Assembly: GCA_964360445.1 (NCBI GenBank)
Contig: CAYHWE010000001.1
Location: 221-47,411, forward strand
Source of the DNA: an uncultured Gammaproteobacteria bacterium
Lineage (GTDB): Bacteria > Patescibacteriota > Patescibacteriia > Patescibacteriales > JAKAJF01
DNA length: 47,191 nucleotides
Direction of reading: 5' to 3'
Shown here: in pieces, positions 1-47,191 of the stretch
Position numbering within the stretch: position 1 is the first letter of the stretch
How the letters are laid out: each line of letters begins with the position of its first letter
The notes under the pieces: model-generated
What the model was told of the DNA's origin: nothing
The model's database searches: none
Seen by the model: only the letters and a program-made list of their open reading frames with translations
Translations under genes and position numbers: made by a program

Positions 1-2
1 TG

Positions 3-734
3 ACTTTGGGCATTGAAACAATGGGCGGCGTATCGACTCCGATCATTGAAAGGAACACTACGATCCCGACTTCAAAATCCCAGATCTTCTCAACCGCGGC
101 TGACAATCAGCCAAGTGTTGAAATCAAGGTTTTACAAGGCGAACGTCCGATGGCGAACGATAATAAAGTATTGGGCAGGTTCATGCTAGACGGCATCCCG
201 CCGGCTCCACGCGGCGTTCCGCAGGTTGAAGTGAAATTCGATATCGATGCGAACGGAATCTTGCATGTGAGCGCGAAAGATAAAGCGACAAATAAAGAGC
301 AGAAAATCACGATTACATCATCTTCCGGTTTGAGCAAGGAAGAAGTGGAGAAAATGAAAAAGGATGCGGAATTGCATGCGGAAGAAGATAAGAAGAAAAA
401 AGAAAATGCCGAAACAAAGAATCAGGCTGACGCGGTCGTCTTTACGACTGAAAAGATGATCAAGGAATCAGGAGACAAGATGAAGCCGGAAGACAAGAAA
501 GAGTTGGAAGAAAAATTAGAAGCTTTGAAGAAAGTGAAAGATACGGATCAGGTTGAAGAAATTAAAAAGAATCTGGAGGAGTTGAATAATGTCGCGCAAA
601 GGATCGGCGCGGCGATGTATTCCGCCCAAGGCGGACAGACAGCCGGCGAACAGGCGAGCGGACCAGAAGCGGGAGCTGAAGGAGGCGAGAAAAAAGAAGG
701 TCCGGTTGAGGGAGAATTTGAGGAGAAGAAATAA
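3..734 (+). CDS. dnaK: Molecular chaperone DnaK (Hsp70), C-terminal part; 5' end lies outside the window
   Basis: Motifs [28 protein letters not shown] and [23 protein letters not shown]; upstream of dnaJ. Confidence 0.98.
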
Positions 735-801
735 TTATATTCTCATTGGTTGCCTGTTTAAAAAAACAGGCAACTTGCTGATAATAAAATTTTTAAAATT
801 T

Positions 802-1092
802 ATGACAAACAAACCTCAACAACCAAATGAGATCCAGATCGTAGATAATATTCCAGGTTCGGAGTATGCCAATCTTATGCAGATCGGGAATCCTAATAGG
901 GATGAATTCCATATACAGTTCATAACCGTTTCCGGATTGAGCGGAAGAGTGGTAAGTAAAGTCATTACTAATCCGGGCCATTTCAAGAGGATGGTGGCGG
1001 TAATGAACGGCATGGTAGAGAAATATGAGGCGCAATATGGTAAGATAGTTGAAGCGCCTGATTTGGATAAGGAAATCGGATTCAAGGCTTAG
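802..1092 (+). CDS. DUF3467-like small protein (96 aa)
   Basis: ATG at 802; ..EYAN..I....DEF...F pattern and C-terminal EIGF; family assigned by recognition only. Confidence 0.6.
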   Translation: MTNKPQQPNEIQIVDNIPGSEYANLMQIGNPNRDEFHIQFITVSGLSGRVVSKVITNPGHFKRMVAVMNGMVEKYEAQYGKIVEAPDLDKEIGFKA

Positions 1093-1107
1093 TTTTAAAA
1101 AATAAAA

Positions 1108-1128
1108 AGGCGAACGCTCGGTTCGCCT
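1108..1128 (-). terminator. Intrinsic terminator hairpin, possibly bidirectional
   Basis: aggcgaac-gctcg-gttcgcct, with an A run on its left that reads as a T run on the minus strand. Confidence 0.6.
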
Positions 1129-1156
1129 CTGTATTTATTGCTTTCTGACTGTTTGT

Positions 1157-1246
1157 TTAACGATTATCATATTCTATGTCCGGTTCGGGGCGCATGACGA
1201 TAAGCAAAAGAAGGACCCATAGAAGAATGAATATTTTTCTGATCAT
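1157..1246 (-). CDS. Putative 29-aa hydrophobic micro-protein MIRKIFILLWVLLLLIVMRPEPDIEYDNR
   Basis: Translated by hand. SD AAAGGAGGG at 1251-1259; TTGAAA(1307-1312)-17 bp-TACAAT(1284-1289) promoter; hairpin 1108-1128 followed by a minus-strand T run. Confidence 0.6.
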   Translation of the reverse strand: MIRKIFILLWVLLLLIVMRPEPDIEYDNR

Positions 1247-1313
1247 AATACCCTCCTTTAAGAAATGAACTGCTATTAAATATATTGTAAGCCAATTGAT
1301 TTAAAATTTCAAT

Positions 1314-2393
1314 ATGTCAAAAGATTACTATAAAATTTTAGGCGTTGATAGGGGCGCGTCGCAGGAAGATGTTAAGAAGGCGTTCCGTAAATTGGCGCAT
1401 CAATATCATCCTGATAAAACCGGCGGCGATGAGGAAAAATTTAAGGAAATAAATGAAGCTTATCAGGTTTTGGGAGATCCGAATAAGCGCGCGAAGTATG
1501 ACCAATTCGGTTCATCTTTTGAAAGCGGCCAGGCCGGCGGCGGATTCCATGGCTTTGAAGGCTTCAGGGATTTCCAGGGATTTTCAGAAGGTTTTAATAT
1601 CAATATGGATGATCTCGGCGATGTGTTCGGAGATGTTTTTGGGTTTGGCAAGGAAAAAAAAGAGGGGAAAGCGAGACGGGGGAGTGACATAGAAGTCGAT
1701 TTGTCGATAGAATTCATGGAAGCTGTTTTCGGGATTGAAAAAGAATTGAGCATCAATAAGCGCGCGCAATGCGAGAAATGCCATGGCAATGGGATCGAGC
1801 CGGGAGCGAAGGTCGATATATGCAAGACATGCGCGGGAACAGGACGCGTTACGAAAATGCAAAGGACATTTTTCGGCAATATGCAGGTGCAGATGACCTG
1901 TTCGGAATGCGGAGGCGAAGGGAAGACTTATAGCCAGAAATGCGCAAAATGCCATGGCGTCGGCAATATAAAGGAAACTGTAAATCTAAAAGTGAAAATT
2001 CCGGCCGGCATAGATGACGGGCAGACTATCCGTTTAGCCGGACAAGGCGAGGCCGGTTCAAAGGGCGGCCCGGCAGGTGATTTATATTTAAGGATAAGCG
2101 TAAGAAAAGATAGGAGATTTGAGCGGGAAGGGCATGATATCCGCTCCAAGGTTAATATCAATTTTACGCAGGCGGCTTTAGGTGATAAGATAGATGTGGA
2201 GACGGTTGACGGGCCGGTAGAATTAAAAATTCCGGACGGAACCCAGTCAGGAACCGTATTCAAATTAAAGGGAAAAGGCGTGACAAGGTTGAACGGCCAC
2301 GGCCGCGGCGACCATCTTGTCGAAATAATAGTAAAAACCCCGACAGGTCTTAATCGAAAACAAAAAGATCTGTTGAAAGAATCGGGATTATAA
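1314..2393 (+). CDS. dnaJ: Chaperone DnaJ
   Basis: J domain with HPD, G/F-rich region, four CxxCxGxG repeats. Confidence 0.98.
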
Positions 2394-2422
2394 ATATGGA
2401 AAATTTCGAAAAAGGAGGTTAT

Positions 2423-2764
2423 ATGCCGGATAATGATTGTCTTGATATGGCAATTCTTAACGGGATCATCGAGGAATTAAAAAAAGACACCGTAAAGGAA
2501 GGCGAGGAAAGGACTGAAATTTCTTTGCCGATTCTGGTCGGCGTTTACGCGAAAAGGGCGGGTTTGGCGAAGACATCCGATCCTTCTGTTATGAATAAAA
2601 TAATAGAGGAATTGGACAAGCAAGATATTCTTTATGATCGCAGGATCGCCATATCCCTCCTTGGAAATGCGGAAAAGACTAATATGACGCCGCCATCCAG
2701 GAAAAGGCCTCTTGGCCCCGGGAGTAAGGGGATTGATAGATCAATTCCCGTAGGCGACAAATAA
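2423..2764 (+). CDS. Hypothetical protein
   Basis: AAAGGAGG before ATG 2423 (alternative start 2396); hairpin after the stop. Confidence 0.6.
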   Translation: MPDNDCLDMAILNGIIEELKKDTVKEGEERTEISLPILVGVYAKRAGLAKTSDPSVMNKIIEELDKQDILYDRRIAISLLGNAEKTNMTPPSRKRPLGPGSKGIDRSIPVGDK

Positions 2765-2889
2765 AAGGCGCTTTTTTATTGAGAAGCGCCATTTTATTTG
2801 ACTTTTAACCTGTAAATAATATAAAATAGTAATATAAGCGATTTTGTTAATAATCAAGGACCATTGCGGCCTTGTTTATTTTGTTATTT

Positions 2890-3162
2890 ATGGATAATAA
2901 AGAGGAAAAACAGCCGAAAGAGAGTGGAAATGCCTGGTGGGCGCCGGCCTTGTTGATCTTTGCAAGATTATCCGGTTGGATATTTTTTCCTGTAATATTG
3001 GCTATTTTTGTCGGAAGATGGTTAGATGAAAAATATAGCTCGCATCCCTGGCTGTCGCTTTTAAGCATCGGAGCGGCGTTCGTTATTTCTATGTTCGGAT
3101 TAGCCTCTAACGCAATCAAGGAGCTGAATAAATGGAATAAAGAAAATAAGGATAAAAAATAG
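2890..3162 (+). CDS. AtpZ/AtpI-family ATP synthase accessory membrane protein
   Basis: Two TM segments with G.WLD.KY...PW motif; first gene of the atp operon. Confidence 0.85.
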   Translation: MDNKEEKQPKESGNAWWAPALLIFARLSGWIFFPVILAIFVGRWLDEKYSSHPWLSLLSIGAAFVISMFGLASNAIKELNKWNKENKDKK

Positions 3163-3175
3163 GATTTTAAATACT

Positions 3176-4027
3176 ATGTGCACAGAAGAACAATTGGAAA
3201 CATGTCCGGATGAAGCCAATGCCGAGATTATTCATGAAACGACTATTTTCGCCGAGCCGATTTTCAATATCGGCAGTTTTCATGTGACTAATTCATTGCT
3301 GAATTCATGGTTAGTGGTCTTTATTGTCGTTATCATCAGCCTGATCGTCAGGTCGAAAGTAAGCGCCGTGCCGCAAAAATTGCAGAATGTCTTTGAAATG
3401 GTGATCGAGATGTTTTTGGGAGTTTTTGATTCCGTAACAGGTTCAAGAGAAAAGTCATTGAAATTTTTCCCTCTCGTATTCAGTTTTTTCATTTTCATCC
3501 TGCTGAATAATTGGCTCGGGCTGCTTCCCGGCATCGGTTCTATCGGAAATGTCATCGCCGAACATGGCGAGAAAATTTTCGTCCCTTATTTCAGGGGCGG
3601 GACGGCGGACCTGAATACGACCCTGGCGCTTGCAATTATCGGAGTCGTGGCAAGCCATATCATCGGCGTAACGGCAGTCGGCGTCTGGCATTATCTGAAT
3701 AAATTCATCAATATCAAGGCATTATTGGAAATCCCTAAAAAAGTCTTTAAAGAACCGACGATATTGATAATCAATCCGATCAAGATTTTCGTAGGGCTTA
3801 TCGAACTGACAGGGGAAGTTGCCAAGGTAGCCAGCCTTTCTTTCCGTCTTTTCGGAAATATTTTCGCAGGCGAAGTCCTGCTCGCGTCCATGTCCGCGAT
3901 TTTAGCCTTTGTGCTGCCGATCCCGTTCATGTTTTTAGAGATAATAGTCGGCTTGATACAGGCATTGATTTTTGCTATGCTGATTCTGGTATATTTATCG
4001 ATAAATACAAGCCACGAAGAACATTAA
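3176..4027 (+). CDS. atpB: F0F1 ATP synthase subunit a
   Basis: SLSFRLFGNIFAGE and GLIQALIF motifs. Confidence 0.97.
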   Translation: MCTEEQLETCPDEANAEIIHETTIFAEPIFNIGSFHVTNSLLNSWLVVFIVVIISLIVRSKVSAVPQKLQNVFEMVIEMFLGVFDSVTGSREKSLKFFPLVFSFFIFILLNNWLGLLPGIGSIGNVIAEHGEKIFVPYFRGGTADLNTTLALAIIGVVASHIIGVTAVGVWHYLNKFINIKALLEIPKKVFKEPTILIINPIKIFVGLIELTGEVAKVASLSFRLFGNIFAGEVLLASMSAILAFVLPIPFMFLEIIVGLIQALIFAMLILVYLSINTSHEEH

Positions 4028-4126
4028 GTATGATTCTTAATTTCTAATTTCCAATTTTGAATTGAAAATTAAATCATTGAGAATTGTTTGAAAATTGAAA
4101 ATTAGAAATTAAGAATTAATATATAA

Positions 4127-4396
<270 letters not shown>

Positions 4397-4563
4397 TGCT
4401 ATGACTGGGAGAGGTTAAAGTTTTAGCCTCCCCGTCTCATATTGTTATCAGTAATGTAAAATGCAAAAATCAAAAATCAAAATGACAGTGTAAAATTTAA
4501 AATCATTTTTACATTTTCAATTGTCATTTTACATTTTTATATTTACACTTTAATTTAAACATC

Positions 4564-5052
4564 ATGGAGAGCCTTATTGAAACATTTCATATCGATATAA
4601 AGTTATTATCAGCCCAGGCTGTAAATTTCGCGATAGTGTTTTTTGCCCTGTATTTTTTCGCTTTGAAGCCGTTGATGAAAGTCATGCGGGAAAGGACGCA
4701 AAAAATCGAAAAGAGCCTGGATGACGCGAAGCAGATTGAAGAAAAACTGAATCAGGCGAAAGAGGAATACAATATCATCATCGCCCAGGCCAAGAGAGAA
4801 TCGAATGAGCTCCTGGAAAAAGCGAACAGGACGGCTGAGGAAAAGAAAAAGGAAATCGTCGCTAAATCAAAAGATGAGATCGGGCAGGTCATAAACCAGG
4901 AAAAAGCCAAGATGCAGGCCGAAAAGGCGCAGATATTGAAAGACATAAAAAAAGATGTTTCTTCTTTGGTTGCCGATTCGCTGGAAAAGATCCTGGGAGA
5001 AAAGATAGATCTGAAAAAAGATAAGGAATTGATCAAAAAGATAATAAAATAA
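4564..5052 (+). CDS. atpF: ATP synthase subunit b
   Basis: N-terminal TM (AQAVNF...KP) followed by a coiled coil; operon position. Confidence 0.95.
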   Translation: MESLIETFHIDIKLLSAQAVNFAIVFFALYFFALKPLMKVMRERTQKIEKSLDDAKQIEEKLNQAKEEYNIIIAQAKRESNELLEKANRTAEEKKKEIVAKSKDEIGQVINQEKAKMQAEKAQILKDIKKDVSSLVADSLEKILGEKIDLKKDKELIKKIIK

Positions 5053-5053
5053 G

Positions 5054-5455
5054 ATGAAATATACATCAAAGCATTATGCTACAACCCTTTTCCGGATAAT
5101 TGACGGCAAAAAAGCCGCTGATGTTGATGCTGTCCTGAAAAGTTTCGTTGAAACGCTTGCCGAGAACAGTCAGATCGGAAAAGCAAAGGGCATAATTGAT
5201 GAATTCGCGAGAATCTGGAATAGGGAAAAGGGGATGGTTGAGGCGGAAGTAATAAGCGCGAATGTATTGGACGAGGAGACGGCCGAAGAGCTGAAAAAAT
5301 ATATCGCCGATGCGTCGGGAAAAAAGAAAGTTGAAATCAATAACAAGATCGATAAGAAAATATTGGGAGGAGCGGTAATCAAATATGAGGATAAGATAAT
5401 AGACGGAAGTTTGAAGACAAGGATATCTGAATTGAGAGAGAGGTTGATTAAATAA
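5054..5455 (+). CDS. atpH: ATP synthase subunit delta, short 133-aa form
   Basis: C-terminal ILGG..I...D.IIDGSL motif; operon position. Confidence 0.92.
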   Translation: MKYTSKHYATTLFRIIDGKKAADVDAVLKSFVETLAENSQIGKAKGIIDEFARIWNREKGMVEAEVISANVLDEETAEELKKYIADASGKKKVEINNKIDKKILGGAVIKYEDKIIDGSLKTRISELRERLIK

Positions 5456-5553
5456 ATCAAAATGCAAAAATCAAAATGCAAAATTATAATGCAAAAATTT
5501 TAAAATTTTAAATTGTCATTTTCCATTTTGATTTTTAAATTTTACACTAATAT

Positions 5554-7062
5554 ATGAGCATAACAAAGGATTTCATCATTGAACAATTAAAAGAGCAGAT
5601 AGCTGACTTTAAGGCGGACGCGAAAAAGGAAACTGTCGGTTATGTGACGGAAGTCGGAGACGGCATCGCGAGGATTTCAGGGCTGACTGACGTCATGATG
5701 TCGGAAATGCTTGAATTCAAGACTGAGGGCGGAAAAGCTTACGGCGTGGCTTTGAACCTGGAAGAAGACAGCGTCGGCGCTATCATTTTAGGCGATCACA
5801 CCGGGGTGAAAGAGGGCGCTTTGGTAAAAGCGACAAGGAGGATTTTGGAAGTACCGGTCGGAAACGAGATGATCGGACGCGTAATCAATCCATTGGGCGA
5901 AGCCGTTGACGGCAAGGGGGATATCGATACGGGTAAGCATTATCCTATTGAAAAAATCGCTCCCGGCGTAATCGCCCGCCAGTCAGTCAACCAGCCCTTG
6001 CAGACCGGCATCAAATCGATCGACGCTATGATTCCGATCGGACGCGGACAGAGAGAACTGATCATCGGCGACAGGCAGATCGGCAAGACTTCTATCGCAA
6101 TCGACACAATCATCAACCAAAGAGGCCAGGGCGTAAAATGTATTTATGTCGCTGTCGGGCAAAAGGAGTCAAAAATCGCCGGCATTGTTGCTAAATTGGA
6201 AGAAACGGGCGCCATGGAATACACGACAGTAGTATTGGCAGGCGCTTCTGATCCGGCATCTTTGTTATACATCGCTCCATACTCCGGCACCGCTTTGGCT
6301 GAATATTTCTTAGACAAGGGTGAAGATGTCCTGATTGTCTATGATGATTTATCCAAGCACGCTGTCGCTTATCGTGAAATTTCTCTATTGCTCCGAAGAC
6401 CGCCGGGACGCGAAGCTTATCCGGGAGATGTTTTCTATTTACACTCAAGGCTTTTGGAAAGAGCTTGCCGCCTGAATAAAGAGCACGGCGGAGGTTCGAT
6501 CACCGCTTTGCCTATCATTGAAACACAGGCTGGCGACGTGTCAGCTTACATTCCTACAAACGTGATTTCTATCACTGACGGTCAGATTTATCTTGAACCG
6601 GATCTGTTTTACAAAGGCAATCGTCCGGCTGTGAACGCAGGCCTTTCCGTGTCCCGCGTAGGCAGCTCAGCGCAGATCAAGCCGATGAAAAAAGTTGCAG
6701 GAAAGATGAGGTTGGAAGCCGCTCAGTTCCGCGAATTAGCCGCTTTTGCCCAGTTCGGTTCTGACTTGGACGCGGAAACAAAAGCAAAATTGGAAAGAGG
6801 GAAGAGATTGACTGAAGTTTTAAAACAAGATGTATATTCTCCATTGCCGGTAGCGAACCAGGTATTAGTATTCTACGCTTTGATCAATGGATTTATCGAT
6901 GATGTAAAAGTAGAGGATGTGATAAAATGGGAAGCCGGTTTGCATAGATATGCAGAAACAAACGGAGAAGCAGTTTTAACAGAAATCACAAAGGGGGAAT
7001 ATAGTGATGAGTTAGAGGTGAAAATGAAATCTTTGATTTCTGATTATAAATCAACATTGTAA
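5554..7062 (+). CDS. atpA: ATP synthase subunit alpha
   Basis: GDRQIGKT and [23 protein letters not shown]. Confidence 0.99.
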
Positions 7063-7110
7063 TTTTTACTCCCCATTAGCAAGGGGGAGATTAAGAGGGG
7101 GTATAATAAA

Positions 7111-8055
7111 ATGGCAAAAACCAAGGAAATAAAATCAAGGATAAAATCTGTTTCCAATACGAAAAAGATCACGAGAGCGATGGAGATGGTTTCAGCCGCA
7201 AAGATGCGAAAAGCGATCGAGGCTGTTTTGCGCACCAGGACTTACGCGAATTTGAGCTGGGAGACGGTCTTGAATTTGTCTCAGGCTTTAAGGAATGGCA
7301 ACGGCGGCTATGTCCATCCCTTGCTTGCGAAGAGAGAAAATATCAGGAAGATCGGAGTCGTGCTGTTTACCTCGAACCGCGGATTATGCGGAGGGTTCAA
7401 TGCAGCCGTGATAAACAAGATCCAGAAATATGTTGAAAATTCAGGCGGAGCGGAAGTCGATTTCTTCTTGGTCGGGAAAAAAGGCGTTGCCATCCATAAG
7501 AATTACGGATACAATATTGTCGCGGAATTTTCAAAATTGGATCTGTCTTCGGAGGTGAAAGAAATAATTCCGGTCGCGAATATGGCGATGAATGACTTTT
7601 TGTCAGGCAAATACGATAAGATTTTTGCCGCTTACACTGATTTTGCAAGCGCTTCCAGACAGATTCCTCGCGTTAAGCAATTATTGCCGGTTGATGTCGG
7701 CGCGGAAGATGGGCATTTGGGAATTGTCGGCGAAGATACGAGAGTCGGGATCACAAAAGAGTTTATTGAAGATAAAGAAGAAAAACATATCAGCGGATCG
7801 GAATATACATTCGAGCCAAGCCCGAAAGAAGTTTTGGATGCGATGATCCCGAGGCTGATCGAAGTGCAGCTTTTTCAAGCGTTATTGGAATCGAACGCAT
7901 CCGAGCATAGCGCAAGGATGATGACGATGCATCAGGCGACAGACGCGGCTTCGGAAATGGTCAAGGAATTGACATTATTCTATAACAAAGCAAGACAGGC
8001 GGCGATTACGGCGGAAATCGCGGAAATCGCGGCAGGCGCAGAAGCGTTGAAATAA
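7111..8055 (+). CDS. atpG: ATP synthase subunit gamma
   Basis: KITRAMEMV, RGLCG, SEHSARM and RQAAIT.EI.EI. Confidence 0.98.
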   Translation: MAKTKEIKSRIKSVSNTKKITRAMEMVSAAKMRKAIEAVLRTRTYANLSWETVLNLSQALRNGNGGYVHPLLAKRENIRKIGVVLFTSNRGLCGGFNAAVINKIQKYVENSGGAEVDFFLVGKKGVAIHKNYGYNIVAEFSKLDLSSEVKEIIPVANMAMNDFLSGKYDKIFAAYTDFASASRQIPRVKQLLPVDVGAEDGHLGIVGEDTRVGITKEFIEDKEEKHISGSEYTFEPSPKEVLDAMIPRLIEVQLFQALLESNASEHSARMMTMHQATDAASEMVKELTLFYNKARQAAITAEIAEIAAGAEALK

Positions 8056-8061
8056 GTTTAA

Positions 8062-9456
<1,395 letters not shown>

Positions 9457-9464
9457 TCAAAAAA

Positions 9465-9564
9465 TGTCATTTCGAATGAGCGGCAGCGAGTGAGACCTGC
9501 CTGCGCAGGCAGGAATCTCGGCAATAGCATTTGACGAGATCTCTCGCATCCGCTCGAGATGACA
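9465..9564. repeat. Palindromic intergenic element (TGTCATTTCGA...TCGAGATGACA) with a nested 18-bp palindrome CCTGCCTGCGCAGGCAGG at 9496-9513
   Basis: Terminal inverted arms and internal perfect palindrome read directly. Confidence 0.7.
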
Positions 9565-9572
9565 AAAGAATT

Positions 9573-10007
9573 ATGTCTCAAAAGACAATCAAATTTGAAA
9601 TTGTTACTCCTGAGCGCGTTGTGCTTAAGGAGGAAATCACGCAGGCAACCGTTCCTACAAAGGAAGGGGAGATTACCGTACTTCCGGACCATATCCCGTT
9701 GGTCGCGACTTTGCAGCCTGGGGTGATTGAAATAAAGAACAAGGCTGGGGAAAAGGAAGTAATGGCGGTTTCCGGCGGTTTTATCGAGGTTGTAAAAGAT
9801 AAAATTGTGATATTGGCTGATACGGCAGAAAGAGCTGAGGAAATCAGTGTTGAAAGAGCGGAAGAAGCAAGGAAGAGAGCAGAAGATATCAAGAAGGGCG
9901 CAGCCCATAGGGATGATGTGAATTTCGCGGATGTGACAGCTAAGATTGAAAAGGAATTGGCAAGAGCAAGCGCAGTCAGACGCTGGAGAAGACTCAAAAA
10001 TCTATAA
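9573..10007 (+). CDS. atpC: ATP synthase subunit epsilon
   Basis: IVTPER, GEITVLPDHIPL and VSGGFIEV; ATG 9573 chosen because the upstream extension runs into the repeat. Confidence 0.96.
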   Translation: MSQKTIKFEIVTPERVVLKEEITQATVPTKEGEITVLPDHIPLVATLQPGVIEIKNKAGEKEVMAVSGGFIEVVKDKIVILADTAERAEEISVERAEEARKRAEDIKKGAAHRDDVNFADVTAKIEKELARASAVRRWRRLKNL

Positions 10008-10092
10008 ATTTTAAAAAACGACAGAAGCCGCTTCAGTCGTTTTTATTTTGAGAAATTTTGAATTTGTCATTGCGAGGAGCGGAGCTCCTCAT

Positions 10093-10241
10093 TGTCATTC
10101 CCGACTCGATCGGGAATCCAGGGGTAACTAGTACTAAGGTGAATTTTTTACGAAAACTCTAGAAATAGATTCCTTGAAATTTGTATGAATATCCGCCTTC
10201 CTGCTGGCCGACCCTGGATCCCCGCTTTCGCGAGGATGACA
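10093..10241 (+). mobile_element. ~150-bp MITE-like palindromic element, copy A
   Basis: Left arm TGTCATTCCCGACTCGATCGGGAATCCAGGG, right arm CCCTGGATCCCCGCTTTCGCGAGGATGACA; homologous copies at 10559-10708 and 21311-21408. Confidence 0.75.
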
Positions 10242-10291
10242 GAATTGAGAAAATAAAAAACCCTCTCCGGTGGATTGGAGAGGGCGGTGGG

Positions 10292-10471
10292 TCAATGAGG
10301 AAGGTGTGCGTTGATAGCGAAAATGTATTTATCGATAATGTCGATAATGCCGGGAAAGTATGTATTAATAATCGCTGAAATGATCCCGATTATCCCGAGC
10401 AGTATTAAGGGAGAATATACAATAAGAACTTCTTTATTGTGCTCTCTCCTCATTTTTTTATAATCACGCAT
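10292..10471 (-). CDS. Putative 59-aa single-TM small protein (MRDYKKMRREHNKEVLIVYSPLILLGIIGIISAII...)
   Basis: G-rich SD; TTGACA(10539-10544)-17 bp-TATACT(10516-10521) promoter with extended -10 TG; hairpin ccctctcc/ggagaggg at 10261-10284 plus a T run. Confidence 0.65.
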   Translation of the reverse strand: MRDYKKMRREHNKEVLIVYSPLILLGIIGIISAIINTYFPGIIDIIDKYIFAINAHLPH

Positions 10472-10558
10472 GTGACACCCCCCCTTTATTTTATTTTGAA
10501 AATAACGATAAATATAGTATAGCATAAATTTGTTAATTTGTCAATTACGGGCGTTTAT

Positions 10559-10708
10559 TGTCATTCCCGACTCCGATCGGGAATCCAGGGGTAATCCGTA
10601 ATGAGGTGAAAATTAGTAATAAGATTATAGGAATCGCTTTCTTGAAAATTTGTAAAATATTCAGCTTCCTACGGGTAACCCTGGATCCCCGCTTTCGCGA
10701 GGATGACA
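10559..10708 (+). mobile_element. ~150-bp MITE-like palindromic element, copy B
   Basis: Arms nearly identical to copy A; interior diverged but alignable. Confidence 0.75.
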
Positions 10709-10881
10709 GATGGGGCAAGTAAAAATTATCCACTTGACTTTTAAATAGGGAGGAGTACGATTATCATTGGGATTATCATTGGGTGTGATTTTGAAGGAAT
10801 TCTTCGAAAAAATACCTAAGGATAGTCCTTAAATGTTTTTGAAAAAAATGGAGCCGGACGGTTCCGAAATATAAAAATTTT

Positions 10882-11421
10882 ATGTTGAAGATGTACAGCA
10901 AAATCTTTTCCACTCCGAAGACTGTGATTGATGCAGGATCTTTGGTTTGTAATGACGTTGAAATCAATAATCTCGGAGGACAGATCCAGAAAAAAGTTAA
11001 AAAGCTATTCCGCGGATCTTTAGCTATCAGGGTTGTAACTGCCGGTTCTACGAATGCTTGCGAGCAGGAATTGGTCGCTTTGGGTAATGCTTATTATGAT
11101 GTCGACAGGTTCGGCGTGCATTTTGTCGCGTCTCCGAGACATGCTGACATGCTGATTGTTACCGGTCCGGTTTCCCGCAATATGCGCACTGCTTTGATCA
11201 AGACTTATGAAGCGATGCCGGAACCGAAAATAGTTGTCGCGCTTGGAAACGATGCTATCGATGGCGGTATCTTTAAAGGTTCTTACGCGGTTTTAGACGG
11301 AGTGAAAAATGTTATTCCGGTCAATTTTGAAATTCCGGGAGATCCTCCTTCACCAAAAACGATCATGTGCTATCTTCTTAAAATTTTAGAAGCGATCGAT
11401 AGCAATCCTAAAAATAAGTAA
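10882..11421 (+). CDS. Ehr/group-4 hydrogenase small subunit-like protein (HycG/HyfI/NuoB family) with degenerate Fe-S ligands
   Basis: SPRHADML.VTGPV and YEAMPEPK.VVA motifs; ligand positions read GSTNAC, GNDA and IPGDPP. Confidence 0.9.
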   Translation: MLKMYSKIFSTPKTVIDAGSLVCNDVEINNLGGQIQKKVKKLFRGSLAIRVVTAGSTNACEQELVALGNAYYDVDRFGVHFVASPRHADMLIVTGPVSRNMRTALIKTYEAMPEPKIVVALGNDAIDGGIFKGSYAVLDGVKNVIPVNFEIPGDPPSPKTIMCYLLKILEAIDSNPKNK

Positions 11422-11431
11422 TTAGAAATAT

Positions 11432-13468
11432 ATGACTATCATCACTTCTCAAATTATTTTTCTCGCTTTGGCTTCCGCTTTTTTATTGGGCGGAATCGGG
11501 GCTTTGTTTTTTGAAAAAGGCCGTTTGGCAAATATCTGGGGCAACTCTTTTGCGGCATTAGGTTCATTGTTAGGAATTATCTTAGGAGGATCTGTTTTGG
11601 TTTTCGGAAATGTCTTTTCTTATAGCTTGACATTGCCAAACGCGCTTTTCTCTTTATCATTCAAGCTGGATTTCATCTCAGCTTTTTTTGTATTCGTGAT
11701 TTCTTTGATCGCTTTCCTTTGCTCGATCTTCGCTTTCGGATACGTAAAACATTTTTATGGCAAATATAATATCGGTGCGTTGAATTTCTTCTATAATCTT
11801 TTCATCTTGGGCATGATCCTGGTTGCGACCGCCCATAATTCATTATTATTCCTTATCGTTTGGGAAATAATGTCTTTGGCTTCATATTTCTTGGTTATTT
11901 ACGAAAGGAAAGAGGAGGACAATTTGAAGGCAGGTTCCCTGTATTTCATCATGACCCATATCGGTACCGCTTTTATCGCGCTTGCTTTCTTGCTGTTATA
12001 CAAAGTTACGGGATCTTTTGAATTCGCGGCCATCAAGGAGGGCATCATTCACATCACTCCTTTTATGAAGAACGCGATTTTTTTATCCGCATTGATCGGT
12101 TTCGGAATCAAGGCCGGTATCTTCCCGTTGCACATCTGGCTGCCAAGCGCCCATCCGGCAGCACCATCCCATGTTTCAGCCCTAATGTCCGGCGTTATGA
12201 TCAAGACAGGCATCTATATGTTCATCAGGATGTTTTTCGATATCTTGCCGAACGCGCCGCTATGGTGGGGGATCGTTATCCTCGTAATCGGCGCCGTCTC
12301 TTCTTTGCTCGGCGTTTTATACGCGTTGTCCGAACATGATATCAAGAGGCTTTTAGCTTATCACAGCATCGAGAACATCGGGATCATCCTGCTCGGTATG
12401 GGCAGCTCTTTGGTTTTCCTGTCTTTCGATATGAAAGCATTGGCCGCGCTTGGCCTTATGGCTGCGTTTTTCCACACTTTGAATCATGCCACTTTCAAGG
12501 CTTTGCTATTCTTGGGCGCCGGATCCGTCGTATCGGCAACACACACCCGCAATATTGAAGAATATGGCGGACTGATCAGATATATGCCTCAGACAGCCTT
12601 TTTCTTCCTGGTCGGCTCTATGGCTATTTCCGCCTTGCCTCCGTTCAACGGATTCTTCAGCGAATGGATGACATTCCAATCTTTATTCCAGGGAATCAGC
12701 GTCCTTAGTTTCGGTTCGAAATTGGTCTTTATGGCCGCCGCCGGTTCTTTGGCGTTCACAGGCGGGCTTGCTGCCGCTTGCTTCGTCAAGGCTTTCGGAG
12801 CTACATTCTTGGCAAGACCGAGAAGCGAGGAAGCGAAGCACGCGAAAGAGCCTTCAGTTTCTTTGAAGACCGGCATGGCCGGACTGGCTTTGTTGACTGT
12901 CGTGTTCGGCGTATTTTCCGGATCTGTTTCTTCTGTGTTACTAAGGATTGTCGACAGTATCGCCGTGTTCGGAAAAGCAGCTTCAGCCGTATCGTTTGAA
13001 AATCAAGCGGTCAGCGTAAACGATTTTGCTTACGCGTCCATGCTTAATGTATTCTTCGCCCTGATAGTCGTAACCGCTTTTACCGCCGCTTTGGTTTATT
13101 TCTTTACAAGGAACCAGAAAGTGAAAACAGGAATCACCTGGGATTGCGGAACAACTCTGACTCCGAGGATGGAAATTACCGCAACCGGATTTTCACGTTC
13201 AATCATAACGATTTTCAAAGGGATCCTGAAGCCGACAAGACAGACAGAGGTGGAATACCAGGACGCGAAGATGAGATATTTCCCGAAATACAGTTCCGTG
13301 CTTTTGGAAACGCCCGACCTTTACAGGGAGAAAATTTATGAGCCTTTCCAGAAAATCGTCACAAAGATTTCAGAGAACGTCAAGAAAATACAGAACGGAA
13401 ATGTCAACGCGTATATCCTATACATCATCATCGCTCTGATCGGCTTACTAATTACATTTGCAATTTAA
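11432..13468 (+). CDS. hyfB: HyfB/HycC-like proton-translocating antiporter-like subunit (NuoL/MrpA family)
   Basis: WE.MSL, KAG.FPLH.WLP.AHPAAPSHVSALMSG and KRLLAYHSIENIG; many TM segments. Confidence 0.9.
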   Translation: MTIITSQIIFLALASAFLLGGIGALFFEKGRLANIWGNSFAALGSLLGIILGGSVLVFGNVFSYSLTLPNALFSLSFKLDFISAFFVFVISLIAFLCSIFAFGYVKHFYGKYNIGALNFFYNLFILGMILVATAHNSLLFLIVWEIMSLASYFLVIYERKEEDNLKAGSLYFIMTHIGTAFIALAFLLLYKVTGSFEFAAIKEGIIHITPFMKNAIFLSALIGFGIKAGIFPLHIWLPSAHPAAPSHVSALMSGVMIKTGIYMFIRMFFDILPNAPLWWGIVILVIGAVSSLLGVLYALSEHDIKRLLAYHSIENIGIILLGMGSSLVFLSFDMKALAALGLMAAFFHTLNHATFKALLFLGAGSVVSATHTRNIEEYGGLIRYMPQTAFFFLVGSMAISALPPFNGFFSEWMTFQSLFQGISVLSFGSKLVFMAAAGSLAFTGGLAAACFVKAFGATFLARPRSEEAKHAKEPSVSLKTGMAGLALLTVVFGVFSGSVSSVLLRIVDSIAVFGKAASAVSFENQAVSVNDFAYASMLNVFFALIVVTAFTAALVYFFTRNQKVKTGITWDCGTTLTPRMEITATGFSRSIITIFKGILKPTRQTEVEYQDAKMRYFPKYSSVLLETPDLYREKIYEPFQKIVTKISENVKKIQNGNVNAYILYIIIALIGLLITFAI

Positions 13469-13472
13469 ACAT

Positions 13473-14396
13473 ATGCCAATCATCATTTGGGTCATCCAAT
13501 TATTGTTAATTCCAATCCTGTCGCCGTTTTTTGTCGGTGTGACAAGAAAGATAAAAGCGAGATTACAGAATCGCCGGGGAGCGTCCGTGCTCCAGCCTTA
13601 CAGGGATTTATGGAAACTTTTCCATAAAGACGAAATTATCAGCGAAGACGCTTCCTGGGTTTTCAGGTCAGCGCCCTACATCATCTTCGCGGTTACGATA
13701 ATCGTCGCTTTTGCTATCCCGTCAGTCACTACGGCCTTGCCGGGACTGTTCAGCGATTTCCTTGTCGTTGTTTATCTGTTGGCTTTGGGTACATTCTTTC
13801 TCGCTCTTGCCGGCATGGATACAGGCAGCGCTTTCGGCGGATTCGGTTCTTCAAGAGAAATGACTATGGCGGCTTTGGCCGAGGGCGGATTGATTTTCTC
13901 GATTTTGGCTTTGGCGTTAGCGGCAAAAACGACAAACCTATCCGGCATCGCTGAAGCGGTCAGCTCGCTTCCTTTTGTAGCTTTTATCCCTGTCTTGATC
14001 GCGTTTGCCGGCTTCATGATCGCATTGCTTTCTGAAACAAGCCGTTTTCCTTTTGACAATCCGGCGACACATCTTGAATTGACCATGATCCATGAAGCTA
14101 TGATTTTGGAATACTCAGGCAAGAGATTGGCATTGATCGAATGGGCTTCTGCGAACAAATTGCTGATTTTCATCGCTTTGGGCGCCAATCTGTTTTTCCC
14201 GTGGGGTCTGGCCGGATCTTTGAGTTTGGCTGCCCTTATTCCGGCTTTATTGTTTTTTGTCTTGAAGGTCTTGGCGGTTTGCGTCATTATCGCTCTTATT
14301 GAATCCACCATCGCCAAGTTCAGATATTTCAGACTGCCTGACTTATTATTCATTTCTTTCATACTTAGCGTCATCGCTATCAGTCTTATCATATAA
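13473..14396 (+). CDS. hyfC: HyfC/HycD (NuoH-like) membrane subunit
   Basis: RKIKARLQNRRG, R.PFDNP.THLELTMIHEAM.LEYSG. Confidence 0.9.
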   Translation: MPIIIWVIQLLLIPILSPFFVGVTRKIKARLQNRRGASVLQPYRDLWKLFHKDEIISEDASWVFRSAPYIIFAVTIIVAFAIPSVTTALPGLFSDFLVVVYLLALGTFFLALAGMDTGSAFGGFGSSREMTMAALAEGGLIFSILALALAAKTTNLSGIAEAVSSLPFVAFIPVLIAFAGFMIALLSETSRFPFDNPATHLELTMIHEAMILEYSGKRLALIEWASANKLLIFIALGANLFFPWGLAGSLSLAALIPALLFFVLKVLAVCVIIALIESTIAKFRYFRLPDLLFISFILSVIAISLII

Positions 14397-14400
14397 ATAT

Positions 14401-15057
14401 ATGCCTGAATTTAATCCGCAATTTTTATTGTCGTTGGAAACGTTGATTTTCGCATCAGTTATCCTGATGCACCTGGTGAAAAAAAGCTCTTCAATGATCT
14501 CGCTTTATATCCTGCAATCGGCGGTAGTGGTTTTTCTCCTGCTGACCCATCTTTTCAGCGATTTCTCTTTTTCTTTGTTGGCAGTCATCATCCTGGTTTT
14601 TGCCGTCAAGGTCCTTGTCGCGCCAAGATTTTTCTTTAAGCTCATCAACAGGCACCAGTTGAAATTCACGATAAGCAATTTCCTGAATTCTCCGCTGACC
14701 CTTATCGTTTTAGCCGTTTTGACCGCTGTTTCCCATTCGGGCGCGCTTAAGCCATTGGTCGGTCTTGCCGGCGGCAACGGAGACGCCTTGTTGATTTCAA
14801 TATCGGTGATCCTGATTTCCCTGTTTCTGATCGTCAACAAGAGGGGGGCATTGTCCCAGATGATCGGCATCCTGTCGCTGGAAAACGGGATCGTATCTTT
14901 CGCGTTCCTGATGGGACTTGAGCAGGCGCCGGCGCTGGAGTTGGGGATCATTTTCGATATCCTGGTCTGGATCATCATCGCGTCAGTATTCGCTTCCATG
15001 ATTTATAAGCAATTTGGTTCTCTTGATGTCACATCAATGAAACATTTAAAGGAATAA
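14401..15057 (+). CDS. hyfE: HyfE-like membrane subunit
   Basis: Hydrophobic, with Q.IG.L.LENG and ELGI.FD motifs; position between hyfC and hyfF. Confidence 0.85.
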   Translation: MPEFNPQFLLSLETLIFASVILMHLVKKSSSMISLYILQSAVVVFLLLTHLFSDFSFSLLAVIILVFAVKVLVAPRFFFKLINRHQLKFTISNFLNSPLTLIVLAVLTAVSHSGALKPLVGLAGGNGDALLISISVILISLFLIVNKRGALSQMIGILSLENGIVSFAFLMGLEQAPALELGIIFDILVWIIIASVFASMIYKQFGSLDVTSMKHLKE

Positions 15058-15061
15058 TCAT

Positions 15062-16507
15062 ATGCCATTAATCTTAATCATTTTTTCACCATTAGTTGCT
15101 GCGGTATTTTCTTTTTTCGTGAAGAAGAAAACATCTTTCCTGGAAATCGCGACAGCGGCAGTTTCTTCCCTTGAGCTGATTGCCGCCATCGTGATCGCGT
15201 ATGAAGTTTATAAGAGCGGATCTTATACTCTAAGCTCTTATCTGGCCGTAGACGCATTGGGCGCGTTGTTGCTTATGATCGTTGCGGTTGTCGGATTCGC
15301 GGCATCGATTTATTCCATCGGCTATTTGAGAGAGGAAGTCAAGAAAGGAATAATCGGATTCAGTAGGGTAAAACAATATTTCATCCTTTTCCATCTGTTC
15401 GTGATGGCGATGTTCTTCGCTATCGCGACAACCAGCCCGATAATGATGTGGATCGCGATCGAGGCGACTACTTTGTCGACCGCATTCTTGATCAGTTTTT
15501 ATAACAAGCCATCAGCAATGGAAGCGGCTTGGAAATACCTTATTATCAACTCTGTCGGTTTATTATTGGGATTCTTGGGCACGCTCCTTTTCTTCACTCC
15601 GCTTTTGGATTTAGGTTACCACGGCCTTGTGAATTGGAGCGTGATCATGAAGAATGTTTCTCATTTTGATCCATTCGTGATCAAGATGGCTTTTATTTTT
15701 GTCTTTATCGGTTATGGAACAAAAGTCGGTTTAGCGCCTATGCACACTTGGCGCCCAGACGCTTACAGCAAGGCGCCGACTCCGATCGTCGCTTTGTTTT
15801 CAGGCGCTTTATTGAATGTGGCGTTTTTAGCGCTGCTTCGTTTCAAGACAGTGACTGACGCGGCGATCGGCGCATCTTTCTCAAGCCAATTATTCATTTT
15901 CTTCGGCATATTATCGATCGTCATCGCTGCTTTCATCATGTATGTGCAGAAGAACTATAAGCGCTTGATCGCTTATTCCAGCATCGAGCACGCAGGTATC
16001 ATGGCGCTAGGTTTCGGATTCGGCGGCATCGGCGCTTTTGCCGGACTTTTGCATATGATCTATCATTCGATCACGAAGTCGCTTTTATTCCTTACTGCCG
16101 GCAATGTATTCTTGAAATACAGCTCCACAAAAATCGCGAATGTGCGCGGCATGATTTCTTCCCTGCCTCTGACAAGCGTAATTTTCATTATCGGATTCTT
16201 AGCTATCACCGGCATCCCTCCTTTCGGAATTTTTGTTTCCGAATTCTATATCTTGTCAGCCGGAATCGCTAATCATCCGATCGCTTCAATAATCGCATTA
16301 TTCTCTTTTGCCTTGGTGTTCGTCGGATTCTTGAAGCATGTCGTTGCTATGGTATTCAGCAAAGAAGAGGAAGAAGTTGCTAAGGGAGAAGCCGGGATCT
16401 GGACTATTTTGCCTTTGATATTCTTAACAATAATTTTAATCATATTTAGCATTTATCTTCCGACTCCGGTAAAGACTTTGATGGATGCTGCTATTTTAAT
16501 TTATTAA
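15062..16507 (+). CDS. hyfF: HyfF-like antiporter-like subunit
   Basis: W.AIEATT, EAAWKY, GYGTKVGLAPMHTW.PDA and KRL.AYSS.EH. Confidence 0.9.
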   Translation: MPLILIIFSPLVAAVFSFFVKKKTSFLEIATAAVSSLELIAAIVIAYEVYKSGSYTLSSYLAVDALGALLLMIVAVVGFAASIYSIGYLREEVKKGIIGFSRVKQYFILFHLFVMAMFFAIATTSPIMMWIAIEATTLSTAFLISFYNKPSAMEAAWKYLIINSVGLLLGFLGTLLFFTPLLDLGYHGLVNWSVIMKNVSHFDPFVIKMAFIFVFIGYGTKVGLAPMHTWRPDAYSKAPTPIVALFSGALLNVAFLALLRFKTVTDAAIGASFSSQLFIFFGILSIVIAAFIMYVQKNYKRLIAYSSIEHAGIMALGFGFGGIGAFAGLLHMIYHSITKSLLFLTAGNVFLKYSSTKIANVRGMISSLPLTSVIFIIGFLAITGIPPFGIFVSEFYILSAGIANHPIASIIALFSFALVFVGFLKHVVAMVFSKEEEEVAKGEAGIWTILPLIFLTIILIIFSIYLPTPVKTLMDAAILIY

Positions 16508-16511
16508 TTCT

Positions 16512-18062
16512 ATGCAAATCGAATCATATTTACAGAACATAGAAACTAAAAAATACGGAAATATAATCGCTTACGGATTGCCGGCTGAAAAAATAGTTGA
16601 TGAGTGCGACAGGCTTTACAACGAACATGGATTACGGTTGAAAACGATTACGGCAAAAGATGAAAGGAAAGAGAACGGTTCTTTCAGGATAATGTATATT
16701 TTCGGAATGCCGGGAGAAAATGTTTTCCTGATGCCTTTTATTTCGGTCAAAGGCGACGAATTCCCGTCTATCGTGAATGTCGTGCATGAATCATCCTGGT
16801 ATGAGAGGAAGATAAAGACTTTTTTCGGCCTACATCCGAAAGGGCACCCGAATCCAAGACAGATCCTGTTGCAGGAAAATTGGCCGGATAATATTTTTCC
16901 GTTAAGGAAAGATTTTGATGGCAAGACCAGGCCGGGCCAGGCAAATACCCCTTATCAGTTCCATAAGGTGGAAGGAGAAGGTATTTATGAAATTCCTGTC
17001 GGACCTGTCCATGCCGGAATTATCGAGCCGGGGCATTTTCGTTTCAGCGTTGCCGGAGAAGAGATCTTATTGCTCGAACCAAGATTGGGATTCACGCATA
17101 AAGGAAGCGAAAAACTTTTTGAAACTCTGCCTTTGCCGGATAAATTGAAATTGTCGGAAAGGATTTCCGGCGACAGCTCATTCAACCATTCTTTGGCTTT
17201 CTGTCAGGCGGCGGAATCTTTGGCCGGCATCGAAGTCCCTGAACGCGCAAAATATCTGAGAGTGATTTTTGCCGAAATGGAAAGGATCGCCAATCACTTC
17301 GGCGATATCGGCGCGATAATGCTCGATACAGGATTCAGTTTCGGCGGAGCCAATGGCGGCAGATTGAGAGAAATGGTCATACAATGGAATGAAAAATTGA
17401 CTGGCAGCCGTTTCTTAAGGAGCGTAAACGCGATCGGCGGAGTAACCAAGGACATCCCGGAAGAATCAAGAAACCAGCTAAGCAAGGACCTGGATTCTAT
17501 CTTTAAAGATTTCAAAGAGGTTATCGATATCGCGGAAAATAGCAATTCTCTCTATAATCGTCTTAAAGATTCCGGCACCCTGGATAAACAGATAGCGAGA
17601 GATCACGGCGTTATCGGTGTCGCCGGCAGAGCGACAGGCTTATCGGCTGACGCGAGAATCGATTATCCATATGCCGCTTATGACAAATTCAATTTTGAGA
17701 TCGCGGTTGAAAACGGCGGCGATGTCAACGCGAGATATCTTGTAAGGATCAAAGAAGTTTCCACTTCTATGCGGATATTGCAGGAAGCTTTGGATAAAAT
17801 GCCAAACGGACCGATCGCTTCCGGACAACAGATAGCCTTTAAGCCTGACTTTTATGCCCTGGGAATAGCCGAGGGCTGGAGAGGGGATATCGTTTATATG
17901 ATCGCGACGGATGAGAGCGGAAATATTTCCAGAGTCGAAGTCCGCGACCCGTCTTTCCTTAATTGGGCGGCGGTAGGACATGCCGGAAAAGGCAATGTTG
18001 TCCCGGATTTTCCATTGATCAATAAGAGTTTTAACTTATCATACTCAGGAAACGACCTGTAA
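16512..18062 (+). CDS. Ehr large subunit (HycE/HyfG-like, fused NuoC/D type) lacking the NiFe-binding cysteines
   Basis: GPVHAGIIEPGHFRF, HKG.EK, EGWRG and RDPSF.NW; L1 position reads ERISGDS and L2 reads NKSFNLSYSGNDL, with no CxxC in either. Confidence 0.9.
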   Translation: MQIESYLQNIETKKYGNIIAYGLPAEKIVDECDRLYNEHGLRLKTITAKDERKENGSFRIMYIFGMPGENVFLMPFISVKGDEFPSIVNVVHESSWYERKIKTFFGLHPKGHPNPRQILLQENWPDNIFPLRKDFDGKTRPGQANTPYQFHKVEGEGIYEIPVGPVHAGIIEPGHFRFSVAGEEILLLEPRLGFTHKGSEKLFETLPLPDKLKLSERISGDSSFNHSLAFCQAAESLAGIEVPERAKYLRVIFAEMERIANHFGDIGAIMLDTGFSFGGANGGRLREMVIQWNEKLTGSRFLRSVNAIGGVTKDIPEESRNQLSKDLDSIFKDFKEVIDIAENSNSLYNRLKDSGTLDKQIARDHGVIGVAGRATGLSADARIDYPYAAYDKFNFEIAVENGGDVNARYLVRIKEVSTSMRILQEALDKMPNGPIASGQQIAFKPDFYALGIAEGWRGDIVYMIATDESGNISRVEVRDPSFLNWAAVGHAGKGNVVPDFPLINKSFNLSYSGNDL

Positions 18063-18118
18063 TATCATATCAGTCTGGCTTCTATTTTTATAGGCATAGT
18101 TTTTATTGCCAATTTTTA

Positions 18119-18147
18119 TTGACAAATTTTGATATTTGTGGTATTGT
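18119..18147 (+). promoter_or_regulatory. Sigma70-like promoter upstream of the carbonic anhydrase-like gene
   Basis: TTGACA-17 bp-TATTGT with extended -10 TG. Confidence 0.5.
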
Positions 18148-18287
18148 AAGAGATAAATTTTATATAAAGAAAAGATAAAGTTTTCTATATTCAGTTCTTT
18201 AAAAAAATAGCTATTTTTTCTTTTTGCTTTAAGTGGTTAGAACATAGAGAAGAGATAACTAAAATTATAACTAAAGAGGAGGGGTTA

Positions 18288-19328
18288 ATGGTGGAACTAC
18301 CAAAAGTATTGAGAGATCTGAAAGGCTTGAACAAGCAGTATTCAGACCAATTTCTGGGGGACCAGCTGGAACGGAGGTCTTGGCGCGCAGAACACCCGAC
18401 AAAAATTTGCGCTTTTAAGTGCATGGACGGCAGGATACATCTTCCTCATGCCACCGAAACGCCGTTAGGAATAATCAAGTCTTTCAGGAATCTTGGCGGC
18501 GCTTTTGATATGGGGTGGAGCTATCTTAGCTCGGTGGTCGATGAATGCATCGACCATGAGGTAAGAAGAGGGAGGAAGGTCCTGTTTCTTATCACGTATC
18601 ATTTTTCCCGGGGCGACAAGCATCGGGGATGCGCCGGGCATGATTACGACAAAAAAAAGGCCATACAATCTGTCATTGCTTTCAAGGAGCAGATAGAGAG
18701 GATATATGGCGCTGACCATCGGATCGTGTGCCCGGTAATATGCGGCTTTGAAACAGACTTTGACGCCTTGATTCTTCATGGAGACAACGGCGGGATCGCA
18801 GACCTTTCCGAGATAGAGGATTCGTCGGAAACGAATGTAAAATCTTTACTGACGGATATTTTCAGAAAGATGCCACAGGATATTCTCCGTGATTTCGTGC
18901 CTTTGGTCCAGGGTAACATAAGACATATAGCCGAAATAAAAACGCGGAACAGGGCGATCATAGACGTCCAGCACAAAGAGTCCGTTCTCGCTGTAGGCAG
19001 GGGATTCGACTGGTTGCATGAGCCGAATAGGGCATTGGTAATCGGTCCTTATCAGCCGAACCTGGATGATGCCATCAGGGTCGGGCTGAAAGTAATCCTG
19101 TCTAACTTCGAGGGCAGGAGAATCCAGAAGAAGGACGGATTCATAGCTCTTGCTTCTGCTACATATGTCGAGGCAGGAGTAAAGGGGAACAGGGCCAAGG
19201 AGAGAGCAATATTCCTGAAAAATATGATAAAAGGGATAATCGATAACGACTTTCCCGGGTTAAGGAATCTTGCGCATCTTATGGCTGTAATTACGGATCT
19301 TAACACGCAAAAAATCGAGGAGGTGTAA
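18288..19328 (+). CDS. Beta-class carbonic anhydrase-like protein resembling carboxysomal CsoSCA
   Basis: Zn-site motifs C-M-D-G-R and H-F-S-x6-G-C-A-G-H, plus RNLGG; SD GAGGAGG. Confidence 0.7.
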   Translation: MVELPKVLRDLKGLNKQYSDQFLGDQLERRSWRAEHPTKICAFKCMDGRIHLPHATETPLGIIKSFRNLGGAFDMGWSYLSSVVDECIDHEVRRGRKVLFLITYHFSRGDKHRGCAGHDYDKKKAIQSVIAFKEQIERIYGADHRIVCPVICGFETDFDALILHGDNGGIADLSEIEDSSETNVKSLLTDIFRKMPQDILRDFVPLVQGNIRHIAEIKTRNRAIIDVQHKESVLAVGRGFDWLHEPNRALVIGPYQPNLDDAIRVGLKVILSNFEGRRIQKKDGFIALASATYVEAGVKGNRAKERAIFLKNMIKGIIDNDFPGLRNLAHLMAVITDLNTQKIEEV

Positions 19329-19339
19329 AAAGCAAGTCG

Positions 19340-19369
19340 GGAGCCCAGCTTTTAGGGGCTCCTTTTTTT
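19340..19369 (+). terminator. Intrinsic terminator
   Basis: ggagccc/gggctcc stem followed by T7. Confidence 0.75.
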
Positions 19370-19420
19370 ATTGGTGACAAAATATGTTATCCATGCTATA
19401 CTCCCGGCGCATTTAAACAT

Positions 19421-20053
19421 ATGTCCATAGTCGATTCTTTGATCAATGAAGGCGGTTTAAAAACTGAAGAAATAATAAAAGCCTTCCGGAAAATAAAAAG
19501 GGAAGATTTTGTTTTGCCCGAGGATAGTGAGATGGCGGAGGCGGACATTCCTTTGCCGATCGGATATGGGCAGACCATTTCCCAGCCGACTACAGTCGCA
19601 TTCAGCATGGAATTATTGGGGCCGGAAAAGGGAGAAAAGATTTTGGATATCGGCAGCGGATCAGGATGGACGACAGCTATACTTGCCGAGATTGTCGGCG
19701 AGAACGGAAGAATATTCGGCATTGAATTATTGCAAGGGCTGAAAGAGTTCGGCGAGAAAAATATTTCTAAATATGATTTCATGAAAGAGGGGAGAGTAAA
19801 AATGATCCGGGCTGATGGCCATGAAGGTTTGATTAATGAGGCGCCGTTTGATAGAATATTAGTATCGGCAGCCGCGGAAAAAATCCCGAAAGAATTATTG
19901 AGGGAGCTGAAAATAGGAGGCGTCTTGGTAATCCCGATCGGCAGGCCGCATGAAATCCAGGATATCGTCAGGATTGAGAAAATCAATGAAGACGAATTCA
20001 AGGAGACAAGATATCCCGGTTTTATTTTCGTGCCGTTGGTTCGTGGGTCATGA
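19421..20053 (+). CDS. pcm: Protein-L-isoaspartate O-methyltransferase
   Basis: PIGYGQTISQP, LDIGSGSGW and APFDRI.VSAA. Confidence 0.95.
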   Translation: MSIVDSLINEGGLKTEEIIKAFRKIKREDFVLPEDSEMAEADIPLPIGYGQTISQPTTVAFSMELLGPEKGEKILDIGSGSGWTTAILAEIVGENGRIFGIELLQGLKEFGEKNISKYDFMKEGRVKMIRADGHEGLINEAPFDRILVSAAAEKIPKELLRELKIGGVLVIPIGRPHEIQDIVRIEKINEDEFKETRYPGFIFVPLVRGS

Positions 20054-20088
20054 ATTATGAATCAAGAATTGTGAATTATAGTTTTTTT

Positions 20089-21126
20089 ATGAAAAAAATT
20101 TTTATCATTTTAATTTTAATACCAATCACCTCTCTCGGGGTTTATTTTTATTATATAAACACGCCGGCAAATAAGGATGGAGCGGAAGTGAATTTCGCCA
20201 TTGCGAAAGGGGAGGGAGTTAATCAGATAAGCGTTAATCTGAAGGAAGCAGGCTTGATCAAGTCGAAGTTTTTCTTTGAAACTTACGCCTGGCTGGAAAA
20301 AGTAGAGTCAAAATTCAAGACCGGCAGCTATACTTTGAGCCAGAAACAGGACATAAAAGAAATAACTAAAGCATTGATCAGCGGGAAGTCTGGAGAAGAG
20401 CAGACGATGAAAATACTTGAAGGCTGGACTTCGAAAGATGTAGCTGAGTATTTGGAAAAAGAGTCGATTGCGAAATCAGATGAATTTTACAACATGATCG
20501 GCCATCCCCATGTAGATTACAGGAAAAGCAAATTGCCAAAACCGAAAGACTTTTCTTCTGAATTCGGATTCTTAAAAGACAAGCCGGCTCATTACGGCTT
20601 AGAAGGATTTTTATTCCCTGATACTTATCGCATTTTCAAGGGGGCGACTACTGAGGATGTGGTCAGGAAAATGCTTTCTAATTTTGACAAGAAGCTGACG
20701 CCGGAAATGCGCGATGAAATAAAGCGCCAGGGCAAGACGATTTATGATGTTATCATTATGGCTTCAATCGTTGAAAAAGAAGTCAGGACGGAAAAAGATA
20801 TGAAAGTCGTCGCCGGCATATTCTGGGACCGGTTGAAAATCGGCCAGGCTTTCCAATCTGATGCGGGCCTGAGCTATGCTTTGGATGACAATGTTGCGGC
20901 GCATAGCGGCAAGGATCTGGAATTGGATTCGCCTTATAATATGTATAAATATAAGGGCTTGCCGCCGACACCAATTTCAAATTCGGGCGTAGCCGCAATC
21001 AAGGCAGCAATTTATCCGACCTATACTGATTATAATTACTTCCTTAATAAGCCTGATACAGGCGAAACTGTGTTTAGTGTGACTTATGAGGAGCATTTAA
21101 GGAATAAGTATAAGTATTTGAAATAG
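20089..21126 (+). CDS. mltG: Endolytic transglycosylase MltG (YceG family)
   Basis: LEGFLFPDTY, MASIVEKE and SPYN.Y...GLPPTPISN; N-terminal TM. Confidence 0.95.
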   Translation: MKKIFIILILIPITSLGVYFYYINTPANKDGAEVNFAIAKGEGVNQISVNLKEAGLIKSKFFFETYAWLEKVESKFKTGSYTLSQKQDIKEITKALISGKSGEEQTMKILEGWTSKDVAEYLEKESIAKSDEFYNMIGHPHVDYRKSKLPKPKDFSSEFGFLKDKPAHYGLEGFLFPDTYRIFKGATTEDVVRKMLSNFDKKLTPEMRDEIKRQGKTIYDVIIMASIVEKEVRTEKDMKVVAGIFWDRLKIGQAFQSDAGLSYALDDNVAAHSGKDLELDSPYNMYKYKGLPPTPISNSGVAAIKAAIYPTYTDYNYFLNKPDTGETVFSVTYEEHLRNKYKYLK

Positions 21127-21134
21127 AAAAATTA

Positions 21135-21256
21135 AGCCCCCTTTAACAAAGGGGGTGTGGGGGATTTTTCGGTGCCACTATGCTCATAAAGTTTGTACTG
21201 ATTACCACCTACAAATCCCCCGCCCTAAATCGGGCGGCCCCTTTATTAAAGGGGCG
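21135..21256. repeat. Palindromic element of the CCCCTTT-n-AAAGGGG type; a related half-copy lies at ~7069-7102
   Basis: Hairpins ccccctttaacaaaggggg and gcccctttattaaaggggc; inverted ggggattt/aaatcccc. Confidence 0.55.
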
Positions 21257-21310
21257 AGTTTAAGATTGCTTCGCTCCACTCCGTTACGCTCGCAATGACA
21301 AAATTTATAC

Positions 21311-21408
21311 TGTCATCCTAGCGAAAGCGGGGATCCAGGGTCAACTCGCAGGAAGGTGAATTGTTGTTAGAACTTCAAGAAATTGATTTCTAGAATTTTT
21401 ACTAAAGA
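21311..21408 (-). mobile_element. Truncated, inverted copy C of the ~150-bp MITE-like element
   Basis: Reverse complement matches the right arm and interior of copy A (ctagaaat..tt.cttgaa..ccttcctgc..gaccctggatccccgctttcgc). Confidence 0.7.
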
Positions 21409-21536
21409 ACATAAACATCGCTGGCTCCATAGTCCCTTCAGAGTTGTGGAGCCTTTTTGCAATAGTCAGCACTGTGGCTCCATAGTGCTGACGCAACTAT
21501 GGAGCCAGCAGAGGGAGAAAAAGCAGGGGTTGGAAT

Positions 21537-21565
21537 TTGACGTAAAATGACTTTTGTGTTATGCT
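21537..21565 (+). promoter_or_regulatory. Sigma70-like promoter of the DGR target gene
   Basis: TTGACG-17 bp-TATGCT with extended -10 TG. Confidence 0.55.
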
Positions 21566-21636
21566 AATTTAGCAAGAATTAGCTTGCGTTGGCCTGGCAA
21601 ATCCAGGAATAACGATCATTTAAAAGGAGAATTTCG

Positions 21637-22338
21637 ATGACGACAGGGTCGATCACGAAAAAAGTAACGAGCGGACAGGAAAAGCAGTGGGGACGGTTTG
21701 TCGAGGATACAATCTGCGAAGCACGCAAGCAGGTGGCGATTGATAAGGGCGCAATGCAGAGTCTTCTCGGCAACGGCGACAAGGTTAGGGCAGGGATTAT
21801 TGACCTGCTTATTAAACATTCGGCATCCGACGACAGGTTCGGGCTGGTTACAGCCTTTAAGCTCACGGTTCCGAAAGGCTACAGCCATGACACGCAGCTT
21901 GCGATTTTCGCTTCGTTCGCGAAAAACAAGTCCGAAAAGTTCTATTATTACAATGACAATATAACGGACGAAAATTTCGCCAAGGTGACGCAGAAGCTCG
22001 TTCCGGGCAAGACCTACGGGGTCAAGATTTTCCAAATTAAGAGCTATGTAACATCGGAAGACTGCCTGGCATTTCTTGCCTCGCAGAGAGCGATACTCGT
22101 CGGGGCACAGGGTCTTTCCCTAGTCAGACAGCTCAAAAAGGATCAGTTTCCGACGATTGGGAAATGGACGGTCTCTTTCGACGAGAAAGACGCTCTTTGG
22201 GCTGACGGCGACGGTGACCACAGGGTGCCGTACTTGTATCGGTATTCGGACGGCGACTGGGGTTTCGACCTCGGCGGCTTCGAGGGGGACTGGAATGGCG
22301 ACGGCTGTCTTCTTTGCTTCTGCGACTTAAGCGCTTAG
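21637..22338 (+). CDS. DGR target protein (233 aa) with C-terminal variable region; CLec-like fold presumed
   Basis: The last ~45 codons contain the VR; SD AAAGGAG; no signal peptide visible. Confidence 0.92.
   Translation: MTTGSITKKVTSGQEKQWGRFVEDTICEARKQVAIDKGAMQSLLGNGDKVRAGIIDLLIKHSASDDRFGLVTAFKLTVPKGYSHDTQLAIFASFAKNKSEKFYYYNDNITDENFAKVTQKLVPGKTYGVKIFQIKSYVTSEDCLAFLASQRAILVGAQGLSLVRQLKKDQFPTIGKWTVSFDEKDALWADGDGDHRVPYLYRYSDGDWGFDLGGFEGDWNGDGCLLCFCDLSA
22201..22323 (+). repeat. DGR variable repeat (VR)
   Basis: Ungapped 123-bp match to 22661-22783 with 14 mismatches, all opposite TR adenines. Confidence 0.97.
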
Positions 22339-22375
22339 GCGCTTGGCCGCTTAGGTCTTTAGACCTTAGACTCTT

Positions 22376-22410
22376 AGAGCCTCTGCTATATGCAGGGGCT
22401 CTGTTTTTTT
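22376..22410 (+). terminator. Hairpin with T tract after the target gene (terminator and/or DGR target-recognition hairpin)
   Basis: agagcctctgc-tatat-gcaggggctct followed by gttttttt. Confidence 0.7.
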
Positions 22411-22660
22411 ATATAATATTTTTAGATATGGTTAGGATATGCGGCTAAGGCTTCATGCTATCTTATCTTGTAAAGGAATTTTACGAGGAGTTCATCGGGT
22501 AAAACTTTATGAATGAGAGTAATCCTTTATGAAAAAATTAAATAAGTCGGTGCGGTGTGCTAATGAGCATAAAACCTCTAATGATAGACAGGCTCAGGAT
22601 AAAATACAGGGAATGACCGGTGTTGTTCCCGGTGGAAAAGGAAGGCACGCCGTACATACC

Positions 22661-22783
22661 GCTGACGGCGACGGTAACCACAGGGTGCCGAACTTGAATC
22701 GGAATTCGGACGGCGACTGGAATTTCAACCTCGGCAACTTCGAGAAGGACTGGAATGACGACAACTGTCTTCTTTGCTTCTGC
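22661..22783 (+). ncRNA. DGR template repeat (TR), core of the template RNA
   Basis: Adenine-bearing copy of the VR, with 9 AAY codons in the target reading frame. Confidence 0.95.
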
Positions 22784-22802
22784 CACTTATTTGATTCTCT
22801 CG

Positions 22803-23212
22803 CTATTTATTGGCGGGAGTTTTTTCTTGCAAACTCTTTTTCCAACCGCCGAGCATACGGCCGATCTCGTCAAGTGAAACGATGAAATCTCCGTAATTGG
22901 AATGACTGATGATTTTTTGCTCCCAGCTTATTTGGATGAAAAATTTTAGAAGGTCACATTTTCCGGTTGCCTGGGATACGTGTGATAATTTTTCGAATTT
23001 ATCATGAGCAAAAGAGGCTCTGAATATCAACTCGAGAAAAGATAAAAAAGTATCATCAATTCTCGCCCCGATAGAATACCTATCGATACGGTTAAGATTC
23101 GACAGATTTTTATGCCAAATTTGATAAATTTCTTTGGCCCTGACGAGAGCTAAGGGTGATTGTGCTGAAACAGAAGGGGGGGGGGTGTAATATTAATAGA
23201 ATGTTTAAGCAT
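22803..23212 (-). pseudogene. avd: Avd-like accessory variability determinant (four-helix-bundle family), frameshifted relative to ATG 23212 at a C10 tract; possibly phase-variable
   Basis: Frame is open from 23192 to 22803 (...KEIYQIWH...DRYSIGARIDD.FL..LELIF...EIGRMLGGWKK) with no ATG/GTG/TTG before TTG 23030; ATG 23212 joins this frame if the tract is C11 or C8. Confidence 0.8.
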
Positions 23213-24190
23213 AAGTATAGAACAATAATTAAGATTGAAAATCTCATCGAAACTTGGGAATATTTTTTGCGCGGCAAGCGGCACAAAAAAGATGTCGCGA
23301 TTTTCCAAGCCGATTTATCGGCTAATTTGGCGAGTCTTTATTATTCATTGGCGAGTTATTCATATAAACATGGCGGTTATACGGCATTTAACGTGTCTGA
23401 TCCGAAGCCGCGGAATATCCATAAGGCGACAGTGCGCGACCGCGTCCTACATCATCTCATATATAAGGCGCTTTATCCTTATTTTGAGGCTAAATTCATT
23501 TACGATTCTTATTCATGTAGGGAAAATAAGGGCGTTCACCGGGCGCTAGATAGATTCAAGTATCTTGCCGGGAAAGTTTCCAAAAATAATTCCCAAACTT
23601 GTTATGTGTTGAAATGCGATATCAAGAAATTCTTTGCCTCTATTGATCATGATGTTTTGTGTAAGATATTGGAAAGGCACATAGAGGATCGTGACATTCT
23701 ATGGCTGATCAGACAGGTCGTTTCAAGTTTTTATTCAACTAGACAGGGGATCGGGCTGCCTCTTGGAAATCTCACATCGCAATTGTTGGTTAATATCTAC
23801 ATGCATGAGTTTGACATGTTTATAAAGCAAGAGCTCCGTGTTAAATATTATATCAGATACGCTGATGACTTCGTAGTCTTATCTGACAACGAAGAGTATC
23901 TCAGTGACCTTCTGTCGAAGATAAGGAAGTTTTTAGGCGAGAGATTGAAATTAACACTTCATGATCATAAGGTATATATTAAAACTTACAATTCCGGCTT
24001 GGATTTTCTTGGCTGGATTCATTTTCCTTATTATAGGCAATTAAGATCGTCCACTAAGCGTAAGATTGTCAGAAAATTAAAAAATTATCCTAAGAAAGAA
24101 ACGGTTATGTCTTATCGCGGGCTTTTAAGTTATGGCAATACCTATAAATTGAAAAAACGAGTTGGTCTATTTGATCAAGGAAGTGATTAA
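23201..24190 (+). CDS. DGR reverse transcriptase
   Basis: PK.R.I, RDRVLHH, LKCDIKKFF.SIDH, GLPLGNLTSQ, YIRYADDF and DFLG; ATG 23201 preferred over GTG 23156. Confidence 0.97.
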   Translation: MFKHKYRTIIKIENLIETWEYFLRGKRHKKDVAIFQADLSANLASLYYSLASYSYKHGGYTAFNVSDPKPRNIHKATVRDRVLHHLIYKALYPYFEAKFIYDSYSCRENKGVHRALDRFKYLAGKVSKNNSQTCYVLKCDIKKFFASIDHDVLCKILERHIEDRDILWLIRQVVSSFYSTRQGIGLPLGNLTSQLLVNIYMHEFDMFIKQELRVKYYIRYADDFVVLSDNEEYLSDLLSKIRKFLGERLKLTLHDHKVYIKTYNSGLDFLGWIHFPYYRQLRSSTKRKIVRKLKNYPKKETVMSYRGLLSYGNTYKLKKRVGLFDQGSD

Positions 24191-24219
24191 AATTGCTTAA
24201 ATTAGCAATTTTAGGGAAC

Positions 24220-24247
24220 TTGACATATCCTGAAAACCTGTTAATAT
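24220..24247 (+). promoter_or_regulatory. rplJ promoter
   Basis: TTGACA-16 bp-TAATAT with extended -10 TG. Confidence 0.5.
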
Positions 24248-24265
24248 ATATCTATAATCAAATAA

Positions 24266-24350
24266 AGCCATAGACAGTAGGCCTCCAAATAAGCCCTACC
24301 GAGGTGAAAACAATATCTTTTAGAGTTATTGCTCGTGTCTGTGGTTGCCC
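24266..24350 (+). promoter_or_regulatory. Ribosomal protein L10 leader (autoregulatory RNA)
   Basis: AGACAGTAGG...TAA..CCTACCGAGG core directly upstream of rplJ. Confidence 0.8.
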
Positions 24351-24456
24351 CACAGTTTTTTATTTTATACACAAATTAGCACAAATTTAAAACAAATTGA
24401 CACAAATAAATCCGTGTAAATCTGTAAAAAAATCTGTGTAAATATGTTTTATCCAT

Positions 24457-24993
24457 ATGCCAAAGACAAAAGGACAAAAGCAGGCAATATTAGCTGAATT
24501 ATTCGATAAAGTCAGTAAAGCGAAATCAATCGTCTTTACCCAATTTAACGGGTTAGAAGCTAAGGAAAATGAAGAGTTGAGAAAGGAATTGCGTGCTGAA
24601 AACAGCGAATATTATGTAGCAAAAAAGACTTTGCTCGATATCGCTTTGAAGAATTCGAACATCAATGACGTTGATGTAAGGAACTTGCCAGGACAGATCG
24701 CTGCAGTATTCGGATACGGAGATGAAGTTACTCCAGCTAAGATCGTTGATAAATTCGTAGATAAATTCAAGAAAGAAAAGACAAACAAGATCGAATTTGT
24801 CGGCGGTGTATTGGAAAATAAGTTCTTATCAGCTGTAAGCGTCAGTGAATTGGCTAAATTGCCAAGCAAGCAAGAACTTTATGCGAAATTGGTCGGCACG
24901 ATCAACGCTCCGGTTTCCGGCTTCGTAAATGTATTGGCTGGCAATCTGCGCGGTTTAGTGACTGTCTTGAAAGCTATTGAGGGTAAGAAGTAA
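24457..24993 (+). CDS. rplJ: 50S ribosomal protein L10
   Basis: V.KKTL and LAKLPSKQEL.AKLVG..NAP motifs; upstream of rplL. Confidence 0.96.
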   Translation: MPKTKGQKQAILAELFDKVSKAKSIVFTQFNGLEAKENEELRKELRAENSEYYVAKKTLLDIALKNSNINDVDVRNLPGQIAAVFGYGDEVTPAKIVDKFVDKFKKEKTNKIEFVGGVLENKFLSAVSVSELAKLPSKQELYAKLVGTINAPVSGFVNVLAGNLRGLVTVLKAIEGKK

Positions 24994-25134
24994 AATATAA
25001 TTCGAATTCTACAAATGTAATTCGAATACCCCAAATGGGTGGTATATATTAAAATTTAATTAATAAATAAATTAAAAATAATTCGAGGCATTAGAATAAA
25101 ATTCGAGGCATTAGAATTATAATTATTCAAAATT

Positions 25135-25536
25135 ATGACAGAAGAAATCAAAGAAGTCCCAGAAAAGTTCAAACCATTGGTTGAACAGATTGAAAAAATG
25201 TCAGTTCTAGACTTAGCTGAATTGGTTAAGGTTTTAGAAGACAAGTTCGGAGTTTCAGCATCAGCGCCAGCTATGATGATGGCTATGCCAGGAGCAGGAG
25301 CAGGAGCTGCAGCAGCTGAAGAGAAAACAAGCTTCAATGTTGAAATAACTGAAGCAGGCGCAAACAAGATCAACGTCATCAAGGCTGTCCGCGAAATCAC
25401 CCAGATCGGCTTGAAAGAAGCCAAGGATTTGGTAGACGGAGCTCCAAAGATGGTCAAGGAAGGCGTTAAGAAGGAAGAAGCTGAAGAAATGAAGAAGAAA
25501 TTAGAAGAAGCTGGCGCAAAGGTAACTTTGAAATAA
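25135..25536 (+). CDS. rplL: 50S ribosomal protein L7/L12
   Basis: [28 protein letters not shown] and LEEAGAKV. Confidence 0.98.
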
Positions 25537-25565
25537 GCTTTTCTCGATCCGCCGGCTGGCGGAAT

Positions 25566-25597
25566 AAAAAAATGCCCGTTAAAACGGGCATTTTTTT
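25566..25597. terminator. Bidirectional terminator between convergent genes
   Basis: aaaaaaatgcccgtt-aa-aacgggcattttttt. Confidence 0.85.
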
Positions 25598-25608
25598 GTG
25601 CTTAAATT

Positions 25609-27843
25609 TTAGAATCCGCTTTTATAGACAGATGATCCGCTCAGGATGTAGAATGTCTTATTCTTTTCGTCAACGGCAAAGTCTTTGATTTCTTTGTCGG
25701 TCGTATATTGTATGAAGAATTTCCCATTCTTATCAAAGACGATGATCCTTTTCTGCGACGGCTCCAGGATGTAGATGAAGTTGTTATCCGTTCTCGCGAT
25801 CAATTTTGCCGGATTGTTGATTGCCGGCTCGACATCTTCCAGGGCGAAATTTTCCTGCCGGCCTTTCAATAATTTGATCAATTCCCCGTCTGATCTTAAT
25901 GCATAAATGTTACCGTCGATGTCCATACTGACAGCGTCATCCAGGCTGATGTTTTCTTTCAGCCATTTTGTCCTTTCAAAACCCGGGCCTTTTTTTGCCA
26001 GGCTGTAAATTTCATTGCCGTCGATGATGTATAATTTTCCGTTAAAACTGACGGCGCCTTTCAAGTCGGCCAATCGCGTATTGATCGCCGCATTTTCCAT
26101 CTGCTGGTTTTTCGTGTTATAGATCACGACTTTCTTGTCATCAAAATAATAAATATTGCCATTCTTATCCAGAGTCGGTTTTTCAAGATTTGCCGCGTCC
26201 GTTTTTACCGAGGAAACTTTGCTGTCGGCCAGGTCCAAGGCGAAGATGGAGTTATGGCCGGCGGCATAGAGCTTGTTTCCATCCATCGTCAGATTTTTCA
26301 GATCGGTATTTTCCGATGGGATCAGGGCGATTTCCTGCAGCTTGTCCAATTTTACCGCATGTCTTATTTTTTCCAGATATCCGTCATATTTATCGCTAAG
26401 GATGGAATAGTTCTTATCAGTTTGCGGCAGCTTGCCTAATAAATCTTTTATTTCCGGAAGCAGCTTTTTTATTTCCGATTCGTTATCATACAGAAGATCC
26501 GCTTCGATCTGGTTCTGTTTCTGCTCTATTTCCCGGACAATGGAATTTATATTTTTTTCCCTTTCGATTTTCTTGTTTTTGAAATTAAGGAAATTTATAT
26601 TAAAAATGAGGATGATCAGGCAGCCGAAGGTGATGCCGAAAAGGATCTTATTCATCCTGCTGAGATCTTTAAGCCAGAGCCTGAAAGCGAAGGACAGAGC
26701 GCGCGCTTTTCCGACCATCAGCCCGGGCTGTGATTTTATATTTTTCAGCAGATTGAACAAATTTTCTTTATTAGATGCGGTCTTGGATATGAATATTATC
26801 AGGCTGAAAGCATAGGAAAAGAATATCCTTATGGCGCCGAAAACATAGGCAAATATGAAAGACGGTTTCCTTTTGAAAAATATCTTATCTTTGAGCCCGC
26901 CGATCGGAGCCGGATTTTTCCGTCCGTTTTTTATCAGCCTGCCCAGTATTTTCCTGAAACTTACGTAACCTCCTGGCGCAAGGAATTTTTCCGTGCTTTC
27001 TTCGACATTGTTAAGATTGGAAATAGAGGCATGGGTCGAGCTTGTGATTATTTCTTTTTTCGGTTCCAATTCGTAGGATCCGTAGGTATTTTTTATGACT
27101 ATCCCCAGGAAAGAGACGTAGGAATTGATCTGGGACAGGATATTCCTTATCTGTTCCACTGCGCCGGCCGGGGGAAGGGTGGTTACTATCTCTGTCATCT
27201 GCTTGCCGGTCAGGTATTCGGAAACAGCTTCATTGGTAAAGACGAAATAGCCGCCGACAGGAATCGTCCCGCTTATTATGTTGGAGAAAATTTTTGCCTG
27301 GTTTATCGGACCGTTTTCATTCTCTTTCGTATGATCTATTATATTTATCAATTTATAGCATTGCTTTTCCTGGCAGGCGGCCCTATTATTATTTTTTGAT
27401 TTCGCGGCCGGATTTTCTTTGTAAATCAAAAAGGCTTTCGGCTTGCCTATGCTTGAGAAGTAAAGATCGTTTTCATGGATTATACCGACAAGGGCGTTGA
27501 TCAGGCTGAGATCAGTATCGATTTTTTCGCTTTGCAGGAAGTCGTTTAAATTCTTGTTGGTCTTTGCAATCGCCAATTCGAATATGTGTTCTATTTTTAT
27601 ATTCTGATTTTTTTCCCGCAATACCAGCTTTTCATTCTGATAATAATTATGCTCTATGTTCTGGATCAGGAAATCGATCATTTTCAGGTCGCTCGCGGTC
27701 TTTGACTCTATTTCAATCAAAAAAAACAGCTTGCCGGCCAGATTTTCCTTTTCCGAATCCGGTTGGGCAATATGAATATCGCTGGTTGTGCCTGTTTTTT
27801 TTTCAGCACCCCTCAGAATCAATTGGGCTAGTTTATAATGCAT
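25609..27843 (-). CDS. Membrane-anchored hypothetical protein (744 aa): possible degenerate PP2C-like N-terminal domain, TM, coiled coil and C-terminal beta-propeller (NHL-like)
   Basis: Repeats such as IDGNIYAL, IYILEP...RIIVFDKNG and DFAVDE; central hydrophobic segments. Confidence 0.7.
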   Translation of the reverse strand: MHYKLAQLILRGAEKKTGTTSDIHIAQPDSEKENLAGKLFFLIEIESKTASDLKMIDFLIQNIEHNYYQNEKLVLREKNQNIKIEHIFELAIAKTNKNLNDFLQSEKIDTDLSLINALVGIIHENDLYFSSIGKPKAFLIYKENPAAKSKNNNRAACQEKQCYKLINIIDHTKENENGPINQAKIFSNIISGTIPVGGYFVFTNEAVSEYLTGKQMTEIVTTLPPAGAVEQIRNILSQINSYVSFLGIVIKNTYGSYELEPKKEIITSSTHASISNLNNVEESTEKFLAPGGYVSFRKILGRLIKNGRKNPAPIGGLKDKIFFKRKPSFIFAYVFGAIRIFFSYAFSLIIFISKTASNKENLFNLLKNIKSQPGLMVGKARALSFAFRLWLKDLSRMNKILFGITFGCLIILIFNINFLNFKNKKIEREKNINSIVREIEQKQNQIEADLLYDNESEIKKLLPEIKDLLGKLPQTDKNYSILSDKYDGYLEKIRHAVKLDKLQEIALIPSENTDLKNLTMDGNKLYAAGHNSIFALDLADSKVSSVKTDAANLEKPTLDKNGNIYYFDDKKVVIYNTKNQQMENAAINTRLADLKGAVSFNGKLYIIDGNEIYSLAKKGPGFERTKWLKENISLDDAVSMDIDGNIYALRSDGELIKLLKGRQENFALEDVEPAINNPAKLIARTDNNFIYILEPSQKRIIVFDKNGKFFIQYTTDKEIKDFAVDEKNKTFYILSGSSVYKSGF

Positions 27844-27905
27844 CTTTTGACTATTATTTATGCCTATATTATACTATAAAAGTATATAATCCACAAATTA
27901 CAAAT

Positions 27906-28523
27906 ATGCTAAGCAGTCTGTTCGGCTCCAATGCCAGGGTGAAAATCCTAAAATTATTTTTGTTGAATCCTCATAAGAAATACTATGTCAGGCAGCTGGC
28001 CAGGGATTTGAAATTGCAGGTGAATTCCGTGCGCAGAGAGCTTGATAATCTCGAAAAGATAGGGTTGCTCGGTTTCAGCGTGGGCAAGGATAGTCCGGAT
28101 TGCGATGATAACCAGGATGAATCGGGCCAAGCAGGCAAGCAGGATAAGAAATTTTTCCAGGTCAATCCTGACTTTATCATTTTCGAAGAGATAAAAGCGC
28201 TGATGCTGAAATCCCAGGGTTTGCATAAGGATGATTTTATAGACAGGCTGAGAAAGAGCGGAAAAATTAAATTGCTGATATTGTCGGGTATTTTCGTGAA
28301 CAACAAGGATTCGGCGGTCGATCTGCTCATTGTCGGGAATCTCGATAAGGACAAGCTCATGAAGCAGATCAGGGAATTGGAGAAAGAATTGGGCAAGGAA
28401 ATAAATTTTACGATCATGGATGTCAAGGAATTCATGTATAGACGCGATATGACCGATGTGTTCCTGTATAGCGTATTGGAAAGCAGGAAGATGATAGCTA
28501 TCGATGAAATAGGATTAAGCTAA
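27906..28523 (+). CDS. Winged-helix transcriptional regulator with a C-terminal nucleotidyltransferase-like domain
   Basis: LFGS.ARVKIL, YYVRQLAR...NSVRREL.NL and VDLLIVG. Confidence 0.75.
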   Translation: MLSSLFGSNARVKILKLFLLNPHKKYYVRQLARDLKLQVNSVRRELDNLEKIGLLGFSVGKDSPDCDDNQDESGQAGKQDKKFFQVNPDFIIFEEIKALMLKSQGLHKDDFIDRLRKSGKIKLLILSGIFVNNKDSAVDLLIVGNLDKDKLMKQIRELEKELGKEINFTIMDVKEFMYRRDMTDVFLYSVLESRKMIAIDEIGLS

Positions 28524-28705
28524 ATTCAAAAAAAACAGCCTTAAAGCCGCTGAAAAGTGGTTTTTTTGTTATTTTATCCAATTTTAGCTTAAATATGCCA
28601 ATTATTGGCCGTTCTTGGCCATTCAAAAATGTCAGGGGTTTTATCCCTTGACATTTTTGCTATTTTGTGCTAAGATTGCATATTCTCTTTTTTTTAAAAA
28701 AATAT

Positions 28706-29434
28706 ATGGAGATAAATGAGTTTTTCAAATTGATCGGAAAAAGAAAGCAGACTATTTTTGCAATAGTGCTGCTTTTTGTATTCGTGGCTTCTGTCTTGAC
28801 CCTGATCCAGCCGTTGAGGTATGAATCAAGGTCAAAACTTCTGGTCTTACAGGATTTCGGAGATAATTTTGATCCATACTCAGCGGCAAAATCAAATGAA
28901 TATTTAAGCAATCTTTTGGCCAGGATAACGACTTCCGAGGTTTTTTTTGAAGAGATGGCTGACTCCGGATTCAATGTGGACGGGAAATATTTTTCCGACA
29001 GGGCTGACAAAAAATTGAAGATCTGGGAAAAGACGGTTGTTGCGAAAGCGGTCAATGATTCCGGAATCATTTCCGTGAATATATATCATACGGACAGGTA
29101 TCAGACCGAGCAGATCGCAAGGGCTGTCAATTATGTCTTGAAAACAAAAAATAGCCAATTTTACGCCGGCGGTTCGAGCGTTAACATAAAAGTCATCGAT
29201 GAACCGATCGTTTCAAAATGGCCGGTCAAACCGAACGCGCCTTTGAATATCGGTTTCGCTGTCATCCTTGGTTTTATTTCCGGATTGTTTTATATTTATA
29301 TCCTGCCGGACGAAAAATACAGCTTGCGCATCCTGCCGAAACCGAGGAACAGGATCGAATATTCGAAAGTTGAAGAAAATATTTCCGTTCCTGATTCTTT
29401 TGAAAGAGGCAGTATAAGGAATGTCGCAGGCTAA
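28706..29434 (+). CDS. Wzz/CpsC-like polysaccharide chain-length determinant
   Basis: Two terminal TM segments, P..YES...LLV and PVKPN..LN motifs. Confidence 0.8.
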   Translation: MEINEFFKLIGKRKQTIFAIVLLFVFVASVLTLIQPLRYESRSKLLVLQDFGDNFDPYSAAKSNEYLSNLLARITTSEVFFEEMADSGFNVDGKYFSDRADKKLKIWEKTVVAKAVNDSGIISVNIYHTDRYQTEQIARAVNYVLKTKNSQFYAGGSSVNIKVIDEPIVSKWPVKPNAPLNIGFAVILGFISGLFYIYILPDEKYSLRILPKPRNRIEYSKVEENISVPDSFERGSIRNVAG

Positions 29435-29578
29435 TTGCGCCTTGATCAGATTGCTTTTTTTAAAGCGCTCTGATGAGGGAGTAATGGTGATTTTTTTTAC
29501 AGGAAGTGTTGCACTTTGACAAAATAAAAAAAGTCCGCCTTAGGCGGAAAAAAACAAAAAAAGAGGGAGGGGATTACA

Positions 29579-31402
29579 GTGAAAAAACTCTTAGTAGCGC
29601 TGATGCTGTTTATGGTTGCGACCATAGCGGCGACGGCTGCTATGGGGGCGACCCAGAAGTATTCCGGAGAGGATTTAATGAAATCCGGTAAAATGATTAC
29701 CCTTCAAGGGGCAAAACAGGCCAATCCCGCTCCTGGGCATGATGATCTTAAATGGAATGTGTGTCTCATCTGCCATGCAGATGGTGATGAGCCGCTACTT
29801 TCGGATTATTATACTCATGAATTGGAGGAGAAGTGCTTGAAGTGCCACAATACAGTCAGTTGGCACAATAATCCTTTAATTAAAAAGGCAGACAAATCTA
29901 AGGAGCAGGCGAATAAAAAGCATGTCGCCAAAAAGACGGATAAGACGAAACAGCAGCAGGCAAAGAAACCGGTTTCCAGGAAGATGGAGAGGGCGGTATC
30001 GGTTACGCATATTCCCTTCGGAGAGTCATACACGGTTAAGAAGGGCGACAGCCTTGCCCGCATAGCGAAGAGATTCGGGATGCATTGGCAGGTTGTCTAC
30101 GCCCTTAACAGGGATATCGTAGGCAAAAATCCCAATCGCATTTTCCCGAATCAAAAATTGAAGATGCCTGACAAAGGCGTCTTTCACTGGGTTAATGTCA
30201 ACGCTGATCCTTACGGCAATAAGGACATAAAGAAAGCCATTTATGTCTTTGATCTGCCCGAGGCTGTTAAGGATAAGGCTTTTAAGGCGATAGATAAAAC
30301 TCCCGGCCAGGCAGGAATCATATATCCCGGCCAGGTTTTCAGGCAGATGTGGTTTGGGAAAGGTTTGGCTAATAATGTTTTGGCCGCTTTCCCGTCTCCG
30401 ATAGAGACCAGGATGTGGATGATCGAACATGAAGAATCTCTTTATACGTTTTATAGGCCAGGTTGCACAAACTGGTCATATGACGTAAAAAAGATAATCC
30501 CGGTGGTCATCCTTGAGCCGAAAAAGAAAGAGATTCCGGCTATCATTCCTGAAAGAGAAACACCAGAGGAGACCACTCCTGTTCAGGAAGAAGAGATGCC
30601 GACATCTGCTCCGGATTTTGAAGGTATCGGAGAGATTGACGGAAGAAGTTTTCTTGATATATATGCCGGAGGCGGATCGTATGAAAGCTCAGGAAATAAC
30701 TCTGGGTCCTATTACTGGACCAAAGTAAGAATCAAGCCCTTTGACTATGAGTTTGATGGTATTAAGGGCAATTGGGGTATTTTCGGAACTTATGCCGCCG
30801 GAAGCGGCGACGATAACACATTCGGATACGACTGGAGTCGTTCCGTTGCCGGCTTGACTGCCAGCGCCATAGGCGACGACAAGGACTTTGACCTTGACGT
30901 CGGAGTCGGCAAGCAGTTCAGCAACGGCGAGCAGGATTTATACAAGAGCGAACAGGAAGATGACATTTTCCTTGTTTCCGCTCATGGTAATTTCTATGCC
31001 CGCCGCAACAGAGGCGAGTTGTGGTTCCCGAAAGCTGAGGTCAATTTGGAAGTCGTTCTTCCTTTTGATCAGGAGCACAAACACAGCTGGAACGGCCAAG
31101 AGTTAACTCCGGATCCTTTTAATAACCGTTATGCTGAAGTCATGATGACGCAGTATGTCTATGATTTTGATTTTGACGGCGTAAAAGTGACTCCCTGAAT
31201 TAATCTGGGCTTTAGCAATGAATACAGCGACGGAGGAGATAACCCGGACTATTTTTATCAGTTCGGTCCGACCGCGGCGCTTTCGTATAAAGGAATAGAC
31301 ATACTGAAATTGTCCGTCTTAAACTATAAGGACAACTTCAGTGAGAACAAGGACCATCAACTGCAGTTATTCAACCTTTCCCTGGGATACCAGTGGAAAT
31401 AA
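29579..31402 (+). CDS. Secreted protein with two CxxCH motifs, a LysM domain and a beta-strand-rich C-terminus; interrupted by an in-frame TGA at 31196-31198
   Basis: Signal peptide; CLICH and CLKCH; YTVKKGDSL..IA...N....NPN.IFP.QKL; frame stays open for 67 codons after the TGA, to TAA 31400-31402. Confidence 0.75.
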
Positions 31403-31411
31403 GGAGGAGAA

Positions 31412-31942
31412 ATGAAAAAGTTCTTTTTTATCACGTTGATGCTCGTGTTAATCATCAGTTTCGGTCAGTCGGCTTTCGCGGCCGAGTTGCCGGAGGCTGG
31501 GAATATCGTGGTAGAGGGCAAGGGCGGCGAGTTTAGCGCCTCGTGCTCCGACGACAAGATCGTCGTCAAAGCGCCCGTCCTTACCGCGCAGCTGGAGAAA
31601 GAGGGTCTTAAAACGACAAAATGGCAGCTTTACGCCAGCCAAAGCTACTCACAGGATAACAAGTGGGTAGTAATCCCCGAGGAAAATGACGAGAACTACG
31701 CAATCGGGGCGACCAATGAAGGTAATATGCTGACCAGTTACGTGGAGCCGTTCGGCAACCACAGATTCTACTGGCTCAGGATATGGGGAAAAGACTTGGT
31801 CTCCGGTAAATGGCTCTGGATAGACCAGAGCTCGTCTTTTTCCAGGCTCAATAAAAAGAAAGAGCCGAGCTACGAGATAATCGTAGACATGGTCAGTTGC
31901 AAGGTATTCGAAGTCCCTGAGAAATACAAAGTCAGGGATTAG
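31412..31942 (+). CDS. Secreted hypothetical protein
   Basis: SD AAGGAGG; signal peptide ending AFA-A. Confidence 0.75.
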   Translation: MKKFFFITLMLVLIISFGQSAFAAELPEAGNIVVEGKGGEFSASCSDDKIVVKAPVLTAQLEKEGLKTTKWQLYASQSYSQDNKWVVIPEENDENYAIGATNEGNMLTSYVEPFGNHRFYWLRIWGKDLVSGKWLWIDQSSSFSRLNKKKEPSYEIIVDMVSCKVFEVPEKYKVRD

Positions 31943-31967
31943 AATCCGGCGCCGGCCAATTAACAAC

Positions 31968-32002
31968 ACCCCGCATTTTCCGTAGAAAATGCGGGGTTTT
32001 TT
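31968..32002. terminator. Intrinsic terminator
   Basis: accccgcattttc-cgta-gaaaatgcggggt followed by a T run. Confidence 0.8.
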
Positions 32003-32015
32003 CTTGTTCAATATT

Positions 32016-33371
32016 TTAATCGGTTTGAGTTTTTGTTTTTGCCGTCGGAATGGCGAAGAGTCCGCCGATCAACGCCCAATACGCCCATTCCAGGGCCGTA
32101 TTTCTTAAAATATTGTCGGCAAAACTCATTGCGTATAAAGAAAATGTCAGGCCGATTGTTAAGAGTATTAAAATTTTAAAATTAGCCAGCTCGGTCTTTT
32201 TATATTTTGTTAAAAGATAATAAAATAAAGAGATTATTATGAAGAGATAAGAGGCAAGTCCGAGGTATCCGTTTTCCAAAGCGATTTTCAGATAATCGTT
32301 ATGCGGATCGGACGAGCCGAAACTCTCTCCGCGTTTTTGCAAAATCAATTCTTTCGCCATCCCCGTGCCATGCCCGAAAAATTTTTTCTCCCGGACATAA
32401 CCGATACTATCCTGCCAAAGATCAAGGCGCCAGTCGATGGAGCTGTATTGGTTATTTGAAGGGAATAGGTCTCTGATCCTTGTGTTGATTGATTCGGAGC
32501 TGACGAATAATATGAGCAGGATGAAAAATGAGATGATCAATAATTTCCTGAATCGGATTATGCCGATCAGCGCTATCGTCATAAGCAAAGCGAGCCAGGC
32601 TCCGCGGGTAAAAGTAAGGATCAGCATAGCGGTGAAAAACGGCATCAGGAGTGCGAACATCAGATTGTTTATCTTTTTCCGGTTGCTGATTAAAAAAATG
32701 AACAAGGTGATTGTTATCGCGATTACAAGATAATATGCGAACAGGTTCGGATGGGCGAATGTGCCATAAATCCTATTATAGATGCCTTCGAGAGGAACGC
32801 TCATCCCTGTTTTGGTCATAGACTGATAGGCGGCGACTACGCTCGGGATGATTGCGGAAGCGGCTATTGTCTTTATCAGATTGATGAAGTCTTTTGTCGA
32901 ACCGGTAAGGATAAAGCCGAGAGCGAACAGCGAGAAGATGCTTAAGAGCCTGAAGCATTCGGTCAACCCGACGGGAATATGTCCGGAAATGAAAGAAGAG
33001 ATGAACGCAAGAGATAAGAATAGGGAAACGGGAATCAGGAGGGGGATGCCTTTGAATTTGGAAAAATTATTGTAGATGATATAGCCGGTGAAAAAAAGAG
33101 TGATGCCGCCGATTATGAAAGAGAACCTGATATTATATCCGAAAGCAGCAATCGGCTCGCTGTAAAACAGATCAAGGACAGGCCTTAAAAAAATCAAAAG
33201 ATAAAGGCCTGTCTTGTTATTTATGAACAAGACGATGAAAAGATAATAAATCAGGACCAGGAACAGGATGAAAATCGGCTTAAGGGCGATGAAAGGCAAT
33301 ATCACGGCCAGGAATCCGGTAGCTATCAGGAGGATCTGCCACGGTTTATTTTTTTGTATTATGCTTGACAT
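32016..33371 (-). CDS. O-antigen ligase/Wzy-family membrane protein
   Basis: RIYGTFAHPN, LTFTRGAW and PHNDYL.IALE.G; many TM segments. Confidence 0.88.
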   Translation of the reverse strand: MSSIIQKNKPWQILLIATGFLAVILPFIALKPIFILFLVLIYYLFIVLFINNKTGLYLLIFLRPVLDLFYSEPIAAFGYNIRFSFIIGGITLFFTGYIIYNNFSKFKGIPLLIPVSLFLSLAFISSFISGHIPVGLTECFRLLSIFSLFALGFILTGSTKDFINLIKTIAASAIIPSVVAAYQSMTKTGMSVPLEGIYNRIYGTFAHPNLFAYYLVIAITITLFIFLISNRKKINNLMFALLMPFFTAMLILTFTRGAWLALLMTIALIGIIRFRKLLIISFFILLILFVSSESINTRIRDLFPSNNQYSSIDWRLDLWQDSIGYVREKKFFGHGTGMAKELILQKRGESFGSSDPHNDYLKIALENGYLGLASYLFIIISLFYYLLTKYKKTELANFKILILLTIGLTFSLYAMSFADNILRNTALEWAYWALIGGLFAIPTAKTKTQTD

Positions 33372-33440
33372 TAATTCAATTTTATGCTAAAATTACAGGT
33401 ATTTTATTTATCCAGATTAATTTAATTTTAGCCTAATATT

Positions 33441-34406
33441 ATGCAAAAAGCAAGGATAAAAGATGTCGTGCTTGCCATAACCTACAACTGCAATTCGCGT
33501 TGCCGGATGTGTAATATTTGGCAAAAAACGGATAATATCAATGCTTTGGGCAAAGACGAACTCCTTAATCTGCCTGAAAATCTTGAAAATATCAATATCT
33601 CCGGAGGCGAACCCTTTTTAAGGACTGACTTGCCGGAATTGATCGGGGCGATCAAAACCAGATGCCCAAAGGCTAAAGTTATTATTTCTACCAACGGCTT
33701 TGCGACAGACGCGGTCCTTGGCCAAATGGAGAAAATATTAAAGACAATGCCGGAAATCGGCGTAGCGGTTTCTTTGGATGGGGTGAGCGAAAAGCATGAC
33801 CAGATCAGGGGCATTCCGGGCGGTTTTGAAAAAGCGACTGCGACTCTGAAGGGATTGCAGAAGATGGGGGCGACGAATCTGAGGATCGGTTTCACTCTTG
33901 GCGACTATAACACGGAAGAATTGGAAAAGATGTATGATTTTGCAGACCAGCTCGGCATCCAGATGACTTTAGCGGTCGTCCATTCAAGCGAGAATTATTT
34001 TTCAAAAGATAACGCAATCAAAAATAAAGAGGTGATTTTGGAAAAATTGGATTGGCTAATGAAAAAAGAGCTCGGAAGTTTTGATCTGAAAAGATGGGCC
34101 AGAGCTTATTTCGCTTACGGCCTGAAATATTTTGTGCAAAGCGGAAAAAGGATCCTGCCTGATTATTCCGGAATCCTGAATGTCTTTATCGATCCGCTAG
34201 GAGATATTTATGCTTCTGATGTTTCAACAACGCCGATCGGAAAATTGGATAAGACGGGCATGAAAATAAGTCATAAGAAAGATAGCCATGAAAGCTGGAT
34301 GATCTGCACCGCAAGGACAGCGATCAAAAAGCACTGGTTTAAAGCCGGATTTTGGATTGTAAAAAATAAATTATATAGCAGTTATGAAAATCTTACAAAT
34401 AAATAA
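33441..34406 (+). CDS. Radical SAM protein with a degenerate SPASM/twitch-like C-terminus
   Basis: CNSRCRMC, SGGEPFLR, STNG and VSLDG. Confidence 0.9.
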   Translation: MQKARIKDVVLAITYNCNSRCRMCNIWQKTDNINALGKDELLNLPENLENINISGGEPFLRTDLPELIGAIKTRCPKAKVIISTNGFATDAVLGQMEKILKTMPEIGVAVSLDGVSEKHDQIRGIPGGFEKATATLKGLQKMGATNLRIGFTLGDYNTEELEKMYDFADQLGIQMTLAVVHSSENYFSKDNAIKNKEVILEKLDWLMKKELGSFDLKRWARAYFAYGLKYFVQSGKRILPDYSGILNVFIDPLGDIYASDVSTTPIGKLDKTGMKISHKKDSHESWMICTARTAIKKHWFKAGFWIVKNKLYSSYENLTNK

Positions 34407-35604
34407 ATTTTATTATTTGCGCGGAGGAGCGGAGAGATATTTCTTCGATCTGATGAAGTTGCTTGAGAGCAGCGGGCATAAGGCCGTTCCTTTTTCTATG
34501 AATGACAGCCGCAACGAAATGACTCCTTATCAGAAATATTTCATCGATAAAGTTGAGCTGGATAAATTCAGCGTAAGAAATATAATAAAGTTTTTTTACA
34601 ATTATGACGCTGTCCGCAGGCTGAAAAAGGCGATCAAGGAAGAGAAGCCGGATATCGCGCATCTGCACAATATCGCGCATCAGATGAGTCCGGCGATCAT
34701 CCGGGTCCTGAAACGGAACAATATTCCGGTTATCCAGACTCTGCATGATTATAAGATCGTTTGCCCTAATTACAGATTATTCAGTAAAAATGAAGTCTGT
34801 TTTAAGTGCAAGGGCGGAAAATTCTATAACTGCGCCATGCGGAAATGCATGAATGGTTCGCGCCTGAAAAGTATCTTGGCGGCAATCGAGGCTTATCTCA
34901 ATAAGGATATTTATAAGCAGGTCGACCTGTTCATCGCTCCCAGCGAATTTATGAAAAAAATCTGCGTGGAGGGCGGTATTCCCGAAAACAAAATAAGAGT
35001 TATGCGTAATTTCGTTTCCCCTTCTTTTATGACAGCCGGAATAGAAAACAAGCCGGAGGATTATTTTTTCTATTATGGCAGGCTTTCAGGAGAGAAAGGG
35101 ATAGACATCCTGTTGGAAGCGACAAAAAAAGAAAATTTCAATCTGAAAATCGCCGGAGTCGGGCCAGACCACGAAAGGTTGAAATCAGAAATCAAAAATT
35201 GGAAATTGGAAGACAGGGTGGAGCTGATCGGTCCGAAATATGGCGAAGAGCTGAAGAAGCTGATTGGCGGAGCAAGAGCGGTAATAGTGCCTTCGATTTG
35301 GCCGGAAAATATGCCTTTGAATATTTTGGAATCGATGTTTTTAGGAAGGCCGGTTATCGCTTCAATGATCGGCGGCATACCCGAAATCATCAAAGACGGG
35401 AAAACAGGTTTCTTATTCGAGCCGGGCAATGTTGACAGTCTTTTGTCTAAAATTAGGGAAATATCAGCTGATGATTTTTCCAGGATGGGCTTGGACGCTA
35501 GAAATGACATAGCCGGCTTGAAGGGGGATGAGTATTGCAGGGGATTATGCCTGTTATACAAAAAAGTCATAAAAGAAAGCAGGAAAGCCATGGCCAGGGC
35601 TTAA
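34384..35604 (+). CDS. Glycosyltransferase family 4
   Basis: GGAERY, GRLS.EKG and PSIW.ENMP..ILES. Confidence 0.92.
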   Translation: MKILQINKFYYLRGGAERYFFDLMKLLESSGHKAVPFSMNDSRNEMTPYQKYFIDKVELDKFSVRNIIKFFYNYDAVRRLKKAIKEEKPDIAHLHNIAHQMSPAIIRVLKRNNIPVIQTLHDYKIVCPNYRLFSKNEVCFKCKGGKFYNCAMRKCMNGSRLKSILAAIEAYLNKDIYKQVDLFIAPSEFMKKICVEGGIPENKIRVMRNFVSPSFMTAGIENKPEDYFFYYGRLSGEKGIDILLEATKKENFNLKIAGVGPDHERLKSEIKNWKLEDRVELIGPKYGEELKKLIGGARAVIVPSIWPENMPLNILESMFLGRPVIASMIGGIPEIIKDGKTGFLFEPGNVDSLLSKIREISADDFSRMGLDARNDIAGLKGDEYCRGLCLLYKKVIKESRKAMARA

Positions 35605-35680
35605 AGCCTTGACATATTCAGAAGATTATGTTAAAATTATAAGTTAATTTTTTATATAAAAATTTTTAAATTACACGCGT

Positions 35681-36961
35681 ATGAAAAAGAAAATCTTATC
35701 TTTGTTTTTAGCGCTTGTTGTGATCGCGGCATCATTGGCGGCGATACCGGGAGCAAAAAGCAAGACAAAATCCTATTATAGCGGCGACGCTATGGCTTTC
35801 GACAACAGGATCATCATCGCTTCCGCGAATATGAGCGGTATCGAGTTGTTTGAAGTTGAAAATAAAAAATTAGTCCAGAAAGCGAAAATCGAATCATTCA
35901 GGGCCAAGTATTCCGGGCTCGACAGCTATAACAGCCTGGTTATGAACGAAGAGGACGGCAAACTGTATGTTTATGCCGTTGACGGCGAATATCTGTATAA
36001 ATACGATATTACCGACTCTTCCGCTCCCGACTTAGTCGGCCAGGAAAAAGACAGCGCTTGGGATTGGTTCGGCGGCGTTGAAAAAAACGGAAACAGGATC
36101 ATTACGATCGGCACAAAAGGGATGAAGATCTGGAGCTATGACCTGGAAATAATCGATTCTTATGATCTGCCGAAGGACAAAAACCAGTATAATGTATTGT
36201 TCAGCCAGAATGGAAGCTATGTTTTTGACTTAAACGACGATGAGATGAGTATTTTTGATACGAACACAAGACAGATCATCTCGACTTTTACGATAACAGC
36301 TTCCGAAAATCATAATAGGAAAGCATACAATGACCCGAGCGACAGCAGTATTTATATCGCTGACGATGAAAGCCTTAAAAAATTTGATTTTTCCGGAGGG
36401 ATCAAAAAACAATTTTATCATACTTCGACTTTGGGCTATGATGTTGCCGGTTCCGGCGATTATATTTATTTTTCCGACGGCATCGGCGTGGTCAAATCAA
36501 GAAAAAGCGATCTGAAGCCGGTAGACTGGATCCATACGAGCGCGATAGACGGATCAGGCTGGGCTATGGGATTGAGAGTCGCTGCGCAGAACAGCAAGGA
36601 TTATGTGATTGTTTTCAATAACGCGAGCATAGTGCTTCTGGACAATAATCTTGATAAATTGGATAGCTTCAAAGCGACAGAAGATGCTGACATAACATCG
36701 ACTTCAGAGCCGTTGTCTTTATCGATCGATAAGAACAGGGCGGCCGTGAATTCTTATGTTTCATTGCGCGGAGCCGGTTATGGCGCCAATGAAGAACTTA
36801 CGATTGATTTCGGCGGCGTGAAAAGCGTATCCGCGGCGGACGAAGATGGAAGGTTTACGCAGATTTTGCAGGTTCCGGATCTTGATGCAGGCAGGACCGA
36901 TATAAAAGTTACCGGCGAATCAACCGGATTCAGCTACAGCCTCGGCTTCTTGGTCGAGTAA
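35681..36961 (+). CDS. Secreted beta-propeller-like protein with a C-terminal Ig-like domain
   Basis: Signal peptide and repeated short beta-strand motifs; fold is inferred. Confidence 0.65.
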   Translation: MKKKILSLFLALVVIAASLAAIPGAKSKTKSYYSGDAMAFDNRIIIASANMSGIELFEVENKKLVQKAKIESFRAKYSGLDSYNSLVMNEEDGKLYVYAVDGEYLYKYDITDSSAPDLVGQEKDSAWDWFGGVEKNGNRIITIGTKGMKIWSYDLEIIDSYDLPKDKNQYNVLFSQNGSYVFDLNDDEMSIFDTNTRQIISTFTITASENHNRKAYNDPSDSSIYIADDESLKKFDFSGGIKKQFYHTSTLGYDVAGSGDYIYFSDGIGVVKSRKSDLKPVDWIHTSAIDGSGWAMGLRVAAQNSKDYVIVFNNASIVLLDNNLDKLDSFKATEDADITSTSEPLSLSIDKNRAAVNSYVSLRGAGYGANEELTIDFGGVKSVSAADEDGRFTQILQVPDLDAGRTDIKVTGESTGFSYSLGFLVE

Positions 36962-37019
36962 ACCGAGCATTGACTTGAGCGTCGGAAAGTGCTAATCTGT
37001 TGCTCTTAAGTCCTATCGT

Positions 37020-38189
37020 ATGAAGATATATTTTATCGGACAAAAAGGAATACCGGCAAGATCAGGAGGCGTGGAAAAACACGTTGAAGAGCTTTCGGTC
37101 AGGCTGGCAAAACAAGGACATGAAGTTTTTGTTTATACGCGTCCGAACTACACAAAATCCAACCTTAAGAAATACAAAGGCGTCCATCTGATCAGCCTTC
37201 GTAATATTCCCACTAAGCACATGGATGCCATCAGCCATACTTTTATGGCCTGCATGGATATGTTATTCAGGAAAGCCGATATTATCCATTTCCATTCGAT
37301 CGGCCCGTCTTCTCTTATCTGGCTGGTAAAAATATTGAAGCCTGGCGTTCCTGTTATCGCCACTTTCCATACTAGATGTTATTTCCATAGAAAATGGGGA
37401 ATTTTTGCCCGTTTTTATCTTAAGGTGGGCGAGTTTTTTGCTTGCGTTCTGGCTGATAAGACGATTGCGGTTTCGCAGACTCTGGCAAGATATGTAAAAA
37501 GCAGATATAACAAGAATGTAATTTATATCCCGAACGGAGTCGAGCTGCCGATCCGATTCCAACCCCGTCTTATCAAAAAATGGGGCCTGAAAAAGAACGG
37601 TTATATTCTGGCGGTATCAAGATTGGTAAGGCACAAGGGCTTGCATACTCTGATCAGCGCTTATGGCAGGATCAGGACTGATAAAAAATTAGTGATTGTC
37701 GGAGGCGGCGCTTTTACGGATGACTATGTCATGGAACTGAAAGAACTTGCCGGAGATAATAAGAGTATCGTTTTTACAGGCCAGCAGTCCGGGCGGGCGT
37801 TGAAAGAATTATTCGCCAACGCATATCTTTTCGTGCAGCCCTCGGAATCGGAAGGCTTGTCCATAGCCCTTCTTGAGGCCATGTCTCATAGAAAAGCGGT
37901 TTTAGCAAGCGATATAGAAGAAAATAAAGAAGCTATCGGAAGGACCGGGGTTATCTTTAAGGTTAATGATATCGATAGTTTAAAAAGCAAGCTGCAGCTT
38001 ATGCTGAAAAAACCCAGCCTGATCAGGGAAAAGGGAAATTCAGGGAAAAAAAGAGTGGAAAAATTTTATAATTGGGCGGACATTTCCGATGAAATAACCG
38101 ATATATACAGGAAGGCGGCGGCAGATAAGAATAAGATTATCCTGCCGAATCTTAAGCTGGCAAAAAAGTTTCTTGGTATTTGGTTTTAA
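37020..38189 (+). CDS. Glycosyltransferase family 4
   Basis: GIPA..GGVE, RLV.HKG and EGLSIALLEAM. Confidence 0.92.
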   Translation: MKIYFIGQKGIPARSGGVEKHVEELSVRLAKQGHEVFVYTRPNYTKSNLKKYKGVHLISLRNIPTKHMDAISHTFMACMDMLFRKADIIHFHSIGPSSLIWLVKILKPGVPVIATFHTRCYFHRKWGIFARFYLKVGEFFACVLADKTIAVSQTLARYVKSRYNKNVIYIPNGVELPIRFQPRLIKKWGLKKNGYILAVSRLVRHKGLHTLISAYGRIRTDKKLVIVGGGAFTDDYVMELKELAGDNKSIVFTGQQSGRALKELFANAYLFVQPSESEGLSIALLEAMSHRKAVLASDIEENKEAIGRTGVIFKVNDIDSLKSKLQLMLKKPSLIREKGNSGKKRVEKFYNWADISDEITDIYRKAAADKNKIILPNLKLAKKFLGIWF

Positions 38190-38214
38190 TCAGATTGCGT
38201 GATAAGCTTTTTAT

Positions 38215-38589
38215 ATGATTATCCATATAAATACGACTAAAAATAGAATATTAGAAATTATTCTGAAGAAAGGTGATGCGATTCTGGCAAAAAAAGAGGT
38301 CAAATCAGATTTTGACCAGGGAGAAAAAATATTGCCGGCGATCGATAAGCTATTGAAAAGCAAAAAAATCGGGTTGGAAGAAATTACCGGGATAGAAGTA
38401 GCCAATAAAGGCGGCAGCTTTACGTCTTTAAGGATCGGAGTGGTGACGGCAAATGCCCTGGGGTATGCGCTGGGCGCGCCGGTAAAAGGAGAATGCGGAG
38501 AAGGCAAGCATGAGTCAGGCTTTGATATTGTCGAGCCGTTTTATGATAAGGAGCCTAACATAGGAAGGCGTGTAACGCATAGTATATAA
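38215..38589 (+). CDS. tsaB: Short TsaB (YeaZ)-like protein
   Basis: LPAID.LL and GGSFTSLRIGV..ANAL; only 124 aa. Confidence 0.75.
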   Translation: MIIHINTTKNRILEIILKKGDAILAKKEVKSDFDQGEKILPAIDKLLKSKKIGLEEITGIEVANKGGSFTSLRIGVVTANALGYALGAPVKGECGEGKHESGFDIVEPFYDKEPNIGRRVTHSI

Positions 38590-38656
38590 CGTGTAACGCA
38601 ATTGTGGATTAGCTGTTGAAAACTATGGTAAAAAAACAGTATTTTTAAAAAATTTC

Positions 38657-38704
38657 AAATAAAATAAAAACCCGCTTATTGATAAGCGGGTTTTTATTTT
38701 ATTT
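38657..38704. terminator. Long perfect inverted repeat (23-bp arms), probable bidirectional terminator
   Basis: aaataaaataaaaacccgcttat-tg-ataagcgggtttttattttattt. Confidence 0.8.
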
Positions 38705-38745
38705 TTTCTTTTATTTTAGGCAAAATATCAACGTGTCAAATATAG

Positions 38746-38812
38746 TTGACCCGAGGCGGATTGTGGCGTATAATAAAGTTATAAAGGTGAAAAGTGGGGA
38801 ATAGTGGGGCAA
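38746..38812 (+). promoter_or_regulatory. mraZ/dcw promoter with probable MraZ-binding repeats
   Basis: TTGACC(38746)-17 bp-TATAAT(38769); GTGGG at 38794 and 38804 (10-bp period). Confidence 0.7.
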
Positions 38813-38889
38813 GGGATTTAAGATTATTGAGAACATTGGGACTATTAAGATTCTTGAGATGATTAAATAACCCCAAAGATATCAAATAA

Positions 38890-39321
38890 ATGTTCATCGG
38901 AGAATACAATCACAATCTTGATTCGAAGGGAAGGTTGGCTGTGCCGGCTAAATTCCGTTCTTTGCTGAAAGATGGAGCAGTTGTTACAAGAGGATTGGAT
39001 AACTGCCTTTTTTTGTATCCCAAAAAGCAGTGGGCGATCGAGGCGCAGAAAATTGCCGGTATGCCGATCAGCCAGGCCAACGCCCGCGCTTTTTCAAGAC
39101 ATATGCTGGCCGGCGCCATGGATGTTGATTTTGACAGCCAGGGAAGGATCACATTGCCGGAATATCTCAGGAAATTCGCCGGATTGAAAAAAGATACGAT
39201 AATCGCCGGACTTTATGACAAACTGGAAATCTGGGATCAGAAGGCCTGGGAGAAATATAAAGCCAAGACAGAAAAAGACAGCAATTTAATAGCCGAGACA
39301 TTGGGGGAATTGGGAGTGTAG
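38890..39321 (+). CDS. mraZ: Transcriptional regulator MraZ
   Basis: MFIGEY.H.LDSKGR and DSQGRI. Confidence 0.97.
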   Translation: MFIGEYNHNLDSKGRLAVPAKFRSLLKDGAVVTRGLDNCLFLYPKKQWAIEAQKIAGMPISQANARAFSRHMLAGAMDVDFDSQGRITLPEYLRKFAGLKKDTIIAGLYDKLEIWDQKAWEKYKAKTEKDSNLIAETLGELGV

Positions 39322-39460
39322 AAAATTTAAAATGTAAATATCAAAATGCAAAATGACAATGCAAAAATTCAAAATATATTATCATCCGAGATGACAAGGA
39401 GAATTTTAATTTTAACATTTTAAACTGCAATTTTACATTTTGATTTTTAAATTTTGAATT

Positions 39461-40405
39461 ATGCTGTATCGCCACATATCAGTAATGCTTGAGGAGGTTT
39501 TGGAAGGGTTGGATCCGAAGAAAGGCGGGTATTTCATCGATTGCACTTTGGGGGGAGCCGGTTATACGGTCGCCATAGCCGGGAAAGTAGGCGAGGAAGG
39601 CAGGGTGGTATCCATTGATCTAGATAGACGCGCGATTGAGAACGCCCGCGAATTGATTGAAAAAAAGAAAATTAACAATATAACATTGGTGAATGACAGC
39701 TTCCGCTATGTAGGCGAGATAGCAAAAGAGAATTTCGGGGAAAAGAAAGCAAGCGGGATCGTTTTTGATTTAGGACTGTCATCCGCTCAGCTTGATGACG
39801 CGGCCAGAGGATTTTCTTTTAAAATAGATGCTCCGCTTGATATGAGTTTCGGAGAAAAGATACAGGGAGAGACGACGGAAAAAATCGTTAATTATCGGCG
39901 CGAGAATGAGCTGGCAAAAATATTCAGAGAATATGGCGAGGAAAGATTTGCCGGAAAGATAGCCAGGGAAATAGTCCAGCACAGGAAAAGCAATGAAATA
40001 AAAACAACGGGACAGCTGGTTGAGATAATAAGAAAAGCAATTCCGAAAAAATTCCAATTCGGGAATATACATCCGGCAACGCGGACATTCCAGGCCTTGC
40101 GCATAGCCACGAACGAAGAATTGCAGAGCCTTGAAGAAGCGCTTAAGGGCTGTCTGGATGTTTTGGAAACAGGGGCGAGGATAGCGGTTGTTTCTTTTCA
40201 TAGCCTTGAAGATAGGATTATTAAGAATTTTTTCAAAGAAGAGAGTAGGGATTGCGTCTGCCCGCCGGAATTTCCGGTCTGTGGATGCGATCATATGGCC
40301 AGATTAAAAATATTAACTAAAAAACCAATATTGCCGTCTCCGGAGGAAATCAAGATGAATCCGAGAGCAAGAAGCGCAAAATTGAGGATTGCTGAAAAAT
40401 TATGA
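39461..40405 (+). CDS. rsmH: 16S rRNA m4C1402 methyltransferase RsmH
   Basis: DCTLGG.G, DLGLSS.QLD, HPATRTFQALRI and SFHSLEDR. Confidence 0.97.
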   Translation: MLYRHISVMLEEVLEGLDPKKGGYFIDCTLGGAGYTVAIAGKVGEEGRVVSIDLDRRAIENARELIEKKKINNITLVNDSFRYVGEIAKENFGEKKASGIVFDLGLSSAQLDDAARGFSFKIDAPLDMSFGEKIQGETTEKIVNYRRENELAKIFREYGEERFAGKIAREIVQHRKSNEIKTTGQLVEIIRKAIPKKFQFGNIHPATRTFQALRIATNEELQSLEEALKGCLDVLETGARIAVVSFHSLEDRIIKNFFKEESRDCVCPPEFPVCGCDHMARLKILTKKPILPSPEEIKMNPRARSAKLRIAEKL

Positions 40406-40758
40406 CAAAAATAAAAAGAGAAGAAACAAAAATTTCCGTACTTACAAGGAATAGACATAAGAAATCATCTATTAAGATAAACCTGAAAATTTTTAACGGG
40501 CTGGTTTTCGCCTCAGTCGTATTTTTAGGGGTTTCATACATAATCGGTGCGAACGCGCTGACCGTCAAAGGATTCGAGCTTATGGATCTGAAAAAGAATG
40601 CCAGGGAAATAAACAATGAAAACAGCAGCCTAGAGACAAGAATAACGGCGTTGGACTCTTATAACGGCCTGGATGAAAAAATAAAGGATTTAGGCATGGT
40701 CTCGGTTGCCAATGTTGATTATATCGAGAATAAGGCCGATGTAGTCGCTAAGAAATAA
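40402..40758 (+). CDS. ftsL: FtsL-like cell division protein
   Basis: TM plus coiled coil, located between rsmH and the PBP gene. Confidence 0.65.
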   Translation: MTKIKREETKISVLTRNRHKKSSIKINLKIFNGLVFASVVFLGVSYIIGANALTVKGFELMDLKKNAREINNENSSLETRITALDSYNGLDEKIKDLGMVSVANVDYIENKADVVAKK

Positions 40759-40764
40759 TCGGTT

Positions 40765-42813
40765 ATGAAACTTTGGAAAGAAAACAAAAAGGCAATGAAA
40801 AATAATAATCGCATAAACATCGTAATGGCGATTATTTTTTTGTTGGGCGGAGGATTGCTGGCGAAATTATACAGCCTGCAGATTTCCAGTTTTGACCTGT
40901 ATGCCGCTAGGGCTACGAGCCAGCATCAGGTTTCAGCCGTCTTGCAGCCGGAAAGAGGGAGGATTTTCATTCAGGATAAGGATGGGGCCAATAAATTATA
41001 TCCGGTCGCTTCCAATAAAAAATTCGCTTTGCTGTATGCTGTTCCTCGCGATGTAAAAGAGCCGGAAATGCTGGCGGAAGCATTGTTCGTATTTTTCAAG
41101 CAGGAGCAATCGGAGAAGGATATCGACAAGAAGATGGATGAAGACGAAAAAACCGATCTGCAGGATAAGACGGCCGGATTGGATGACGCGGGAAAGCAGA
41201 AAGCCGCCGCGGAATATGAAGCGTTCAAAAAAAGCAAAGAATATCAGGAGCTGAAAAAATTAAAAAGAGAGGACGAACTGAAAAAAGCGAAAGAAAAAGC
41301 GATAGAAGCGTATTTGAAAATTCTAACTAAGCCCGATGACCCTTATGAGCCCTTGGAACAGAAAGTGGATGAGGATGCGATCAGGAAATTATTCGCGCAA
41401 ATCGCAAGCGTCGACAACGAAGAATTCAAGCCTGAGAATCTGGAAGTGAAAGGCAATAAGATTTTTATAAATGATGAAGGCGCATTAAGAGAATTGGAAA
41501 TAGACGGGCTGCAATTTGAAATGAAGGCTTTCCGGTTTTATCCCGAGGGCAGTATCGGGGCGAATATGACCGGTTTTGTGAGTTATTCCGGCGATGATTC
41601 GCGCGGACAATACGGGCTGGAGGGTTTTTTCAATGAAGAGCTGACCGGCGTGTCCGGATCGATAAAGACTGAACGTAGCGCCCATGGCGAACTGATCATA
41701 ATGAATGACCGCGAATATACCAAGCCGAAAAACGGCAGCGATCTGGTCTTGACGATAGACAGGACAATACAATTCACGGCCTGCCAAAAACTCAACGAAG
41801 CGGTCAAGAAGCACGGAGCCGATGGCGGGAGCGTGGTGATCATGGATCCGGATACCGGCGCGATCCTGGCAATGTGCTCAAATCCGGATTATGATCCGAA
41901 CCATTACAGGGATGTCGAGGATATAAATATTTTCAATAACCAGGTTGTCTTTTCCCAATATGAGCCTGGATCGATCTTTAAGGGAATAACGATGGCTATG
42001 GGCATCGATCAGGAAAAGATAATGCCGCAGACGACTTTTACCGATACCGGAAGCGTAAAAATCGCCGACTATGAAATCAAAAACTCGGATCTCAAGGCGC
42101 ATGGCGTCATCGATATGAACGGAGTCCTGCGGGAATCTTTGAATACGGGAACGATTTTTGTCATGCGCAAGATCGGAGCAGATGTATTCAGGGATTATGT
42201 CAAGAATTTCGGATTCGGCGAAAAGACCGGTATAGAATTGGAAGGGGAGAGTACTGGCGATATAAAAAATCTCGTAAAAGACAAGATGAACAAAGAATTA
42301 TACGCGGCAACGGCTTCCTTCGGGCAGGGAATCGCGGTTACGCCTCTGCAGATGATCAATGCGTTCGCGGCCATGGCAAACGGCGGCATCCTGATGAAGC
42401 CATATCTTGTCAAAGAGGTCATTCTCGGCGACGGATCAAGGATTGTCACGCAGCCGAAGCAGATAAGGAGAGTCATCTCCGAGCGGGGCGCTATGATCCT
42501 GAGCGGGATGCTGGTCAATGTAGTCGAGAACGGGCACGGAAAGCGCGCCGGAGTGAAAGGCTATTATGTAGCCGGGAAAACAGGCACCGCCCAGATCCCG
42601 AAAAAAGACGGACGCGGATATGAAAAAAACGCGCACATCGGTTCATTCGCCGGCTTTGCTCCGGCCAACAATCCGAAATTCGCGATGCTCGTCAGGCTTG
42701 ATAATCCTCGCGATGTGGAATGGGCGGAAAGTTCAGCCGCGCCGCTGTTCGGGGAAATCTCAGAATTTTTGCTCCATTATCTGCAGGTGCCGACGGAGAG
42801 GGCTGATAAATAA
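40765..42813 (+). CDS. ftsI: Class B penicillin-binding protein (FtsI/PBP3-like)
   Basis: EPGSIFK (SxxK), SLN and KTGTAQ; dcw position. Confidence 0.9.
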   Translation: MKLWKENKKAMKNNNRINIVMAIIFLLGGGLLAKLYSLQISSFDLYAARATSQHQVSAVLQPERGRIFIQDKDGANKLYPVASNKKFALLYAVPRDVKEPEMLAEALFVFFKQEQSEKDIDKKMDEDEKTDLQDKTAGLDDAGKQKAAAEYEAFKKSKEYQELKKLKREDELKKAKEKAIEAYLKILTKPDDPYEPLEQKVDEDAIRKLFAQIASVDNEEFKPENLEVKGNKIFINDEGALRELEIDGLQFEMKAFRFYPEGSIGANMTGFVSYSGDDSRGQYGLEGFFNEELTGVSGSIKTERSAHGELIIMNDREYTKPKNGSDLVLTIDRTIQFTACQKLNEAVKKHGADGGSVVIMDPDTGAILAMCSNPDYDPNHYRDVEDINIFNNQVVFSQYEPGSIFKGITMAMGIDQEKIMPQTTFTDTGSVKIADYEIKNSDLKAHGVIDMNGVLRESLNTGTIFVMRKIGADVFRDYVKNFGFGEKTGIELEGESTGDIKNLVKDKMNKELYAATASFGQGIAVTPLQMINAFAAMANGGILMKPYLVKEVILGDGSRIVTQPKQIRRVISERGAMILSGMLVNVVENGHGKRAGVKGYYVAGKTGTAQIPKKDGRGYEKNAHIGSFAGFAPANNPKFAMLVRLDNPRDVEWAESSAAPLFGEISEFLLHYLQVPTERADK

Positions 42814-42913
42814 GATAGGGTTTAGAGTGAATGGTTTAGAAAGAAAGGGGCTGACCCCTTTTGTTTTTTTGGCGATTCCTGGTATAATAAGCAGGAAGTT
42901 ATCGCTTAAAATT

Positions 42914-43312
42914 ATGCTTAATAAAAAAATATTCATCATTGAGGATGACGCCAATATCCTGTATGCTCTTCAGGCTAAGTTCAGCATAGAAGGATTTCAG
43001 GTCGAGATCGATAACGGCACAGGAGAAAGAGAGGAAGTCCTGAATAAGATCAGGATTTTCAGGCCGGATTTCATAGTCATGGATCTTGTCCTGCCAAGGA
43101 TGGACGGAAAGGAATTATTGCATGCGATAAAAGCGGATGAATATGTTTCAGGCGCTTATGTTTTTGTCTTTTCCGATTTCAGCGATGAGGACGACAGGGC
43201 AAGAAGAGAAAGGACCGGCGCTGATTATTTCTTGGTCAAGGAGAAATTTTTGGTTGATGAGTTTGTGGCAAAGGTTAAAAAAATAATCGAGAATAAGGCG
43301 AAAATAAATTGA
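42914..43312 (+). CDS. Single-domain response regulator
   Basis: IIEDD, PDFIVMDLVLP.MDG and conserved Lys. Confidence 0.85.
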   Translation: MLNKKIFIIEDDANILYALQAKFSIEGFQVEIDNGTGEREEVLNKIRIFRPDFIVMDLVLPRMDGKELLHAIKADEYVSGAYVFVFSDFSDEDDRARRERTGADYFLVKEKFLVDEFVAKVKKIIENKAKIN

Positions 43313-43313
43313 T

Positions 43314-45230
43314 ATGAAATTAAAATTGGATAAGAAAAGAATAATTTATATGGCCATAGGCGCGATCATATTTATCGGGATCGGTTTGTATTTCTTTTTT
43401 GGCGGGAAAGATAAGGTTGAATATGTTACCGCGCAGACGGAAAGGGGTGTTTTAGTCCAGACAGTTTCCGAGACTGGAACGGTAAAAGCGGCCAGTGAAT
43501 TGGATTTGAGTTTTTTGAATAGCGGCAAGGTAAAGAAGATCATGGTTGAGGTCGGCGATAAAGTCGTAAAGGATCAGCCTTTGGCAGAGCTGGATTATGA
43601 TCAGTTATCCTTGAAACAAAAAGAAGCGCAGGCCAATCTTTCAGCCGCAGAGGCCAATCTGGCAAAGTTAAGGGTCGGCGCCAGCCATGTTGAATTATTG
43701 GTAGCCGAGGCAAGCGTCAATCAGGCCAAGTCCTCTTACGATTCAGCCGTCAAAGAGCAGGGAAATACGCAGAAGGTCGTTGATGAAAATATCAAGCAGG
43801 CGAAAAAAACTTTAAGCGATCTGGAGTCGGAAGCTGACGGCGATGTGACTACTTATGAGCAGGCGGTCGCCACGGCTGAAATAAATCTGGACAATACGAA
43901 AAAAACATACAAACAGACGTTTGACAACAAGATTGATAACGGTCTTGTTTCCGCCGAAGAAAAACTCAATTCGGCCAATGTCGCCTTGGATAATATCAAT
44001 AAAGCGCTCAATGATGAGGATGCCAAGAATCTTCTGAGCGTAAAAAACAGTTTTTATCTAGGGGAAACTATTAAATATTATAATGAAGCGAAAATATTGA
44101 TAAGCTCTGCAGAGACAAGCCTGGCTGCGGCGAAGCAGAATAAGAATTCAGACAATGTCAATTCTGCGCTGATTGATGCCTTGGACGCTTTGGACGGAAC
44201 ATTGTCTGCTCTGAGCAACTGTTATAAAGTCCTTGAAAACAGCCTTGTTTCCGCTAATTTTACTCAAGCCGAACTTGACGCGTATAAAACGACGATCAGC
44301 TCCCAGCAGACTGCCATCAGCGCCGCTATTTCTGCGATAAATTCAAGCAAACAGAACATCTCAGACGCTTCTTTGTCTTATGATACCAATGTGGCAACCG
44401 CGCAGAACAGCCTGACTCAGGCCAATGTCAATCTTGCGAATGCCATAATTTCCGCGCAGAACTCCTATTCAAGCGCCGTAATCAACGGCGGACAGCAGAT
44501 CGATTCGGCGCAAGCCAAGGTTGATTCTGCCTTGAAAGCGTGGGAGTTGGCTAAAGTCCAGTTAAGCAAAACCGAGTCTCCGGCAAGATCGGAAGACATA
44601 AGAGCGGCTGAAGCGCAGGTGGCGCAGGTCCAGGCGGCTTTAGAATCGGCAGCACTGCAGATTGATAACAGCGTCATAAAAGCGCCTTTGGACGGGATTA
44701 TCACCGGCATAAATTACGAAGAAGGAGAAGACTCTTCTTCCGGCAAAGCGGCGATCGCCATGCTCGGTGAAAATAATCTGGAAATAGAGGTGCTGATTTC
44801 AGAAACGGATGTTGCCAAAGTGAATAAGAACAATGAAGCAGAAATCACATTAGACGCTTTTGGCGATGATAGGAAATTAAAGGCTTTCATCGTCTCGATC
44901 GATCCAGCTGAAACAATAATCCAGGAAGTCATTTACTATAAAGTCAATGTCGCTTTCGCGGATGCGAAGGAGACTTTGGCGGATGTCAGGTCGGGAATGA
45001 CCGCCAATGTTTTGATTACGACGAATAAAAAAGATAGCGTGTTGATAATACCGAGCCGGGCGATCATCGAGAGGGCGGATGGAGTAAAAATCGTCAGGAT
45101 CCTGGCTGATGATGGAATCAATGAAGTTCCGGTCGGTATCGGCATTAAGGGCGATGCCGGAAAGATAGAAATAATATCCGGCCTTAAAGAGGGAGATATC
45201 GTTGTTACTTCTATCAAAGAAAATAAATAA
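43314..45230 (+). CDS. MacA-like membrane fusion (adaptor) protein with a very long coiled coil
   Basis: SGKV..I.VEVGD.V, IKAPLDGII and SGMTANV. Confidence 0.88.
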   Translation: MKLKLDKKRIIYMAIGAIIFIGIGLYFFFGGKDKVEYVTAQTERGVLVQTVSETGTVKAASELDLSFLNSGKVKKIMVEVGDKVVKDQPLAELDYDQLSLKQKEAQANLSAAEANLAKLRVGASHVELLVAEASVNQAKSSYDSAVKEQGNTQKVVDENIKQAKKTLSDLESEADGDVTTYEQAVATAEINLDNTKKTYKQTFDNKIDNGLVSAEEKLNSANVALDNINKALNDEDAKNLLSVKNSFYLGETIKYYNEAKILISSAETSLAAAKQNKNSDNVNSALIDALDALDGTLSALSNCYKVLENSLVSANFTQAELDAYKTTISSQQTAISAAISAINSSKQNISDASLSYDTNVATAQNSLTQANVNLANAIISAQNSYSSAVINGGQQIDSAQAKVDSALKAWELAKVQLSKTESPARSEDIRAAEAQVAQVQAALESAALQIDNSVIKAPLDGIITGINYEEGEDSSSGKAAIAMLGENNLEIEVLISETDVAKVNKNNEAEITLDAFGDDRKLKAFIVSIDPAETIIQEVIYYKVNVAFADAKETLADVRSGMTANVLITTNKKDSVLIIPSRAIIERADGVKIVRILADDGINEVPVGIGIKGDAGKIEIISGLKEGDIVVTSIKENK

Positions 45231-45264
45231 AAAATGGTCCGCTCGAAATTTACTGAGCGGACCG

Positions 45265-45447
45265 CTATGCATTCAAAAGATCGTTTGTTTTTTCCTCCGT
45301 TTCTTTCTGCGGGCATTTTGGCGCCCAGCCCGGCTTAAACCCTCTTTCCTCTGTTTCGGTTATGGAGAATCGGCAATTATGTCTGCAGGCTGAACATCTA
45401 AATTCGACTTTTCCAGTTACCTCCACGCGCTTCCAGACCGCTTCCAT
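45265..45447 (-). CDS. Putative 60-aa Cys-rich (Zn-ribbon-like) micro-protein MEAVWKRVEVTGKVEFRCSACRHNC...
   Basis: SD AAAGGAGGTGAT; TTGACT(45503-45508)-17 bp-TATTAT(45480-45485) promoter; hairpin ggtccgctc/gagcggacc at ~45236-45263 plus a T run. Confidence 0.7.
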   Translation of the reverse strand: MEAVWKRVEVTGKVEFRCSACRHNCRFSITETEERGFKPGWAPKCPQKETEEKTNDLLNA

Positions 45448-45510
45448 CCGTATCACCTCCTTTTTTATTAGTCATAAATATAATAATCAAATTCATAAAC
45501 CAAGTCAAAT

Positions 45511-46227
45511 ATGCCGTTGATCCGAATCAAAGATCTGCATAAAGCATATAAGAATGAAGATTTGGAAACGCCGGTGCTCCGCGGTGTTTCTTTTGATATA
45601 GAAAAAGGTGAATTTGTTTCCATTATGGGTCCGTCCGGATCAGGCAAATCCACATTGATGCATATCCTCGGCTTGCTTGACCGATTAACAACGGGAGAAT
45701 ATTTTTTGGACGGCATGGATGTGACCAAGTTGACGGATGACGAATTGGCCGCCTTCCGCAATGAAAAAATCGGATTCGTTTTCCAGGCTTTCAACCTGTT
45801 GCCGCGCACGACTGTTCTGGATAATGTAAAATTGCCGCTGACTTATTCTGAAAATAAGACTGATATGGAATCGCGCGCGCAAAAAGTTTTGGAAAGCGTC
45901 GGCCTCGGCCATCGGTTGAATTATTTTACGAATCAGATTTCGGGCGGCGAAAAGCAGAGGGTGGCGATCGCGCGCGCTTTGGTAAATAATCCGTCCGTCA
46001 TTTTCGCGGACGAACCGACAGGAAATCTTGATTCCAAGTCGGGTAATCAAGTTATGCAAATCTTGCAAAAGCTGAACGAAGAAGGCAACACGATCATTCT
46101 TGTCACGCATGAAACATTTACGGCCGAACACGCGAAAAGGATAATCAAAGTAAGGGACGGGCTGATTGTGAGCGATGAGAAAGTTGTGAATAGGAGATTC
46201 GCGAAAGAAGGGGAGAATTTAAAGTAA
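45511..46227 (+). CDS. ABC transporter ATP-binding protein (MacB/LolD-like)
   Basis: [24 protein letters not shown] and DEPTGNLD. Confidence 0.95.
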
Positions 46228-46343
46228 TTTCCAATTTTTAATTCCTAATTTCTAAACAATTTCCAATGAATAAATTTTTAAACATAATTTAGGAATTAAA
46301 TCATTGTTTGAGAATTGAAAATTGAAAATTGAAAATTGTTGAT

Positions 46344-47191
46344 GTGTTCTCTAATTTAATTCAAATCATAAAACCCCCGATAATCGCTCTTCTCTCCAAT
46401 AAAATGAGGAGCTTCTTGACTATGCTCGGCGTCATTATCGGCGTCGGAGCCGTGATTATCATTATGTCTGTCGGAGCCGGCGCGCAAAGCCTGATACTTA
46501 ACGAGATAAAATCTGTCGGCTCGAATCTTGTCGGCGTGTTGCCGGGAAAATCAGAGGGCGCTCCGGCGAGCGCAATGGGTATCGTGATTACGACCTTGAC
46601 TTATGATGACGCTTTGGCTATAGCGGATAAAAGGAATGTTCCGAATGTTGTCGACGTCGCCGCTTACTCAAAGGGCGTGTCGACCGCCAGTTGGGGGTCG
46701 GTAAAATATGATACCAATATCAGCGGTGTTTCCGCGGGGATCCGTAATGTGGAAGGCGGAGAGGTCGCCGGCGGCAGATTTTTTACCGATGAAGAGAATG
46801 GGAACCTGGCGAAGGTCGCTGTCTTGGGCAGCGCGGCAGTCAAAGAGCTTTTCGGAGAGAATGATCCGGTGGGGCAGCGCGTAAAAATAAAAAACCACAG
46901 TTTTGAAGTGATCGGTTTCATGGAGGAGCGCGGCACTGTCGGTTTTCAGGATTATGACGACCAGATTTTTATTCCCGTGAAAACTATGCAGAAGCTGATA
47001 TTGGGAGTCAATCATCTCGGATTCATACGCGCCAAGATAGATTATGAAGAAAATACTCAGGATGCCATAAAAGATATCGAAATAATTTTGCGTGAAAGAC
47101 ATGATATGGCGGATAAAAGCGGAGCGAATGACGACTTTACGGTGCAAAGCGCCAATGACGCTTTGGCGACGATCATCTCGGTAACTGATGC
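46344..47191 (+). CDS. ABC transporter permease (MacB/FtsX family); runs off the window end
   Basis: Translated by hand from GTG 46344: NKMRSFLTMLGVIIGVGAVIIIMSVG..., GRFF. Confidence 0.9.
   Translation, partial: MFSNLIQIIKPPIIALLSNKMRSFLTMLGVIIGVGAVIIIMSVGAGAQSLILNEIKSVGSNLVGVLPGKSEGAPASAMGIVITTLTYDDALAIADKRNVPNVVDVAAYSKGVSTASWGSVKYDTNISGVSAGIRNVEGGEVAGGRFFTDEENGNLAKVAVLGSAAVKELFGENDPVGQRVKIKNHSFEVIGFMEERGTVGFQDYDDQIFIPVKTMQKLILGVNHLGFIRAKIDYEENTQDAIKDIEIILRERHDMADKSGANDDFTVQSANDALATIISVTD

What the first reader, a model, noticed from the sequence alone, without database searches (positions are those of the whole stretch)
10882..18062. Ehr-type membrane complex that appears to have lost both its NiFe site and its Fe-S cluster ligands
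Seen: the large subunit has ERISGDS and NKSFNLSYSGNDL where NiFe hydrogenases have two CxxC motifs. The small subunit keeps only one of four canonical cluster cysteines: GS-T-NAC (ACG at 11050), GN-D-A (GAT at 11251) and IPG-D-PP (GAT at 11341). The operon has no ferredoxin-like (HyfH/NuoI) subunit and the window has no hyp genes, yet all six ORFs are intact. Established: Ehr complexes lack the Ni ligands, while the small-subunit family normally binds [4Fe-4S] through these cysteines. Inference: this is either an unusual Asp-ligated metal site or a redox-independent ion translocator built on a complex-I-like chassis. Its position directly after an H+-type ATP synthase operon suggests a role in proton-motive force or pH control.
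Basis: partly seen in the sequence, partly recalled or inferred. Interest (0 to 1): 0.75.

Follow-up and report, generated by a model that had tools for sequence, protein, structure and literature searches.

The report
Metal-free complex-I relative beside ATP synthase
A tiny-genome bacterium carries an intact six-gene relative of respiratory complex I and membrane hydrogenases that lacks the cysteines for both of its metal centres yet keeps its proton-channel residues; it lies between the ATP synthase genes and a carbonic-anhydrase-fold gene, so it likely moves protons without electron transfer, possibly in step with CO2/bicarbonate chemistry.

Summary
Observation confirmed. This is an Ehr (energy-converting-hydrogenase-related) operon of a Patescibacteria-type genome. 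The missing NiFe cysteines and missing ferredoxin subunit are ordinary for Ehr; loss of small-subunit [4Fe-4S] ligands is not. It marks a conserved lineage: 120 of the 120 closest homologues keep at most one cysteine, 18 keep none, and all carry at least two Asp/Glu at the four positions, in shifting places. That argues against an Asp-ligated cluster and fits charge replacement. The membrane-arm proton-path residues are retained and synonymous sites are saturated. The next gene has the CsoSCA carbonic-anhydrase (CA) fold. Where the cluster-free operon adjoins the ATP synthase operon, a CA-type gene of three kinds lies alongside in 11 of 12 loci, against 14 of 78 ATP synthase operons without adjacent Ehr; away from the ATP synthase only 1 of 11 has one, so CA tracks the ATP synthase first. 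Here a terminator and an 874-nt insert separate the two operons. Best reading: redox-free proton translocator in a pmf/acid-base module (0.45). The clade is published (large subunit only); I found no paper on the small-subunit loss or CA link. This scan noted both before in other genomes.

The parts
10882..11421 (+). EhrS / HyfI-HycG-NuoB-like small subunit, 179 aa; cluster-ligand positions T57, C60, D124, D154
   Evidence: PF01058; alignment to HycG and MbhJ; codons; NuoB/PSST fold of a pLDDT-63 model
11432..13468 (+). HyfB-like antiporter-type subunit, 678 aa; E145, K227, H241, K258, H352, K356, E411 retained
   Evidence: NCBIfam 'hydrogenase 4 subunit B' above cut-off; conservation
13473..14396 (+). 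HyfC / NuoH-like subunit (longest ORF from TTG 13458); E-channel-type acids E134, E142, E193, E207, E213, E218 (numbered from 13458) retained
   Evidence: PF00146
14401..15057 (+). HyfE / NuoK-like subunit, 218 aa; E161, E180
   Evidence: hydrogenase 4 membrane subunit, below cut-off
15062..16507 (+). HyfF-like antiporter-type subunit, 481 aa; E134, K221, H228, K339, E394 retained
16512..18062 (+). EhrL / HyfG-HycE-like large subunit (NuoC+NuoD fused), 516 aa; S219/S222 and S510/G513 in place of the four NiFe cysteines; ends at the mature C-terminus
18288..19328 (+). Non-carboxysomal CsoSCA-type beta-carbonic-anhydrase homologue, 346 aa; C45, D47, R49, H105, C115; own promoter-like site at 18119-18147
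   Evidence: PF20686 above cut-off; invariant in 88 aligned relatives; model pLDDT 95, Foldseek TM 0.74-0.76 to CsoSCA
2872..10007 (+). F1Fo ATP synthase operon (atpI-like, a, c, b, delta, alpha, gamma, beta, epsilon); c subunit lacks the Gln and Ser/Thr of the Na+ motif (motif recalled)
10014..10044 (+). 15-bp hairpin followed by a T run, terminator-like, directly after atpC
   Evidence: inverted repeat I2; sequence; not listed by the terminator scan
10091..10710 (.). Two REP-like repeats (10091-10243, 10557-10710) flanking a 77-codon minus-strand ORF (10292-10525) with a strong promoter-like site; an insert between the two operons
   Evidence: the label 'REP-like' is recalled

Best explanation
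The operon encodes an Ehr complex that lacks the cysteine ligands for both the NiFe site and the [4Fe-4S] cluster and keeps the charged residues of the proton path, and it most likely works as a redox-free proton translocator that partners the F-type ATP synthase and a carbonic anhydrase in controlling proton-motive force and cytoplasmic acid-base balance. Shown: ligand loss, its conservation, intact membrane-arm residues, purifying selection, recurrent gene linkage. Inferred: (1) no Fe-S cluster binds, and two or more carboxylates replace the negative charge of the cluster so the small subunit still folds and docks; (2) the soluble head serves as a gate or ligand site instead of an electron wire; (3) CO2/bicarbonate is the likely coupled species, with the ATP synthase pumping or using protons and the CA equilibrating CO2, HCO3- and H+. 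The direction of proton flow is not determined.
For: Ligand patterns in the 120 closest proteins: TCDD 92, TADD 17, DCDD 5, SCDD 5, TEDD 1; in 30 distinct loci 13 patterns including TEGD, SEGD, NEGD, SEES, DTDN; at least two Asp/Glu in 120 of 120 and 30 of 30, no cysteine in 18 of 120 and 15 of 30; six further loci fit. E60 goes with G124 in most zero-Cys members, a compensating shift. Of 66 charged/His membrane-arm positions conserved in at least 80% of four-cysteine Ehr, the window keeps all but three (B592, C112, F235), including every central-axis Glu/Lys. Against 12 relatives pS is 0.70-0.89 and pN 0.19-0.39 in all six genes. Genome makes Fe-S proteins, so this is not a cell-wide loss. 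ATP synthase adjacent in 7 of 18 complete cluster-free loci plus the window, 0 of 53 cysteine-retaining loci; 9 of 9 other cluster-free-Ehr genomes in the 401-genome sample have atpD, against 229 of 401 overall. CA-type gene beside 8 of 8 ATP-adjacent loci in the first set and 3 of 4 in a later set, against 14 of 78 ATP synthase operons with no adjacent Ehr. The CA genes are non-orthologous: CsoSCA-type, gamma-class (best PDB hits CcmM and Cam, E 1e-36 to 1e-31) and other beta-type.
Against: No function has been measured for any Ehr complex in the passages read. CA is linked to the ATP synthase in this phylum without Ehr (14 of 78), and cluster-free Ehr away from the ATP synthase has a CA-type neighbour in only 1 of 11 complete loci; 7 of the 10 cluster-free-Ehr genomes whose loci I read in the phylum sample show no CA neighbour by motif, and the window's CA query matched only 1 of the 9 others genome-wide (other CA classes were not searched genome-wide). 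The cysteine-retaining controls are almost all from other phyla, so 0 of 53 mixes trait with lineage. Several CA calls rest on a Cys-x-Asp...His-x-x-Cys motif only (L107, L108, L138, L303). In the window the three units look separately transcribed. RuBisCO and a convincing carbamoyl-phosphate synthase were not found in the 95%-complete genome, so a demand for concentrated bicarbonate is not evident. C60 persists in 102 of 120 close homologues and could bind a metal. Loci are related, so the Fisher p-values (1e-6, and 0.03 for the later set alone) overstate.
Confidence: 0.45

Rival explanations
1. Redox-free, Mrp-like secondary ion exchanger or regulated proton channel that serves the ATP synthase; the carbonic anhydrases belong to the ATP synthase neighbourhood and have no direct tie to Ehr.
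For: CA follows the ATP synthase in 14 of 78 control operons; 10 of 11 complete cluster-free loci away from the ATP synthase have no CA-type neighbour; three unrelated CA folds are unlikely to share one docking site; HyfB/HyfF are Mrp homologues.
Against: CA frequency rises from 14 of 78 to 11 of 12 when Ehr joins the ATP synthase locus; CA often lies at the far end of the Ehr operon, not next to atpC. No subunit matching the Mrp Na+ module is encoded (module composition recalled).
Confidence: 0.27
2. The carboxylate-rich pocket binds a non-canonical metal (Mg, Mn, Ca, Zn, mononuclear Fe, or a mixed-ligand cluster) that supports Lewis-acid or redox chemistry coupled to pumping.
For: D124 and D154 are invariant in 120 of 120 close homologues; D/N123, E61 and C60 lie near them in sequence. 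Carboxylates are common metal ligands (established chemistry).
Against: The acids shift between positions 57, 60, 124 and 154 across the lineage and position 124 can be Gly, which fixed coordination geometry tolerates poorly. Known Asp-ligated [4Fe-4S] sites keep three cysteines (recalled). No electron-input gene is a consistent neighbour.
Confidence: 0.17
3. The complex is still redox-driven, taking electrons through a partner encoded elsewhere (ferredoxin, the group-3b hydrogenase small subunit) or reducing a quinone-like acceptor.
For: The genome has PFOR, ferredoxins and a group-3b-like hydrogenase. Geobacter Ehr was more abundant on formate (PMC7894505, passages).
Against: No cluster site is left to receive electrons next to the large subunit; the quinone-site His38/Tyr87 equivalents of Thermus Nqo4 are not conserved in the alignment (numbering recalled).
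Confidence: 0.07
4. Decaying relic of a horizontally acquired hydrogenase operon.
For: Patchy distribution: 10 of 401 phylum genomes and 12 of 301 in the order.
Against: Six open frames, saturated synonymous sites with low pN, invariant replacements, a lineage with at least 120 clusters at 90% identity.
Confidence: 0.02

Closest known systems
Ehr complexes, CPR clade (Jaffe et al. 2020, PMC7304191; passages and supplement legend seen)
   Same: Large subunit lacks the metal-binding cysteines; CPR sequences form their own clade; the window's relatives are named Patescibacteria.
   Different: The passages and the Fig. S6b legend treat only the large-subunit L1/L2 motifs; small-subunit ligand loss, ATP synthase and CA linkage are not mentioned in what I saw.
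Ehr of Geobacter sulfurreducens (GSU0739-45), Nitrospira, Sulfobacillus, Omnitrophota and others (PMC7894505, PMC10284858, PMC4378227; passages)
   Same: Same six-subunit set, NiFe-less large subunit, usually no ferredoxin subunit; function unknown.
   Different: The 120 de-duplicated four-cysteine small subunits in my loci keep the full cluster motif; gene order there is mostly B-C-E-F-G-S, here S-B-C-E-F-G. I did not check the Geobacter sequence itself.
E. coli formate hydrogenlyase Hyc/Hyf and Pyrococcus MBH (7z0s, 6cfw; PMC9474812 passages)
   Same: Homologous subunits; HycG holds cluster G1 at the position of complex I N2.
   Different: They have NiFe, the cluster and ferredoxin-like subunits and make H2; none of these sites is present here.
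DAB (DabA/DabB) pmf-driven CO2 hydration complexes (PMC13144422, abstract only)
   Same: A beta-CA-like protein working with a complex-I-type proton-conducting subunit, without redox cofactors.
   Different: DAB has one antiporter-like subunit and a dedicated, membrane-anchored, gated DabA; here there are four membrane subunits, a hydrogenase-derived head and interchangeable, apparently soluble CAs.
Non-cso ('orphan') CsoSCA homologues (Pulsford et al., 10.1101/2023.07.31.551272, passages)
   Same: CsoSCA fold without the N-terminal domain, outside a carboxysome operon; reported to lie often near NADH or NiFe hydrogenase genes or permeases.
   Different: The passage names neither Ehr, CPR nor the ATP synthase; the figure with the neighbourhoods was not visible.
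Mrp Na+/H+ antiporters
   Same: Redox-free machine with two antiporter-type subunits.
   Different: No hydrogenase head or NuoH-like subunit in Mrp; no Na+-module subunits here (recalled composition).

Membership tests
Ehr complex | Group-4-type large subunit without the two CxxC NiFe motifs | tested here: met
   S219/S222, S510/G513 against HycE
Ehr complex | Operon of small subunit, large subunit, HyfB-, HyfC-, HyfE-, HyfF-like membrane subunits | tested here: met
Ehr complex | Falls among Ehr sequences in a tree | tested here: met
   Nested among cysteine-retaining, NiFe-less loci; no named Ehr reference sequence was included
Ehr complex (usual form) | Small subunit with four [4Fe-4S] cysteines | tested here: not met
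   T/C/D/D; this is what makes it a variant
CPR Ehr clade of Jaffe et al. 2020 | Monophyly with that paper's CPR sequences | not tested
   Their alignment (supplement file 4) was not read; my tree joins the two Patescibacteria-rich groups A and B with SH-aLRT 88
Group 4 NiFe hydrogenase (Hyc/Hyf/MBH/Ech) | Four NiFe cysteines in the large subunit | tested here: not met
Group 4 NiFe hydrogenase (Hyc/Hyf/MBH/Ech) | Ferredoxin-like subunit and Hyp maturation set | tested here: not met
   None in the operon; HypD not found in the genome
Complex I / NDH-1 | Tandem-cysteine N2 cluster and quinone-site His/Tyr; NuoA/I/J | tested here: not met
Mrp antiporter | MrpA-G set with Na+ module; Na+/H+ exchange | tested here: not met
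   Subunit set absent; activity not testable
DAB CO2 pump | DabA (PF10070) partner | tested here: not met
   No DabA hit among window ORFs; neighbour is CsoSCA-type
DAB CO2 pump (works-like) | pmf-dependent vectorial CO2 hydration | not testable with these tools
   needs complementation or transport assay
CsoSCA-type beta-carbonic anhydrase (18288-19328) | Cys-x-Asp-x-Arg, His, Cys zinc site in the CsoSCA fold | tested here: met
CsoSCA-type beta-carbonic anhydrase (18288-19328) | Catalysis of CO2 hydration | not testable with these tools
   enzyme assay needed

The most novel reading that the evidence does not exclude
Ehr complexes are inorganic-carbon-coupled proton translocators, and this lineage is the stripped-down proof: with both metal centres gone, the former NiFe pocket (conserved E172, H175, D221, H262, R457, K505 and serines) binds CO2 or bicarbonate and drives the complex-I-type membrane arm, so that ATP synthase, carbonic anhydrase and Ehr form a CO2/bicarbonate-proton circuit that either energises these respiration-less cells or pumps carbon. 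It would be a complex-I-family machine run by acid-base chemistry instead of electrons.
Probability: 0.2. Interest if true: 0.9.

Novelty: new variant of a known kind. Interest (0 to 1): 0.62.

Why it matters
The function of Ehr complexes is an open question, and so is the source or use of proton-motive force in Patescibacteria, which keep an ATP synthase but mostly lack respiration (PMC13293708, passage). A conserved complex-I-type machine with no redox site separates ion translocation from electron transfer by natural experiment, and its neighbours give specific, cheap tests (metal content, CA-free E. coli rescue, antiporter-mutant rescue, proteoliposome H+ flux). It also warns against annotating these genes as hydrogenases or NADH dehydrogenases.

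Tried and rejected
Complex prediction of small subunit + large subunit + CA: no answer, counted neither way. RNA runs: no RNA holder listed. AlphaFold model of the small subunit: pLDDT 63 with the ligand loop under 50, too poor for pocket geometry. Independent origins of cluster loss: the large-subunit tree shows three separate groups, but the concatenated tree joins A and B (SH-aLRT 88) and the AU test does not reject one clade with group C (p 0.31); repeated loss is not shown. Search for clade-specific substitutions that would build a new metal site outside the small subunit: none shared by all three groups stood out. dN/dS: synonymous sites saturated, so only pN and pS are reported; the omega bounds assume dS of 3. 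L043, the one CA motif hit among 53 control loci, is a Ham1 protein; L276 and L291 motif hits in the ATP synthase controls were dropped as shadow-frame ORFs by eye (16 loci hit, 14 counted). L131, L304-L306, L309 and L115 were left out of the adjacency counts because their contigs end too near. Cell-wide Fe-S loss rejected (NifU, radical SAM enzymes, PFOR present; SufBD not found). Rfam found no element at the operon. Marreiros et al. 2013 was not held and Coppi 2005 was not read; either may discuss small-subunit ligands. Genus search around G044 returned only that genome.
Full report
Observation. The six ORFs from 10882 to 18062 are open and tightly packed and match NuoB/HycG, HyfB, NuoH/HyfC, HyfE, HyfF and fused NuoC-D/HycE families. 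Aligned to the solved HycG and MbhJ chains, the four cluster cysteines are T57, C60, D124 and D154; aligned to HycE, the four NiFe cysteines are S219, S222, S510 and G513. The genome is 901 kb, 95% complete; its closest named homologues are from Patescibacteria, so I treat it as one by inference.

What is ordinary and what is not. NiFe-less large subunits define Ehr (PMC7304191, PMC10284858, PMC4378227; passages), and in my large-subunit alignment only 3 rows have all four cysteines. A ferredoxin motif is missing in 50 of 53 complete cysteine-retaining loci and in 18 of 18 cluster-free ones. The small-subunit change is the special part: 120 de-duplicated loci from Omnitrophota, Acidobacteriota, Chloroflexota, Actinomycetota and metagenomes keep CCCC, and an Acidobacteriota group has CCCD.

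A conserved lineage. The 120 best of 7931 protein hits give TCDD 92, TADD 17, DCDD 5, SCDD 5, TEDD 1. In 401 genomes of the phylum, 21 had a hit and 10 had a full cluster-free Ehr small subunit; in 301 of the order, 12 had the large subunit, one of them (L311) of the ordinary CCCC type. Over 30 distinct loci there are 13 patterns; every one has at least two Asp/Glu among the four positions, and 15 have no cysteine. Where position 124 is Gly, position 60 is Glu. A cluster cannot plausibly bind with no thiolate, and a fixed metal site would not be expected to move its ligands; two carboxylates match the 2- charge of a [4Fe-4S]2+(Cys)4 unit (established chemistry; the match is my inference). The genome encodes NifU, radical SAM enzymes, PFOR and ferredoxins, so the loss is specific to this complex. 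Trees give a window group A (support 100), a group B with HyfC-HyfE fused (100) and a small group C (100); A+B join at SH-aLRT 88 and one origin for all three is not rejected (37 of 84 available rows were used).

Selection and membrane arm. Against 12 relatives, pS is 0.70-0.89 and pN 0.19-0.39 in all six genes. Of 66 charged or His positions conserved in at least 80% of four-cysteine Ehr membrane subunits, the window keeps 63, including all central Glu/Lys of HyfB and HyfF and the acidic chain of HyfC (the roles of these residues are recalled from complex I work). In the large subunit H167, E172, H175, H196, D221, E257, R258, H262, R300, R457, K505, S506, Y511 and D515 are invariant in 23 of 23 cluster-free rows and common in the others; whether they form a ligand pocket was not modelled.

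Neighbours. The gene 225 nt downstream has the CsoSCA fold and zinc residues. Among 18 complete cluster-free loci with at least 1 kb of flank, 7 adjoin the ATP synthase and all 7 have a CA-type gene; 1 of the other 11 has one. None of 53 cysteine-retaining loci adjoins an ATP synthase or a real CA, but these are nearly all from other phyla. The CAs differ in kind: CsoSCA-type (window, L106, L114, L137, L145, L308, L310), gamma-class (L107, L151) and other beta-type (L107, L108, L138, L303 by motif, with weak Atlas leads; L309 by Pfam Pro_CA_2). A later set from the order gave 3 of 4 ATP-adjacent loci with a CA-type gene. The control matters: 4 kb downstream of atpD in 78 of 80 fetched phylum genomes (the higher-scoring atpD matches; two too short) held a beta-CA-type gene in 14, 13 of them with a Pro_CA_2 hit. 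So CA goes with the ATP synthase in this phylum anyway, and more so (11 of 12) when Ehr is there. The flanks examined differ (about 4.8 kb on two sides against about 3.5 kb on one) and the loci are related, so p-values overstate. All 9 other cluster-free-Ehr genomes of the sample have atpD, against 229 of 401 overall (that tally includes one unpublished genome, G214, and some weak matches). In this window a hairpin, REP-like repeats and a small ORF separate atpC from the operon, and the CA has its own promoter-like site (28 promoter-like sites found against 20.8 expected, so single sites are weak evidence); in relatives such as L106, L145 and L308 the genes abut.

Mechanism. With no site for electrons and an intact proton path, the complex most likely moves protons without redox chemistry. 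Its repeated company, an H+-type ATP synthase (c-subunit motif recalled) and CAs, points to pmf and acid-base control, with CO2/bicarbonate as the likely coupled species. A DAB-like carbon pump is conceivable but a freely soluble CA would short-circuit it, and RuBisCO, H+-pyrophosphatase and a convincing carbamoyl-phosphate synthase were not found, whereas PFOR would make CO2. I give 0.45 to the CO2-linked redox-free translocator, 0.27 to a redox-free exchanger with no CO2 link, 0.17 to a carboxylate-bound metal, 0.07 to redox through a partner, 0.02 to a relic. Redox-free operation as such is therefore about 0.7.

Literature. Jaffe et al. 2020 report the CPR Ehr clade and large-subunit cysteine loss (passages; Fig. 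S6 legend; figure and alignment file not read). Pulsford et al. note orphan CsoSCAs near hydrogenase-like genes (passage; supplementary figure not visible). Also seen: PMC7894505, PMC10284858, PMC4378227, PMC4758237, PMC9474812, PMC13293708, 10.1101/328856 (passages) and PMC13144422 (abstract). Nine full-text searches (listings only unless named above) gave no paper on the small-subunit ligand loss or an Ehr-ATP synthase-CA association; subscription papers, including Marreiros 2013 and Coppi 2005, were not available. Earlier unchecked notes of this scan describe the same features in other genomes; I had reached the CA link before reading them.

Verdict. Real, conserved, a new variant of a known but unexplained family; interest 0.62.

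Noticed in passing
window 21637-24190: Diversity-generating retroelement: a 129-nt variable repeat at the end of a 233-aa ORF (22201-22329), template repeat 22661-22789, 14 of 15 mismatches at template adenines, reverse transcriptase at 23156-24190.
   Followed up: partly
L121 (G000:C34) 4517-9269, minus strand: Group-3b-like NiFe hydrogenase large and truncated small subunit preceded by [FeFe]-hydrogenase maturase homologues HydG and a HypC-HydE fusion, both above NCBIfam cut-off; HypD not found in the genome. Maturation route is unexplained.
   Followed up: no
L226, L229, L240, L241, L246, L254, L260, L261, L265, L269, L280, L281, L287, L292: Small Pro_CA_2-type carbonic anhydrase genes follow the ATP synthase operon in 14 of 78 phylum genomes without adjacent Ehr; L211 has a CsoSCA-type plus a second beta-type gene there.
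   Followed up: partly
L056, L057, L061-L063, L065-L070, L072-L074, L077, L080: Acidobacteriota-rich Ehr group with only the fourth ligand changed (CCCD, one CCCN): a candidate three-Cys-one-Asp or [3Fe-4S] intermediate.
   Followed up: no
L162, L170, L200, L209: A second zero-cysteine group (DTDN, DADD, DADN) with the small subunit last in the operon and no ATP synthase or CA neighbour; possibly an independent loss.
   Followed up: partly
L107, L114, L145, L151, L308, L310: Group B has HyfC and HyfE fused into one protein of about 530 aa; all six adjoin the ATP synthase and have a CA-type neighbour.
   Followed up: partly
L007, L008: Cluster-free operons on contigs binned as Syntrophaceae and Gammaproteobacteria: transfer or mis-binning, not resolved.
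   Followed up: no
window 10091-10710: Two REP-like repeats around a 77-codon ORF with no Pfam match; looks like an insertion between the ATP synthase and Ehr operons.
   Followed up: partly

What the first reader, a model, noticed from the sequence alone, without database searches (positions are those of the whole stretch)
23150..23212. avd is out of frame at a C10 homopolymer: candidate phase-variable ON/OFF switch for DGR mutagenesis
Seen: the Avd-like frame on the minus strand is open from 23192 to 22803 but has no standard start codon ahead of its N-terminal helices. ATG 23212 reads ATG CTT AAA CAT TCT ATT AAT ATT ACA, then C10 (G10 at 23176-23185 on +), and reaches TAG at 23152-23150. 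With C11 or C8 it gives a continuous protein MLKHSINITPPP(P)SVSAQSPLALVRAKEIYQIW...IGRMLGGW. The RT's ATG (23201) lies beyond the tract, so the RT is unaffected. Established: Avd is required for DGR retrohoming, and poly-G/C tracts are slippage hotspots. Inference: slipped-strand variation or frameshifting could switch hypermutation on in a subpopulation, with this allele OFF.
Basis: partly seen in the sequence, partly recalled or inferred. Interest (0 to 1): 0.8.

Follow-up and report, generated by a model that had tools for sequence, protein, structure and literature searches.

The report
Slippery C-run gates DGR helper gene
A run of ten C's just after the start codon throws the helper gene (avd) of a targeted-hypermutation system out of frame, and because related ultra-small bacteria keep the same run at varying lengths, it is probably a built-in random on/off switch rather than an error.

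Summary
On the minus strand, ATG 23212 is followed by C10 (23185-23176) and ends at TAG 23150. The Avd frame (23192-22803) is shifted by one base and has no usable start.

The element is a genuine DGR with target/VR, TR, a divergent avd and an RT.

The tract is a feature of the whole family:
- 73 of 99 classified, non-identical Avd loci of this Patescibacteria class carry C7-C15 at this spot.
- Only 16 of those 73 have the start ATG in frame. In tract-less loci the figure is 23 of 26.
- Two near-identical locus pairs differ essentially only by one C in the tract.
- Within 90%-identity protein clusters, all three frame classes coexist.

In this genome the only internal G/C runs of 10 or more sit at the 5' ends of its two avd genes. 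This one is out of frame and the other is in frame. MutS and MutL were not found.

The best reading is a slipped-strand phase switch on Avd, and so on hypermutation, with this allele OFF. Tract-length mixing within this population was not shown: one of four laid runs bridges the tract, and it shows G10. RNA-level or ribosomal slippage is not excluded.

This scan has already reported the same phenomenon on other genomes. My six paper searches found no publication describing it.

The parts
23176..23185 (-). C10 homopolymer (G10 on the + strand) in codons 10-12 of avd; the proposed slippage switch
   Evidence: Homologous tracts of C7-C15 occur in 73 of 99 classified related loci.
23210..23212 (-). 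ATG start codon of avd. It is the reverse complement of the CAT (His4) codon of the divergent RT.
   Evidence: The read-through product aligns from Met1 with the in-frame homologue P0003. Tract-less relatives start Avd at the equivalent ATG.
23150..23212 (-). 20-codon out-of-frame ORF produced by the C10 allele, ending at TAG 23152-23150
22803..23192 (-). Avd reading frame (129 codons plus stop), a four-helix bundle. Residues 1-13 are disordered and helix 1 starts at residue 14.
   Evidence: Pfam bAvd PF22296, 51.3 bits against a cut-off of 40. AlphaFold2 model with pLDDT 89.4. Foldseek matches to 4dwl and 8ub7_B.
23201..24190 (+). DGR reverse transcriptase, divergent from avd. Its 5' end overlaps the avd start by 12 nt.
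   Evidence: RVT_1, E 1.5e-26. LGNLTSQ and YADD motifs. Relatives' RTs start at the same Met.
22661..22789 (+). Template repeat (TR)
   Evidence: 15 mismatches to the VR in 129 nt, 14 of them at TR adenines.
22201..22329 (+). Variable repeat (VR) at the 3' end of the target gene
21637..22338 (+). Target gene (233 aa) that carries the VR; no Pfam family found
22797..22819 (+). Terminator-like hairpin with a T-run between the end of the TR and the avd stop codon. It may end the TR transcript and, read on the other strand, avd.
   Evidence: a consensus scan only.

Best explanation
The C10 run is a real hypermutable simple-sequence repeat that selection keeps in the first codons of avd. Avd is the accessory protein of a TR-(avd)-RT type diversity-generating retroelement.

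Proposed mechanism:
1. Slipped-strand mispairing during replication adds or removes C's. MutS and MutL were not found in this genome.
2. C8 or C11 puts ATG 23212 in frame with the Avd four-helix bundle (ON).
3. C10, as assembled here, ends translation after 20 codons (OFF).
4. Avd is needed by the RT for mutagenic retrohoming in the Bordetella model. The tract would therefore gate targeted hypermutation of the target gene randomly and heritably, leaving only a minority of cells ON.

Shown here: the tract and the frame relations, its conservation, its length polymorphism among close relatives, and the failure to find MutS/MutL. Inferred: switching within this population, absence of Avd from OFF alleles, and dependence of this RT on Avd.
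For: **The element is a DGR and the allele is broken.**
- DGR identity rests.
- The frame break and its repair by C8-equivalent reading are shown. The read-through product matches the natural in-frame homologue P0003 from Met1.

**Survey.**
- I fetched 117 loci and 110 were usable. After removing identical copies, 100 were unique, and 99 of those had an RT and could be classified.
- 73 carry C7 or longer, with a mode of 9-11 and a maximum of 15.
- The start ATG is in frame in 16, needs +1C/-2C in 26 (including the window), and needs -1C/+2C in 31.
- Tract-less loci are in frame in 23 of 26.
- In a species-level genome sample, 24 of 29 Avd loci have the tract.

**Coding context.** Avd-frame amino-acid conservation runs from the tract into helix 1, so the tract lies inside coding sequence.

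**Length polymorphism.**
- L019 (C9) and L102 (C10) differ only by the tract indel over 1,670 nt.
- L064 (C9, in frame) and L072 (C8, out of frame) show two differences over 2,850 nt, one of them the tract indel.
- Four other identical pairs share the same length.
- Tract-bearing 90% clusters mix in-frame, alternate-frame and internally started forms. The three tract-less clusters have 0 of 23 short forms.

**This genome.**
- The only internal G/C runs of 10 or more are at its two avd 5' ends, one out of frame and one in frame.
- CCC is 12% of Pro codons, and 0 of 19 other PPP triplets are all-CCC.
- MutS_V and MutL domains were not found in this 95%-complete genome. MutL was found in 36 of 401 genomes of the class.

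**Published background.** Avd is described as essential and RT-binding in passages of PMC5758913.
Against: - There is no read-level evidence for mixed tract lengths in this organism. Only Logan contigs were available. One of four runs bridges the tract, at G10 with no differences. In the other three runs, no listed contig piece bridges the tract, at depth 2.5-6, which is uninformative.
- Homopolymer lengths in assemblies can be miscalled, and some of the compared contigs may come from amplified DNA.
- In-frame alleles are rarer than the one third expected from free switching: 16 of 73, p=0.046; for C8 or longer, 12 of 68, p=0.006. The loci are not phylogenetically independent. This means either selection for OFF or that the DNA frame matters less than assumed.
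- Poly-C of 9 or more could also slip during transcription, and CCC-C motifs are recalled from the literature as prone to +1 ribosomal shifts. OFF may therefore be leaky.
- Many relatives, though not this window, have a GTG or TTG in the P-L-V-L-V codons that could give a nearly full-length Avd.
- Avd dependence has been tested only in the Bordetella system.
Confidence: 0.62

Rival explanations
1. Recoding "dimmer". The DNA frame is largely irrelevant because the long C-run makes RNA polymerase stutter, or makes ribosomes shift on CCC-C/poly-Pro. Every allele then yields some full-length Avd, at a level set by tract length and frame. This can coexist with DNA-level variation.
For: - All three frames are populated, and in-frame alleles are under-represented (16 of 73). 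That pattern is expected if frame is weakly selected or if low Avd dosage is favoured.
- The class needing a +1 ribosomal shift is the largest, 31 against 26 and 16. By my own hand calculation from the counts (no tool call), the chi-square p is about 0.09.
- A stable hairpin directly 3' of the tract occurs in one subclade, for example L002, L004, L042, L046 and L092, with z from -3.5 to -5.6.
- Two quadruplet steps restore this window's frame.
Against: - No fixed shift direction or fixed spacing to a stimulator exists, unlike known programmed frameshifts.
- The hairpin is absent in the window (z=+0.4) and in most loci; 24% of 74 have z below -1.5.
- The window needs -1 or +2, not the easy +1.
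- EF-P, which (recalled from the literature) counteracts poly-Pro stalling, is present.
- Transcriptional slippage is best documented for A/T runs (recalled).
- No RNA data were available.
Confidence: 0.2
2. Assembly or sequencing miscount. The true tract in this organism is C11 or C8, and avd is simply intact.
For: - Homopolymers of 10 or more G/C are error-prone.
- In three of four laid runs, no listed contig piece bridges the tract.
- Depth is low, at 2.5-6.
Against: - An independent assembly of one public run (X2, record 11, 22920-23277) reproduces G10 with 0 differences. It may, however, come from the source sample.
- 57 of 73 related tract loci from many assemblies are also out of frame, while 23 of 26 tract-less ones are in frame. 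Random miscounts cannot produce that contrast.
Confidence: 0.08
3. The tract's primary role is on the RT strand. G10 lies 15 nt upstream of the RT's ATG, in the RT's 5' leader or next to its -10 element, and tunes RT transcription or translation. The effect on the avd frame would be secondary, or both divergent genes would be tuned together.
For: - The tract always lies between the divergent starts, 4-93 nt upstream of the RT start and mostly 10-40 nt.
- The base after the G-run on the RT strand is T in 68% of 73 loci, followed by an A/T-rich stretch that loosely resembles a -10 hexamer.
- In this genome's second DGR, the only canonical RT start lies upstream of the G10 and reads through it.
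- The RT frame is open through the tract in 52 of 73 loci.
Against: - The distance to the RT start is highly variable.
- 65 of 73 RTs have their own start beyond the tract.
- Avd-frame protein conservation across and after the tract shows it is avd coding sequence.
- The promoter scan gave only background-level hits: 4 found against 2.7 expected.
Confidence: 0.1
4. avd is a decaying pseudogene in a dead DGR.
For: It is out of frame as assembled.
Against: - The 129-codon Avd frame is otherwise intact. It scores over the Pfam cut-off and folds confidently.
- The RT, TR and VR are intact, with 14 of 15 mismatches at TR adenines.
- The uninterrupted tract is itself conserved across lineages whose Avd is 36-81% identical.
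Confidence: 0.03

Closest known systems
Intragenic poly-G/C contingency (phase-variable) genes of Campylobacter jejuni, Neisseria and Haemophilus
   Same: A homopolymer of about 8-13 G/C sits in the 5' coding region. Length changes of one base toggle the reading frame. Tract length differs between near-identical strains. For the mismatch-repair status, MutS/MutL were not found here, and I recall that Campylobacter lacks mismatch repair.
   Different: The gated gene is not a surface or restriction-modification gene. It is the accessory protein of a targeted hypermutation machine, so one mutational switch controls a second, programmed mutator. The hosts are uncultured groundwater Patescibacteria. 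Switching rates are unmeasured.
Bordetella phage BPP-1 DGR (bRT-bAvd; PDB 4dwl, 8ub7)
   Same: The components match: an RT with the SQ-type motif, a four-helix-bundle basic Avd (TM 0.75-0.90 to 4dwl and 8ub7_B; pI 9.2), and a TR/VR pair with adenine-specific differences.
   Different: The architecture is TR-(avd)-RT with avd on the opposite strand, the B3 type that makes up 90% of CPR DGRs in PMC5758913 (passages). The avd and RT starts overlap head to head. I do not recall a homopolymer in the BPP-1 avd.
Phasevarions (phase-variable Mod methyltransferases)
   Same: A simple repeat switches a single upstream factor, which in turn changes many downstream phenotypes. This comparison is recalled from the literature, not tested here.
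   Different: Here the downstream effect is generation of new protein sequence variants, not altered expression.
Promoter-spacer homopolymers (Bordetella pertussis fim poly-C; H. influenzae hif divergent promoter repeat)
   Same: A repeat lies between divergently transcribed genes. This comparison is recalled from the literature.
   Different: Here the repeat lies inside the avd codons. A promoter role for the RT is untested.

Membership tests
Diversity-generating retroelement | TR/VR repeat pair whose differences fall at TR adenines | tested here: met
   129-nt repeats at 22661-22789 (TR) and 22201-22329 (VR); 15 mismatches, 14 at TR adenines
Diversity-generating retroelement | Reverse transcriptase with the DGR-type [ILV]GxxxSQ motif and YxDD | tested here: met
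   RVT_1, E 1.5e-26. LGNLTSQ at residue 188 and YADD at 220. The motif definition is recalled from the literature.
Diversity-generating retroelement | Avd accessory protein (basic four-helix bundle) | tested here: met
   PF22296, 51.3 bits against a cut-off of 40. The NCBIfam Avd model scored 59.8, below its cut-off of 80. AlphaFold2 model with four helices, pLDDT 89.4. Foldseek TMt 0.90 to 4dwl and TMq 0.76 to 8ub7_B. pI 9.24.
Diversity-generating retroelement | VR lies in a C-type-lectin or Ig-like ligand-binding fold of the target protein | not tested
   No Pfam or NCBIfam hit for the 233-aa target. Its structure was not modelled.
Simple-sequence-repeat phase-variable (contingency) locus | Uninterrupted mononucleotide repeat of about 7 or more inside, or just 5' of, the coding region | tested here: met
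   C10 in codons 10-12 of avd
Simple-sequence-repeat phase-variable (contingency) locus | Repeat length differs between otherwise near-identical strains | tested here: met
   Met in relatives: L019/L102 and L064/L072, and mixed N-termini within 90% clusters. For this strain itself the result is inconclusive.
Simple-sequence-repeat phase-variable (contingency) locus | Length changes move the gene in and out of frame | tested here: met
   C10 gives a 20-aa product. C8-equivalent reading gives a 135-aa Avd. Relatives occupy all three frames.
Simple-sequence-repeat phase-variable (contingency) locus | High-frequency, reversible switching within a clonal population | not testable with these tools
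   Only assembled contigs of public runs were available.
Programmed ribosomal frameshift / programmed transcriptional slippage site | A fixed frame relation (one shift direction) conserved among homologues | tested here: not met
   16 in frame, 26 needing -1/+2 and 31 needing +1/-2 ribosomal shifts among 73 loci
Programmed ribosomal frameshift / programmed transcriptional slippage site | Conserved stimulatory structure at a set distance | tested here: not met
   A hairpin abuts the tract only in one subclade. The window's z is +0.4, and 24% of 74 loci have z below -1.5.

The most novel reading that the evidence does not exclude
Across Patescibacteria, a selected hypermutable poly-C tract works as a second-order evolvability switch: a random mutator gating a programmed mutator. 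Most cells in nature keep Avd OFF. Each DGR in a genome toggles independently; this genome holds one OFF and one ON. In some elements the same tract also sits in the RT reading frame, so a single base slip silences both enzymes. OFF alleles may still leak a little Avd through CCC-C shifting, which would make the tract a graded dimmer rather than a binary switch.
Probability: 0.5. Interest if true: 0.8.

Novelty: new variant of a known kind. Interest (0 to 1): 0.7.

Why it matters
How DGR activity is regulated in nature is an open question. A 2026 reconstitution paper calls it "an exciting frontier" (passage of PMC12875486).

A conserved, length-unstable repeat in avd would give a simple, heritable and reversible control. 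It would limit the cost of hypermutation to a subpopulation in the group of organisms that, by my recollection of the literature, carries the most DGRs.

It also has practical consequences:
- Gene callers truncate or misstart these avd genes. The 113-115-aa forms are examples.
- DGR surveys that require an intact avd will under-count or misclassify CPR elements.
- Tract state could serve as a read-out of DGR activity in metagenomes.

Tried and rejected
- **Read-level test.** The run search listed 16 runs from 5 studies, 15 of which hold some part of the stretch; all are kept as Logan contigs, with no raw reads. I laid four runs from four studies. X2 bridges the tract at G10. In X1, X3 and X9, no listed contig piece bridges the tract: pieces stop at 23110|23182, 23116|23197 and 23004|23179, at depth 2.5-6. 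No indel rows were reported, and 8 pieces were not shown. The gaps lie too far from the tract on the left side to count as evidence of length heterogeneity, so I draw nothing from them.\n- **Link to VR diversity.** The L064/L072 pair differs at four T/C sites near the TR. The alignment shows that L072's TR-proximal copy is a TR/VR hybrid, probably an assembly chimera, so nothing can be concluded.\n- **Internal start as rescue.** Many relatives have GTG or TTG in the P-L-V-L-V codons. The window has none, and its next start, TTG 23030, removes helix 1 and most of helix 2.\n- **Promoter and terminator scan.** Hits were at background level.\n- **RNA families.** Rfam and tRNA scans of 21000-24500 found only the L10 leader.\n- **Hairpin after the tract.** It is specific to one subclade and absent in the window.\n- **Literature.** Six full-text searches found no paper linking avd or DGRs to homopolymer phase variation. 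Paul et al. 2017 (PMC5436926), the main survey of CPR DGRs, is not held and I could not check it. I did not open any supplements.\n- **Earlier notes on this genome** concern other loci.

Full report
**Observation**

The minus strand reads ATG (23212) CTT AAA CAT TCT ATT AAT ATT ACA. Ten C's follow at 23185-23176, and this frame stops at TAG 23152-23150, giving a 20-residue peptide.

The Avd-like frame is offset by one base. It is open for 129 codons from 23192 to 22803, is preceded by TAA 23195-23193, and has no ATG, GTG or TTG until TTG 23030.

Reading two CCCC words as single steps is equivalent to a C8 tract. It yields one continuous 135-residue protein. That protein aligns without gaps from Met1 to a natural in-frame homologue, P0003, at 78% identity over 133 residues. 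ATG 23212 is therefore the genuine start, and the assembled allele is frame-shifted.

**What the element is**

It is a complete diversity-generating retroelement:
- A 129-nt TR (22661-22789) and VR (22201-22329, at the 3' end of the 233-aa target gene 21637-22338). They differ at 15 positions, 14 of them TR adenines.
- An RT at 23201-24190 on the + strand: RVT_1 with E 1.5e-26, plus LGNLTSQ and YADD motifs.
- Avd on the minus strand. It exceeds the Pfam bAvd cut-off (51.3 against 40 bits). It scores below the NCBIfam Avd cut-off (59.8 against 80). Its pI is 9.24.
- An AlphaFold2 model of Avd (pLDDT 89.4) is a four-helix bundle with helices at residues 14-30, 35-61, 65-91 and 97-123. The first 13 residues, which include the Pro run, are disordered.
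- The model matches Bordetella bAvd (4dwl, TMt 0.90) and the Avd chain of the DGR ribonucleoprotein (8ub7_B, TMq 0.76).

The layout TR-(avd)-RT, with avd inverted, is the published B3 architecture. [quoted passage not shown] (passages of PMC5758913). The avd ATG is the reverse complement of the RT's His4 codon, so the two genes overlap head to head by 12 nt.

**Family-wide survey**

I fetched Avd relatives from three sources:
- 7 loci from genome contigs;
- 30 from a 401-genome sample of the class, in which 73 genomes had an Avd match at E of 1e-20 or better;
- 80 from metagenome contigs, out of 354 relatives found.

Of the 117 loci with a match, 110 had enough upstream sequence and a mapped Trp26. 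Removing identical copies left 100. One of these lacked the RT, leaving 99 to classify.

The RT is divergent in all 109 loci where it was found.

| Class | Loci | Start ATG in frame | Needs +1C/-2C (window's class) | Needs -1C/+2C |
|---|---|---|---|---|
| C-run of 7 or more at the window's position | 73 | 16 | 26 | 31 |
| No such tract | 26 | 23 | n/a | n/a |

Tract lengths run from 7 to 15, with most at 9-11. In the species-level genome sample alone, 24 of 29 non-own loci carry the tract.

In the Avd frame, amino-acid conservation runs from the Pro run straight into helix 1. The close clade reads PPPAQAPLVLV-like and the distant clade reads PPPxxFxxDLPIL-like. The tract is therefore coding sequence, not a leader.

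**Evidence that tract length itself varies**

Six near-identical tract-bearing locus pairs turned up.
- L019 (C9) and L102 (C10) differ by the tract indel alone over 1,670 nt.
- L064 (C9, in frame) and L072 (C8, out of frame) differ at two sites over 2,850 nt, one of them the tract.
- Four pairs share the same length.

Close protein-locus pairs point the same way:
- P0003 (in frame) against L079 (C11, out of frame), 98% identical.
- P0025 against L054, 97.6% identical.
- P0102 against L065, 99.2% identical.

Within 90%-identity protein clusters that carry the tract, all frame classes coexist. In cluster 2, two members start MSEH...TPP(P)QAQAPLVLV, five use an alternate-frame start, and five are short internal-start calls. 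Clusters 6 and 9 hold PPP, PPPP or PPPPP forms and short forms. The three tract-less clusters show 0 of 23 short forms. The 113-115-aa class in the homologue list is thus a gene-caller artefact of out-of-frame tracts: P0110 corresponds to L042, and P0121 to L056.

**This genome**

The assembly is 901,189 nt at 42.3% GC and is 95% complete. It has three G/C runs of 10 or more, against 0.25 expected:
- the window's tract;
- a G10 at the 5' end of a second DGR's avd on another contig;
- a G43 at a contig end, which is probably an artefact.

The second DGR (locus L009) has its VR at 928-1047, TR at 1344-1463, avd at 1482-1871 on the minus strand, and RT at 1806-2873. There C10 is in frame, and Avd begins MAFNNTTPPPTGL. 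One genome therefore holds one OFF and one ON allele.

CCC makes up only 12% of Pro codons, and none of 19 other PPP triplets is all-CCC. The run is therefore a DNA-level feature.

MutS_V and MutL domains were not found. MutL was found in 36 of 401 genomes of the class. EF-P is present.

**Mechanism**

The best-supported reading is a slipped-strand contingency switch. Replication slippage in the absence of detectable MutS/MutL changes the C-run by one base, moving avd between ON and OFF. The RT keeps its own start beyond the tract, here and in 65 of 73 loci.

Avd is described as essential and RT-binding in the Bordetella system (passage of PMC5758913). OFF alleles should therefore silence mutagenic retrohoming.

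In-frame alleles are a minority: 16 of 73, two-sided p=0.046 against one third. For C8 or longer the figure is 12 of 68, p=0.006. These loci are not phylogenetically independent. The deficit suggests either that OFF is favoured or that the DNA frame is not the whole story.

**What is not shown**

I have no read-level tract distribution for this organism. Only Logan contigs were on hand. One of four runs bridges the tract at G10, and the other three have no listed bridging piece at low depth.

RNA-level slippage or +1 shifting on CCC-C could make OFF leaky. There is no fixed shift direction and no conserved stimulator. A hairpin abuts the tract only in one subclade and not here. A canonical programmed frameshift is therefore not supported.

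A role on the RT strand also remains possible. G10 lies 15 nt upstream of the RT's ATG. T follows the G-run in 68% of loci. The second DGR's RT reads through its tract.

A pure assembly miscount is unlikely, given the contrast between 57 of 73 tract loci out of frame and 23 of 26 tract-less loci in frame.

**Novelty**

Six full-text searches found no paper tying avd or DGRs to homopolymer phase variation. The main CPR DGR survey (PMC5436926) is not held, so I could not check it.

Earlier notes of this same scan report the phenomenon in at least eight other genomes. I consulted them only after my own survey, and they agree with it. They are not independent evidence.

I class this as a new variant of a known kind: a classical contingency repeat placed on the accessory gene of a programmed hypermutation system.

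Noticed in passing
L009 (own genome, contig C27) 1482-2873; G10 at 1843-1852: This is a second complete DGR in the same genome. Its avd is in frame through C10. Its RT's only canonical start (ATG 1806) lies upstream of the same tract and reads through it as WGGGS, so one slip would shift both genes.
   Followed up: partly
L002, L004, L042, L046, L052, L054, L092, L111 (first ~30 nt after the tract on the avd strand): A stable hairpin directly abuts the 3' side of the C-run in one Avd subclade (AQAPLVLV-type). Stem sequences differ between loci, and z runs from -2.0 to -5.6. It is absent in the window.
   Followed up: partly
window 24250-24371: An Rfam L10 leader (45.8 bits against a gathering score of 44) lies just downstream of the RT, ahead of rplJ/rplL. 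The DGR is wedged between an mltG-like gene and the L10-L7/L12 operon.
   Followed up: no
window 21422-21453 and 21475-21506: Two copies of a 32-nt self-complementary repeat (72% identity) lie in the gap upstream of the target gene. No tRNA or Rfam match was found there.
   Followed up: no
window 22797-22819: A terminator-like hairpin with a T-run lies between the end of the TR and the avd stop codon. It could end a short TR transcript, in which case the RT would need its own promoter inside or beside avd.
   Followed up: no
L072 2849-2996: The TR-proximal repeat copy is a TR/VR hybrid compared with the near-identical L064, probably a repeat-collapse chimera in that assembly.
   Followed up: partly
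own genome contig C18 19150-19192: A G43 run at the very end of a contig, probably a sequencing artefact.
   Followed up: no
L039 (Avd 81% identical, closest metagenome relative): It has only C6 at the tract position, with the ATG out of frame and a stop just before the Avd domain. This may be a decayed tract locked OFF.
   Followed up: no
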